From positions 605,926,001 to 605,990,000 of the forward strand of contig NC_091282.1 of the NCBI RefSeq assembly GCF_032444005.1: a stretch of 64,000 nt of DNA, written 5' to 3'. The notes under the pieces are model-generated. The model saw only the letters and a program-made list of their open reading frames with translations. It was not told the origin of the DNA and searched no databases. The stretch's first letter is position 1; each line of letters starts with the position of its first letter. Below, in pieces: positions 1-64,000 of this stretch. Made by a program: the position numbers and the translations under genes. The stretch is from Ranitomeya imitator. Taxonomy: Eukaryota.

Positions 1-969
1 ATTCAATAAGACAGATGACATTTGTAGGATCACAGGAAATCATGGAGGAAACATTCCCGCTGGGTAAATGCAGATGTGAATGTGTCTGATCTTCTTCCAT
101 CGATGTCTTGCACCAGTTTGCTCCACATTATAGAAACAGTTCTGTCTCCGCCATCTAATATTGTTACCCTGATTATCTGTTTGCGTAATTGCAGGTTTCT
201 CAGTATAGATGTTCATATCTTTATTTGTTTTTAGTGCTTTGGCTCCCTCTAGCGGTCAGAGTTATGTTGACAGTTCAATCTTCTGTGTTTGTATTATCCA
301 TGTCTGATTCTCCTCCTCCTTTGCAATGCATTATGGTAGAACCAAAACACCTAAACAACAAGGATCCCTAAAATATAACGTTTATTGAACCAATAATAAA
401 AAATCTCTTAATCATGACACAAGTAAAAACGAATTAAATAAACAAATTATGTACCTATTAGGTCCTAGTAAGTCACTACGCTAAATCCTACCTGCCAGTG
501 GAAGTTGGCACCCTAATTTTCTGCGGTAGGCGCCCCCACTCCGCGTCGACTCGACCCTCACAAGTCCCTAGAATTCCCTAAATAAGGAACCCTAGGAGAT
601 CCTAACAATATCCCTAAAGGAAAATCCTACCTGGCAGTGGGGGTAGGCACCCTAATTTGAAACGGTAGGCGCCCCCACTCCGCGTCGACTAACCCTAGGA
701 ACCCTACAAAGTCCCTAAATAGGGATAGAAATAAAGAAATGTACCCAAAAACTCCCAAAAAACCCAAAGATAAAGAGAAAAAAAAAAATAGAAACAAAAA
801 ATATATACAAAAAAAATGAGACAATGTCTCATCCCCTAAGAGATACACCCAAATAGTCCAATATCGGGTATCTCTATAATATAGCACAAATATGCTCTTA
901 TATGTGTAAATGCAGAAATCTCAAGATGGGTAAATGAGATGATACTGTATGATTTTAATATTGTCCATA

Positions 970-2581
970 CAGGTCCTTCTCAAAAAATTAGCATATAGTG
1001 TTAAATTTCATTATTTACCATAATGTAATGATTACAATTAAACTTTCATATATTATAGATTCATTATCCACCAACTGAAATTTGTCAGGTCTTTTATTGT
1101 TTTAATACTGATGATTTTGGCATACAACTCCTGATAACCCAAAAAACCTGTCTCAATAAATTAGCATATTTCACCCATCCAATCAAATAAAAGTGTTTTT
1201 TAATAACAAACAAAAAAACCATCAAATAATAATGTTCAGTTATGCACTCAATACTTGGTCGGGAATCCTTTGGCAGAAATGACTGCTTCAATGCGGCGTG
1301 GCATGGAGGCAATCAGCCTGTGACACTGCTGAGATGTTATGGAGGCCCAGGATGCTTCAATAGCGGCCTTAAGCTCATCCAGAGTGTTGGGTCTTGCGTC
1401 TCTCAACTTTCTCTTCACAATATCCCACAGATTCTCTATGGGGTTCAGGTCAGGAGAGTTGGCAGGCCAATTGTGCACAGTAATACCATGGTCAGTAAAC
1501 CATTTACCAGTGGTTTTGGCACTGTGAGCAGGTGCCAGGTCGTGCTGAAAAATGAAATCTTCATCTCCATAAAGCATTTCAGCCGATGGAAGCATGAAGT
1601 GCTCCAAAATCTCCTGATAGCTAGCTGCATTGACCCTGCCCTTGATGAAACACAGTGGACCAACACCAGCAGCTGACATGGCACCCCACACCATCACTGA
1701 CTGTGGGTACTTGACACTGGACTTCAGGCATTTTGGCATTTCCTTCTCCCCAGTCTTCCTCCAGACTCTGGCACCTTGATTTCCGAATGACATGCAAAAT
1801 TTGCTTTCATCAGAAAAAAGTACTTGGGACCACTTAGCAACAGTCCAGTGCTGCTTCTCTGTAGCCCAGGTCAGGCGCCTCTGCCGCTGTTTATGGTTCA
1901 AAAGTGGCTTTACCTGGGGAATGCGGCACCTGTAGCCCATTTCCTGCACACGCCTGTGCACGGTGGCTCTGGATGTTTCCACACCAGACTCAGTCCACTG
2001 CTTCCTCAGGTTCCCCAAGGTCTGGAATCGGTCCTTCTCCACAATCTTCCTCAGGGTCCGGTCTCCTCTTCTCGTTGTACAGCGTTTTCTGCCACATTGT
2101 TTCCTTCCAACAGACTTACCATTGAGGTGCCTTGATACAGCACTCTGGGAACAGCCTATTTGTTGAGAAATTTCTTTCTGGGTCTTACCCTCTTGCTTGA
2201 GGGTGTCAATGATGGCCTTCTTGACATCTGTCAGGTCGCTAGTCTTACCCATGATGGGGGTTTTGAGTAATGAACCAGGCAGGGAGTTTATAAAAGCCTC
2301 AGGTATCTTTTGCATGTGTTTAGAGTTAATTAGTTGATTCAGAAGATTAGGGTAATAGGTCGTTTAGAGAACCTTTTCTTGATATGCTAATTTATTGAGA
2401 CAGGTTTTTTGGGTTATCAGGAGTTGCATGCCAAAATCACCAGTATTAAAACAATAAAAGACCTGACAAATTTCAGTTGGTGGATAATGAATCTATAATA
2501 TATGAAAGTTTAATTGTAATCATTACATTATGGTAAATAATGAAATTTAACACTATATGCTAATTTTTTGAGAAGGACCTG
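970..2581 (-). mobile_element. Full-length Tc1 DNA transposon, IR/DR type (1612 bp)
   Basis: ~200-bp TIRs starting CAGGTCCTTCTCAAAAAATTAGC with an inner direct repeat; TA at 968-969 and 2582-2583; the unoccupied single-TA site is visible in the other palindrome arm near 3395. Confidence 0.97.
1248..2252 (-). CDS. Tc1 transposase, intact, 334 aa from MGKTSDL
   Basis: Uninterrupted ORF; paired-like HTH N-terminus with GRKR linker; catalytic FSDESKF / FQHD / SPDLNPIE with 34 residues between the second D and the E (DD34E). Confidence 0.95.
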   Translation of the reverse strand: MGKTSDLTDVKKAIIDTLKQEGKTQKEISQQIGCSQSAVSRHLNGKSVGRKQCGRKRCTTRRGDRTLRKIVEKDRFQTLGNLRKQWTESGVETSRATVHRRVQEMGYRCRIPQVKPLLNHKQRQRRLTWATEKQHWTVAKWSQVLFSDESKFCMSFGNQGARVWRKTGEKEMPKCLKSSVKYPQSVMVWGAMSAAGVGPLCFIKGRVNAASYQEILEHFMLPSAEMLYGDEDFIFQHDLAPAHSAKTTGKWFTDHGITVHNWPANSPDLNPIENLWDIVKRKLRDARPNTLDELKAAIEASWASITSQQCHRLIASMPRRIEAVISAKGFPTKY

Positions 2582-5500
2582 TATACAAAAAAGCGCTCAT
2601 ACAATATAATACATGGATGCTTATAGTGTGTATATCAAATGAAAAACACACTATTTACTGCATACTGACATGCACCATAACAAAAAACCACCTCTACAGA
2701 TAGTGGTCAAAATTATATGTCAAGACGTCTCAATGAGCCAGTGCCTTATTAGAGAGACATGTATCACAAAGAAGAAAATGGGAATCAAATAGCACCTCAG
2801 GGTAAATAGCAAAGCACCTCAGGGTAAATAGATATCACCATATATTGTACCTATCCCATTTAAAGTGCACAGTGCAATAAGCATGATCTAACAAGTAGAT
2901 AAAATCTTATAGACAAGTTATCTTAAGTGCATGCTGCAGTAATGTAACAGGTCGACCCCACAAGCCTGGGGCCCCCAGAGAGGCAATATATTCTCAAACA
3001 TGGAGGGACACAATCATCCCCCCAAAAAATGCCATATCATTGATACTCATCTGCAGGCTTGCGGAGATGTCCGGATTTTATCTACTTGTTAGATCATGCT
3101 TATTGCACTGTGCACTTTAAATGGGATAGGTACAATACATGGTGATATCTATTTACCCTGAGGTGCTTTGCTATTTACCCTGAGGTGCTATTTGATTCCC
3201 ATTTTCTTCTTTGTGATACATGTCTCTGTAATAAGGCACTGGCTCATTGAGACGTCTTGACATATAATTTTGACCACTATCTGTAGAGGTGGTTTTTTGT
3301 TATGGTGCATGTCAGTATGCAGTAAATAGTGTGTTTTTCATTTGATATACACACTATAAGCATCCATGTATTATATTGTATGAGCGCTTTTTTGTATATG
3401 GACAATATTAAAATCATACAGTATCATCTCATTTACCCATCTTGAGATTTCTGCATTTACACATATAAGAGCATATTTGTGCTATATTATAGAGATACCC
3501 GATATTGGACTATTTGGGTGTATCTCTTAGGGGATGAGACATTGTCTCATTTTTTTTGTATATATTTTTTGTTTCTATTTTTTTTTTTTTTTCTCTTTAT
3601 CTTTGGGTTTTTTGGGAGTTTTTGGGTACATTTCTTTATTTCTATCCCTATTTAGGGACTTTGTAGGGTTCCTAGGGTTAGTCGACGCGGAGTGGGGGCG
3701 CCTACCGTTTCAAATTAGGGTGCCTACCCCCACTGCCAGGTAGGATTTTCCTTTAGGGATATTGTTAGGATCTCCTAGGGTTCCTTATTTAGGGAATTCT
3801 AGGGACTTGTGAGGGTCGAGTCGACGCGGAGTGGGGGCGCCTACCGCAGAAAATTAGGGTGCCAACCTCCACTGGCAGGTAGGATTTAGCGTAGTGACTT
3901 ACTAGGACCTAATAGGTACATAATTTGTTTATTTAATTCGTTTTTACTTGTGTCATGATTAAGAGATTTTTTATTATTGGTTCAATAAACGTTATATTTT
4001 AGGGATCCTTGTTGTTTAGGTGTTTTGATTTTTCTAGGGTCCTTAGTTACCCCCTTTTTTGGTTTTGTTCAATGCATTATGGTAGCTCAGCCTCCATTTC
4101 CCTCCATTTTTTCCTTTCACTTTCCTCAGTCTGCCTTCAAGGAAAGACGCTTCACTTCATCCCCCTTGCGATTGCATTGCCGGTATGTCTTTATGCTTCC
4201 TATAGATATTTCTGCTCCATATTAGCCTAGCCTAGCCAGTTGTACTCCCAGTTCAGTTTCTAGCCTTCTAAATGTTATGCATAATGTATATCATGTGTAT
4301 TATGTATCTGTTCTATACCATGCACTGATTCTATGTATATCATTGTTCACAGTTTCACCGCATCAATATACCACTACGTTTAATAAAGCACAGACTCAAC
4401 CACAGTCTTCTTATTGGACCCCGGTATAGCGGTTTAGCTGACTGTATAGCTACGTATGAGCCTGCCTCAGCTAGTGAGGACAGAACAGAAACCTTTCACA
4501 TTCAGCCATGTTTTCTGTTTCTTTTCCCTATTAGAACCTATGGGATACACTGGGGCCAGTATAGTGGCCAACGTGGGTGCTTTTTTTGGCAACAAATTGC
4601 ACATCATTGGTAAGTACATTTTTTAATGGTTCATCTCGAGTAAGAATATATAAATTTTTTTTTACGGAAATTATGTTATTATTTTGGGGATTGTATGTTG
4701 TTGAGAATGTGACAATAGAATAGAGTCTTTCTTAGAATTATTCTTGGTGTTAGAAAGTAATTGTTCTCACAAACGTTGCGAGACTCACTATGATATGTGT
4801 TTTGTTCAGAACAATTGCATTTCATTCGACAAGTTCTCTGAAGGGAATTCTTTTTTGTAATATGAGGAGGATGGCAGAAATTGGCTGCAAGAATAGAATT
4901 ACCAGCAGTTGGTTTCCTATAAGGTGCTAAACTGACTTTTACATGTTTATTATCTGCTGTTATTTGAAAAGTTAATACTCGTATGATGTAATGTCTGTAA
5001 ATTTAAGGTTAAAATGATTGATATATTGCACAAGCCCTTTGGCCTCTTTCTCAGTACATCCCCATGCCATTAAGAGATCATTTATGTATCTTCCTTACCT
5101 AATGATTTTATTACTGTACATATTATCCTTATTGTATAGATATAGTTCCTCCCATCTGGCCATGACTATATTTGCAAGAGACGGAGAGAACTCGGAACCC
5201 ATGCTTACTCCTTTCTTCTGCAAGATAAAATGGCCATCAAAACTAAAATGGTTATGGGTTAAAAGAAAATGTGCAGAAGATAACAGAAATTATTTGATTT
5301 CTATACTGTATGTATTAAAAGTGTTAAGATGGTATGACAAGCATTGTATTGCATTGTAAAGTGCTACTATGTCACACGATAACCATTTATAATGTGTTTG
5401 CCAGACAAATTTGTCAAATACAATAGTTACATTTTTTGTGTCTTTAATATAGCTAAGAATATCCTTGACCAATGGTTGTAAATAATGATGTACCAGGGCA

Positions 5501-6628
5501 ACTAGTTTTTCTCCCCATGACCCAATTCTGCCACCATGGGTCTTAGGTCGATGGAAATATATTTGGAAATGGTATGGAGAATATTGGAGATATTCCATGT
5601 CAATCACTTGTATCCTATTTGGCATGGGATTATTAATACCCCTATCAGTGTACAGTTGTAACAGAACACCAAGCAGCCGGGGGGGTCCGAGAGTCAAAGG
5701 GCTGTGACTGATCTCACACCTTGACCAGCCCAGAGCAGAACAAAAGGATTGCTGCCACGTGGAGACCATGCGGTTAAAATTGGTTTGTTAAGTCAACTAT
5801 GATTCCGTAAGTAGTTATGGAGATATTATATGTCCTAGCCATACATCGTGTATATTTCTGAGATCCCTGGACCAGACCGGATACCTTCCAGGGTTTCGAT
5901 CTGTTCTAGCACCTAGGGCTATGGAGATACATAGAACAACTACTAGAAGTCAGGTAGTAAAGCTGCATTTGCTCTTAATGCGTAGTAGGAGCCTGTTATG
6001 TAGGCAATCCAGTGACACAGTGTGCCAGCAATCAGAGCACATACAGTGATCTGACAATAACCCAAAAAACAATAGAACGAGCTCTGAGACGTGGAATCTC
6101 TGTAGACCGCAATACCTGAACCTATCCTAAACACAACTAAAGGCAGCTGTGGATTGCGCCTGACACTACCTATGCAACTCGGCACAGCCTGAGGAGCTGA
6201 CTAGCCTGAAGATAGAAAAACAAGCCTGACTTGCCTCAGAAAAATACCCCAAAGGAAAAGGCAGCCCCCCACAAATAATGACTGTTAGCAAGATGAAAAG
6301 ACAAACGTAGGGCTGAAATAGATTCAGCAAAGTGAGGCCCGATATTCTAGATAGAGCGAGGATAGCAAAGAGAACTTTGCAGTCTACAAAAAACCCTAAA
6401 GCAAAAAACCACGCAAAGGGGGCAAAAAGACCCACCGTGCCGAACTAACGGCACGGCGGTACACCCTTTGCGTCTCAGAGCTTCCAGCAAAACGAATTAA
6501 CAAGCTGGACAGAAAAAGTAGCAACAAAAGCAAAGAAGCACTTATCTAAGCAGAGCAGCAGGCCACAGGAAAGATCCAGAAGCTCAGATCCAACACTGGA
6601 ACATTGACAAGGAGCAAGGAAGACAGAA

Positions 6629-9600
6629 TCAGGTGGAGTTAAATAACAAAGCAGCCAACGAGCTCACCAGAACACCTGAGGGAGGAAGCTCAGAAGCTGC
6701 AGTACCACTTGTGACCACAGGAGTGAATTCAGCCACAAAATTCACAACAGTACCCCCCCCTTGAGGAGGGGTCACCGAACCCTCACCAGAGCCCCCAGGC
6801 CGACCAGGATGAGCCACATGAAAGGCACGAACAAGATCTGGAGCATGGACATCAGAGGCAAAAACCCAGGAATTATCTTCCTGAGCATAACCCTTCCATT
6901 TAACCAGATACTGGAGTTTCCGTCTAGAAACACGAGAATCCAAAATTTTCTCCACAATATACTCCAATTCCCCCTCCACCAAAACCGGGGCAGGAGGCTC
7001 AACAGATGGAACCATAGGTGCCACGTATCTCCGCAACAACGACCTATGGAATACATTATGTATGGAAAAGGAGTCTGGGAGGGTCAGACGAAAAGACACA
7101 GGATTGAGAATCTCAGAAATCCTATACGGACCAATAAAACGAGGTTTAAATTTAGGAGAGGAAACCTTCATAGGAATATGATGAGAAGATAACCAAACCA
7201 GATCCCCAGCACGAAGTCGGGGACCCACACGGCGTCTGTGATTAGCGAAAAGTTGAGCCTTCTCCTGGGGCAAGGTCAAATTGTCCACTACCTGAGTCCA
7301 GATCTGCTGCAACCTGTCCACCACAGAATCCACACCAGGACAGTCCGAAGACTCAACCTGTCCTGAAGAGAAACGAGGATGGAACCCAGAATTGCAGAAA
7401 AATGGAGAGACCAAGGTAGCCGAGCTGGCCCGATTATTAAGGGCGAACTCAGCCAACGGCAAAAAGGACACCCAATCATCCTGGTCTGCAGAAACAAAAC
7501 ATCTCAGATATGTTTCCAAGGTCTGATTGGTTCGTTCGGTCTGGCCATTAGTCTGAGGATGGAAAGCCGAGGAAAAAGATAGGTCAATGCCCATCCTACC
7601 ACAAAAGGCTCGCCAAAACCTTGAAACAAACTGGGAACCTCTGTCAGAAACAATATTCTCAGGAATGCCATGCAAACGAACCACATGCTGGAAGAACAAA
7701 GGCACCAAATCAGAGGAGGAAGGCAATTTAACCAAGGGCACCAGATGGACCATTTTAGAAAAGCGATCACAGACCACCCAAATGACTGACATCTTTTGAG
7801 AAACGGGAAGGTCAGAAATGAAATCCATCGAAATATGTGTCCAAGGCCTCTTTGGGATCGGCAAGGGCAAAAGCAACCCACTGGCACGTGAACAGCAGGG
7901 CTTAGCCCTAGCACAAATCCCACAGGACTGCACAAAAGTACGTACATCCCGTGACAGAGATGGCCACCAGAAGGATCGAGCCACTAACTCTCTGGTATCA
8001 AAAATTCCAGGATGACCAGCCAACACCGAACAATGAAGTTCAGAGATAACTTTACTAGTCCACCTATCAGGGACGAACAGTTTCTCCGCCGGACAACGAT
8101 CAGGTTTATTCGCCTGAAATTTTTGCAACACTCGCCGCAAATCAGGGGAGATGGCAGACACAATGACTCCTTCCTTGAGGATACTCGCCAGCTCAGATGA
8201 ACCCGGAGAGTCGGGCACAAAACTCCTAGACAGAGCATCCGCCTTCACATTTTTAGAGCCCGGAAGGTACGAAATCACAAAATCGAAGCGGGCAAAAAAT
8301 AACGACCAAAGGGCCTGTCTAGGATTCAAGCGCTTGGCAGACTCGAGATAAGTAAGGTTCTTATGATCAGTCAATACCACCACGCGATGCTTAGCTCCTT
8401 CAAGCCAATGACGCCATTCCTCGAATGCCCACTTCATGGCCAGCAACTCTCGGTTGCCCACATCATAATTACGCTCAGCAGCCGAAAACTTCCTGGAAAA
8501 GAAAGCACATGGTTTCAACACTGAGCAACCAGAACCTCTCTGTGACAAAACCGCCCCTGCTCCAATCTCAGAAGCATCAACCTCGACCTGGAACGGAAGA
8601 GAAACATCTGGTTGACACAACACAGGGGCAGAACAAAAACGACGCTTCAACTCCTGAAAAGCTTCCACAGCAGCAGAAGACCAATTAACCAAATCAGCAC
8701 CCTTCTTGGTCAAATCGGTCAATGGTTTGGCAATGCTAGAAAAATTACAGATGAAGCGACGATAAAAATTAGCAAAGCCCAGGAACTTTTGCAGACTTTT
8801 CAGAGATGTCGGCTGAGTCCAATCCTGGATGGCTTGGACCTTAACCGGATCCATCTCGATAGTAGAAGGGGAAAAGATGAACCCCAAAAATGAAACTTTC
8901 TGCACACCGAAGAGACACTTTGATCCCTTCACAAACAAAGAATTAGCACGCAGGACCTGGAAAACCATTCTGACCTGCTTCACATGAGAGTCCCAATCAT
9001 CTGAGAAGATCAAAATGTCATCCAAGTAAACAATCAGGAATTTATCCAGATACTCACGGAAGATGTCATGCATAAAAGACTGAAACACAGATGGAGCATT
9101 GGCAAGTCCGAACGGCATCACTAGATACTCAAAATGACCCTCGGGCGTATTAAATGCAGTTTTCCATTCATCTCCTTGCCTGATTCTCACCAGATTATAC
9201 GCACCACGAAGATCTATCTTAGTGAACCAACTAGCCCCCTTAATCCGAGCAAACAAGTCAGATAACAATGGCAAGGGATACTGAAATTTAACAGTGATTT
9301 TATTAAGAAGGCGGTAATCAATACACGGTCTCAGCGAACCATCCTTCTTGGCTACAAAAAAGAACCCTGCTCCCAGTGGTGATGACGATGGGCGAATATG
9401 TCCCTTCTCCAGGGATTCCTTCACATAACTGCGCATAGCGGCGTGTTCAGGCACGGATAAATTAAATAATCGACCTTTTGGGATTTTACTACCAGGAATC
9501 AAATTGATAGCACAATCACAATCCCTATGCGGAGGTAGGGCATCGGACTTGGGCTCTTCAAATACATCCTGATAATCAGACAAGAACTCTGGGACCTCAG

Positions 9601-11256
9601 AAGGAGTGGATGACGAAATAGACAAAAATGGAACATCACCATGTACCCCCTGACAACCCCAGCTGGATACCGAGATAGAGTTCCAATCCAATACTGGATT
9701 ATGGGTTTGCAGCCATGGCAACCCCAACACGACCACATCATGCAGATTATGTAGCACCAGAAAGCGAATAACTTCCTGATGTGCAGGAGCCATGCACATG
9801 GTCAGCTGGGTCCAGTACTGAGGTTTATTCTTGGCCAAAGGTGTAGCATCAATTCCTCTCAACGGAATAGGACACCGCAAAGGCTCCAAGAAAAACCCAC
9901 AACGTTTAGCATAATCCAAATCCATCAGATTCAGGGCAGCGCCTGAATCCACAAACGCCATGACAGAATACGATGACAAAGAGCATATCAAGGTAATGGA
10001 CAGAAGGAATTTGGATTGTACAGTACCAATGACGGCAGACCTATCGAACCGCTTAGGCTATGTTCACATTAGCGTTGCGCCGCCGTGCGTCGGCGACGCA
10101 ACGCGCGACGCACGCTAAAACGCGCGCAAACGCGTGCAAAAACGCGCGCGTTTTGCGACGCGTGCGTCGTTTTCCGACGAAAATCGGACGCACAGAAAAT
10201 GCTACATGTAGCGTTTTCTTGCGTCCGACGCTAGCGTTGGAAACGACGCACGTGGCGAAAAACGCCACCAAAACGACGCACGCGTCCCCTATGTTAAACA
10301 TAGGGGCGCGTCGCCGCTGCGTCGCCGCTGCGTCGCCGGCGCAACAGCGACGCACATTGGCGGAACGCCAATGTGAACGTAGCCTTAGTGCGCTTAGGAC
10401 AATCAGAAATAGCATGAGTGGAATCACCACAGTAGAAACACAGACCATTCAGACGTCTGTGTTCTTGCCGTTCAACTCTGGTCATAGTCCTATCGCACTG
10501 CATAGGCTCAGGTTTAATCTTAGACAATACCGCCAAATGGTGCACAGATTTACGCTCGCGCAAACGTCGACCGATCTGAATGGCCAAAGACATAGACTCA
10601 TTCAAACCAGTAGGCATAGGAAAACCCACCATGACATCCTTAAGAGCCTCAAAGAGACCCTTTCTGAACAAAGCTGCCAGCGCAGATTCATTCCACAGAG
10701 TGAGTACTGACCACTTCCTAAATTTCTGACAATATACTTCTATATCATCCTGGCCCTGGCACAAAGCCAGCAAATTTTTCTCAGCCTGATCCACTGAATT
10801 AGGCTCATCGTAAAGTAATCCGAGCGCCAGGAAAAACGCATTGACATTACTCAATGCAGGGTCTCCTGGCGCAAGAGAAAATGCCCAGTCCTGAGGGTCG
10901 CCGCGCAAAAAAGAAATAATAATCAAAACCTGTTGAATAGGATTACCAGAAGAATGAGGTTTCAAGGCCAGAAATAGCTTACAATTATTTTTGAAATTAA
11001 GAAACTTAGTTCTATCACCAAAAAACAAATCAGGAATAGGAATTCTTGGTTCTAACATAGATTTCTGATCAATAGTATCTTGAATCCTTTGTACATTTGT
11101 AACCAGATTATCCATTGAAGAGCACAGACCCTGAATATCCATGTCCACACCTGTGTCCTGAAACACCCAAATGTCTAGGGGAAAAAAAAGACTGAACACA
11201 GAGCTGAGAAAAAAAAATGATGTCAGAACTTCTTTTTTCCCTCTATTGAGAATCAT
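6629..11256 (-). pseudogene. Gypsy-1 gag-pol, interrupted by a MITE just after the zinc knuckle
   Basis: Gag with [14 protein letters not shown] knuckle; protease FVDSGA; RT YLDD; RNase H; integrase HHCC plus DDE; C-terminal chromodomain YIVEKILDSR...YLVKWKGY. The ORF stops inside the 3' LTR. Confidence 0.93.
10056..10384. mobile_element. PIF/Harbinger-type MITE (329 bp)
   Basis: TIR GGCTAYGTTCACATT; 3-bp TSD TTA (10053-55, 10385-87); the empty site is seen in Gypsy-2 and Gypsy-3. Confidence 0.9.
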
Positions 11257-13006
11257 TAGGTTGGCTCCTTGTACTGTTATGTAGGCAATCCAGTGACACA
11301 GTGTGCCAGCAATCAGAGCACATACAGTGATCTGACAATAACCCAAAAAACAATAGAACAAGCTCTGAGACGTGGAATCTCTGTAGACCGCAATACCTGA
11401 ACCTATCCTAAACACAACTAAAGGCAGCTGTGGATTGCGCCTGACACTACCTATGCAACTCGGCACAGCCTGAGGAGCTGACTAGCCTGAAGATAGAAAA
11501 ACAAGCCTGACTTGCCTCAGAAAAATACCCCAAAGGAAAAGCAGCCCCCCACAAATAATGACTGTTAGCAAGATGAAAAGACAAACGTAGGGATGAAATA
11601 GATTCAGCAAAGTGAGGCCCGATATTCTAGATAGAGCGAGGATAGCAAAGAGAACTTTGCAGTCTACAAAAAACCCTAAAGCAAAAAACCACGCAAAGGG
11701 GGCAAAAAGACCCACCGTGCCGAACTAACGGCACGGCGGTACACCCTTTGCGTCTCAGAGCTTCCAGCAAAACGAATTAACAAGCTGGACAGAAAAAGTA
11801 GCAACAAAAGCAAAGAAGCACTTATCTAAGCAGAGCAGCAGGCCACAGGAAAGATCCAGAAGCTCAGATCCAACACTGGAACATTGACAAGGAGCAAGGA
11901 AGACAGAATCAGGTGGAGTTAAATAACAAAGCAGCCAACGAGCTCACCAGAACACCTGAGGGAGGAAGCTCAGAAGCTGCAGTACCACTTGTGACCACAG
12001 GAGTGAATTCAGCCACAGAATTCACAACAGGAGCCCATCTGGATCCAGTGGTGCCAAAACCGCCACACTAGAACCGTCCAGACAGGAGTTATGATCTTTC
12101 ATAGGGTTTGGAAATTTAGCTTCAAACCTTCAGAGGAAGGGAATAAGGACCATCCTCTGGGTGGAAAAGTGTGTCACCAACCAAGGGATTAAATGCTCCT
12201 TCAGGGCTTTCCCTAGTGCTTTTTGTCCTACCACTATTGTATTTGAAAATCTGACCATTGTGTATATATAACCATTGTGTAAATAATGTATTGTCTAGTG
12301 TTCCCTTAAGGCGATGAAATATATAATTTAACCTTGGGCTGCTCTTTTTTCTCGATCCACAAATCCACACGTCCGTTTCTCGATTTAACTTCCCATGCTA
12401 CTGGGGCTGGTTTCTGGCCCGATATAACCCTGTTAACCGACCAGGAGTATATCGATCAAGGAATTGGTGGCAGTCCTAACAGGCTGACCAGGCGTGGTTT
12501 CACTGGTGCTAGTCAATGGGGTCTCTCAGCCTGTTAGGGTTGTGGGCAAGTATGGTGCCACATCAGTGACTGTGTGAGCCACCTCCTCTCACTCCCCGTG
12601 CCTCCCTGGGCCTGTGTGGACAGGGGGTTTTCTGTAAAACTGTCTCAAGCAGACCCCAGGGGGCGCAGAACAACACGTTGGTACAAGTGGGGAGATCTTA
12701 CCATGTGATCCCGCTGACATAATATTAATGTCAGGTGGGGTGGCGAGGTGTAGATCCTTCACAAATGGTATATAGGTATGGTGAGATGATCAATGTCGAG
12801 GTATTCTGCCACTTTTTTATTTATTGCACCTATGTGTAAACCCTCTTGCATTAAATCATATAAGATAGAATTAAAGTGAGTGGTAGGATCTTTAGGCAGT
12901 TCAAAGTATACATCCTTGTTTTCCAAATCCGCCATGTTCAGTTTCTTCTAGAGACCAGCATTTAGTGTAACAATTGTACCACCCTTGACTGATGGACGAA
13001 TGATTA

Positions 13007-13230
13007 GGGCAGCATGGTGGAAAGGACAACATCTGCAAAGAGTTTGTATGTTCTCTCCGTGTTTGCGTGGGTTTCCTCCGGGTTCTCCGGTTTCTTCCCA
13101 CATTCCAAAGACATACTTATAAGGAATTTAGATTGTGAGCCCCATCGGGGACAGCGATGATAATGTGTGCAAACTGTAAAGAACTGTGGAATATGTTAAC
13201 GCTACATAAAATTAAAGATTATTATTATTA
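13007..13230 (+). mobile_element. tRNA-derived V-domain-type SINE with internal deletion in the head
   Basis: Starts GGGCAGCATGGTGG, contains GTGTTTGCGTGGGTTTCCTCCG, ends in (TTA)n; removal restores Penelope DDL-IIRP. Confidence 0.75.
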
Positions 13231-13492
13231 GATCATCATTGTTTTTCAGGTCTCTCAAAGCTTTTCTTTCTGCTTTGGATAAATTGTCACAGTATACCGT
13301 AAGTTGCTAGTCTGTGTATCTTTTTTTAATTCCACCAACTCCTTCTCTACTAGATCTTGAAACTGATCCAAGACTGATGGTCTCAATGGAACTGGATAGA
13401 AAAAATGGAATTCCAGTACTGAATTGATCATTCAAGCTAGTATTAGCTTCCAATGACTCGGCCTCCAGAAGTTTTAATTGTAATAGTGTCAC

Positions 13493-14445
13493 TGTCAAAG
13501 CAGTGACAGGATCCATAATGGATCAAAAAATGGTTTTGGCCAGAGTTAATGTCACGGCTAGGCTTGAGCGAAACGGATCGAACAAATTCAAAAGTTGCCG
13601 ACTTTTAGCAAAGTCGGGTTTCATGAAACCCGACCCGATCCTAGTGTGGGATCGGCCATGCGGTCGGCGATCTTCGCGCCAAAGTCGCGTTTCGTATGAC
13701 GCGTTTGGCGCCATTTTATCAGCCAAAGAAGGAGCGTGGGCAAAGTGATGACATAGGTCTTAGGGGCGTGCACGCCTATCGCCATCTTCTCGCTTGTGCG
13801 CTGTAGCGATTTGCAATGTGTAACACCAGCTTTTCTGGAGAGAGAGAGAGAGAGATTTTTCCAATTGACTTTGCATTGGGTTTCGTGTTTCGGTCGATCC
13901 CCGACTTTTCGCGATAATCGGCCGATTTCACTCGACTCGACTTTTGAGATAGTCGGGTTTCGCGAAACCGACTCGACCCTAAAAAAGTTAAAGTCGCTCA
14001 ACCCTAGTCACGACTCTTGTCGGGTGTCCCGGGACCAGGGGCTCCTTCCCTGTCCCTACCACTAGGGGCTCCCTAGCTTGCCCTGTTCCCCGGATTATCT
14101 CTGATGGTGAAGATGCAAGGGCCACGTCCCTTGACTTATCTCCTGAATACGCCCTCAGTCTGTGCCCTTCCCCCACCCAGGGAAGAGGGGAGTAGTAGTG
14201 TACCGTACTACACCAACCAGACTAACAAGGTAATATGAACATTGATAAAGGAAAATACCAATCATACAACTATACTCACACATGCAACAGAGGAATGCAC
14301 TGGTGAGTGGAGGATGGGGTTAAACCAAAGGAGAAGAAAGGGAATTATCACACACTCAAAACCTAGCAACAGTCACAGATAAATCCACCAAACAGCTTCT
14401 CCAATAACAACCAACAACAACTTCCAGCCATGCAGCTTAAGCATT
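13493..14445 (+). repeat. LTR-like repeat copy A (3'-truncated), inverted relative to copy B
   Basis: Begins TGTCAAAGCAGT; aligns by eye, with many substitutions, to the reverse complement of ~14780-15101 plus 20940-21060. Confidence 0.55.
13559..14006. mobile_element. hAT-type MITE (448 bp)
   Basis: TIR TAGGSTTGAGCG; 8-bp TSD GTCACGGC / GTCACGAC (one mismatch). Confidence 0.85.
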
Positions 14446-15101
14446 TTGCCAATAAAGAACAGGTGATATCCTCTATAGACTCCACTGAAATTGGCATCAT
14501 AGAAGGAAATACAATCAAATCTTTTCTGGAACAGTGGACAGTATTTGCCACGGGTTACCATGACAGTGGAGCCAGAGACCCGCAGCGTCAGATCGCTCCT
14601 ACTCCTGCACTGATTTGAAACACTTCACCTTCATATGTGTAAATTTCTTTCGGCAGTGCAGGGGTTAATTGGCCATGTTGAGAACTCCTGGAGCTAAGGC
14701 TCTCAGCAGAGCATGGTTCGCCACTCCTATCTCCAATATAATCTGGGCCCTAGCTAGCACTCATTGTCAGAGCACTTAATGCTGCATGGCTGGGAAGATA
14801 GGCATTAGTGGATATAAGAGTATGCGTTTGGTGGATTTATCTGTGACTATTGCTAGGTTTTGAATGTGTCTCTTTCTTCTCGGTTTAACCCTATCCTTCA
14901 CTCCCCAATGCATTCCTTTGTTATGTGTGAGTGTATTTGTATAATTGGTATTTTCCGTTATCCCTGTTCGTATTGCCTTGTTAGTCTGATTGGTGTACTA
15001 CGGTGCACAACTACTCCCCTCTTCCCTGGGTGGGGCAAAGTATGTGGCCCCGGCGTCTTCACCATCAGAAGTAACCCAGGGAACAGGGCAAGCTAGGGCA
15101 C

Positions 15102-18100
15102 TGTTGTGAATTCTGTGGTCAAGCTCCCTCCTGTGGTCATGAGTGGTACTTCGGCTGGTTTTGTCTATGAGCTTCCTCTGGTGGATGTGAGTGGGGCTGC
15201 GGCTTCTGAGTTTCCTTCCTCAGGTGACGAGGTTAAGTCGTTAGGTGTTGCTCTATTTAACTCCACCTAGTTCTTTGTTCCTGGCCTCCAGTCAATGTTC
15301 CAGTATTGGTCTTGCTTTCTCCTGGATCGTTCTTGTGGCCTGTCTGCCCTGCATAAGCTAAGTTTTGCTTGTGTTTCTTTTATTTGCTATATTTTCTGTC
15401 CAGCTTGCTATATTGGTTTTTCTTGCTTGCTGGAAGCTCTGAGACGCAGAGGGAGCACCTCCGTACCGTTAGTCGGTGCGGAGGGTCTTTTTGCCCCCTC
15501 TGCGTGGTTGTTTATAGGTTTTTGTGCTGACCGCAAAGCTATCTTTCCTATCCTCGGTCTATTCAGTAAGTCGGGCCTCACTTTGCTAAAATCTATTTCA
15601 TCTCTGTGTTTGTGTTTTCATCTTACTCACAGTCATTATATGTGGGGGGCTGCCTTTTCCTTTGGGGAATTTCTCTGAGGCAAGGTAGGCTTATTTTTCT
15701 ATCTTCAGGGCTAGCTAGTTTCTCAGGCTGTGCCCGAGGAGCCTAGGTTTTTGTCAGGAGCGCTCCACGGCTACCTCTAGTGTGGTATGATAGGATTAGG
15801 GATTGCGATCAGCAGAGTTCCCACGTCTCAGAGCTTGTCCTATGTTTGTAACTATCAGGTCACTTTGTGTGCTCTTAACCAATAGGTCCATTGTGGTTCT
15901 GAATCACCTGTTCATAACAGTACTGGAGGCCCAAAGTACTAATGCTTCTCAATAGAGGGAAAAGAGAAGTTCTGAGACCATTTTTTTTTCTCTGTACTGT
16001 GTTTTGTCTTTCTTTTCCCCTAGACATTTGGGTGGTTCAGGACACAGGTGTAGTGATGGACATTAAAGGTCTGTCTTCTTGTATGGATCATCTCACTGCA
16101 AAAGTACAAAATATTCAAGACTTTGTAGTTCAGAATTCTATGTTAGAACCAAGAATTCCTATTCCTGATTTGTTTTCTGGAGATAGAGCTAAGTTTCTGA
16201 GTTTTAAGAATAATTGTAAACTGTTTCTGGCTTTGAAACCCCGCTCCTCTGGTGACCCAGTTCAACAAGTTAAGATCATTATTTCTTTATTACGTGGCGA
16301 CCCTCAAGACTGGGCATTTTCCCTTGCGCCAGGAGATCCTGCATTATGTGATATTGATGCATTTTTTCTGGCGCTCGGATTGCTGTATGATGAACCTAAT
16401 TCAGTGGATCAGGCAGAGAAAAATTTGCTGGCTCTGTGTCAGGGTCAGGATGAGGTAGAGATATATTGTCAGAAGTTTAGGAAGTGGTCTGTGCTCACTC
16501 AATGGAATGAATGTGCGCTGGCAGCAACTTTCAGAAAAGGTCTCTCTGAAGCCCTTAAGGATGTCATGGTGGGATTTCCTATGCCTGCTGGTCTGAATGA
16601 GTCTATGTCTTTGGCCATTCAGATCGGTCGACGCTTGCGTGAGCGTAAAACTGTGCACCATTTGGCGGTATTATCTGAGCATGGACCTGAGCCTATGCAG
16701 TGCGATAGGACTTTGACCAGAGCTGAACGGCAAGAACACAGACGTCAGAATGGGCTGTGTTTTTACTGTGGTGATTCCACTCATGCTATCTCCGATTGTC
16801 CTAAGCGCACTAAGCGGTTCGCTAGGTCTGCCACCATTGGTACGGTACAGTCGAAATTTCTTTTGTCCGTTACTTTGATCTGCTCTTTGTCATCCTATTC
16901 TGTCATGGCATTTGTGGATTCAGGCGCTGCCCTGAATTTGATGGACTTGGAGTATGCTAGGCGCTGTGGGTTTTTCTTGGAGCCCTTGCAGTATCCTATT
17001 CCATTGAGAGGAATTGATGCTACGCCTTTGGCCAAGAATAAGCCTCAGTACTGGACCCAGCTGACCATGTGCATGGCTCCTGCGCATCAGGAGGATATTC
17101 GCTTTTTGGTGTTGCATAATCTGCATGATGTGGTCGTGTTGGGGTTGCCATGGCTACAAGTCCATAACCCAGTTTTGGATTGGAAATCAATGTCTATGTC
17201 CAGCTGGGGTTGTCAGGGGGTACATGGTATGTTCCATTTCTGTCTATTTCATCATCCACCCCTTCTGAGGTCCCAGAGTTCTTGTCGGATTACCGGGATG
17301 TATTTGATGAGCCCAAGTCCAGTGCCCTACCTCCGCATAGGGATTGTGATTGTGCTATCGATTTGATTCCTGGTAGTAAGTTTCCTAAAGGTCGACTGTT
17401 TAATTTGTCTGTGCCTGAGCACGCCGCTATGCGGAGTTACGTAAAGGAATCCTTGGAGAAGGGTCATATTCGCCCGTCGTCGTCGCCATTGGGAGCAGGG
17501 TTCTTTTTTGTGGCCAAGAAGGATGGTTCGCTGAGACCTTGTATTGATTACCGCCTTCTAAATAAAATCACGGTCAAATTTCAGTACCCCTTGCCGCTGC
17601 TGTCTGATCTGTTTGCTCGGATTAAGGGGGCTAGTTGGTTCACCAAGATAGATCTTCGTGGTGCGTATAATCTTGTGCGTATTAAACAAGGCGATGAATG
17701 GAAAACAGCATTTAATACGCCCGAGGGCCATTTTGAGTACCTGGTTATGCCATTCGGGCTTTCTAATGCTCCATCAGTGTTTCAGTCCTTTATGCATGAC
17801 ATCTTCCGAGAGTACCTGGATAAATTCCTGATTGTATACTTGGATGATATTTTGGTCTTCTCGGATGATTGGGAGTCTCACGTGAAGCAGGTCAGAATGG
17901 TGTTCCAGGTCCTGCGTGCAAATTCTTTGTTTGTGAAGGGGTCAAAGTGTCTCTTTGGTGTTCAGAAGGTTTCATTTTTGGGTTTCATTTTTTCCCCTTC
18001 TACTATCGAGATGGACCCTGTTAAAGTTCAGGCCATTTATGATTGGACTCAGCCGACATCTCTGAAGAGTCTGCAAAAGTTCCTGAGCTTTGCTAATTTT

Positions 18101-20933
18101 TATCGTCGCTTCATCAATAATTTTTCTAGTATTGCTAAACCGTTGACTGATTTAACCAAGAAGGGTGCTGATGTGGTCAATTGGTCTTCTGCTGCTGTGG
18201 AAGCTTTTCAAGAGTTGAAGCGTCGTTTTTCTTCTGCCCCTGTGTTGTGCCAACCAGATGTTTCGCTCCCGTTCCAGGTCGAGGTTGATGCTTCTGAGAT
18301 TGGAGCAGGGGCTGTTTTGTCGCAAAGAAGTTCTGATGGCTCGGTGATGAAACCATGCGCCTTCTTTTCCAGGAAGTTTTCGCCTGCTGAGCGCAATTAT
18401 GATGTTGGCAATCGAGAATTGCTGGCCATGAAGTGGGCATTCAAGGAGTGGCGTCATTGGCTTGAAGGAGCTAAGCATCGCGTGGTGGTCTTGACTGATC
18501 ACAAGAACTTGACTTATCTCGAGTCTGCCAAACGGTTGAATCCTAGACAGGCTCGTTGGTCGCTGTTTTTCTCCCGTTTTGACTTTGTGGTTTCGTACCT
18601 TCCGGGCTCTAAAAATGTGAAGGCGGATGCCCTGTCTAGGAGTTTTGTGCCCGACGCTCCGGGTTTGTCTGAGCCGGCGGGTATTCTCAAAGAGGGGGTA
18701 ATTTTGTCTGCCATCTCCCCTGATTTGCGGCGGGTGCTGCAAAAATTTCAGGCTAATAGACCTGACCGTTGCCCAGCGGAGAAACTGTTTGTCCCTGATA
18801 AATGGACGAGTAGAGTTATCTCTGAGGTTCATTGTTCGGTGTTGGCTGGTCATCCTGGAATCTTTGGTACCAGAGATTTGGTGGCTAGATCCTTTTGGTG
18901 GCCGTCTCTGTCGCGGGATGTGCGTTCGTTTGTGCAGTCCTTTGGGATTTGTGCTCGGGCTAAGCCCTGCTGTTCTCGTGCCAGTGGGTTGCTTTTGCCC
19001 TTGCCAGTCCCGAAGAGGCCCTGGACACATATCTCTATGGATTTTATTTCGGATCTCCCCGTCTCTCAAAAAATGACGGTCATTTGGGTTGTTTGTGATC
19101 GCTTCTTTAAGATGGTCCATTTGGTACCCTTGTCTAAATTGCCTTCCTCCTCTGATTTGGTGCCATTGTTCTTCCAGCATGTGGTTCGTTTACATGGCAT
19201 TCCGGAGAACATCGTTTCTGACAGAGGTTCCCAGTTTGTTTTGAGGTTTTGGCGAGCCATTTGTGCTAGGATGGGCATTGATTTGTCTTTTTCCTCGGCT
19301 TTCCATCCTCAGACAAATGGCCAGACTGAACGAACCAATCAGACCTTGGAAACATATCTGAGATGTTTTGTTTCTGCCGATCAGGATGATTGGGTGTCCT
19401 TTTTGCCCTTGGCTGAGTTCGCCCTTAATAATCGGGCCAGCTCGGCTACTTTGGTTTCGCCGTTTTTCTGCAATTCTGGTTTCCATCCTCGTTTCTCTTC
19501 AGGGCAGGTTGAGTCTTCTGACTGTCCTGGTGTGGATACTGTGGTGGATAGGTTGCAGCAGATTTGGACTCATGTGGTGGACAATTTGACATTGTCTCAG
19601 GAGAAGGCTCAACGTTTCGCTAACCGCAGGCGCTGTGTGGGTCCCCGACTTCGTGTTGGGGATTTGGTTTGGTTGTCATCTCGTTATATTCCTATGAAAG
19701 TTTCCTCTCCTAAGTTTAAGCCTCGTTTCATTGGTCCGTATAGGATTTCTGAGGTTCTTAATCCTGTGTCTTTTCGTTTGACCCTTCCAGCTTCTTTTTC
19801 CATCCATAACGTATTCCATAGGTCATTGTTGCGGAGATACGTGGCACCTGTGGTTCCATCCGTTGATCCTCCTGCCCCTGTTTTGGTTGAGGGGGAGTTG
19901 GAGTATATAGTGGAGAAGATTTTGGATTCTCGTATTTCGAGACGGAAACTCCAGTACCTGGTCAAGTGGAAGGGTTATGGTCAGGAAGATAATGCCTGGG
20001 TTTTTGCCTCTGATGTTCATGCTGCCGATCTGGTTCGTGCCTTTCATTTGGCTCATCCTGGTCGGCCTGGGGGCTCTGGTGAGGGTTCGGTGACCCCTCC
20101 TCAAGGGGGGGGTACTGTTGTGAATTCTGTGGTCAAGCTCCCTCCTGTGGTCATGAGTGGTACTTCGGCTGGTTCTGTCTATGAGCTTCCTCTGGTGGAT
20201 GTGAGTGGGGCTGCGGCTTCTGAGTTTCCTTCCTCAGGTGACGAGGTTAAGTCGTTAGGTGTTGCTCTATTTAACTCCACCTAGTTCTTTGTTCCTGGCC
20301 TCCAGTCAATGTTCCAGTATTGGTCTTGCTTTCTCCTGGATCGTTCTTGTGGCCTGTCTGCCCTGCATAAGCTAAGTTTTGCTTGTGTTTCTTTTATTTG
20401 CTATATTTTCTGTCCAGCTTGCTATATTGGTTTTTCTTGCTTGCTGGAAGCTCTGAGACGCAGAGGGAGCACCTCCGTACCGTTAGTCGGTGCGGAGGGT
20501 CTTTTTGCCCCCTCTGCGTGGTTGTTTATAGGTTTTTGTGCTGACCGCAAAGCTATCTTTCCTATCCTCGGTCTATTCAGTAAGTCGGGCCTCACTTTGC
20601 TAAAATCTATTTCATCTCTGTGTTTGTGTTTTCATCTTACTCACAGTCATTATATGTGGGGGGCTGCCTTTTCCTTTGGGGAATTTCTCTGAGGCAAGGT
20701 AGGCTTATTTTTCTATCTTCAGGGCTAGCTAGTTTCTCAGGCTGTGCCCGAGGCGCCTAGGTTTTTGTCAGGAGCGCTCCATGGCTACCTCTAGTGTGGT
20801 ATGATAGGATTAGGGATTGCGGTCAGCAGAGTTCCCACGTCTCAGAGCTCGTCCTATGTTTGTAACTATCAGGTCACTTTGTGTGCTCTTAACCACTAGG
20901 TCCATTGTGGTTCTGAATCACCTGTTCATAACA
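15102..20933 (+). mobile_element. Gypsy-2: chromodomain Ty3/Gypsy (Tf1/sushi group), full length 5832 bp
   Basis: 818-bp LTRs 15102-15919 and 20116-20933 with ~6 differences by eye; PPT at ~20104-20112; 6-bp TSD GGGCAC at 15096-15101 and 20934-20939. Confidence 0.97.
15942..20284 (+). pseudogene. Gypsy-2 gag-pol with a single 1-bp deletion at ~17228
   Basis: ORFs 15942-17366 and 17180-20284 join if one G is restored (CATGGTATG here vs CATGGTGATG in Gypsy-1 and Gypsy-3); all domains present (CCHC, PR, RT, RH, IN, chromodomain). Confidence 0.92.
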
Positions 20934-21239
20934 GGGCACCACCTAGCGTTAGGGGACAGAGAAGGAGACCCTGGTCCCACTCACCCGGGCAACAGAGTGG
21001 TGACATTGTCTCTGACTGAAAGTTTTTTCATCCATTATAGATCCTATTACTGCTCTGACAGGGCAACTGCAGCAACTCAGCCTGAAGGTGGCAGAGCTAT
21101 GCACTGTTGTTTTGTGATGTGTTTGCACCCTCCCGGCCAGCAGACTGTGATCATGACCCCTTTGTGACGTGTTTGTCCCCTCCCGGTCGGAAGACGGTGA
21201 CAGGACCATGAGATGTGCGGCAAAAAGCAGATCCCCCAT

Positions 21240-22046
21240 GTGAAGGGGTCATGCGGCAGGTCCGTCACGTGCGGGGGTCACACAGCAGGACCCCCACGTG
21301 CGGAGATCACACGGCAGGTTCACCACGGGCGGGGGTCACACGGCAGGTCCGCCACAGGCGGGGTTCACACTGCAGGTCCGCCACGGGCGGGGGCCACATG
21401 GCAGGTACACCACAGGCGAGGGTCACACAGCAGGTCCGCCATGGGCGGGGGTCACACGGCAGGTCCGTCACATGGGGGGTCACACAGCAGGACCGCCACA
21501 GGCAGGGGTACACGGCAGGTCCGTCACGTGGGGGGTCACACAGCAGGACCGCCACGGGCAAGGGTACACGGCAGGTACGCCACGGGCGGGGGTCACACGG
21601 CAGGTCCGCCATGGGCGGGGGTCACACGGCAGGTCCGTCACGTGGGGGGTCACACAGCAGGACCGCCACGGGCAGGGGTATACGGCAGGTACGCCACGGG
21701 CGGGGGTCACACGGCAGGTCCGCCATGGGCGGGGGTCACACGGCAGGTCTGTCACGTGGGGGAGTCACACAGCAGGATCGCCATGTGCAGGGATCACACG
21801 GCAGATCTGCCACGGGCGGAGGTCACACGGCAAGTCCGCCACGAGCGGGGGTCACATGGCAGGTACGCCACGGGTGGGGGTCACACGGCAGGACCGCCAC
21901 GTGCGGGGATCACACAGCAGGTCCGTCACGGGCGGGGATCACACGGCAGGTACGCCACGGGCGGGGGTCACACGGCAGGTACGCCACGGGCGGGGGTCAC
22001 ACGGCAGGTACGCCACAGGCGGGGGTCACATGGCAGGTCCGCCATG
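21240..22046. repeat. GC-rich ~29-bp minisatellite (CACGGGCGGGGGTCACACGGCAGGTCCGC)
   Basis: Direct inspection; diverged tandem units just upstream of the DPM3 promoter motifs. Confidence 0.9.
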
Positions 22047-22272
22047 TGCATAAGACGCATAAAAAAGCAGTAAAACGCCATGTGTGAACATTCCGTTGTT
22101 ATTTCTCACTAGTTTGCCCTGTGGCTCTGGTTTTGAGTAAGAACCGATGTTGTTGTGACACAATCGCACAGGAGTTCTGGTATTTGTCGTTCTACACAGG
22201 ACGCTCGGCACAACACGCAGGCACACGGTTCATGTGACTTATTGGGCTTCACCCTGCAAATATCAAGAAAAA

Positions 22273-22398
22273 ACTACATCTCCCACAGTTCACGGCAGCC
22301 CCGCCTACAGCGAGCCACCTGACTGGCCCTACCCGGAAGTTGAGAGAAGACTGCATCTTCCCGGTAACCGACATGTCTGGTGACGGGAAACCGGAAAT
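22273..22398 (+). promoter_or_regulatory. DPM3: Probable DPM3 promoter and non-coding exon 1
   Basis: ACTACATCTCCCA (ZNF143/THAP11-type motif) 22273-22285; ETS sites CCGGAAGT 22333-40 and CCGGAAAT 22391-98; candidate donor CCG|GTAACC at 22364. Assignment is inferred from motifs and from the known 5'-UTR intron of DPM3. Confidence 0.6.
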
Positions 22399-25300
22399 GT
22401 GTGATTACAGGGGGCTCCGCCGGTTATAGTGTACGGGGGGTGTAATGTGTGTGATTACAGGGGGCTCCGCCGATTATAGTGTACGGGGGTTGTAATGTGT
22501 GTGATTACAGGGGGCTCCGCCGGTTATAGTGTGCGGGGGGTGTAATGTGTGTGATTACAGGGGGCTCCGCCGATTATAGTGTACGGGGGTTGTAATGTGT
22601 GTGATTACAGGGGGCTCCGCCGATTATAGTGTACGGGGGTTGTAATGTGTGTGATTACAGGGGGCTCCGCCGGTTATAGTGTGCGGGGGGTGTAATGTGT
22701 GTGATTACAGGGGGCTCCGCCGATTATAGTGTGCGGGGGGTGTAATGTGTGTGATTACAGGGGGCTCCGCCGATTATAGTGTGCGGGGGGTGTAATGTGT
22801 GTGATTACAGGGGGCTCCGCCGGTTATAGTGTACGGGGGGTGTAATGTGTGTGATTACAGGGGGCTCCGCCGATTATAGTGTGCGGGGGGTGTAATGTGT
22901 GTGATTACAGGGGGCTCCGCCGATTATAGTGTGCGGGGGGTGTAATGTGTGTGATTACAGGGGGCTCCGCCGGTTATAGTGTACGGGGGGTGTAATGTGT
23001 GTGATTACAGGGGGCTCCGCCGATTATAGTGTGCGGGGGGTGTAATGTGTGTGATTACAGGGGGCTCCGCCGATTATAGTGTACGGGGGGTGTAATGTGT
23101 GTGATTACAGGGGGCTCCGCCGGTTATAGTGTACGGGGGGTGTAATGTGTGTGATTACAGGGGGCTCCGCCGATTATAGTGTACGGGGGGTGTAATGTGT
23201 GTGATTACAGGGGGCTCCGCCGATTATAGTGTACGGGGGGTGTAATGTGTGTGATTACAGGGGGCTCTGCCGATTATTGTGTACGGGGGGTGTAATGTGT
23301 GTGATTACAGGGGGCTCCGCCGATTATTGTGTACGGGGGGTGTAATGTGTGTGATTACAGGGGGCTCCGCCGATTATACTGTACGGGGGGTGTAATGTGT
23401 GTGATTACAGGGGGCTCCGCCGATTATACTGTACGGGGGGTGTAATGTGTGTGATTACAGGGGGCTCTGCCGATTATAGTGTACGGGGGGTGTAATGTGT
23501 GTGATTACAGGGGGCTCTGCCGATTATTGTGTACGGGGGGTGTAATGTGTGTGATTACAGGGGGCTCTGCCGATTATTGTGTACGGGGGGTGTAATGTGT
23601 GTGATTACAGGGGGCTCTGCCGATTATACTGTACGGGGGGTGTAATGTGTGTGATTACAGGAGGCTCTGCCGATTATAGTGTACGGGGGGTGTAATGTGT
23701 GTGATTACAGGGCGCTCTGCCGATTATTGTGTATGGGGGGTGTAATGTGTGTGATTACAGGGGGCTCCGCCGATTATACTGTACGGGGGGTGTAATGTGT
23801 GTGATTACAGGGGGCTCCGCCGATTATTGTGTACGGGGGGTGTAATATGTGTGATTACAGGGGGCTCCGCCGATTATACTGTACGGGGGGTGTAATGTGT
23901 GTGATTACAGGGGGCTCCGCTGATTATAGTGTAGGGGGGGGCAGGGGGGTGTAATGTGTGTGATCACAGGGGGCTCTGCCGGTTATAGTGTACGGGGGGT
24001 GTAATGTGTGTGATTACAGGGGGCTCCGCTGATTATAGTGTAGGGGGGGGCGGGGGGGTGTAATGTGTGTGATTACAGGAGGCTCTGCCGATTATAGTGT
24101 ACGGGGGGTGTAATGTGTGTGATTACAGGGGGCTGTGCCGATTATTGTGTATGGGGGGTGTAATGTGTGTGATTACAGGGGGCTCCGCCGATTATACTGT
24201 ACGGGGGGTGTAATGTGTGTGATTACAGGGGGCTCCGCCGATTATTGTGTACGGGGGGTGTAATATGTGTGATTACAGGGGGCTCCGCCGATTATACTGT
24301 ACGGGGGGTGTAATGTGTGTGATTACAGGGGGCTCCGCTGATTATAGTGTAGGGGGGGCGGGGGGGGTGTAATGTGTGTGATCACAGGGGGCTCTGCCGG
24401 TTATAGTGTACGGGGGGTGTAATGTGTGTGATTACAGGGGGCTCCGCCGATTATATTGTACGGGGGGTGTAATGTGTGTGATTACAGGGGGCTCCGCCGA
24501 TTATACTGTACGGGGGGTGTAATGTGTGTGATTACAGGTGTCTCCGCTGATTATTGTGTACGGGGGGTGTAATGTGTGTGATTACAGGGGGCTCCGCCGA
24601 TTATACTGTACGGGGGGTGTATTGTGTGATTACAGGGGGCTCTGCCGATTATAGTGTACGGGGGGTGTAATGTGTGTGATTACAGGAGGCCCTGCCGATT
24701 ATAGTGTACGGGGGGTGTAATGTGTGTGATTACAGGTGGCTCCGCTGATTATTGTGTACGGGGGGTGTAATGTGTGTGATTACAGGGGGCTCCGACGATT
24801 ATACTGTACGGGGGGTGTATTGTGTGATTACAGGGGGCTCTGCTGATTATAGGGGAGGGGGGGTGTAATGTGTTGTGAATTCTGTTGTCAAGCTCCCTCC
24901 TGTGGTCATGAATGGTACTTCGGCTGGTTCTGTCCATGGGCTTCCTCTGGTGGTTGTGAGTGGAGCTGCGGCTTCTGAGTTTCTTTCTACAGGTGACGAG
25001 GTTAATTCGTTAGCTGGCTGCTTTATTTAACTCCACTTAGATCTTTGCTCCATGCCACCTGTCAATGTTCCAGTATTGGTCTAGTTCTCTCCTGGATCGT
25101 TCTTGTGACCTGTCTTCCCAGCAGAAGCTAAGTTCCTGCTTGTTTTTCTCTGGTTTGCTATTTTTCTGTCCAGCTTGCTTTTTTGATTTTTGTCTTGCTT
25201 GCTGGAAGCTCTGGGACGCAGAGGGAGCGCCTCCGCACCATGAGTCTTTTTGCGCCCTCTGCGTGGTCTTTTTGTAGGTTTTTGTGCTGACCGCAAAGTT

Positions 25301-26812
25301 ACCTTTTCTATCCTCTGTCTGTTCAGTAAGTCGGGCCTCACTGTGCTAAATCTATTTAATCTCTGTGTTTGTAATTTTCATCTTTACTCACAGTCATTAT
25401 ATGTGGGGGGCTGCCTTTTCCTTTGGGGAATTTCTCTGAGGCAAGGTAGGCTTTATTTTTCTATCTCTAGGGCTAGCTAGTTTCTTAGGCTGTGTCGAGT
25501 TGCATAGGGAGCGTTTGGAGCAATCCACGGCTATTTCTAGTGTGTGTGATAGGATTAGGGATTGCGGTCAGCAGAGTTCCCACGTCTCAGAGCTCGTCCT
25601 ATATTATTAGTAACTATTAGGTCATTCCGTGTGCTCTTACCCACTAGGTCCATTATTGTCCTTACCACCAGGTCATAACCGTAATGTGCGTGATTGCAGG
25701 GGGTTCTGCCGATTATAGTGTATGGGGGTGTAATGTTTGTGATCACAGGGGGGGCTCTGCCGATTATAGTGTACGGGGGGTGTAATGTGTGTGATTACAG
25801 GGGGCTCCGCCGGTTATAGTGTACGGGGGGTGTAATGTGTGTGATTACAGGGGGCTCCGCCGGTTATAGTGTACGGGGGGGGGGGTGTAATGTGCGTGAT
25901 TGCAGGGGGTTCCGCCGATTATAGTGTAGGGGGGGGGGTATGTAATGTGTGTGATCACAGGGGGCTCCACCGATTATAGTGTACAGGGGGTGTAATGTGT
26001 GTGATTACAGGGGGCTCTGCCGATTATAGTGTACGGGGGGGGGTGTAATGTGTGTGATCACAGGGGGCTCTGCCGATTATAGTGTAGGGGGGGTGTAATG
26101 TGTGTGATTGCAGGGGGCTCCGCCGATTATAGTGCACGGGGGGTGTAATGTGCGTGATTACAGGGGGTTCCGCCGATTATAGTGTACAGGGGGTGTAATG
26201 TGTGTGATTACAGGGGGTTCCGCCGATTATAGTGTACAGGGGGTGTAATGTGTGTGATTACAGGGGGTTCCGCCGATTATAGTGTATGGGGGATGTAATG
26301 TGTGTGATTACAGGGGGCTCCGCCGATTATACTGTACGGGGGGTGTAATGTGTGTGATCACAGGGGGCTCCGCTGATTATAGTGTACGGGGGGTGTAATG
26401 TGTGTGATCACAGGGGGCTCTGACAATTATACTGTACGGGGGGTGTAATATGTGTGATCACAGGGGGCTCCGCTGATTATAGTGTATGGGGGGTGTAATG
26501 TGTGTGATCACAGGGGGCTCCGCTGATTATAGTGTATGGGGGGTGTAATGTGTGTGATCACAGGGGGCTCTGCCAATTATACTGTACGGGGGGTGTAATG
26601 TGTGGTAATGCGCGTGATTACAGGGGGCTCCGCCGATTATACTGTACGGGGGGTGTAATGTGTGTGATCACAGGGGGCTCCGCCGATTATACTGTACGGG
26701 GGGGTGTAATGTGCGTGATTACAGGTGGCTCTGCCGATTATACTGTATGGGGGGTGTAATGTGTGTGATTACAGGTGGCTCTGCCGATTATACTGTACGG
26801 GGGGGGGGGGGG
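22396..26812. repeat. 50-bp minisatellite filling the presumed DPM3 intron
   Basis: Unit TGTAATGTGTGTGATTACAGGGGGCTCCGCCGATTATAGTGTACGGGGGG with a clear 50-nt period; interrupted by a solo LTR. Confidence 0.97.
24871..25680 (+). mobile_element. Solo LTR (810 bp) of the same Gypsy group, closest to Gypsy-2
   Basis: Starts TGTTGTGAATTCTG, ends CATAACC (last base differs from the CA consensus); 6-bp TSD GTAATG at 24865-70 and 25681-86, matching the minisatellite consensus. Confidence 0.92.
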
Positions 26813-26888
26813 TGACTTGTATGTGTACAGTTTGGGGGCTGTACTTGGAGCGCACTCATCATGTTCCCCTTCTCTTGTAGGACTGGAG

Positions 26889-27167
26889 ATGACAAAGCTG
26901 GTGGAGTGGCTGCTGGGCCTGAGCCTTCTCTGTGGAGTCTGGGTGACCCTGACCTTTGATCTTTTGGGCATCGCTATTCCCAGGGCATGCTGGGAGGTTG
27001 TCTGGCCGATGCCCATCTACCTGCTGGTTGTGTTTGGGTGCTTCTCTTTGGCGACTGTTGGGTATCGCGTGGCCACCTTCAATGACTGCGAGGAAGCTGC
27101 CCACGAGCTGCAGGCTCAGATCTGTGAGGCCAAGGCTGACTTGAAGCGTCAAGGCTTGCGCTTTTAG
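26889..27167 (+). CDS. DPM3: Dolichol-phosphate mannosyltransferase subunit 3, 92 aa
   Basis: [11 protein letters not shown]...[40 protein letters not shown] is recognisably DPM3; splice acceptor TTGTAG ends at 26880, 8 nt before the ATG. Confidence 0.97.
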
Positions 27168-27879
27168 AGGAGACATCGGGTCAGTTTTCGAACTACAGAT
27201 CAATAACCCGAGGCCACCTCCTGATGGTCAGAGCCCTGCAGTTGACATGCTGCACCCTGTAGAGGTGCAGTACCACCACCTGAGGACATCTCCAGCTGTG
27301 TGATAACACCAAGGTGCCACCAACTGACCATACCGTGCCCACCGCACTCCGGTCCTGGGCCGGGCTGTAGTGTGTATGGAAATACAGGATGATGATGTCA
27401 CCTTGTGCTCTCTGGTGGTCTCCATTATTCCCTCATCAGTTATATGGTAGGGAGGTTGTCTCTGCGCTGGGGTGTAAATATGCAGGTATGTGTGAGTGGT
27501 GAGGGTGTCATGACCTGTCTGCAGATGTGTAGGCACACGTTTCCCAGGATCCTCTTCTCCTTGGCATGAGATGTTTTGCACACTATCTTCACAGTGTCAC
27601 CCTGTAATCAGACATTACCTGACCCATGCCAGTCGGGCACTGTCATAATCTGCTCGCTGCAGGCGACTGATCAGCATCAACCTGCCCCTGGCATAATGCA
27701 GCAAGTACCATGCTCACATTCCCAGCTGTAGTCCCTCTGAGCACACACTTCATTCCCCCTCCCAGGCGACCTCCCCTCCGTCCCCTTTACTCCTCTCCCC
27801 CCTTGGTCTCTGCCCCTCCGTCCCTCTTCCCTTGTCGGGCGCTGACATCTGATGACTCTGGAGATAGTGTAAATTAGAA

Positions 27880-27885
27880 TTTATT
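27880..27885 (-). terminator. SLC50A1: Candidate polyadenylation signal of SLC50A1
   Basis: AATAAA on the minus strand ~400 nt after the stop codon; position only, no transcript evidence. Confidence 0.5.
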
Positions 27886-28288
27886 CTAAATGTGAATCAG
27901 GCACTGTGGAATCACCGATAGGCCCCGCCCCCAGAGTAACATGGGTCATGTGACCCAACATGTAAACTGTGTGTGTGCTGCGCACTGCTTCCCCCGGTCA
28001 TATTGCTGATTGAGTTTCACTACAGTGAGGACAACCACCTTGTAGACAGGTGGCCCTTGATTGCTGCAGTGAGAAGTTAACCCCTCCAATCACAAGGATG
28101 GGTCACTGGCCACATGGCGCAGTGTGTAAGGGAGGCGCCCACATGTATTTGCCCCCATCGTGTGCTGGCACCGCAGCCTCCAGACCCGGAGTCTTCCATG
28201 TATCTCGACCGTCCCATAGACAATTAGAAGTACATGATTTAGTGCAGACGGCTCCTCTCCCCAGAAGGCACGTATGAGGCAGCACAGC

Positions 28289-28387
28289 TCAGGCCTGCAG
28301 GGGGCGGTACAATGCTTGTGCCTGCGGGTATTTGCTGAACAGCCAAAGGCGCAGGATGCTCGTCACAATCCCAGGGAAGTTGGGGAC
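28289..28387 (-). CDS. SLC50A1: SLC50A1 (SWEET1) coding exon 6
   Basis: VPNFPGIVTSILRLWLFSKYPQAQALYRPLQA*; AG acceptor at 28388-89. Confidence 0.95.
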   Translation of the reverse strand, partial: VPNFPGIVTSILRLWLFSKYPQAQALYRPLQA

Positions 28388-28458
28388 CTGTGAACAGACA
28401 GGTGGAGGTGAGCGGTGACCCACGGTGTGTTGGGTGAGGACAAGCAGGCCACACTCAC

Positions 28459-28578
28459 CATGATGTAGGGGTCCCTGCGCTGCAGGCCGTACAGCACCCA
28501 GGATGTGGATGTCAGCAGCGTGGTGACTGTCAGAGGGAACGACAGGCACTTGGTGGATTTACTCCTAATGATCTGAGC
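28459..28578 (-). CDS. SLC50A1: SLC50A1 coding exon 5 (120 bp)
   Basis: AQIIRSKSTKCLSFPLTVTTLLTSTSWVLYGLQRRDPYIM; AG and GTGAGT boundaries. Confidence 0.95.
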
Positions 28579-28760
28579 CTGTGGAAGAGACCGAGCGTTA
28601 CCACCAAAAGCGGCTCACATAGAACACTATACTACACATACTGTATAATAATACACAATACTATAGTGCTGCTATACTACATATACTGTATAATACATAA
28701 TACTATAGTGCTGCTATACGACATATACTATATAATACTCTAGTGCTGCTATACTACATA

Positions 28761-30591
28761 CAGTACAGACCAAAAGTTTGGACACACCTTCACATTTAAA
28801 GATTTTTCTGTATTTTCATGACTATGAAAATTGTACATTCACACTGAAGGCATCAAAACTATGAATTAACACATGTGGAATCATATACTTAACAAAAAAG
28901 TGTGAAACTACTGAAATGATGTCTTATATTCTAGGTTCTTCAAAGTAGCCACCTTTTGCTTCGATGACTGCTTTGCACACTCTTGGCATTCTCTTGATGA
29001 GCTTCAAGAGGTAGTCACTGGGAATGGTCTTCCAACAATCTTGAAGGAGTTCCCAGAGATGCTTAGCTCTTGTTGGCCTTTTTGCCTTCACTCTGCGGTC
29101 CAGCTCACCTCAAACCATCTCGATTGGGTTCAGGTCTGGTGACTGTGGAGGGCAGGTCATCTGGCGTAGCACCTCATCACTCTCCTTCTTGGTCAAATAG
29201 CCCTTACACAGCCTGGAGGTGTGTTTGGGGTTATTGTCCTGTTTAAAAATGAATGATGGTCCAACTAAACGCAAACCGGATGGAATAGCATGCCGCTGCA
29301 AGATGCTGTGGTAGCCATGCTGGTTCAGTGTGCCTTCAATTATGAATAAATCCCCAACAGTGTCACCAGCAAAGCACCTCCACACCATCACACCTCCTCC
29401 TCCATGCTTCACTGTGGGAGCCAGGCATGTAGAGTCCATCCGTTCACCTTTTCTGCGTCGCACAAAGACATGGTGGTTGGAACCAAAGATCTCAAATTTG
29501 GACTCATCAGACCAAAGCACAGATTTCCACTGGTCTAATGTCCATTCCTTGTGTTCTTTAGCCCAAACAAGTCTCTTCTGCTTGTTACCTGTCCTTAGCA
29601 GTGGTTTCCTAGCAGCTATTTTACCATGAAGGCCTTCTGCACAAAGTCTCCTCTTAAGGGCTTGTTTTCACTTGCGAGGGACACGTCCGTGTCTCGCATG
29701 TGGAAACGAAGCTCTGGTGCCGGCACTGCGGAGCGGAGCGTGCAGCTCCATGTGTTGCTATGCGGCCGCACGCTCCGCTCCACAGTGCCGCTGCCAGAAC
29801 TTCGTTTCCACATGCGAGACACGGACGTGTTTCTCGCATGTGAAAACAAGCCCTTACAGTTGTTGTAGAGATGTGTATTCTGCTAGAACTCTGTGTGGCA
29901 ATGATCTGGTCTCTAATCTGAGCTGCTGTTAACCTGCGATTTCTGAGGCTGGTGAATCGGATAAACTTATCCTAAGAAGCAGAGGTGACTCTTGGTCTTC
30001 CTTTCCTGGGGCAGTCCTCATGTGAGCCAGTTTCTTTGTAGCGCTTGATGGTTTTTGCCACTGCAGTTTGAGACACTTTCAAAGTTTTCCCAATTTTTCG
30101 GACTGACTGACCTTCATTTCCTGAAGTAACGATGGCCACTCGTTTTTCTTTACTTAGCTGCTTTTTTCTTGCCATAATACAAATTCTAACAGTCTATTCA
30201 GTAGGACTATCAGCTGTGTATCCACCAGACTTCTGCTCAACACAACTGATGGTCCCAACCCCATTTATAAGGCAAGAAATCCCACTTATTAAACCTGACA
30301 GGGCACACCTGTGAAGTGAAAACCATTCCCGGTGAGTGGTGACTACCTTTTGAAGCTCATCAAGAGAATGCCAAGAGTGTGCAAAGCAGTCATCAAAGCA
30401 AAAGGTGGCTACTTTGAAGAACCTAGAATATAAGACATAATTTCAGTTGTTTCACACTTTTTTGTTAAGTATATAATTCCACATGTGTTAATTCATAGTT
30501 TTGATGCCTTCAATGTGAATTTACAATTTTCAGTCATGAAAATACAGAAAAATCTTTAAATGAGGTGTGCCCAAACTTTTTGTCTGTACTG
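28761..30591 (-). mobile_element. Degenerate full-length Tc1 element in SLC50A1 intron 4
   Basis: TIRs of ~250 bp starting CAGTACAGACCAAAAGTTTGGACACACC; TA TSD; transposase remnants MARKKQL..., WSDESKF, QDNNPKH, SPDLNPIE broken by stops, frameshifts and a MITE. Confidence 0.92.
29658..29853. mobile_element. Harbinger-type MITE (196 bp), almost fully self-complementary
   Basis: TIR GGGCTTGTTTTCAC; flanks TAA (left) and TTA (right); removal restores the Tc1 TVKRRL frame. Confidence 0.85.
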
Positions 30592-30774
30592 TATACTATA
30601 TAATACTATAGTGCTGCTATAGAACAGACTGTATAATACTATAGTGCTGCTATACTACATATACTATATAATACTAGTGCTGCTACATCGCCACATCTTT
30701 CTACATTACTACTACTTCTGACTGCTACATCCCCTTACATTACTACTACTGCTCCACCGCCACGTGCTCCTACA

Positions 30775-31255
30775 TGTCTACTACCCCATCCTCCTACATT
30801 ACTACTATTGCTCCACTACTCCAGCCTCGTACATTACTGCTACCCCATCCTCCTACATTACTACTATTGCTCCACTACTCCAGCCTCGTACATTTCTACT
30901 ACCCCATCCTCCTACATTACTACTATTGCTCCATTACTCCAGCCTCGTACATTTCTACTACCCCATCCTCCTACATTACTACTATTGCTCCACTACTCCA
31001 GCCTCGTACATTTCTACTACCCCATCCTCCTACATTACTACTATTGCTCCATTACTCCAGCCTCGTACATTTCTACTACCCCATCCTCCTACATTACTAC
31101 TATTGCTCCACTACTCAAGCCTCGTACATTTCTACTACCCCATCCTCCTACATTACTACTATTGCTCCACTACTCCAGCCTCGCACATTTCTACTACCTC
31201 ATCCTCCTACATTATTACTGCTGCTCTACTACTCCTGCCTCGTACATTACTGTAA
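30775..31255. repeat. 59-bp minisatellite (~8 copies) at the start of SLC50A1 intron 4
   Basis: Unit CCCCATCCTCCTACATTACTACTATTGCTCCACTACTCCAGCCTCGTACATTTCTACTA, 59-nt period. Confidence 0.92.
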
Positions 31256-31302
31256 CTACACTAGCACTTGTAGTGCTAGTGATGAATTGTCAGCTGGAGT
31301 AC

Positions 31303-31464
31303 CAGGTCTGCCATCGGGGAGAGGTACATGCTGATGGTGAAGACGCTGCAGAAGAGACCCAACTGGTTAAGGCGTGTGTCCACATCTGGAATCCAGAGGT
31401 AGAAGTATGTGTATGCCAAAATCAGGACACCCAGCGATAAGAACACTTGAGACAGGGGGTAACG
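31303..31464 (-). CDS. SLC50A1: SLC50A1 coding exon 4 (162 bp)
   Basis: RYPLSQV...RLNQLGLFCSVFTISMYLSPMADL; AG/GT boundaries. Confidence 0.95.
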
Positions 31465-31552
31465 CTGCAACACAAGATCAGGACATGTCAGGCACAGCCA
31501 GGAGCAGCAGAGCCCTCATCACAGTCACTTGCCGCTCATACTGGACATGAAC

Positions 31553-31676
31553 CTTATCAGTGGTGTAGACAATGAAGGCTACGATGTAGAGCGATTGCAG
31601 CGAAGCCCCGATGGAGTTCACCGTGATCAGGGTCCAGTCCTTCTTCAGGAGGCCATAATACAACCAGCCCAGATTA
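31553..31676 (-). CDS. SLC50A1: SLC50A1 coding exon 3 (124 bp)
   Basis: NLGWLYYGLLKKDWTLITVNSIGASLQSLYIVAFIVYTTDK; AG/GT boundaries, phase consistent with its neighbours. Confidence 0.95.
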
Positions 31677-31789
31677 CTGCAAGAGACACACACTTTCTCA
31701 GCACTCTCACTACTCCACCCATCGTCACCCCAACCCCTCCATCTATAACATAGAACAGTCTTGCAGCATTCCCTCTATCTTCTTTATAG

Positions 31790-34686
31790 CCTATCCTTGG
31801 CCCGACCCGGGCTCCATCCCGCCCCCATACGAGCCTTGGCCCGACCTCCACCTTGTCCCCGGACTAGCCTCGGCCTGACCAGGGTTCCAACCCAGGCTCC
31901 ACCCTGTCCACGGACTAGCCTCGGCCCGACCAGGCTCCACCCTGTCCCCACCAGGGTTCCAACCCAGGCTCCACCCTGTCCCCGGACTAGCCTCGGCCCG
32001 ACCAGGGTCCCAACCTGTCCCCGTACCAGCCTCGTCCCAACCCAGGCTCCACCCTGTCCCCGGACTAGCCTCGGACCGGCCTCCACCCTGTCCCCGGACT
32101 AGCCTCGGCCCGACCTCCACCCTGTCCCCGGACTAGCCTTGGCCCGACCAGGGTTCCAACCCAGGCTCCACCCTGTCCCTGAACTAACCTCGGCCCGACC
32201 AGGGTTCCAACCCAGGCTCCACCCTGTCCCCGGACTAGCCTCGGCCCGACCAGGGTTCCAACCCAGGCTCCACCCTGTCCACGGACTAGCCTCGGCCCGA
32301 CCAGGGTTCCAACCTAGGCTCCACCCTGTCCCCGGACTAGCCTCGGCCCGACCCGGGGTCCAACCTAGGCTCCACCCTGTCCCCGGACTAGCCTCGGCCC
32401 GACCTCCACCCTGTTCCCGGACTAGCCTCGGCCCGACCAGGGTTCCAACCTGTCCCCGTACCAGCCTCGTCCCAACCCAGGCTCCACCCTGTCCCCGGAC
32501 TAGCCTTGGCCCGACCAGGGTTCCAACCCAGGCTCCACCCTGTCCCCGTACTAGCCTTGGCCCGACCAGGGATCCAACTCAGGCTCCACCCTGTCCCCGG
32601 ACTAGCCTCGGCCCGACCTCCACCCTGTTCCCGGACTAGGCTCGGCCCGACCAGGGTTCCAACCTGTCCCCGTACCAGCCTCGTCCCAACCCAGGCTCCA
32701 CCCTGTCCCCGGACTAGCCTCGGCCCGACCTGCACCCTGTCCCCGGACTAGCCTCGGCCCGACTAGGGTTCCAACCCGTCCCCGTACCAGCCTCGTCCCA
32801 ACCCAGGCTCCACCCTGTCCCCGGACTAGCCTCGGCCCGACCTCCACCCTTTCCCCGGACTAGCCTCGGCCCGACTAGGGTTCCAACCCGTCCCCGTACC
32901 AGCCTCTGCCCGACCTCCACCCTGTCCCCGGACTAGCCTCGGCCCGACCTCCACCCTGTTCCCGGACTAGCCTCGGCCCGACCAGGGTTCCAACCTGTCC
33001 CCGTACCAGCCTCGTCCCAACCGAGGCTCCATCCTGTCCCCGGACTAGCCTCGGCCCGACTAGGGTTCCAACACGTCCCCGTACCAGCCTCGTCCCAACC
33101 CAGGCTCCACCCTGTCCCCGGACTAGCCTCGGCCTGACCTCCACCCTGTCCCCGGACTAGCCTCGGCCCGACCTCCACCCTGTTCCCGGACTAGCCTCGG
33201 CCCGACCAGGGTTCCAACCTGTCCCCGTACCAGCCTCGTCCCAACCCAGGCTCCACCCTGTCCCCGGACTAGCCTCGGCCCGACCTCCACCCTGTCCCCA
33301 GACTAGCCTCGGCCCGACTAGAGTTCCAACCCGGCCCCGTACCAGCCTCGTCCCAACCCAGGCTCCACCCTGTCCCCGGACTAGCCTCGGCCCGACCTCC
33401 ACCCTGTCCCCGGACTAGCCTCGGCCCGACCTCCACCCTGTTCTCGGACTAGCCTCGGCCCGACCAGGGTTCCAACCTGTCCCCGTACCAGCCTCGTCCC
33501 AACCCAGGCTCCACCCTGTCCCCGGACTAGCCTCGGCCCGACCTCCACCCTGTTCCCGGACTAGCCTCGGCCCGACCAGGGTTCCAACCTGTCCCCGTAC
33601 CAGCCTCGTCCCAACCCAGGCTCCACCCTGTCCCCGGACTAGCCTCGGCCCGACCTACACCCTGTCCCCGGACTAGCCTCGGCCCGACCTCCACCCTGTT
33701 CCCGGACTAGCCTCGGCCCGACCAGGGTTCCAACCTGTCCCCGTACCAGCCTCGTCCCAACCCAGGCTCCATCCTGTCCCTGGACTAGCCTCGGCCCGAC
33801 TAGGGTTCCAACACGTCCCCGTACCAGCCTCGTCCCAACCCAGGCTCCACCCTGTCCCCAGACTAGCCTCGGCCCGACCTCCACCCTGTCCCCGGACTAG
33901 CCTCGGCCCGACCTCCACCCTGTCCCCGGACTAGCCTCGGCCCGACCTCCACCCTGTCCCCGGACTAGCCTCGGCCCGACCTCCACCCTGTCCCCGGACT
34001 AGCCTCGGCCCGACCTCCACCCTGTTCTCGGACTAGCCTCGGCCCGACCAGGGTTCCAACCAGTCCCCGTACCAGCCTTGTCCCAACCCAAGCTCCAACC
34101 TGTCCCCAAACTAACCTTGGCCCGATCTGGGCTCCACCCTGTCCCCGACCAGGGTCCCACCCCGTCTCCGGACTAGCCTCGGCCCGACCTCCACCCTGTC
34201 CCCGGACTAGCCTCGGCCCGACTAAAGTTCCAACCCGTCCCCGAACCAGCCTCGTCCCAACCCAGGCTCCACCCTGTCCCCGCACTAGCCTCGGCCCGAG
34301 CTCCACCCTGTCCCCAGACTAGCCTCGGCCCGAACTCCACCCTGTCCCCGGACTAGCCTCGGCCCGACCTCCACCCTGTCCCCGGACTAGCCTCGGCCCG
34401 ACCTCCACCCTGTCCCCGGACTAGCCTCGGCCCGACCTCCACCCTGTCCCCGGACTAGCCTCGGCCCGACCTCCACCCTGTCCCCGGACTAGCCTCGGCC
34501 CGACCTCCACCCTGTGCCCGGACTAGCCTCGGCCCGACCTCCACCCTGTCCCCGGGCTAGCCTCGGCCCGACCTCCACCCTGTCCCCGGGCTAGCCTCGG
34601 CCGGACCTCCACCCTGTCCCCGGACTAGCCTCGGCCCGACCTCCACCCTGTCCCCGGACTAGCCTCGGCCCGACCTCCACCCTGTC
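31790..34686. repeat. ~34-bp C-rich minisatellite with longer variant units, filling SLC50A1 intron 2
   Basis: Core GGACTAGCCTCGGCCCGACCTCCACCCTGTCCCC with interspersed variants. Confidence 0.95.
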
Positions 34687-34796
34687 CTCATTAACCCCTG
34701 CTCTTCCATACCTAGACTTACAATTGGACGCACTAATAGGCACAAACTCGGCAAATACCGGGACATATTGGCGTAGTCAGCACCACCCCGACCTAC

Positions 34797-34874
34797 TTGA
34801 CAGCTGTAGTCAGGAACGGCAGGAACTGGATGTTGTCCACAGTCCGCCGGGTGATCATCACCCGCAGGTCCGAC
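34797..34874 (-). CDS. SLC50A1: SLC50A1 coding exon 2 (78 bp)
   Basis: SDLRVMITRRTVDNIQFLPFLTTAVN, MtN3/saliva motif; AG/GT boundaries. Confidence 0.95.
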
Positions 34875-35006
34875 CTGAGAGAGAGGAGAGAGGCTACAGC
34901 GAGGGACCGAGAGCCCCCATGTCACAGAGACTCCCACCCGAGACACTCACGTCACTACACGGGGCAGCCGCCCTCACGTCACAGAGACCCCACCCGAGAC
35001 ACTCAC

Positions 35007-35074
35007 AGGCCGCTGGAGAACATGGCGAGAGTGAAGACGATGCAGGCGCCGGAGAGCAGCCATATCCCGTCCAT
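35007..35074 (-). CDS. SLC50A1: SLC50A1 coding exon 1 (68 bp); spliced CDS is 651 nt, 216 aa
   Basis: MDGIWLLSGACIVFTLAMFSSGL; donor GTGAGT at 35006; exon lengths 68+78+124+162+120+99 keep one frame. Confidence 0.93.
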
Positions 35075-38000
35075 AGCAGAGCCAGAGCGCGGAGAGGAGG
35101 CGGGCGTCAGCACAGGCCAGCCCCACAGCGCCTCCTACACCCGCCACATCACCCGCGGGTCACCGCGACCGCACAGAGGCGACAGCTGCACATCACCCGC
35201 GAGTCACACCCGCCACTAGTGCGTCACTATAGCGGCCGAAATATGAGCAGAACACCCTGAAATGTAACCAAATGCTCTGAAATGTGACCAGAGTGCCCTG
35301 AACCGTGACCAGAGCGCCCTGAAATGTGAGCAGAGCGCCCTGAAATGTGAGCAGACGCCCTGAAATGTGAGCAGACGCCCTGAAATGTGAGCAGACGCCC
35401 TGAATTGTGACCAGAGTGCCATGAAATGTGACCACATCCCACAAAATGTGACCAGAACTCCCCGGAATGTGACCAGATGCCCAAAATGTGACCAGAGCGC
35501 CCTGAAATGTGAGCAGACGCCCTGAATTGTGACCCGAGCACCCTGAAATTGACCAGAGCACCTGGAATGTGACCACATGCTCTGAAATGTGGCCAGAGCT
35601 CCCCAAAATGTGAACAGAGCGCCCTGAAATGTGACCAGAGTGCCACGAAATGTGACCACATCCCACAAAATGTGATCAGAGCGCCCCAAAATGTGACGAG
35701 TGCCCCGAAATGTGACCAGAACTCCCCGAAATGTGAACAGTGTGCCCTGAAATGTGACCAGAACTCCCCGAAATGTGACCAGAGTGCCCTGAAATGTGAC
35801 CAGGACTCCCCGAAATGTGACCAGAGTGCCCTGAAATGTGACCAGAGCTCCCCGAAATGTGACCAGAGTGCCCTGAAATGTGACCAGAGCGCCCTGAAAT
35901 GTGACCAGGACTCCCCGAAATGTGACCAGAGTGCCCTGAAATGTGACCAGAGCTCCCCGAAATGTGACCAGAGCTCCCCGAAATGTGACCAGAGTGCCCT
36001 GAAATGTGACCAGGACTCCCCGAAATGTGACCAGAGTGCCCTGAAATGTGACCAGAGCGCCCTGAAATGTGACCAGAGTGCCACGAAATGTGACCACATC
36101 CCACAAAATGTGATCAGAGCGCCCCAAAATGTGACGAGTGCCCCGAAATGTGACCAGAACTCCCCGAAATGTGAACAGTGTGCCCTGAAATGTGACCAGA
36201 ACTCCCCGAAATGTGACCAGAGTGCCCTGAAATGTGACCAGAGCTCCCCGAAATGTGACCAGAGTGCCCTGAAATGTGACCAGGACTCCCCGAAATGTGA
36301 CCAGAGTGCCCTGAAATGTGACCAGGACTCCCCGAAATGTGACCAGAGTGCCCTGAAATGTGACCAGAGCTCCCCGAAATGTGACCAGAGTGCCCTGAAA
36401 TGTGATCAGAACGGCCGGAAATATGACCAGAGTGCCCCGAAATACTACCAGATGCCCGAAATGTGACCAGAGCTCCCCCAAATGTGACCAGAGCGTCCCC
36501 AAATGTGACTAGAGCACCCCGAAATGTGAGCAGACGCCCTGAATTGTGACCCCAGCACCCTGAAATATGACCACATGCTCTGAAATGTGACAAGGGCGCC
36601 CTGAAATGTCACCACACGTCCCAAAAGTTGATCAGAGCTCCCAGAAATGTGACCACAGCGCCCAAAATGTGACCAGAGTCCCAAAATGTGAACAGAGCGC
36701 CTTTAAATGTTATCAGAGTGCCATGAAATGTGAACACATCCCACAAAATGTGATCAGAGCGCCCCAAAATGTGACCAGAGCTCACTGAAATGTGACCAGA
36801 GTGCCCTGAAATGTGACCAGATGCCTGAAATGTGACCAAAGCGCCCGTAAATGTGGCCAGAGCGTCCCAAAATGTGAACAAAGTGGCCGTAAATGTGACC
36901 AGAGCACCCCAAAATGTGACCAGAGCGCCCTGAAATGTGATCAGAGCTCCCCGAAATGTGAGCAGAGCATCCAGAAATGTGTCCACAACGCCCCAAAATG
37001 TGACCATAGCACCCTGAAATATGGCCAGAGCGTCCCGAAATGTGACCAAAGCGGCCGAAAATGTGACCAGAGCTCCGATAAATGTAACCAGAGTGCCCCA
37101 AAATGTGATCAGAGCTCCCCGAAATGTGACCAGACACCCCAAAATGTGACCAGAGCGTGCCGAAATGTGTCCAGAATGCCTTGAAATGTGACCATAGCTC
37201 CCCGAAATGTGACCAAAGCGCCCCGAAATGTCACCAAAGCGCCCCGAAATATGACCAGATGCCTAGAATGTGACCATAGCTCCCGAAATGTGACCATAGT
37301 GTCCCGAAATGTGATCAGAGCGTCCCAAAATGTGTCCACAACGCCCCAAAATGTGACCATGGTGCCCTGAAATGTGACCAGAGCTCCCTGAGATGTGACC
37401 AGAGTTCCCTGAAATGTGACCAAAGTGCCCAGAAATGTGACCACACACCCCAACATGTGACCAGAGTGTTCCGAAATGTGTCCAGAATGCCCAGAATGTG
37501 ACCAGAGCCCCCGAAATGTGACCAAAGCGCCCCGAAATATGACCAGATGCCCAGAATGTGACCACAGCTCCCGAAATGTGACCAGAGCTCCCCGAAATGT
37601 AACCAGAGCGCCCAGAAATGTGACCATGGCTCTCTGAGATGTGACCAGAGCTCCCCGAAATGAGACCAAAGTGCCCAGAAATGTGACCACACACCCCAAC
37701 GTGAGCAGAGTGTTCCGAAATGTGTCCAGAATGCCCCGAAATGTTATCATAGCGCCCTGAGATGTGACCAGAGCTCCCCGAAATGTGACCAGACACCCCA
37801 AAATGTGACCAGAGCGTGCCGAAATGTGTCCAGAATGCCTTGAAATGTGACCATAGCTCCCCGAAATGTGACCAAAGCGCCCCGAAATATGACCAGGTGC
37901 CCAGAATGTGACGATAGCTCCCGAAATGTGACCATAGCGTCCCAAAATGTGTCCACAACGCCCCAAAATGTAACCCTGAAATGTCACCAGAGCTCCCCGA

Positions 38001-41000
38001 AATGTGACCAAAGTGCCCAGAAATGTGACCATGGCTCCCTGAGATGTGACCAGAGCTCCCCGAAATGTGACCAAAGTGCCCAGAAATGTGACCTCACACC
38101 CCAACATGTGACCAGAGTGTTCCGAAATGTGTCCAGAATGCCCCGAAATGTGACCAAACCGCCCTGAAATGTGACCAAACCGCCCCAAAATGTGACCAGA
38201 TGCCCAGAATGTGATCAGAGCACCCAAAATGTGACCAGAGCACCCGAAATGTGACCAGACACCCCAAAATGTGACCAAAGTGCCTGTAAATGTGACCAGA
38301 GTGCCCCAAAATGTGAACACATGCCCAAAATGTGAACAGAGCGCCCTGAAATGTGACCAGATGCCCAAAATGTGAACAGAGTGCCATGAAATGTGACAAG
38401 AGTGCCCCGAAATTTGACCAGATGCCCGCAATGTGACCATAGTACCCGAAATGTGACCAAAGCACCCCGAAATGTGACCAAAGTGCCCAGAAATATGACC
38501 AGATGCCCGCAATGTGACCATAGCGTCCCGAAATGTGACCAGAGTGCCCTGAAATGTGACCAGGACTCCCCGAAATGTGACCAGAGTGCCCTGAAATGTG
38601 ATCAGAACGGCCGGAAATATGACCAGAGTGCCCCGAAATACTACCAGATGCCCGAAATGTGACCAGAGCTCCCCCAAATGTGACCAGAGCGTCCCCAAAT
38701 GTGACTAGAGCACCCCGAAATGTGAGCAGACGCCCTGAATTGTGACCCCAGCACCCTGAAATATGACCACATGCTCTGAAATGTGACAAGGGCGCCCTGA
38801 AATGTCACCACACGTCCCAAAAGTTGATCAGAGCTCCCAGAAATGTGACCACAGCGCCCAAAATGTGACCAGAGTCCCAAAATGTGAACAGAGCGCCTTT
38901 AAATGTTATCAGAGTGCCATGAAATGTGAACACATCCCACAAAATGTGATCAGAGCGCCCCAAAATGTGACCAGAGCTCACTGAAATGTGACCAGAGTGC
39001 CCTGAAATGTGACCAGATGCCTGAAATGTGACCAAAGCGCCCGTAAATGTGGCCAGAGCGTCCCAAAATGTGAACAAAGCGGCCGTAAATGTGACCAGAG
39101 CACCCCAAAATGTGACCAGAGCGCCCTGAAATGTGATCAGAGCTCCCCGAAATGTGACCAGAGCATCCAGAAATGTGTCCACAACGCCCCAAAATGTGAC
39201 CATAGCACCCTGAAATATGGCCAGAGCGTCCCGAAATGTGACCAAAGCGGCCGAAAATGTGACCAGAGCTCCGATAAATGTAACCAGAGTGCCCCAAAAT
39301 GTGATCAGAGCTCCCCGAAATGTGACCAGACACCCCAAAATGTGACCAGAGCGTGCCGAAATGTGTCCAGAATGCCTTGAAATGTGACCATAGCTCCCCG
39401 AAATGTGACCAAAGCGCCCCGAAATGTCACCAAAGCGCCCCGAAATATGACCAGATGCCTAGAATGTGACCATAGCTCCCGAAATGTGACCATAGTGTCC
39501 CGAAATGTGATCAGAGCGTCCCAAAATGTGTCCACAACGCCCCAAAATGTGACCATGGTGCCCTGAAATGTGACCAGAGCTCCCTGAGATGTGACCAGAG
39601 TTCCCTGAAATGTGACCAAAGTGCCCAGAAATGTGACCACACACCCCAACATGTGACCAGAGTGTTCCGAAATGTGTCCAGAATGCCCAGAATGTGACCA
39701 GAGCCCCCGAAATGTGACCAAAGCGCCCCGAAATATGACCAGATGCCCAGAATGTGACCACAGCTCCCGAAATGTGACCAGAGCTCCCCGAAATGTAACC
39801 AGAGCGCCCAGAAATGTGACCATGGCTCTCTGAGATGTGACCAGAGCTCCCCGAAATGAGACCAAAGTGCCCAGAAATGTGACCACACACCCCAACATGT
39901 GAGCAGAGTGTTCCGAAATGTGTCCAGAATGCCCCGAAATGTTATCATAGCGCCCTGAGATGTGACCAGAGCTCCCCGAAATGTGACCAGACACCCCAAA
40001 ATGTGACCAGAGCGTGCCGAAATGTGTCCAGAATGCCTTGAAATGTGACCATAGCTCCCCGAAATGTGACCAAAGCACCCCGAAATGTGACCAAAGCGCC
40101 CCGAAATATGACCAGGTGCCCAGAATGTGACGATAGCTCCCGAAATGTGACCATAGCGTCCCAAAATGTGTCCACAACGCCCCAAAATGTAACCCTGAAA
40201 TGTCACCAGAGCTCCCCGAAATGTGACCAAAGTGCCCAGAAATGTGACCATGGCTCCCTGAGATGTGACCAGAGCTCCCCGAAATGTGACCAAAGTGCCC
40301 AGAAATGTGACCTCACACCCCAACATGTGACCAGAGTGTTCCGAAATGTGTCCAGAATGCCCCGAAATGTGACCAAACCGCCCTGAAATGTGACCAAACC
40401 GCCCCAAAATGTGACCAGATGCCCAGAATGTGATCAGAGCACCCAAAATGTGACCAGAGCACCCGAAATGTGACCAGACACCCCAAAATGTGACCAAAGT
40501 GCCTGTAAATGTGACCAGAGTGCCCCAAAATGTGAACACATGCCCAAAATGTGAACAGAGCGCCCTGAAATGTGACCAGATGCCCAAAATGTGAACAGAG
40601 TGCCATGAAATGTGACAAGAGTGCCCCGAAATTTGACCAGAACTCCCCGAAATGTGACCAGAGTGCCCTGAAATGTGACCAGAGCTCCCCGAAATCTGAC
40701 TAGAGTGCCCTGAAATGTGATCAGAGCGGCCGGAAATATGACCAGAGCGCCCCAAAATGTGAACAGAGCGCCCAGAAATACTACCAGATGCCCGAAATGT
40801 GACCAGAGCTCCCCCAAATGTGACCAATGCGCCCCCAAATGTGACCAGAGCACCCCAAAATGTGAGCAGACGCCCTGAATTGTGACCCACATGCTCTGAA
40901 ATGTGACCAGGGCGCCCTGAAATGTCACCACACGCCCCAAAAGTTGATCAGAGCTCCCAGAAATGTAACCACAGCGCCCAAAATGTGACCAGAGTCCCAA

Positions 41001-41699
41001 AATGTGAACAGAGCGCCTTTAACCCCTTAGTGACAGCCAATTTGGTACTTAATGACCGAGCCAATTTTTGCAATTCTGACCACTGTCACTTTATGAGGTT
41101 ATAACTCTGGAACGCTTCAACGGATCCCAGTGATTCTAAGATTGTTTTTTCGTGACATATTGTACTTCATGATAGTGGTAACATTTCTTCGATATTACTT
41201 GCGATTATTTATGAAAAAAACGGAAATATGGCGAAAATTTTTAAAATTTTGCAATTTTCAAACTTTGTATTTTTATGCCCTTAAATCAGAGAGATATGTC
41301 ACGAAAAATAGTTAATAAATAACATTTCCCACATGTCTACTTTACATCAGCACAATTTTGGAAACAAATTTTTTTTTTGTTAGGGAGTTATAAGGGTTAA
41401 AAGTTGACCAGCAATTTCTCATTTTTACAACACCATTTTTTTTTAGGGACCACATCACATTTGAAGTCATTTTGAGGGGTCTATATGATAGAAAATAATG
41501 AAGTGTGACACCATTCTAAAAACTACACCCCTCAAGGTTCTCAAAACCACATTCAAGAAGTTTATTAACCCTTTACGTGCTTCACAGGAACTGAAACAAT
41601 GTGGAAGGAAAAAATGAACATATAACTTTTTTTTGCAAACATCTTAATTCAGAACCATTTTTTTTATTTTCACAAGTGTAAAAACAGAAATGTAACCAT

Positions 41700-43060
41700 A
41701 AATTTTGTTATGCAATTTCTCCTGAATACGCCAATACCCCATATGTGGGGGTAAACCACTTTTTGGGCGCACCGCAGAACTTAGAAGTGAAGGAGCGCCG
41801 TTTGACTTTTTCAATGCAGAATTGGCTGGAATTGAGATCGGACGCCATGTCACGTTTAGAGAGCCCCTGATGTACCTAAACAGTGGAAACTCCCCACAAG
41901 TGACACCATTTTGGAAACTAGACTCCTTAAGGAACATATCTAGATGTGTGGTGAGCATTTTGAACCCCCATGTTCTTCACAGAAGTTTATAACGTAGAGC
42001 CGTGAAAATAAAAAATCGCTTTTGTTTACACAAAAATGATCTTTTCGCCCACAAATTCTTATTTTCACAAGGGTAACAGGAGAAATTAGACCACAAAAGT
42101 TGTTGTGCGATTTCTCCTGAATACGTCGATACCCCATATGTGAGGGTAAACCACTGTTTGGGCGCACCGCAGAGCTTGGAAGTGAAGGAGCGCCGTTTTA
42201 CTTTTTCAATGTAGAATTGGCTGGAATTGAGATTGGACGCCATGTCGCGTTTGGAGAGCCTCTGATGTGCCTAAACAGTGGAAACCCCCCACAAGTGACC
42301 CCATTTTGGAAACTAGACCCCTTAAGGAACATCTAGATGTGTGGTGAGCACTTTGAACCCCCATGTGCTTCACAGAAGTTTATAATGTAGAGCCGTGGAA
42401 AAAAAAAAATCGCATTTTTTCTACAAAAATGATCTTTTTGCCCACAAATTTTTATTTTCACAAGGGTAACAGGAGAAATTAGACCACTAAAGTTGTTGTG
42501 CAATTTCTCATGAGTACGTCGATACCCAATATGTGGGGGTAAACCACTGTTTGGGCGCACCACAGAGCTTGGAAGAGAAGGAGTGCCGTTTTACTTTTTC
42601 AATGTAGAATTGGCTGGAATTGAGATCGGACGCCATGTCGCGTTTGGAGAGCCCCTGATGTGCCTAAACAGTAGAAATCCCCCACAAGTGACCCCATTTT
42701 GGAAACTAGACCCCCCATGGAACTTATCTAGATGTGTGGTGAGAACCTTGAATGCCCAAGTGCTTCACAGAAGTTTATAATGCAGAGCCGTGAAAATAAA
42801 AAATATTTTTTTTTCCACAAAAAAGATATTGTAGCCCCCAAGTTTTTATTTTCACAAGGGTAACAAGAGAAATTCGACCCCAGAAGTTGTTGTCCAATTT
42901 ATCCCGAGTACGCTGATGCCCCATATGTGGGGGTAACCCACTGTTTGGGCGCACGGCAGAGCTCAGAAGGGAGGGAGCACCATTTGACTTTTTGAGCGCA
43001 AAATTGGCTGTCGTGTTTGGAGACCCCCTGATGTACCTAAACAGTGGAAACCCCCCAATT
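41700..43060. repeat. ~395-bp tandem repeat (~3.5 copies) inside the piggyBac-like element
   Basis: Recurring block CAATTTCTCCTGAATACG...GGGCGCACCGCAGA...GAAACTAGAC...AAGGGTAACAGGAGAAATT. Confidence 0.88.
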
Positions 43061-43065
43061 CTAGC

Positions 43066-43977
43066 TCTAACCCTAACCCCAACACACCCCTAACCCTAAT
43101 CCCAACCTGATCCATAATCCTAATCACTAACCCTAACCATAATCACAACCCTTACCCCAAAACAACCCTAATGTCAACCCTAACCAAAACCCTAAATCCA
43201 ACACACCCCTAATCCTAATCTCAACCCTAACCTCAAACCTAACCCTAATCCCAATACACCCCTAATCACAACCCTAACCTTAACCCTAATCCCAAACCTA
43301 ACCCTAATTCCAAGCGTAACCCTAATGCCAACCCTAACCCTAATACCAACCCTAATCCTAACCCTAATCCCAGCTCTAACCCTAACTTTAGCCCCAACCC
43401 TAGCCCTAACTTTAGCCCCAACCCTAACCCTAGCCCTAAGGCTACTTTCACACTTGCGTCGTTTGGCATTCCGTCGCAATCCGTCGTTTTGGACAAGAAA
43501 CAGATCCTGCAAATGTGCCCGCAGGATGCGTTTTTTGCCCATAGACTTGTATTGCCGACGGATCGTGACGGATGGCCACACGTCGCGTCCGTCGTGCACT
43601 GGATCAGTTGTGTTTTGGCAGACCGTCGGCACAAAAAAACGTTCAATGAAACGTTTTTTTGTACGTCGCATCCGCCATTTCTGACCGCGCATGCATGGCC
43701 GTAACTCCACCCCCTCCTCCCCAGGACATAGATTGGGCAGCGGATGCGTTGAAAAACTACAGCTGCTGCCCACGTTGTGCACAATTTTCACAACGTGCGT
43801 CGGTATATCGGGCCGACGCATTGCGACGGCCCCGTACCGACGTAAGTGTGAAAGAAGCCTAACCCTAAATTTAGCCCCAACCCTAACCCTAAATTTAGCC
43901 CCAACCCTAACCCTAAATTTATCCCCAACCCTAGCCCTAACCCTACCCCTAACCCTACCCCTAATTTTAGCCCCAAC
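43066..43977 (+). repeat. Degenerate telomere-like (CCCTAA)n tract inside the piggyBac-like element
   Basis: CCCTAA, CCTAAT, CCCCAA and CCCTAG variants on both sides of a nested MITE. Confidence 0.9.
43440..43859. mobile_element. Harbinger-type MITE (420 bp)
   Basis: TIR GGCTWCTTTCACACTT; TSD TAA at 43437-39 and 43860-62. Confidence 0.9.
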
Positions 43978-46900
43978 TGCTGTTCTCCTGCCGGCCGGCA
44001 GATGGAGACAGATGGCGGGCGCACTGCGCATGCGCCCGCCATTTTCTTCTGCCGGCGGCCAGGAGGAGCAGCAAGAGGATCCAGGGACACAGGTGAGTAT
44101 TGTAGGGTCCCCGAATCCCCCTATTTCTCTGTCCTCTGATGTGCGATCACATCAGAGGACAGAGAATTACACTTTTTTTTTTTTTGCGGTCGCCGGTAAA
44201 CAGTTAATTACCGGCGATCGCAAAACAGGGGTCGGTAAAACCGACCCCGATCATGCTCTTTGGGGTCTCGGCTACCCCCGGCAGCCGAGACCCCAAAGAT
44301 TCTCGCGGGGCCAGCCGGCGGGCGCACTGCGCATGCGCCCGCCATTTTGAAGATGGCGGCGCCCACCGGGAGACACGAGGAGCATCGGGGGAGCTAGGCG
44401 AGTATTGGGGGGCCACCTGGGACCCCTTTTCTCTGTCCTCCGATGTGCGATCACATCGGAGGACAGAGAAATTAAAAAGAGATCGCGTTTTTTTTGTTTT
44501 TTGTTTTTTTTTCGATCGCTGGTAAACGGTTAATTACCGGCGATCGCAAATGCGGGGTGGGTTAAAAACCCCCCGAATCATGTTCTCTGGGGTCTTGGCT
44601 ACCCCTGGCAGCCGAGACCCCAGAGAAAATCGGCCTCTGGGGGGCGCTATTCACTTTTTCCACAGCGCCGTTAATTAACGGCGCTGTGGTTTAAGTACCC
44701 TTAGCGGCCGCCGTTAAAAGGCGTATCGGCGGTCGCTAAGGGGTTAAATGTGATCAGAGTGCCATGAAATGTGAACACATCCCACAAAATGTGATCAGAG
44801 CGCCCCGAAATGTGACCAGAGCTCACTGAAATGTGACCAGAGCGCCCCAAAATGTGAACAGAGCGCCCAGAAATACTACCAGATGCCCGAAATGTGACCA
44901 GAGCTCCCCCAAATGTGACCAGTGCACCTCGAAATGTGAGCAGACGCCCTGAATTGTGACCCCAGCACCCTGAAATGTGACCACATGCTCTGAAATGTGA
45001 CCAGGGCGCCCTGAAATGTCACCACACGCCCCAAAAGTTGATCAGAGCTCCCAGAAATGTAACCACAGCGCCCGAAATGTGACCAGAGTCCCAAAATGTG
45101 AACAGAGAGCCTTTAAATGTGATCAGAGTGCCATGAAATGTGAACACATCCCACAAAATGTGATCAGAGCACCCCGAAATGTGACCAGAGCTCACTGAAA
45201 TGTGGCCAGAGCGTCCCGAAATGTGAACAAATCGGCCGTAAATGTGACCAGAGCTCCCGTAAATGTGACCAAAGCGCCCTGAAATGTGATCAGAGCTCCC
45301 CGAAATGTGAGCAGAGCATCCAGAAATGTGTCCACAACGCCCCAAAATGTGACCATAGCGCCCTGAAATGTGGCCAGAGCGTCCCGAAATGTGACCAAAG
45401 CGGCCGTAAATGTGACCAGAGCTCCTGTAAATGTGACCAGAGCGCCCCGAAATGTGACTATAGCTCCCCGAAATGTAACCAGAGCGCCCCAAAATGTGAT
45501 CAGAGCTCCCCGAAATGTGACCAGACACCCCAAAATGTGACCAGAGCATGCCAAAATGTGTCCAGAATGCCTTGAAATGTGACCATTGCTCCCCGAAATT
45601 TGACCAAAGCGCCCCGAAATGTGACCAAAGCGTCCCGAAATATGACCAGATGCCTAGAATGTGACCATAGCGTCCCGAAATGTGATCAGATCGTCCCAAA
45701 ATGTGTCCACAACGCCCCAAATTGTGACCATGGCGCCCTGAAATGTGACCAGAGCTCCCCGAAATGTAACCAGAGCACCCCGAAATGTGACCAAAGTGCT
45801 CAGAAATGTGACCAGAGCTCCCTGAGATGTGACCAGAGCTCCCCGAAATGTGACCAAACCGCCCCGAAATGTGACCAGATGCCCAGAGATATGACCAGAT
45901 GCCCAGAATGTGATCAGAGCACCCAAAATGTGACCAGAGTGCCCCAAAATGTTACCAAAGTGCCTGTAAATGTGACCAGAGTGCCCCGAAATGTGAACAG
46001 ATGCCCAAAATGTGAACAGAGCGCCCTGAAATGTGACCAGATGCCCAAAATGTGAGCAGAGCGCCCTGAAATGTGACCAGAGTGCAATGAAATGTGACCA
46101 CATCCCACAAAATGTGATCAGAGTGCCCCGAATTGTGACCAGAACTCCCCAGAATGTGACAAGAGTGCCCCGAAATGTGACCAGACACCCCAAAATGTGA
46201 CCAAAGTGCCCAGAAATAGGACCAGATGCCCGCAATGTGACCATAGCTTCCGAAATGTGACCAAAGTGCCCAGAAATATGACCAGATGCCCGAAATGTGA
46301 CCATAGTGCCCGAAATGTGACCAAAGTGTCCCGAAATGTGACCAAAGTGCCCAGAAATATGACCAGAGTGCCCCAAAATGTTACCAAAGTGCCTGTAAAT
46401 GTGACCAGAGTGCCCCGAAATGTGAACAGATGCCGAAAATGTGAACAGAGCGCCCTGAAATGTGACCAGATGCCCAAAATGTGAACAGAGCGCCCTGAAA
46501 TGTGACCACATCCCACAAAATGTGACCATAGCTCCCTGAAATGTGACCAGAGCTCCCCGAAATGTGACCAGAGTGCCCTGAAATGTGATCAGAGCAGCCG
46601 GAAATATGACCAAAGCGCCCCAAAATGTGAACAGAGCGCCCAGAAATACTACCAGATGCCCGAAATGTGACCAGAGCGCCCCCAAATGTGACCAGAGCAC
46701 CCCGAAGTGTGGGCAGACGCCCTGAATTGTGACCCCAGCACCCTGAAATGTGACCACATGCTCTGAATTGTGACCAGGGCGCCCTGAAATGTCACCACAC
46801 GCCCCAAAAGTTGATCAGAGCTCCCAGAAATGTGACCACAGCGCCCGAAATGTGACCAGAGTCCCAAAATGTGAACAGAGCGCCTTTAAATGTTATCAGA

Positions 46901-49900
46901 GTGCCATGAAATGTGAACACATCCCACAAAATGTGATCAGAGCGCCCCAAAATGTGACCAGAGCTCACTGAAATGTGACCAGAGTGCCCTGAAATGTGAC
47001 CAGATGCCTGAAATGTGACCAAAGCGCCCGTAAATGTGGCCAGAGCGTCCCAAAATGTGAACAAAGCGGCCGTAAATGTGACCAGAGCACCCCAAAATGT
47101 GACCAGAGCGCCCTGAAATGTGATCAGAGCTCCCTGAAATGTGAGCAGAGCATCCAGAAATGTGTCCACAACGCCCCAAAATGTGACCATAGCGCCCTGA
47201 AATATGGCCAGAGCGTCCCGAAATGTGACCAAAGCGGCCGAAAATGTGACCAGAGCTCCGATAAATGTGACCAGAGCGCCCCGAAATGTGACTATAGCTC
47301 CCCGAAATGTAACCAGAGTGCCCCAAAATGTGATCAGAGCTCCCCGAAATGTGACCAGACACCCCAAAATGTGACCAGAGCGTGCCGAAATGTGTCCAGA
47401 ATGCCTTGAAATGTGACCATAGCTCCCCGAAATGTGACCAAAGTGCCCCGAAATGTGACCAAAGCGCCCCGAAATATGACCAGATGCCTAGAATGTGACC
47501 ATAGCTCCCGAAATGTGACCATAGTGTCCCGAAATGTGATCAGAGCGTCCCAAAATGTGTCCACAACGCCCCAAAATGTGACCATGGTGCCCTGAAATGT
47601 GACCAGAGCTCCCTGAGATGTGACCAGAGTTCTCTGAAATGTGACCAAAGTGCCCAGAAATGTGACCACACACCCCAACATGTGACCAGAGTGTTCCGAA
47701 ATGTGTCCAGAATGCCCCGAAATGTGATCATTGCGCCCTGAGATGTGACCAGAGCTCCCCGAGATGTGACCAAACCGCCCCGAAATGTGACCAGATGCCC
47801 AGAGATATGACCAGATGCCCAGAATGTGATCAGAGCACCCAAAATGTAACCAGTGCCCCAAAATGTGACCAGAGCATCCGAAATGTGACCAGACACCCCA
47901 AAATGTGACCAAAGTGCCCAGAAATATGACCAGATGCCCGCAATGTGACCATAGCACCCGAAATGTGACCAAAGCACCCCGAAATGTGACCAAAGTGCCC
48001 AGAAATATGACCAGATGCCTGCAATGTGACCATAGCGTCCCGAAATGTGACCAAAGTGCCCAGAAATATGACCAGAGTGCCCCAAAATGTTACCAGACAC
48101 CCCAAAATGTGACCAAAGTGCCCAGAAATATGACCAGATGCTCGCAATGTGACTATAGCACCCGAAATGTGACCAAAGCACCCCGAAATGTGACCAAAGT
48201 GCCCAGAAATATGACCAGATGCCCGCAATGTGACCATAGCGCCCGAAATGTGACCAAAGCGTCCCGAAATGTGACCAAAGTGCCCAGAAATATTACCAGA
48301 GTGCCCCAAAATGTTACCAAAGTGCCTGTAAATGTGACCAGAGTGCCCCGAAATGTGAACAGATGCCCAAAATGTGAACAGAGCGCCCTGAAATGTGACC
48401 AGATGCCCAAAATGTGAGCAGAGCGCCCTGAAATGTGACCACATCCCACAGAATGTGATCAGAGCGCCCCGAATTGTGACCAGAACTCCCCGGAATGTGA
48501 CAAGAGTGCCCCGAAATGTGACCAGACACCCCAAAATGTGACCAAAGTGCCCAGAAATAGGACCAGATGCCCGCAATGTGACCATAGCTTCCGAAATGTG
48601 ACCAAAGTGCCCAGAAATATGACCAGATGCCCGAAATGTGACCATAGTGCCCGAAATGTGACCAAAGTGTCCCGAAATGTGACCAAAGTGCCCAGAAATA
48701 TGACCAGAGTGCCCCAAAATGTTACCAAAGTGCCTGTAAATGTGACCAGAGTGCCCCGAAATGTGAACAGATGCCGATAATGTGAACAGAGCACCCTGAA
48801 ATGTGACCAGATGCCCAAAATGTGAACAGAGCGCCCTGAAATGTGACCACATCCCACAGAATGTGACCATAGCTCCCTGAAATGTGACCAGAGCTCCCCG
48901 AAATGTGACCAGAGTGCCCTGAAATGTGATCAGAGCGGCCGGAAATATGACCAAAGCGCCCCAAAATGTGAACAGAGCGCCCAGAAATACTACCAGATGC
49001 CCGAAATGTGACCAGAGCGCCCCCAAATGTGACCAGAGCACCCCGAAGTGTGAGCAGACGCCCTGAATTGTGACCCCAGCACCCTGAAATGTGACCACAT
49101 GCTCTGAAATGTGACCAGGGCGCCCTGAAATGTCACCACACGCCCCAAAAGTTGATCAGAGCTCCCAGAAATGTGACCACAGCGCCCGACATGTGACCAG
49201 AGTCCCAAAATGTGAACAGAGCGCCTTTAAATGTTATCAGAGTGCCATGAAATGTGAACACATCCCACAAAATGTGATCAGAGCGCCCCAAAATGTGACC
49301 AGAGCTCACTGAAATGTGACCAGAGTGCCCTGAAATGTGACCAGATGCCTGAAATGTGACCAAAGCGCCCGTAAATGTGGCCAGAGCGTCCCAAAATGTG
49401 AACAAAGCGGCCGTAAATGTGACCAGAGCACCCCAAAATGTGACCAGAGCGCCCTGAAATGTGATCAGAGCTCCCCGAAATGTGAGCAGAGCATCCAGAA
49501 ATGTGTCCACAACGCCCCAAAATGTGACCACAGCACCCTGAAATATGGCCAGAGCGTCCCGAAATGTGACCAAAGCGGCCGAAAATGTGACCAGAGCTCC
49601 GATAAATGTGACCAGAGCGCCCCGAAATGTGACTATAGCTCCCCGAAATGTAACCAGAGTGCCCCAAAATGTGATCAGAGCTCCCCGAAATGTGACCAGA
49701 CACCCCAAAATGTGACCAGAGCGTGCCGAAATGTGTCCAAAATGCCTTGAAATGTGACCATAGCTCCCCAAAATGTGACCAAAGCGCCCCGAAATGTCAC
49801 CAAAGCGCCCCGAAATATGACCAGATGCCTAGAATGTGACCATAGCTCCCGAAATGTGACCATAGTGTCCCGAAATGTGATCAGAGCGTCCCAAAATGTG

Positions 49901-52900
49901 TCCACAATGCCCCAAAATGTGACCATGGTGCCCTGAAATGTGACCAGAGTTCCCTGAAATGTGACCAAAGTGCCCAGAAATGTGACCACACACCCCAACA
50001 TGTGACCAGAGTGTTCCGAAATGTGTCCAGAATGCCCCGAAATGTGATCATTGCGCCCTGAGATGTGACCAGAGCTCCCCGAGATGTGACCAAACCGCCC
50101 CGAAATGTGACCAGATGCCCAGAGATATGACCAGATGCCCAGAATGTGATCAGAGCACCCAAAATGTGACCAGTGCCCCAAAATGTGACCAGAGCATCCA
50201 AAATGTGACCAGACACCCCAAAATGTGACCAAAGTGCCCAGAAATATGACCAGATGCCCGCAATGTGACCATAGCACCCGAAATGTGACCAAAGCACCCC
50301 GAAATGTGACCAAAGTGCCCAGAAATATGACCAGATGCCCGCAATGTGACCATAGCGTCCCGAAATGTGACCTAAGTGCCCAGAAATATGACCAGAGTGC
50401 CCCAAAATGTTACCAGACACCCCAAAATGTGACCAAAGTGCCCAGAAATATGACCAGATGCTCGCAATGTGACTATAGCACCCGAAATGTAACCAAAGCA
50501 CCCCGAAATGTGACCAAAGTGCCCAGAAATATGACCAGATGCCCGCAATGTGACCATAGCGCCCGAAATATGACCAAAGTGCCCAGAAATATTACCAGAG
50601 TGCCCAAAAATGTTACCAAAGTGCCTGTAAATGTGACCAGAGTGCCCCGAAATGTGAACAGATGCCCAAAATGTGAACAGAGCGCCCTGAAATGTGACCA
50701 GATGCCCAAAATGTGAGCAGAGCGCCCTGAAATGTGACCAGAGTGCAATGAAATGTGACCACATCCCACAAAATGTGATCAGAGCGCCCCGAATTGTGAC
50801 CAGAACTCCCCGGAATGTGACAAGAGTGCCCCGAAATGTGACCAGACACCCCAAAATGTGACCAAAGTGCCCAGAAATAGGACCAGATGCCCGCAATGTG
50901 ACCAAAGTGCCCAGAGATATGACCAGATGCCCGAAATGTGACCATAGTGCCCGAAATGTGACCAAAGTGTCCCGAAATGTGGCCAAAGTGCCCAGAAATA
51001 TGACCAGAGTGCCCCAAAATGTTACCAAAGTGCCTGTAAATGTGACCAGAGTGCCCCGAAATGTGAACAGATGCCGATAATGTGAACAGAGCGCCCTGAA
51101 ATGTGACCAGATGCCCAAAATGTGAACAGAGCGCCCTGAAATGTGACCACATCCCACAAAATGTGACCATAGCTCCCTGAAATGTGACCAGAGCTCCCCG
51201 AAATGTGACCAGAGTGCCCTGAAATGTGATCAGAGCGGCCGGAAATATGACCAAAGCGCCCCAAAATGTGAACAGAGCGCCCAGAAATACTACCAGATGC
51301 CCGAAATGTGACCAGAGCGCCCCCAAATGTGACCAGAGCACCCCGAAGTGTGGGCAGACGCCCTGAATTGTGACCCCAGCACCCTGAAATGTGACTAAAG
51401 TGCCCAGAAATATGACCAGATGCCCGCAATGTGACCATAGCGTCCCGAAATGTGACCAAAGTGCCCAGAAATATGACCAGAGTGCCCCAAAATGTTACCA
51501 AAGTGCCTGTAAATGTGACCAGAGTGCCCCGAAATGTGAACAGGTGCCCAAAATGTGACCAGAGTGCCCTGAAATGTGACCAGATGCCTGAAATGTGACC
51601 AAAGCGCCCGTAAATGTGGCCAGAGCGTCCCGAAATGTGAACAAAGCGGCCGTAAATGTGACCAGAGCTCCCGTAAATGTGACCAGAGCGCCCCAAAATG
51701 TGACCAGAGCGCCCTGAAATGTGATCAGAGCTCCCCAAAATGTGAGCAGAGCATCCAGAAATGTGTCCACAACGCCCCGAAATGTGGCCAGAGCATCCCG
51801 AAATGTGGCCAGAGCGTCCCGAAATGTGACCAAAGCGGCCATAAATGTAACCAGAGCTCCCGTAAATGTGACCAGAGCTCCCGTAAATGTGACCAGAGCG
51901 CCCCGAAATGTGACCAGAGCGCCCCGAAATGTGACTATTGCTCCCCGAAATGTAACCAGAGCGCCCCGAAATGTGATCAGAGCTCCCCAAAATGTGACCA
52001 GACACCCCAAAATGTGACCAGAGCGTGCCGAAATGTGTCCAGAATGCCTTGAAATGTGACCATAGCTCCCCGAAATGTGACCAAAGCGCCCCGAAATGTG
52101 ACCAAAGCGCCCCGAAATATGACCAGATGCCTAGAATGTGACCATAGCTCCCGAAATGTGACCATAGTGTCCCGAAATGTGATCAGAGCGTCCCAAAATG
52201 TGTCCACAACGCCCCAAAATGTGACCATGGTGCCCTGAAATGTGACCAGAGCTCCCTGAGATGTGACCAGAGTTCCCTGAAATGTGACCACACACCCCAA
52301 CATGTGACCAGAGTGTTCCGAAATGTGTCCAGAATGCCCCGAAATGTGATCATAGCGCCCTGAGATGTGACCAGAGCTCCCCGAGATGTGACCAAACCGC
52401 CCCGAAATGTGACCAGATGCCCAGAGATATGACCAGATGCCCAGAATGTGATCAGAGCACCCAAAATGTGACCAGTGCCCCAAAATGTGACCAGAGCATC
52501 CGAAATGTGACCAGACACCCCAAAATGTGACCAAAGTGCCCAGAAATATGACCAGATGCCCGCAATGTGACCATAGCACCCGAAATGTGACCAAAGCACC
52601 CCGAAATGTGACCAAAGTGCCCAGAAATATAACCAGATGCCCGCAATGTGACCATAGCGTCCCGAAATGTGACCAAAGTGCCCCGAAATATGACCAGAGT
52701 GCCCCAAAATGTTACCAAAGTGCCTGTAAATGTGAACAGAGTGCCCCGAAATGTGACCAGATGCCTGAAATGTGACCAAAGCGCCCGTAAATGTGGCCAG
52801 AGCGTCCCGAAATGTGAACAAAGCGGCCGTAAATGTGACCAGAGCTCCCGTAAATGTGACCAGATATCCCCCCAAAATGTGACCAGAGCGCCCCGAAATG

Positions 52901-53347
52901 TGATCAGAGCTCCCCAAAATGTGAGCAGAGCATCCAGAAATGTGTCCACAACGCCCCGAAATGTGGCCAGAGCGTCCCGAAATGTGACCAAAGCGGCCGT
53001 AAATGTAACCAGAGCTCCCGTAAATGTGACCAGAGCTCCCGTAAATGTGACCAGAGCGCCCCGAAATGTGACCAGAGCGCCCCGAAATGTGAATATTGCT
53101 CCCCGAAATGTAACCAGAGCGCCCCGAAATGTGATCAGAGCTCCCCGAAATGTGACCAGACACCCCAAAATGTGACCAGAGCGTCCCAAAATGTGTCCAC
53201 AACACCCCAAAATGTGACCATGGCACCCTGAAATGTGACCAGAGCTCCCCGAAATGTGACCAAAGTGTCCAGAAATGTGACCACACACCCCAACATGTGA
53301 CCAGAGTGTTCAGAAATGTGTCCAGAATGCCCCGAAATGTGATCATA

Positions 53348-53636
53348 GGCTACGTCCACATTAGCGTTGCGTTGGGCGCAGCCGCGGCGACGCATGCATC
53401 ATGCGCCCTTATATTTGACATGGGGATGCATGGACATGCGTTGTCTTGCGTTTTTTGTGACGCATGCGTCATTTTTGGCGCAAGTGTCAGGGCGCAGAGG
53501 ACGCAGCAAGTTGCATTTTTTTGCTTCCAAAAGCAAGCCAAAAATGGACGCATGCGTCACAAAACCATGCGTTTTTGCATGCGTTGTGCGTTGCGTCGCC
53601 GACGCAACACACAACAACGCAAATGTGAACGTAGCC
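53348..53636. mobile_element. Harbinger-type MITE, copy 1 in the satellite
   Basis: TIR GGCTACGTYCACATT; 3-bp TSD ATA; related to the MITE at 10056. Confidence 0.88.
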
Positions 53637-54356
53637 ATAGCGCCCTGAGATGTGATAAGAGCTCTCCGAAATGTGACCAAACTGCCACGAAATGTCACCA
53701 GATGCCCAGAGATATGACCAGATGCCCAGAATGTGATCAGAGCACCCAAAATGTGACCAGAGCGCCCCGAAATGTGACTAGAGCACCCGAAATGTGACCA
53801 GACACCCCAAAATGTGACCAAAGTGCCCAGAAATATGACCAGATGCCCGCAATGTGACCATAGCACCCGAAATGTGACCAAAGCACCCCGAAATGTGACC
53901 AAAGTGCCCAGAAATATGACCAGATGCCCGCAATGTGACCATAGCGCCCGAAATGTGACCTAAGTACCCAGAAATATGACCAGAGTGCCCCAAAATGTTA
54001 CCAAAGTGCCTGTAAATGTGACCAGAGTGCCCCGAAATGTGAACAGATGCCCAAAATGTGACCATAGCTCCCCGAAATGTGACCATAGCTCCCCGAAATG
54101 TGACCAAAGCGCCCCGAAATGTGACCAAGGTGCCCCGAAATGTGACCAGATGCCCAGAATGTGACCATAGCTCCCGAAATGTGTCCACAACGTCCCAAAA
54201 TGTGTTCACAACGCCCCAAAATGTGACCATGGCACCCTGAAATGTGACCAGAGCTCCCCGAAATGTGACCAAAGTGCCTAGAAATGTGACCACACACCCC
54301 AACATGTGACCAGAGTGTTCAGAAATGTGTCCAGAATGCCCCGAAATGTGATCATA

Positions 54357-54654
54357 GGCTACGTTCACATTAGCGTTGCGTCGGGCGCAGCCGCGGCGAC
54401 GCATGCATCATGCGCTCCTATATTTAACATGGGGACGCATGGACATGCGTTGTCTTGCGTTTTGTGACGCATGCGTCATTTTTGGCGCAAGTGTCAGGGC
54501 GCAGAGGACGCAGCAAGTTGCATTTTTTTGCGTCCAAAAGCAAGCCAAAAATGGACGCATGCGTCACAAAACCATGCGTTTTTGCATGCGTTTTGCATGC
54601 GTTGTGCGTTGCGTCGCCGACGCAACACACAACAACGCAAATGTGAACGTAGCC
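54357..54654. mobile_element. Harbinger-type MITE, copy 2 in the satellite
   Basis: Same TIR, same ATA TSD and same flanking satellite sequence as copy 1, 1009 bp downstream. Confidence 0.88.
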
Positions 54655-56645
54655 ATAGCGCCCTGAGATGTGACCATAGCTCCCCGAAATGTGACCAAAC
54701 CGCCCCGAAATGTGACCAGATGCCCAGAGATATGACCAGATGCCCAGAATGTGATCAGAGCACCCAAAATGTGATCAGAGCGCCCCAAAATGTGACTAGA
54801 GCACCCGAAATGTGACCAGACACCCCAAAATGTGACCAAAGTGCCCAGAAATATAACCAGATGCCCGCAATGTGACCATAGCACCCGAAATGTGACCAAA
54901 GCACCCCGAAATGTGACCAAAGTGCCCAGAAATATGACCAGATGCCCGCAATGTGACCATAGCGCCCAAAATGTGACCAAAGCGTCCCGAAATGTGACCT
55001 AAGTGCCCAGAAATATGACCAGAGTGCCCCAAAATGTTACCAAAGTGCCTGTAAATGTGAACAGATGCCCAAAATGTGAACAGAGCGCCCTGAAATGTGA
55101 TCAGTGTCATGAAATGTGACCACATCCCACAAAATGTGATCAGAGCGCCCTGAAGTGTGACCAGATGCCCAAAATGTGAACAGAGCGCCCTGAAATATGA
55201 TCAGAGTCATGAAATGTGACCACATCCCACAAAATGTGATCAGAACGCCCCAAAATATGACCAGAGTGCCCTGAAATGTGACCAAAGCGCCTGTAAATGT
55301 GTCTCGGGTGTCCCAAAATGTGACCAAAGCGGACGGAAATATGACCACAAATGTGACCAGATGCCCGTAAATGTGACCAGAACGCCCTGAATTGTGAACA
55401 AAGCACCCCGACATGTGACCAAGGTGACCCGAAATGTAACCAGAAGCCAGAAATGTGACCATATTGCCCAAAATGTGACCACAGCGCCCCTAAATCTGAC
55501 CCGAGCACCCTGAAATGTGAGCAGACTCCCCGAAATGTGACCAGACACCTCAAAATGTAACAAGTGTTCCGAAATGTGTCCAGAATGCCCCGAAATGTGA
55601 TCATAGCGCCCTGCGATGTGACCAGAGCTCCCCCAAATGTGACCAAAGCGCCCCGAAATGTGACCAAAGTGCCCAGAAATATGACCAGAATGTGACCATA
55701 GCACCCGAAATGTGATCAGAGCACCCGAAATGTTACCAAAGCGCCCCGAAATGTGATCAGAGCACCTGAAATGTGACCAGACACCCCTAAATGTGACCAG
55801 AGCGTTCCGAAATGTGTCCAGAATGCCCTGAAATGTGACCATAGCGCCCTGAAATGTGACCAGAGCACCCCGAAATGTGACCATAACACCCCGAATTGTG
55901 AACAAAGCACCCCGAAATGTGACCAGAGCACCACCGAAATATGACCAAGGTGACCCGAAATGTGACCAGAAGCCAGAAATGTGACCTGTTGCCCAAAATG
56001 TGACCACAGCGCCCCTAAAACTGACCCGAGCACCCTGAAATGTGAGCAAATGCCCCAAAATGTGACCAGATGCCCGAAATGTGACCAGAGTGCCCTGAAA
56101 TGTAACCAGAGTGCCCTGAAATGTGACCAGAACGCCCCTAAATCTGACCCGTGCACCCTGAAATGTGATTGGAATGCCCCGAAATTAGAATAGGCTCCCC
56201 AAAGTATGAACAGAACACCCTTACATGTGATCAAAGAGCCCCAAAATGTGTCCACAGCACCCCGAAATTTGACCAGAGCGCCCCTAAATGTGACTCGAGC
56301 ACCTTGAAATGTGACTAGATGCCCTAAAATGTGACCAGAGTGCCCTGCAATGTGACCAGAACGCCCCTTAATCTGACCCGTGCACCCTTAAATGTGACCG
56401 GAATGCCCCGAAATGTGACTAGGCTCCCCAAAATATGATCAGAACGTCCTTACATGTTATCAGAGAGACCCAAAATGTGACTAGAGCTCCCTGAAATGGG
56501 ACCAGAGCGCCCCTAAATCTGACTCGAGCACTTTGAAATGTGACTAGAAGCCCCAAAATGTTACCAGACGCCCCAATATGTGACCAGACTCCCTGAAATA
56601 TGATCAGAGCACCCCGAAATGTGACTAGACTCGTATGACCTGCTC

Positions 56646-57154
56646 GTGGTGCTGGTAGTGGGGGACTCAATTATTAGGGGAACAGATAGGGCAATCTGTC
56701 ACAAAGACAGGGATCGTCGACCGGTGTGCTGCCTATGGGCGCTCGAGTCCGACACATCGCTGATCGGGTGGACAGATTATTGGGAGGGGCTGGTGAGGAC
56801 CCAGCGGTCATGGTGCACATTGGCACTAATGACAAAGTTAGAGGTAGGTGGAAGGTCCTTAAAGATGATTTCAGGGAATTAGGCTGCAAGCTGAGAGCAA
56901 GGACCTCCAACGTGGTATTCTCCGAAATACTGCCTGTACCATGTGCCATGCCAGAGAGGCAACGGGAGATTAGGGAGGTTAATAAGTGGCTCAAGAATTG
57001 GTGTAGGAAGGAGGGGATTGGGTTCCTGCAGAACTGGGCCGACTTCTCAGTTGGCTACAGGCTCTACGCTAGGGACAGGCTGCACCTCAATGGGGAAGGT
57101 GCAGCTGTGCTGGGGGAGAAAATGGCTAGAAGGTTGGAGGAGTGTTTAAACTAG
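56646..57154 (+). pseudogene. CR1 ORF1 SGNH esterase-like domain, frameshifted
   Basis: VVGDS, HIGTND and DRLHL blocks split over ORFs 56646-56882 and 56726-57154. Confidence 0.88.
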
Positions 57155-57321
57155 GGATTGAGGGGGAGGGTATTCAATTTATAGGAGGGGAAGATAGTGC
57201 AGACAGAGACCTGGGCACAAATAAGGAAGTTGGTGGTGGCGGTGGCATGGGGGGTGGGGTTAGAATTAGAACAGTTAATAATTTAAGAAAGAGTAGAGGT
57301 ACAGAGAGGAACATCAAGTGC

Positions 57322-58164
57322 ATGTATACTAATGCCAGAAGCCTCGCCAACAAAATGGACGAATTAGAACTAATGTTGTTGGAGCATAATTATGACATGG
57401 TGGGGATATCTGAAACGTGGCTGGATGAGAGCCATGACTGGGCTGTTAACTTGCAGGGCTATAGCCTGTTCAGAAATGACCGTACAGATAAGCGAGGGGG
57501 AGGGGTGTGTCTATATGTAAAATCGTCCTTAAAACCCATCCGGCGTGATAATATAGGTGAATTCAATGAAAATGTAGAATCCCTGTGGGTCGAGATAAGG
57601 GGAGGGGGAAAAAATAATAAATTACTGATAGGGGTTTGTTATAAATCTCCAAAAATAATGGAAGCAATGGAGAATATCCTCGTAAAGCAAATAGATGAAG
57701 CTGCGACTCAAGGAGAAGTCATTATTATGGGGGACTTCAACTACCCTGAAATAGATTGGGGAACAGAAACCTGCAGTTCCAGCAAAGGTAATCGGTTTTT
57801 GACAACTATGAGAGACAATTACCTTTCACAACTGGTTCAGGACCCAACAAGAAGGGGGGCACTGCTAGACCTAATATTAACCAACAGGCCAGACCACATA
57901 TCAAATATAAGGGTTGGGGGTTACTTGGGAAATAGCGATCACAAAATAATAAGTTTTCATGTATCCTTTAAAAAGATGTATAATAGAGGGGTTATAAGGA
58001 CACTAAACTTCAGGAGGGCAAATTTCCAACGGATGAGAGAGGATCTTGGTGCAATTAACTGGGACGATATCCTGAGACACAAAAATACACAAAGAAAATG
58101 GGAGACATTTATTAGCATCCTGGATAGGACCTGTGCACAGTATAATACCGTATGGGAATAAACA
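57322..58164 (+). pseudogene. CR1 ORF2 APE endonuclease domain
   Basis: YTNARSL, GISETW, GGGVCLYV, IGVCY, MGDFN, LDLIL, SDH motifs. Confidence 0.92.
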
Positions 58165-59500
58165 TCTATATAATTGTCTAAGGGTCACTTCCGTCTATCT
58201 GTCCTTCTGTCACGGTTATTCATTCGCTGATTGGTCTCACCAACTGCCTGTCATGGCTGCCGCGACCAATCAGTGACGAGCACAGTCCGGAAGAAAATGG
58301 CCACTCCTTACTCCCCGCAGTCAGTGCCTGTCGCCCGCATACTCCCCTTCGGTCACCGCTAACACAGGGTTAATGCCGGCGGTAACGGACTGCGTTATGC
58401 TGCGGGTAACGCACTCCGTTACCGCCGCTATTAACTTAATTTAAAAAAAAAACAAACCTGCTATACTCACCTTCCGTAGTTGCTCGCGCCGGCCGCCATC
58501 TTCCGTTGCAGGTTCCGGTGGCAAAGATAGTATGTGAGAAGGACCTGCCATGACGTCACGGTCATGTGACCGCGACGTCATCACAGGCCCTGCGCACCTG
58601 CGCGAGAAGGACCTGCCATGACGTCACGGTCATGTGACTGCGACGTCATCACAGGCCCTGTGCGCCTGTGCTAGAAAGACCTGCCATGACTTCATGGTCA
58701 TGTGACCGCGACGTCATCACAGGTCCTTGCGCCCATACCAACCCTGGGACCAGAAGCTGCCGTGGACTACAAGGGGCCCTCGAAAGGTGAGTATATGTTT
58801 ATTTTTCAACCTTTGACAAACCTGGCTGGGCAATATACTACGTAGCTGGGCAATATACTACGTGACTGGCCAATATACTACGTAACTGGTCAATATACTA
58901 CGTGGCTCTGTGCTGTATACTACGTCGCTGTGCAATATACTACATGGCTGGGCAATATACTACATGGCTCTGTGCTGTATACTACGTCACTGGGGAATAT
59001 ACTACGTGGCTCTGCTGTATACTACGTCGCTGGGCAATATACTACGTCACTGGGCAATATACTACGTGGCTGCGCAATATACTACGTCACTAGGCAATAT
59101 ACTACGTAACTGGGCAATATACTACGTGGCTGCGCAATATACTACTTCACTAGGCAATATACTACGTAACTGGGCAATATACTGCGTGGCTGGGCAATAT
59201 ACTACGTGACTGGGCAATATACTATGTGGTTGAGCAATATACTACATGACTGGGCAACATACTACGTGACTGGGCAATATACTACGTCACTGGGCAATAT
59301 ACTACATGGTTGGGCAATATACTGCGTGGCTGGGCAATATACTACGTGTCTGGGCAATATACTACGTGTCTGGGTAATATACTACGTGCCTGGGCAATAT
59401 ACTACGTGTCTGGGCAATATACTACTTGGGCTGTGCAATATACTATGTGGACATGCATATTCTAGAATACCCGATGCGTTAGAATCGGGCCACCATCTAG
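58165..59500 (+). mobile_element. Non-autonomous Helitron (1336 bp)
   Basis: 5' TC after host A, 3' CTAG before host T, no TSD; subterminal hairpin CCCGAT-GCGTTAGA-ATCGGG at 59470-89. Confidence 0.9.
58824..59450. repeat. ~20-bp minisatellite (GGGCAATATACTACGTGACT) inside the Helitron
   Basis: Direct inspection. Confidence 0.92.
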
Positions 59501-59544
59501 TACTAGACATAGGAGGAAACCAGTATGACTAAAGAGAGCTATAA

Positions 59545-60207
59545 AGGTACCGTCACACATAACGATATCGTTAACGATATCGTTGCTTTTTGTGACGTAG
59601 CAACGATATCGTTAACAAAATCGTTATGCGTGACAGCGACCAACGATCAGGCCCCTGCTGGGAGATTGTTGGTCGCTGGGGAAAGTCCAGGACTTTATTT
59701 CGTCGCTGGATCACCCGCTGACATCGCTGAATCGGCGTGTGTGACGCCGATTCAGCGATGTCTTCACTGGTAACCATTGTAAAAGTAAAAAAAAAACACT
59801 ACATACTTACATTCCTGTCACGTTCCTCAGCGTCAGCTTCCCTGCGTCCCCCAGTGTCAGCGTCGGCCGGCCGTAAAGCAAAGCACAGCGGTGACGTCAC
59901 CGCTCTGCTTTCCGGCCAGCGCGCTTACACAATGCAGGGAAGCTGAGGCCGGGGGACGCGACAGGAATGTAAGTATGTAGTGTTTTTTTTTTTTACTTTT
60001 ACAATGGTAACCAGGGTAAACATCGGGTTACTAAGCGCAGGGCTGCGCTTAGTAACCCGATGTTTACCCTGGTTACCCGGGGACTTCGGGATCGTTGGTC
60101 GCTGGAGAGCTGTCTGTGTGACAGCTCTCCAGCGACCAAACAGCGACGCTGCAGCGATCGGCATCGTTGTCTAGATCACTGCAGCGTCGCCTAATGTGAC
60201 GGTACCT
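59545..60207. mobile_element. MITE (~663 bp), probably Harbinger-type
   Basis: TIR AGGTACCGTCACA; flanks TAA / TTA; removing it with a 3-bp TSD restores the CR1 RAIRGAIS frame. The exact terminal base is ambiguous. Confidence 0.78.
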
Positions 60208-60510
60208 TTAGGGGCGCAATAAGTGACAAAAAGAAAGCATTTAGAGAATTAAAGCAAGTAGGTAGTGATGAGGCATTAAATAATTACAGAAAATTAAATA
60301 AATTCTGTAAAAAGCAAATCAACGCAGCAAAAATTGAGACAGAGAGACTCATTGCCAGAGAGAGTAAAAATAATCCCAAAATATTCTTTAACTACGTAAA
60401 TAGTAAGAAACTAAAAAAATGATAGTGTTGGCCCCCTTAAAAATAGTATGGGTGAAATGAGGATGAGGAAAAAGCCCATATGCTAAATGACTTTTTTTCA
60501 TCAGTATTTA

Positions 60511-60836
60511 GGCTGGGTTCACATTGCGTTAACAGCAGCCCGTTCAACACATACGTTACCGGGCTGCTGATAATGCAAATGCCGGTATGGCAGCGCGCTT
60601 GCGCAGATAGAGCATCTGCTAGCTCTATCTGCGCTAGCGGTGACGGACCCGGAAACGCAGCCCGCGTCTCGGGGTCCGTCACTCAATGACGGCACATCGA
60701 TAGCGCACGCCCATTGTAGGCGTGCGCTAGCGATGCGTCCGACATTGGATTCAATGGCGGCGTTAACGAACTGCGTTATGCCGCAGTGTAACGTAGTCCG
60801 TCTAACGGATGCCATTAATGCAATGTGAACCCAGCC
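60511..60836. mobile_element. Harbinger-type MITE (326 bp)
   Basis: TIR GGCTGGGTTCACATTGC; TSD TTA at 60508-10 and 60837-39; removal restores CR1 FSSVF|TQEN. Confidence 0.9.
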
Positions 60837-61008
60837 TTACACAAGAAAATTCCATTGCAGACAATATGATCTGTGATAACAAAAATTCCCCATTAAATGC
60901 CACCTGCTTATCCCAGCAGGAAGTACGGCGGCGTCTAAAAATCACTAAAATTGACAAATCTCCGGGTCCGGAAGGGATACACCCCCGAGTACTGCAGGAA
61001 TTAAGTAC

Positions 61009-61085
61009 TTTGGGGTTCTGCTCTGAGGCAAGATAGTATTCCTATTTCCATCTTTAGGGGTATTTAGTCCTCCGGCTGTGACGAG
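61009..61085 (+). repeat. Short internal fragment of another Gypsy-type LTR
   Basis: Resembles the CTCTGAGGCAAG...TTTCTATCT...GG block of the local LTRs; abuts the broken CR1. Confidence 0.45.
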
Positions 61086-64000
61086 TGTTGTGAATTCTGT
61101 GGCTGAATTCACTCCTGTGGTCACAATTGGTACTGCAGCTTCTGAGCTTCCTCCTTCAGGTGTTCTGGTGAGCTCGTTAACTGCTTCATTACTTAACTCC
61201 GCCTGATGCAGCTATCCTTGTTCCTTGTCAATGTTTCAGTGTTGGATCTGAGCTTCTCCTGATTGTTCCTGTGACCTGCTGCTCTGTATAGCTAAGTGCT
61301 TTTTGCTTTTTTGTTGCTTTTTTTCTGTCCAGCTTGTCTTTTGTTTTTCTGGAAGCTCTGAGACGCAAAGGGTGTACCGCCGTGCCGTTAGTTCGGCACG
61401 GTGGGTTTTTTTTTTTGCCCCCTTTGCGTGGTTTTGCTTTAGGGTTTTTTGTAGACTGCAAAGTTCGCTTTACTGTCCTCGCTCTGTCCTAGAATATCGG
61501 GCCCCACTTTGCTGAATCTATTTCATCCCTACGTTTTGTCTTTTCATCTTACTCACAGTCATTATATGTGGGGGGCTGCCTTTTCCTTTGGGGAATTTCT
61601 CTGGGGCAAGTCAGGCCTATTTTTCTATCTTCAGGCTAGCTAGTTTCTTAGGCTGTGCCGAGTTGCCTAGGTAGTTGTTAGGCGCAATCCACAGCCGCTT
61701 TTAGTTGTGTTTAGGATAGGATCAGGTGTGCAGTCTACAGAGTTTCCACGTCTCAGAGCTCGTTCTTGTATTTTTGGGTATTTGTCAGATCACTGTGTGC
61801 GCTCTGATCGCTAAGCACACTGTGTTTCTGGATTGCCTTCATAACACCTGTCATTAGCAAACATAACAGTACAAGGAGCCAAAACTAATGATTCTCAATA
61901 GAGGGAAAGAAAAAGTTCTGACATCATTTTTTTTTTTTTTTTTTTCTGCTCTGTGTTCACTTTTTTTTTTTCCCCTAGACATTTGGGTGATTTTGGACAC
62001 AGGTGTGGACATGGATATTCAGGGTCTGTGCTCTTCAATGGATAATCTCGTTATAAATGTACAAAAAATTCAAGATACTATTGATCAGAAATCTATGTTA
62101 GAACCAAGAATTCCTATTCCTGATTTGTTTTTTGGAGATAGAACTAAGTTTCTAAGTTTCAAAAATAATTGTAAGCTATTTCTGGCCTTGAAACCTCATT
62201 CTTCTGGTAATCCTATTCAACAGGTTTTGATTATTATTTCTTTTTTGCGCGGCGACCCTCAAGACTGGGCATTTTCTCTTGCGCCAGGAGACCCTGCATT
62301 GAGTAGTGTCGATGCGTTTTTCCTGGCGCTCGGATTGCTGTACGATGGGCCTAATTCAGTGGATCAGGCTGAGAAAAATTTGCTGGCTTTGTGCCAGGGT
62401 CAGGATGATATAGAAGTATATTGTCAGAAATTTAGGAAATGGTCAGTACTCACTCAGTGGAATGAATCTGCGCTGGCAGCTTTGTTCAGAAAGGGTCTCT
62501 CTGAGGCTCTTAAGGATGTCATGGTGGGATTTTCTATGCCTGCTGGTTTGAATGAGTCTTTGTCTTTGGCCATTCAGATCGGTCGACGCTTGCGCGAGCG
62601 TAAATCTGTGCACCATTTGGCGGTACTGCCTGAGGTTAAACCTGAGCCTATGCAGTGCGATAGGACTATGACTAGAGTTGAACGGCAGGAATACAGACGT
62701 CTGAATGGTCTGTGTTTCTACTGTGGTGATTCCACTCATGCTATTTCTGATTGTCCTAAGCGCACTAAGCGGTCCGCTAGGTCTGCCGTCATTGGTACTG
62801 TACAGTCCAAATTCCTTCTGTCCATTACCTTGATATGCTCTTTGTCGTCGTTTTCTGTCATGGCGTTTGTGGATTCGGGCGCTGCCCTGAATCTGATGGA
62901 TTTGGATTATGCTAAACGTTGTGGGTTTTTCTTGGAGCCTTTGCGGTGTCCTATTCCATTGAGAGGAATTGATGCTACACCTTTGGCCAAGAATAAACCT
63001 CAATACTGGGCCCAGCTGACCATGTGCATGGCTCCTGCACATCAGGAAGTTATTCGCTTTCTGGTGTTGCATAATCTGCATGATGTGGTCGTGTTGGGGT
63101 TGCCATGGCTACAAACCCATAATCCAGTATTGGATTGGAATTCCATGTCGGTATCCAGCTGGGGTTGTCAGGGGGTACATGGTGATGTTCCATTTTTGTC
63201 GATTTCGTCATCCACCCCTTCTGAGGTCCCAGAGTTCTTGTCTGATTATCAGGATGTATTTGAAGAGCCCAAGTCCGATGCTCTACCTCCGCATAGGGAT
63301 TGTGATTGTGCTATCAATTTGATTCCTGGTAGTAAATTCCCTAAAGGTCGATTATTTAATTTATCCGTGCCCGAACACGCCGCTATGCGCAGTTATGTGA
63401 AGGAATCCCTGGAGAAGGGACATATTCGCCCATCGTCATCACCACTGGGAGCAGGGTTCTTCTTTGTAGCCAAGAAGGATGGTTCGCTGAGACCGTGTAT
63501 TGATTACCGCCTTCTTAATAAGATCACTGTTAAATTTCAGTATCCCTTGCCATTGTTATCTGACTTGTTTGCTCGGATTAAGGGGGCTAGTTGGTTCACT
63601 AAGATAGATCTTCGTGGTGCGTATAATCTGGTGAGAATCAGGCAAGGAGATGAATGAAAAACTGCATTCAATACGCCCGAGGGTCATTTTGAGTATCTAG
63701 TGATGCCGTTCGGACTTGCCAATGCTCCATCTGTGTTTCAGTCTTTTATGCATGACATCTTCCGTGAGTATCTGGATAAATTCCTGATTGTTTACTTGGA
63801 TGACATTTTGATCTTCTCAGATGATTGGGAGTCTCATGTGAAGCAGGTCAGAATGGTTTTTCAGGTCCTGCGTGCTAACTCTTTGTTTGTGAAGGGATCA
63901 AAGTGTCTCTTCGGTGTGCAGAAAGTTTCATTTTTGGGGTTCATCTTTACCCCTTCTACTATCGAGATGGATCCAGTTAAGGTCCAAGCCATCCAGGATT
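61086..64000 (+). mobile_element. Gypsy-3: same subfamily as Gypsy-1, runs off the right edge
   Basis: 5' LTR from 61086 ending at 61846 or 61868; followed by GTACAAGGAGCC as in Gypsy-1. Confidence 0.95.
61888..64000 (+). pseudogene. Gypsy-3 gag-pol, single frame, with a nonsense codon in RT
   Basis: Gag-CCHC-PR-RT in one ORF; TGA at 63655-57 where the sister copies have TGG (GDEWKTAF); RT homology continues in frame. Confidence 0.92.

Follow-up and report, generated by a model that had tools for sequence, protein, structure and literature searches.

Positions 61354-61760 of the window (the whole 64,000-nt stretch of Ranitomeya imitator DNA that was analysed) very probably encode a selected sense-strand RNA structure, a multi-helix domain of about 405 nt predicted to lie in the transcribed R-U5 leader of a Ty3/Gypsy retrotransposon with a chromodomain. 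Taken as a whole, the data are best explained by a leader RNA domain under selection whose folding would shorten an unusually long R-U5 and so serve self-priming, an account that we consider somewhat probable. Only the large inner domain appears to be undescribed, self-priming and the small 'pretzel' leader being already known in the Tf1/sushi group.

The retrotransposon family and its LTR copies

The domain was found in six LTR copies of the window, which are listed below with the LTR under study first.

61086-61868, plus strand: 5' LTR of subfamily A, whose element runs off the window end
11362-11761, minus strand: the same domain in subfamily B, in the 5' LTR (12029-11275) of a minus-strand element
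6081-6481, minus strand: the same domain in subfamily B, in the 3' LTR (6749-5994) of a minus-strand element
15436-15834, plus strand: the same domain in subfamily D, in the 5' LTR (15102-15919) of an element with open gag-PR and pol frames
20450-20848, plus strand: the same domain in subfamily D, in the 3' LTR (20116-20933) of the same element as the LTR at 15102
25208-25593, plus strand: the same domain in a subfamily F solo LTR (24871-25680), with a 14-nt deletion in P2

According to self-BLAST and alignment, the 5' LTR of subfamily A (TGTTG...ACA) measures 783 bp when a 22-nt terminal extension is counted, and its end is at 61868 rather than at 61846; the extension recurs, with target-site duplications, in the 3' LTRs of two sister elements. 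The pol ORF matched the Pfam families RVT_1, RT_RNaseH, Integrase_H2C2, rve, SH3_Tf2-1, and Chromo, in the Ty3/Gypsy domain order and with the chromodomain at the integrase C-terminus, while ORF1 matched Retrotrans_gag and an aspartyl protease, each slightly below the Pfam cut-offs. Relatives of the gag carry capsid Pfam families of the PEG10/RTL type, which fits a sushi-like origin. The elements are chromodomain Gypsy elements with a self-priming signature of the Tf1/sushi type. The family is abundant in the frog and looks recently active; the LTRs of the subfamily D element are 99.3% identical and its gag-PR and pol reading frames are open.

For comparative analysis, the alignment was enlarged to 28 copies with 22 LTRs taken from the same genome at eight further loci; two of the subfamilies among these do not occur in the window. 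The evidence covers some eight sublineages of a single family in one species. All fetched DNA was searched with a profile HMM of the domain, which detected no further divergent copies, and no LTR similarity was seen in the Logan contigs L009 and L010, two short sequences with distant relatives of the gag, of which L010 gave no usable result. Rfam 15 covariance models run on both strands of 61000-62000, with E values up to 1, returned no match.

Helices of the domain and evidence for selection

In the proposed sense-strand fold, an 11-bp helix (P1) would close the domain and meet the long hairpin P2 and P1b, a helix of 4-5 bp, in a three-way junction that leaves no linker base unpaired; P3, a long-range helix of 11 bp, would lie inside together with interior hairpins, P5 among them. 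The parts are as follows.

61329-61352, plus strand: small hairpin CCAGC...(G)CTGG directly 5' of the outer helix (RNAalifold, 12 5' LTRs)
61354-61364, plus strand: P1 outer helix, 5' strand AGCTCTGAGAC
61365-61427, plus strand: P2 long hairpin, lower stem GCAAAGGG/CCCTTTGC, upper stem CCGCCGTGCCG/CGGCACGGTGG
61428-61431, plus strand: P1b 5' strand GTGG, pairing with CCAC at 61746-61749 and closing the three-way junction with P1 and P2
61450-61460, plus strand: P3 5' strand TGTAGACTGCA
61555-61617, plus strand: most conserved primary sequence of the domain, CACAGTCATTATATGTGGGGGGCTGCC...TCTCTGGGGCAAGTCAGGC
61651-61696, plus strand: P5 hairpin, outer stem GGCTGTG/CACAGCC, inner stem GAGTTGC/GCAATC
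61729-61739, plus strand: P3 3' strand TGCAGTCTACA
61746-61760, plus strand: contiguous 3' strands of P1b (CCAC) and P1 (GTCTCAGAGCT)

The first-pass annotation had described five pairs of complementary blocks, and all of them were recovered at the positions that it gave: the outer helix AGCTCTGAGACG/CGTCTCAGAGCT (61354-61365 with 61749-61760), TGTAGACTGCA/TGCAGTCTACA (61450-61460 with 61729-61739), ACGCAAAGGG/CCCTTTGCGT (61363-61372 with 61420-61429), the inner hairpin CCGCCGTGCCG/CGGCACGGTGG (61377-61387 with 61394-61404), and GGCTGTG/CACAGCC (61651-61657 with 61690-61696). The inverted repeats among these blocks are 12, 11, 10 and 11 nt long. The variants of the blocks in the window's five remaining LTR copies also read as that annotation had them. 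In addition, a private G-to-A change in the 5' LTR at 15102 disrupts one pair of the TGCTGACCGCAA helix, which is intact in the sister 3' LTR; the 3' LTR at 20116 reads CATGGCT, with wobble pairing still possible; and the deletion in the solo LTR removed the 3' half of the inner hairpin.

Compensatory change was distributed over several helices. Between subfamilies, one pair of P1 passes from A-U through G.U to G-C and another from C-G to U-A, both sides changed in 9 of the 15 tested pairs of P2 and in 4 of the 11 pairs of P3, the latter with G.U intermediates, and P5 shows G.U variants in its outer stem and three inner-stem pairs changed on both sides. P1b is invariant in subfamilies A-G and is replaced by GATGG/CCATC in subfamily H. 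A hairpin of unrelated sequence occupies the P2 position in subfamily H; this hairpin is not truly alignable, and the double changes counted there mean only that a hairpin of similar size stands in the same place. The near-invariant segment 61555-61617, about 60 nt with G-runs, is retained in all subfamilies, H included, and contains no canonical poly(A) hexamer other than AATATA in subfamily G. The sequence of the CCAGC hairpin is invariant and hence offers no covariation evidence. An extra closing helix between the 5' and 3' linkers (GTGRCCTG/CAGRTCAY) was rejected, because compensatory change is lacking and a C.A mismatch interrupts it in subfamilies A and B.

By the first-pass annotation's own criterion, a lack of significant covariation in a larger alignment would have refuted the structure. 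In the 28 copies the covariation persists, far above the controls with slid or random partners. For the five helices of the first-pass annotation together with the GTGG/CCAC junction, 94.8% of cells were paired, compared with 33-47% when the partners were slid; both sides had changed in 19 of 47 pairs (1-7 in slid controls), and the covariation score reached 0.334 (0.05-0.12 in slid controls). A random-partner null that preserves the phylogeny yielded 1.9 +/- 1.3 co-varying pairs with a maximum of 8 in 5000 draws, whereas 16 were observed. The signal held with subfamily H removed (98.8% of cells paired; 10 pairs changed on both sides vs 0-2 in slid controls) and in the copies from outside the window alone (93.4% of cells paired; 19 pairs changed on both sides). 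Single-sequence folding pointed the same way: the MFE z-score of the domain was -5.4, and the MFE folds of the full leader recovered P1, P3, and a duplex of the RNA 5' end with the primer-binding site (PBS) in all nine copies folded, which were drawn from subfamilies A, B, B1, D, G, H1, and H2. In subfamily H, the stability of the domain is unremarkable (z = -1.65).

Perfect inverted repeats fold in either strand, and the minus strand also beats its shuffles (z = -4.5), so that a structure selected in the complementary strand, either in minus-strand strong-stop DNA or in an antisense transcript, was considered. The wobble pairs make this very improbable. For helices defined from the Watson-Crick blocks of one copy, a definition symmetrical with regard to strand, 58 cells were G.U and 7 were A.C, which favours the sense strand; among inherited states, G.U occurs at six positions and A.C at none, and all of these inherited wobbles would be C.A mismatches in the opposite strand. 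The plus strand is also more stable by 31 kcal/mol (MFE -154 vs -123 kcal/mol).

A second alternative holds that the blocks have no RNA function and are carried passively, either by chance or as a DNA-level relic such as a small inverted-repeat transposon nested in an ancestral LTR. The outer blocks do resemble 12-bp terminal inverted repeats lying about 400 bp apart, but they have no flanking target-site duplication, and compensatory change is seen in each of several nested helices. When 61340-61780 was shuffled 1000 times with dinucleotides preserved, 11-nt inverted repeats occurred with a mean of 0.008 (3 observed) and 8-mer inverted repeats with a mean of 0.6 (13 observed); the shuffles never reached the observed number, which excludes chance. 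The two LTRs of one element provide a further comparison. Among sister-LTR differences in paired columns, which arose after insertion, 10 of 13 break the pair and 3 keep it, whereas 26 of the 34 inherited alternative states are canonical and 8 are not (Fisher p = 0.0017). Inherited subfamily differences are compensatory or wobble-compatible and post-insertion mutations mostly break pairs; the helices have very probably been maintained by selection on the replicating RNA lineage. Transposons offer here a clean contrast: inherited differences between subfamilies bear the mark of selection on RNA, and those that separate an element's two LTRs bear the mark of neutral decay. On this contrast and the shuffle counts, both the nested transposon and chance palindromes were rejected, and passive carriage of any kind is hardly credible. 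The series of compensatory variants that nature has supplied in this family also makes the structure directly testable.

A self-priming signature around the domain

The domain is flanked by the following features.

61189-61196, plus strand: TATA-like box, TTACTTAA here and TATTTAA in other subfamilies
61220-61228, plus strand: predicted RNA 5' end and self-primer 9-mer, GTTCCTTGT in this copy and GCTCCTTGT in sister copies
61869-61880, plus strand: predicted PBS, GT + ACAAGGAGC(C), immediately after the LTR

In every subfamily the TATA-like box stands 29-31 nt upstream of the self-primer; it is a candidate promoter, and its spacing places the putative 5' end of the transcript at the self-primer. 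The transcription start and the poly(A) site, and hence the R/U5 boundary, are inferred. No conserved signal of the AATAAA type was found in R-U5, the only hexamer being AATATA in subfamily G. If polyadenylation took place inside the domain, the R copy at the RNA 3' end would carry only half of it. The gag protein of the window, looked up by exact sequence in public assemblies for a transcript contig that would mark the 5' end, is not on record there. As the first-pass annotation had claimed, the domain falls within the inferred R-U5, between the predicted start at about 61220 and the PBS at 61869-61880, and the gag ORF starts at 61888.

The 9-10-mer located 29-31 nt past the TATA-like box is the exact complement of a site beginning 2 nt after the LTR. 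Primer and PBS occur in four co-varying versions (GCTCCTTGT, GGCCTCCAGT, GCCAGCTGT, and GCCGGCTAT), and RNAalifold pairs the two, with both sides changed in 6 of 9 pairs. The self-primer is followed by an invariant CAATGT, and a short duplex of 3-4 bp was predicted by RNAalifold between (A)ACA at the LTR end and TGT(T) after the primer, its sequence being invariant.

Self-priming of Tf1 requires a 5' UTR structure of three duplexes (PMC10085805), and self-priming with this three-duplex 'pretzel' is known for Tf1/sushi elements from fungi to vertebrates (PMC10085805, PMC7175516, PMC4600332, PMC6317226); our comparison with Tf1 rests on later papers that summarise the original structure work. 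The frog element resembles this group (Tf1, Tf2, Tj1, sushi-ichi) in being a chromodomain Gypsy, in having a PBS just past the 5' LTR and complementary to the first 9-10 nt of the predicted transcript rather than a tRNA, and in the predicted extra duplex between the LTR-end ACA and the TGT just after the primer. Unlike in those elements, primer and PBS lie about 620 nt apart in the frog, the loop between them contains the separately closed, co-varying multi-helix domain of 405 nt, and the third duplex of the 'pretzel' was not clearly found, in that cofold runs gave no consistent duplex between sequence downstream of the PBS and the leader.

The suggestion of the first-pass annotation that the structure brings the RNA 5' end near the PBS fits these observations, the domain being nested in a co-varying duplex of the two. 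In the proposed mechanism, the first 9-10 nt of the transcript would pair with the PBS about 620 nt away and form a larger closure around the domain, which would thus occupy, as a large insert, the loop of the 'pretzel' leader already known and may shorten the path from self-primer to PBS by about 400 nt. Primer and PBS could then pair in cis, the 5' end would be cleaved, and minus-strand synthesis would be primed as in Tf1. That scaffolding of self-priming is the main job of the domain is put forward tentatively. Self-priming has been dissected experimentally in the fission-yeast Tf1, in which primer and PBS are close, and in vertebrates it rests on sequence signatures; the frog family suggests that a very long leader need not prevent this mechanism, provided that the leader is folded away.

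Possible roles and comparison with known leaders

Avian retroviruses possess U5-IR and U5-leader stems, HIV-1 shows U5-AUG pairing, and long-range helices surround the PBS in these leaders. Similarly, long-range pairing of R-U5 and leader in the frog element would organise the primer/PBS region just upstream of gag; however, retroviruses use a tRNA primer, their helices closely flank the PBS, and they have no sequence relation to the frog domain. PMC3601003 mentions long-range helices near the PBS in retroviral 5' leaders. In Ty1 and Ty3, SHAPE-mapped 5' structures of the genomic RNA are needed for priming, cyclisation, dimerisation, and packaging (PMC3592414, PMC6844567, PMC7969010, PMC11381356). 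The frog element shares with them a conserved 5' structure in the RNA of an LTR retrotransposon, but Ty1 and Ty3 use a tRNA-iMet primer and their structures reach into gag or pair the 5' with the 3' end, whereas the frog domain lies wholly inside the LTR and is supported comparatively so far.

The closure that would join primer and PBS would also bring the cap close to the gag AUG, 8-20 nt beyond the PBS, and a second role in packaging or translation is therefore possible. Retroviral Psi regions and the structured 5' region of Ty1 RNA are recognised by Gag/NC. The frog domain could likewise serve mainly in packaging or dimerisation of the genomic RNA, as a signal recognised by Gag/NC, and its place between self-primer and PBS would then be incidental; this we regard as unlikely. 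The structure is conserved, sense-strand specific, and located in the leader just upstream of gag, and its near-invariant, G-run-containing interior is a candidate protein-binding site judged by its sequence; in Ty1, dimerisation and packaging are governed by structured 5' regions (PMC6844567, PMC3592414). Against this, the whole domain is inside the LTR, so that any part of it in R would also be present at the RNA 3' end. The packaging and priming-scaffold readings are compatible and do not exclude each other.

Control of gag translation was assigned a still lower probability and is improbable as the chief role. It would work through the 620-nt closure that puts the cap beside the gag AUG, by a shunt-like bypass or a switch between translation and replication. 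The short distance from PBS to gag AUG agrees with it, as do the great stability of the full leader (-222 kcal/mol, z = -5.8), the small number of upstream AUGs in subfamilies A, B, and D (2-4 in about 640 nt, with more in B1, G, and H), and the invariance of one AUG at +12. In the caulimovirus 35S RNA, a leader hairpin mediates ribosome shunting and a short ORF ends just before the hairpin base. The predicted fold of the frog leader, also about 600 nt long, likewise has a base that places the 5' region beside the first long ORF, which is a resemblance only. Unlike in the caulimovirus shunt, a short ORF ending before the hairpin base is not conserved in the frog leaders: the length of the short ORF at +12 differs between subfamilies (1, 6, 24 or 127 codons) and its end is far from the base of P1, and pairing with the LTR end accounts equally well for the invariant CAATGT.

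A stronger form of the self-priming account would make the domain an obligatory, modular, 'distance-collapsing' scaffold that lets the element tolerate a 620-nt R-U5, with the overlapping P1/P2/P1b junction as a switch coupling translation, priming, and packaging. In the closed form the PBS would hold the primer and the cap would lie beside the gag AUG; the alternative would be an open form. This is speculative and, in our estimation, has a small chance of being right; if true, it would represent the first covariation-supported large leader domain in a vertebrate LTR retrotransposon. Counting against the self-priming account itself, the distant relative in contig L009 has the same self-primer signature in a 350-nt leader whose stability is not exceptional (z = -1.2), which indicates that a large domain is not a general requirement for self-priming.

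Pairing blocks in the predicted R-U5 domain

As judged from sequence comparison, the finding is real: a selected, nested, sense-strand RNA structure is shown inside the LTR, in a 405-nt domain of the predicted R-U5. One family in a single species (Ranitomeya imitator) supplied all of the evidence. The complementary blocks listed in the first-pass annotation were all located at their positions, as follows.

61354-61365 / 61749-61760: outer inverted repeat, 12 nt
61450-61460 / 61729-61739: inverted repeat, 11 nt
61363-61372 / 61420-61429: inverted repeat, 10 nt
61377-61387 / 61394-61404: hairpin stem, 11 nt, with one G.U
61651-61657 / 61690-61696: GGCTGTG/CACAGCC

Three 11-nt inverted repeats were observed, against a mean of 0.008 in 1000 dinucleotide shuffles. 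The domain has a minimum free energy (MFE) of -154 kcal/mol (z = -5.4), and the MFE fold includes all five helices proposed earlier. The variants in the five other window copies also match their earlier description, small additions aside.

The LTR family and its lineages

Self-BLAST of the window revealed one LTR family with six copies, all of which start with TGTTGTG, end with CATAACA and are flanked by 6-bp target-site duplications (TSDs).

61086-61868, plus strand: 5' LTR of subfamily A (subfamilies A-H are the LTR lineages of the family); the parent element continues past the window end
12029-11275 and 6749-5994, minus strand: LTR pair of the minus-strand element (subfamily B)
15102-15919 and 20116-20933, plus strand: LTR pair of the plus-strand element (subfamily D)
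24871-25680: solo LTR (subfamily F) within a 50-bp satellite, TSD GTAATG

The true end of the 61086 LTR is 61868; two sister elements at other loci of the genome carry the 22 nt that follow 61846 in their 3' LTRs as well. The 79 nt upstream of this LTR (61008-61086) match the middle part of the same domain (profile positions 230-308); the element therefore landed in an older fragment of an LTR from its own family. A LINE-type reverse transcriptase (RT) fragment lies just before it, at about 60950-61000.

The element at 15102-20933 has LTRs that are 99.3% identical, a 6-bp TSD (GGGCAC) and open reading frames for gag-protease (15942-17366) and pol (17180-20284), and looks like a young copy, possibly still competent. 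According to its pol domains (RT, RNase H, integrase, SH3_Tf2-1 and chromodomain), the window elements belong to the chromodomain-bearing Ty3/Gypsy group. The nearest gag proteins in the public collection are all from R. imitator (assembly GCA_958301615.1), where a subfamily A element is followed by a run of N after its 3' LTR (L005:32620 onward, a fetched record).

The 50-bp satellite array (22398-26804) is interrupted by the solo LTR; a degenerate 21-bp satellite (unit CCGAAATGTGACCAGAGCGCC) covers about 17 kb of the window, with arrays at 35236-41017 and 44746-56629; and other arrays were found at 21245 (29 bp), 31898 (34/112 bp), 30728 (59 bp) and 58823 (20 bp).

Because the window alone gives just three or four lineages, eight more R. 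imitator loci were fetched through gag relatives, adding 22 LTR copies. Some of these are sisters that barely differ from subfamily A, and others are B, D and F variants with 87-92% identity. The rest form a new subfamily G, which shares 83% identity with F, and a divergent subfamily H, whose LTR can be aligned to the window copies over the 3' half of the domain alone (about 71%). The resulting alignment of 28 domains was used to test the five proposed helices together with P1b, a GTGG/CCAC junction helix taken from the six-copy consensus fold.

Covariation, strand and architecture

In the 28 copies, 94.8% of cells hold standard pairs; sliding the 3' partners by 1-3 columns lowers this to 33-47%. 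Both sides have changed in 19 of the 47 pairs, against 1-7 with slid partners, and the covariation score is 0.334 against 0.05-0.12. A random-partner null, in which 5' columns were fixed and partners drawn from variable columns so that phylogeny was preserved, gave 1.9 +/- 1.3 co-varying pairs and a maximum of 8 in 5000 draws, versus 16 observed. When subfamily H was excluded, pairing was 98.8% and ten pairs changed on both sides (0-2 in controls); copies from outside the window alone gave 93.4% and 19 pairs. The structural reading of the first-pass annotation thus holds above both kinds of control. In the outer helix (P1), subfamilies A, B and D have A-U at one pair; F, B2 and D1, which are three separate sublineages, have G.U there, and F1, G and H have G-C. 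At a second pair, C-G has become U-A in three of four subfamily G copies. Unconstrained RNAalifold on the same alignment predicted 72 pairs, of which 25 show changes on both sides; it also added an inner stem to the GGCTGTG hairpin, and three further co-varying pairs lie in that stem.

The helices were defined by Watson-Crick blocks of copy A, so neither strand is favoured by definition. In the other copies, the helices contain 58 G.U cells versus seven A.C cells; among states common to both LTRs of an element, G.U occurs at six positions and A.C at none. The plus strand is 31 kcal/mol more stable than the minus strand. By these sequence criteria, selection has acted on the sense RNA and not on complementary DNA or an antisense transcript.

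The two LTRs of one element are identical at insertion, so differences between them represent neutral decay, while differences common to both are inherited from the replicating RNA. Ten element pairs showed 13 post-insertion differences in paired columns, of which ten break the pair and three make G.U. The inherited alternative states in the proposed helices were 26 canonical and eight not, most of the latter at helix ends in subfamily H (Fisher p = 0.0017 for the contrast). This pattern would be expected if pairing matters in replication and not afterwards.

In the six-copy consensus fold, P1 and P1b share a single contiguous 3' strand, CCAC-GTCTCAGAGCT, and a long hairpin (P2) sits between their 5' strands, giving a predicted three-way junction without unpaired linker bases. 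The earlier remark on overlap was correct, since the terminal bases of the P1 5' strand can instead pair within P2 and lengthen it. In subfamily G, the replacement of C-G by U-A speaks for P1 pairing, and a switch between the two is possible. Subfamily H has the same layout in different letters.

P1: GCTCTAG(T)GG/CCCTAGAGC
P2: an unrelated hairpin, upper stem CTCATGTTCCA/TGGAACATGAG
P1b: GATGG/CCATC
P3 (11-bp long-range helix): GCTGACCGCG/CGCGGTCAGC in H2, with one C.A mismatch in copy H1_L002a

Since no true alignment of the H hairpin at P2 is possible, its column-wise double changes indicate a similar hairpin at the same place and no more. The H domain is not unusually stable (z = -1.65).

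Within the LTR, primary sequence is best conserved at 61555-61617 and its equivalents in all copies (...CAGTCATTATATGTGGGGGGCTGCC...TTTCTCTGRGGCAAG...). This 60-nt core, near-invariant even in subfamily H, could be a poly(A) region or a protein-binding site, and also makes a packaging role of the domain possible. A search of R-U5 for a conserved poly(A) hexamer found none.

A self-priming signature and the proposed role of the domain

Every subfamily has a TATTTAA-type box followed, 29-31 nt further on, by a 9-10-mer that is exactly complementary to the sequence beginning 2 nt past the LTR, the primer-binding site (PBS). We infer that the transcript starts at this 9-10-mer. Four co-varying versions of the primer/PBS pair were found (GCTCCTTGT, GGCCTCCAGT, GCCAGCTGT and GCCGGCTAT), and at sequence level the pair is shown to enclose the domain. 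When twelve 5' LTRs and the PBS of each were folded together, RNAalifold predicted the duplex (six of nine pairs changed on both sides) and, beside it, a duplex of TGT with ACA; next come a small hairpin of invariant sequence immediately upstream of P1, and the domain itself. MFE folds computed independently for the full 620-660-nt leaders of nine copies each contain the primer/PBS duplex along with P1 and P3. Directly after the self-primer, CAATGT (61229-61234) is invariant in all subfamilies; the predicted RNA has its first AUG here, and the TGT of this motif can pair with the ACA that ends the LTR.

Complementarity between the 5' end and the PBS is the hallmark of the Tf1/sushi group. In Tf1, the first 11 nt of the RNA pair with the PBS and are then cut by RNase H to give the primer for reverse transcription, which requires a leader of three duplexes, the 'pretzel' (PMC7175516, PMC10085805, PMC4600332). 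Self-priming has been reported from fungi to vertebrates (PMC6317226, PMC4600332).

The domain would shorten the primer-PBS path, reducing about 620 nt to linkers of about 220 nt, which would allow primer and PBS to pair in cis, and this shortening is presumed to be its job. With the leader closed, the cap would also come to lie close to the gag AUG, which follows the PBS by 8-20 nt, and subfamilies A, B and D have few upstream AUGs in their leaders. The domain may therefore act in translation, or switch the RNA between translation and replication. An analogy with shunting fails on the defining short ORF. The structured leader of a self-priming retrotransposon is of a known kind; what appears to be new is the co-varying inner domain of 405 nt, along with the very long distance between primer and PBS that it spans.

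A distant relative was found in a Logan contig (SRR32659518; L009:81-626), with a gag 45% identical to that of the window and a 531-bp LTR. Its leader is about 350 nt and not unusually stable (z = -1.2). The contig carries a GAGGCAAGTAGG motif related to the 61555-61617 core. It also has a TTAAAAGG box and, 29 nt further downstream, a self-primer, GCTGGCTAAT, whose complementary site, ATTAGCCAGC, lies just beyond the LTR.
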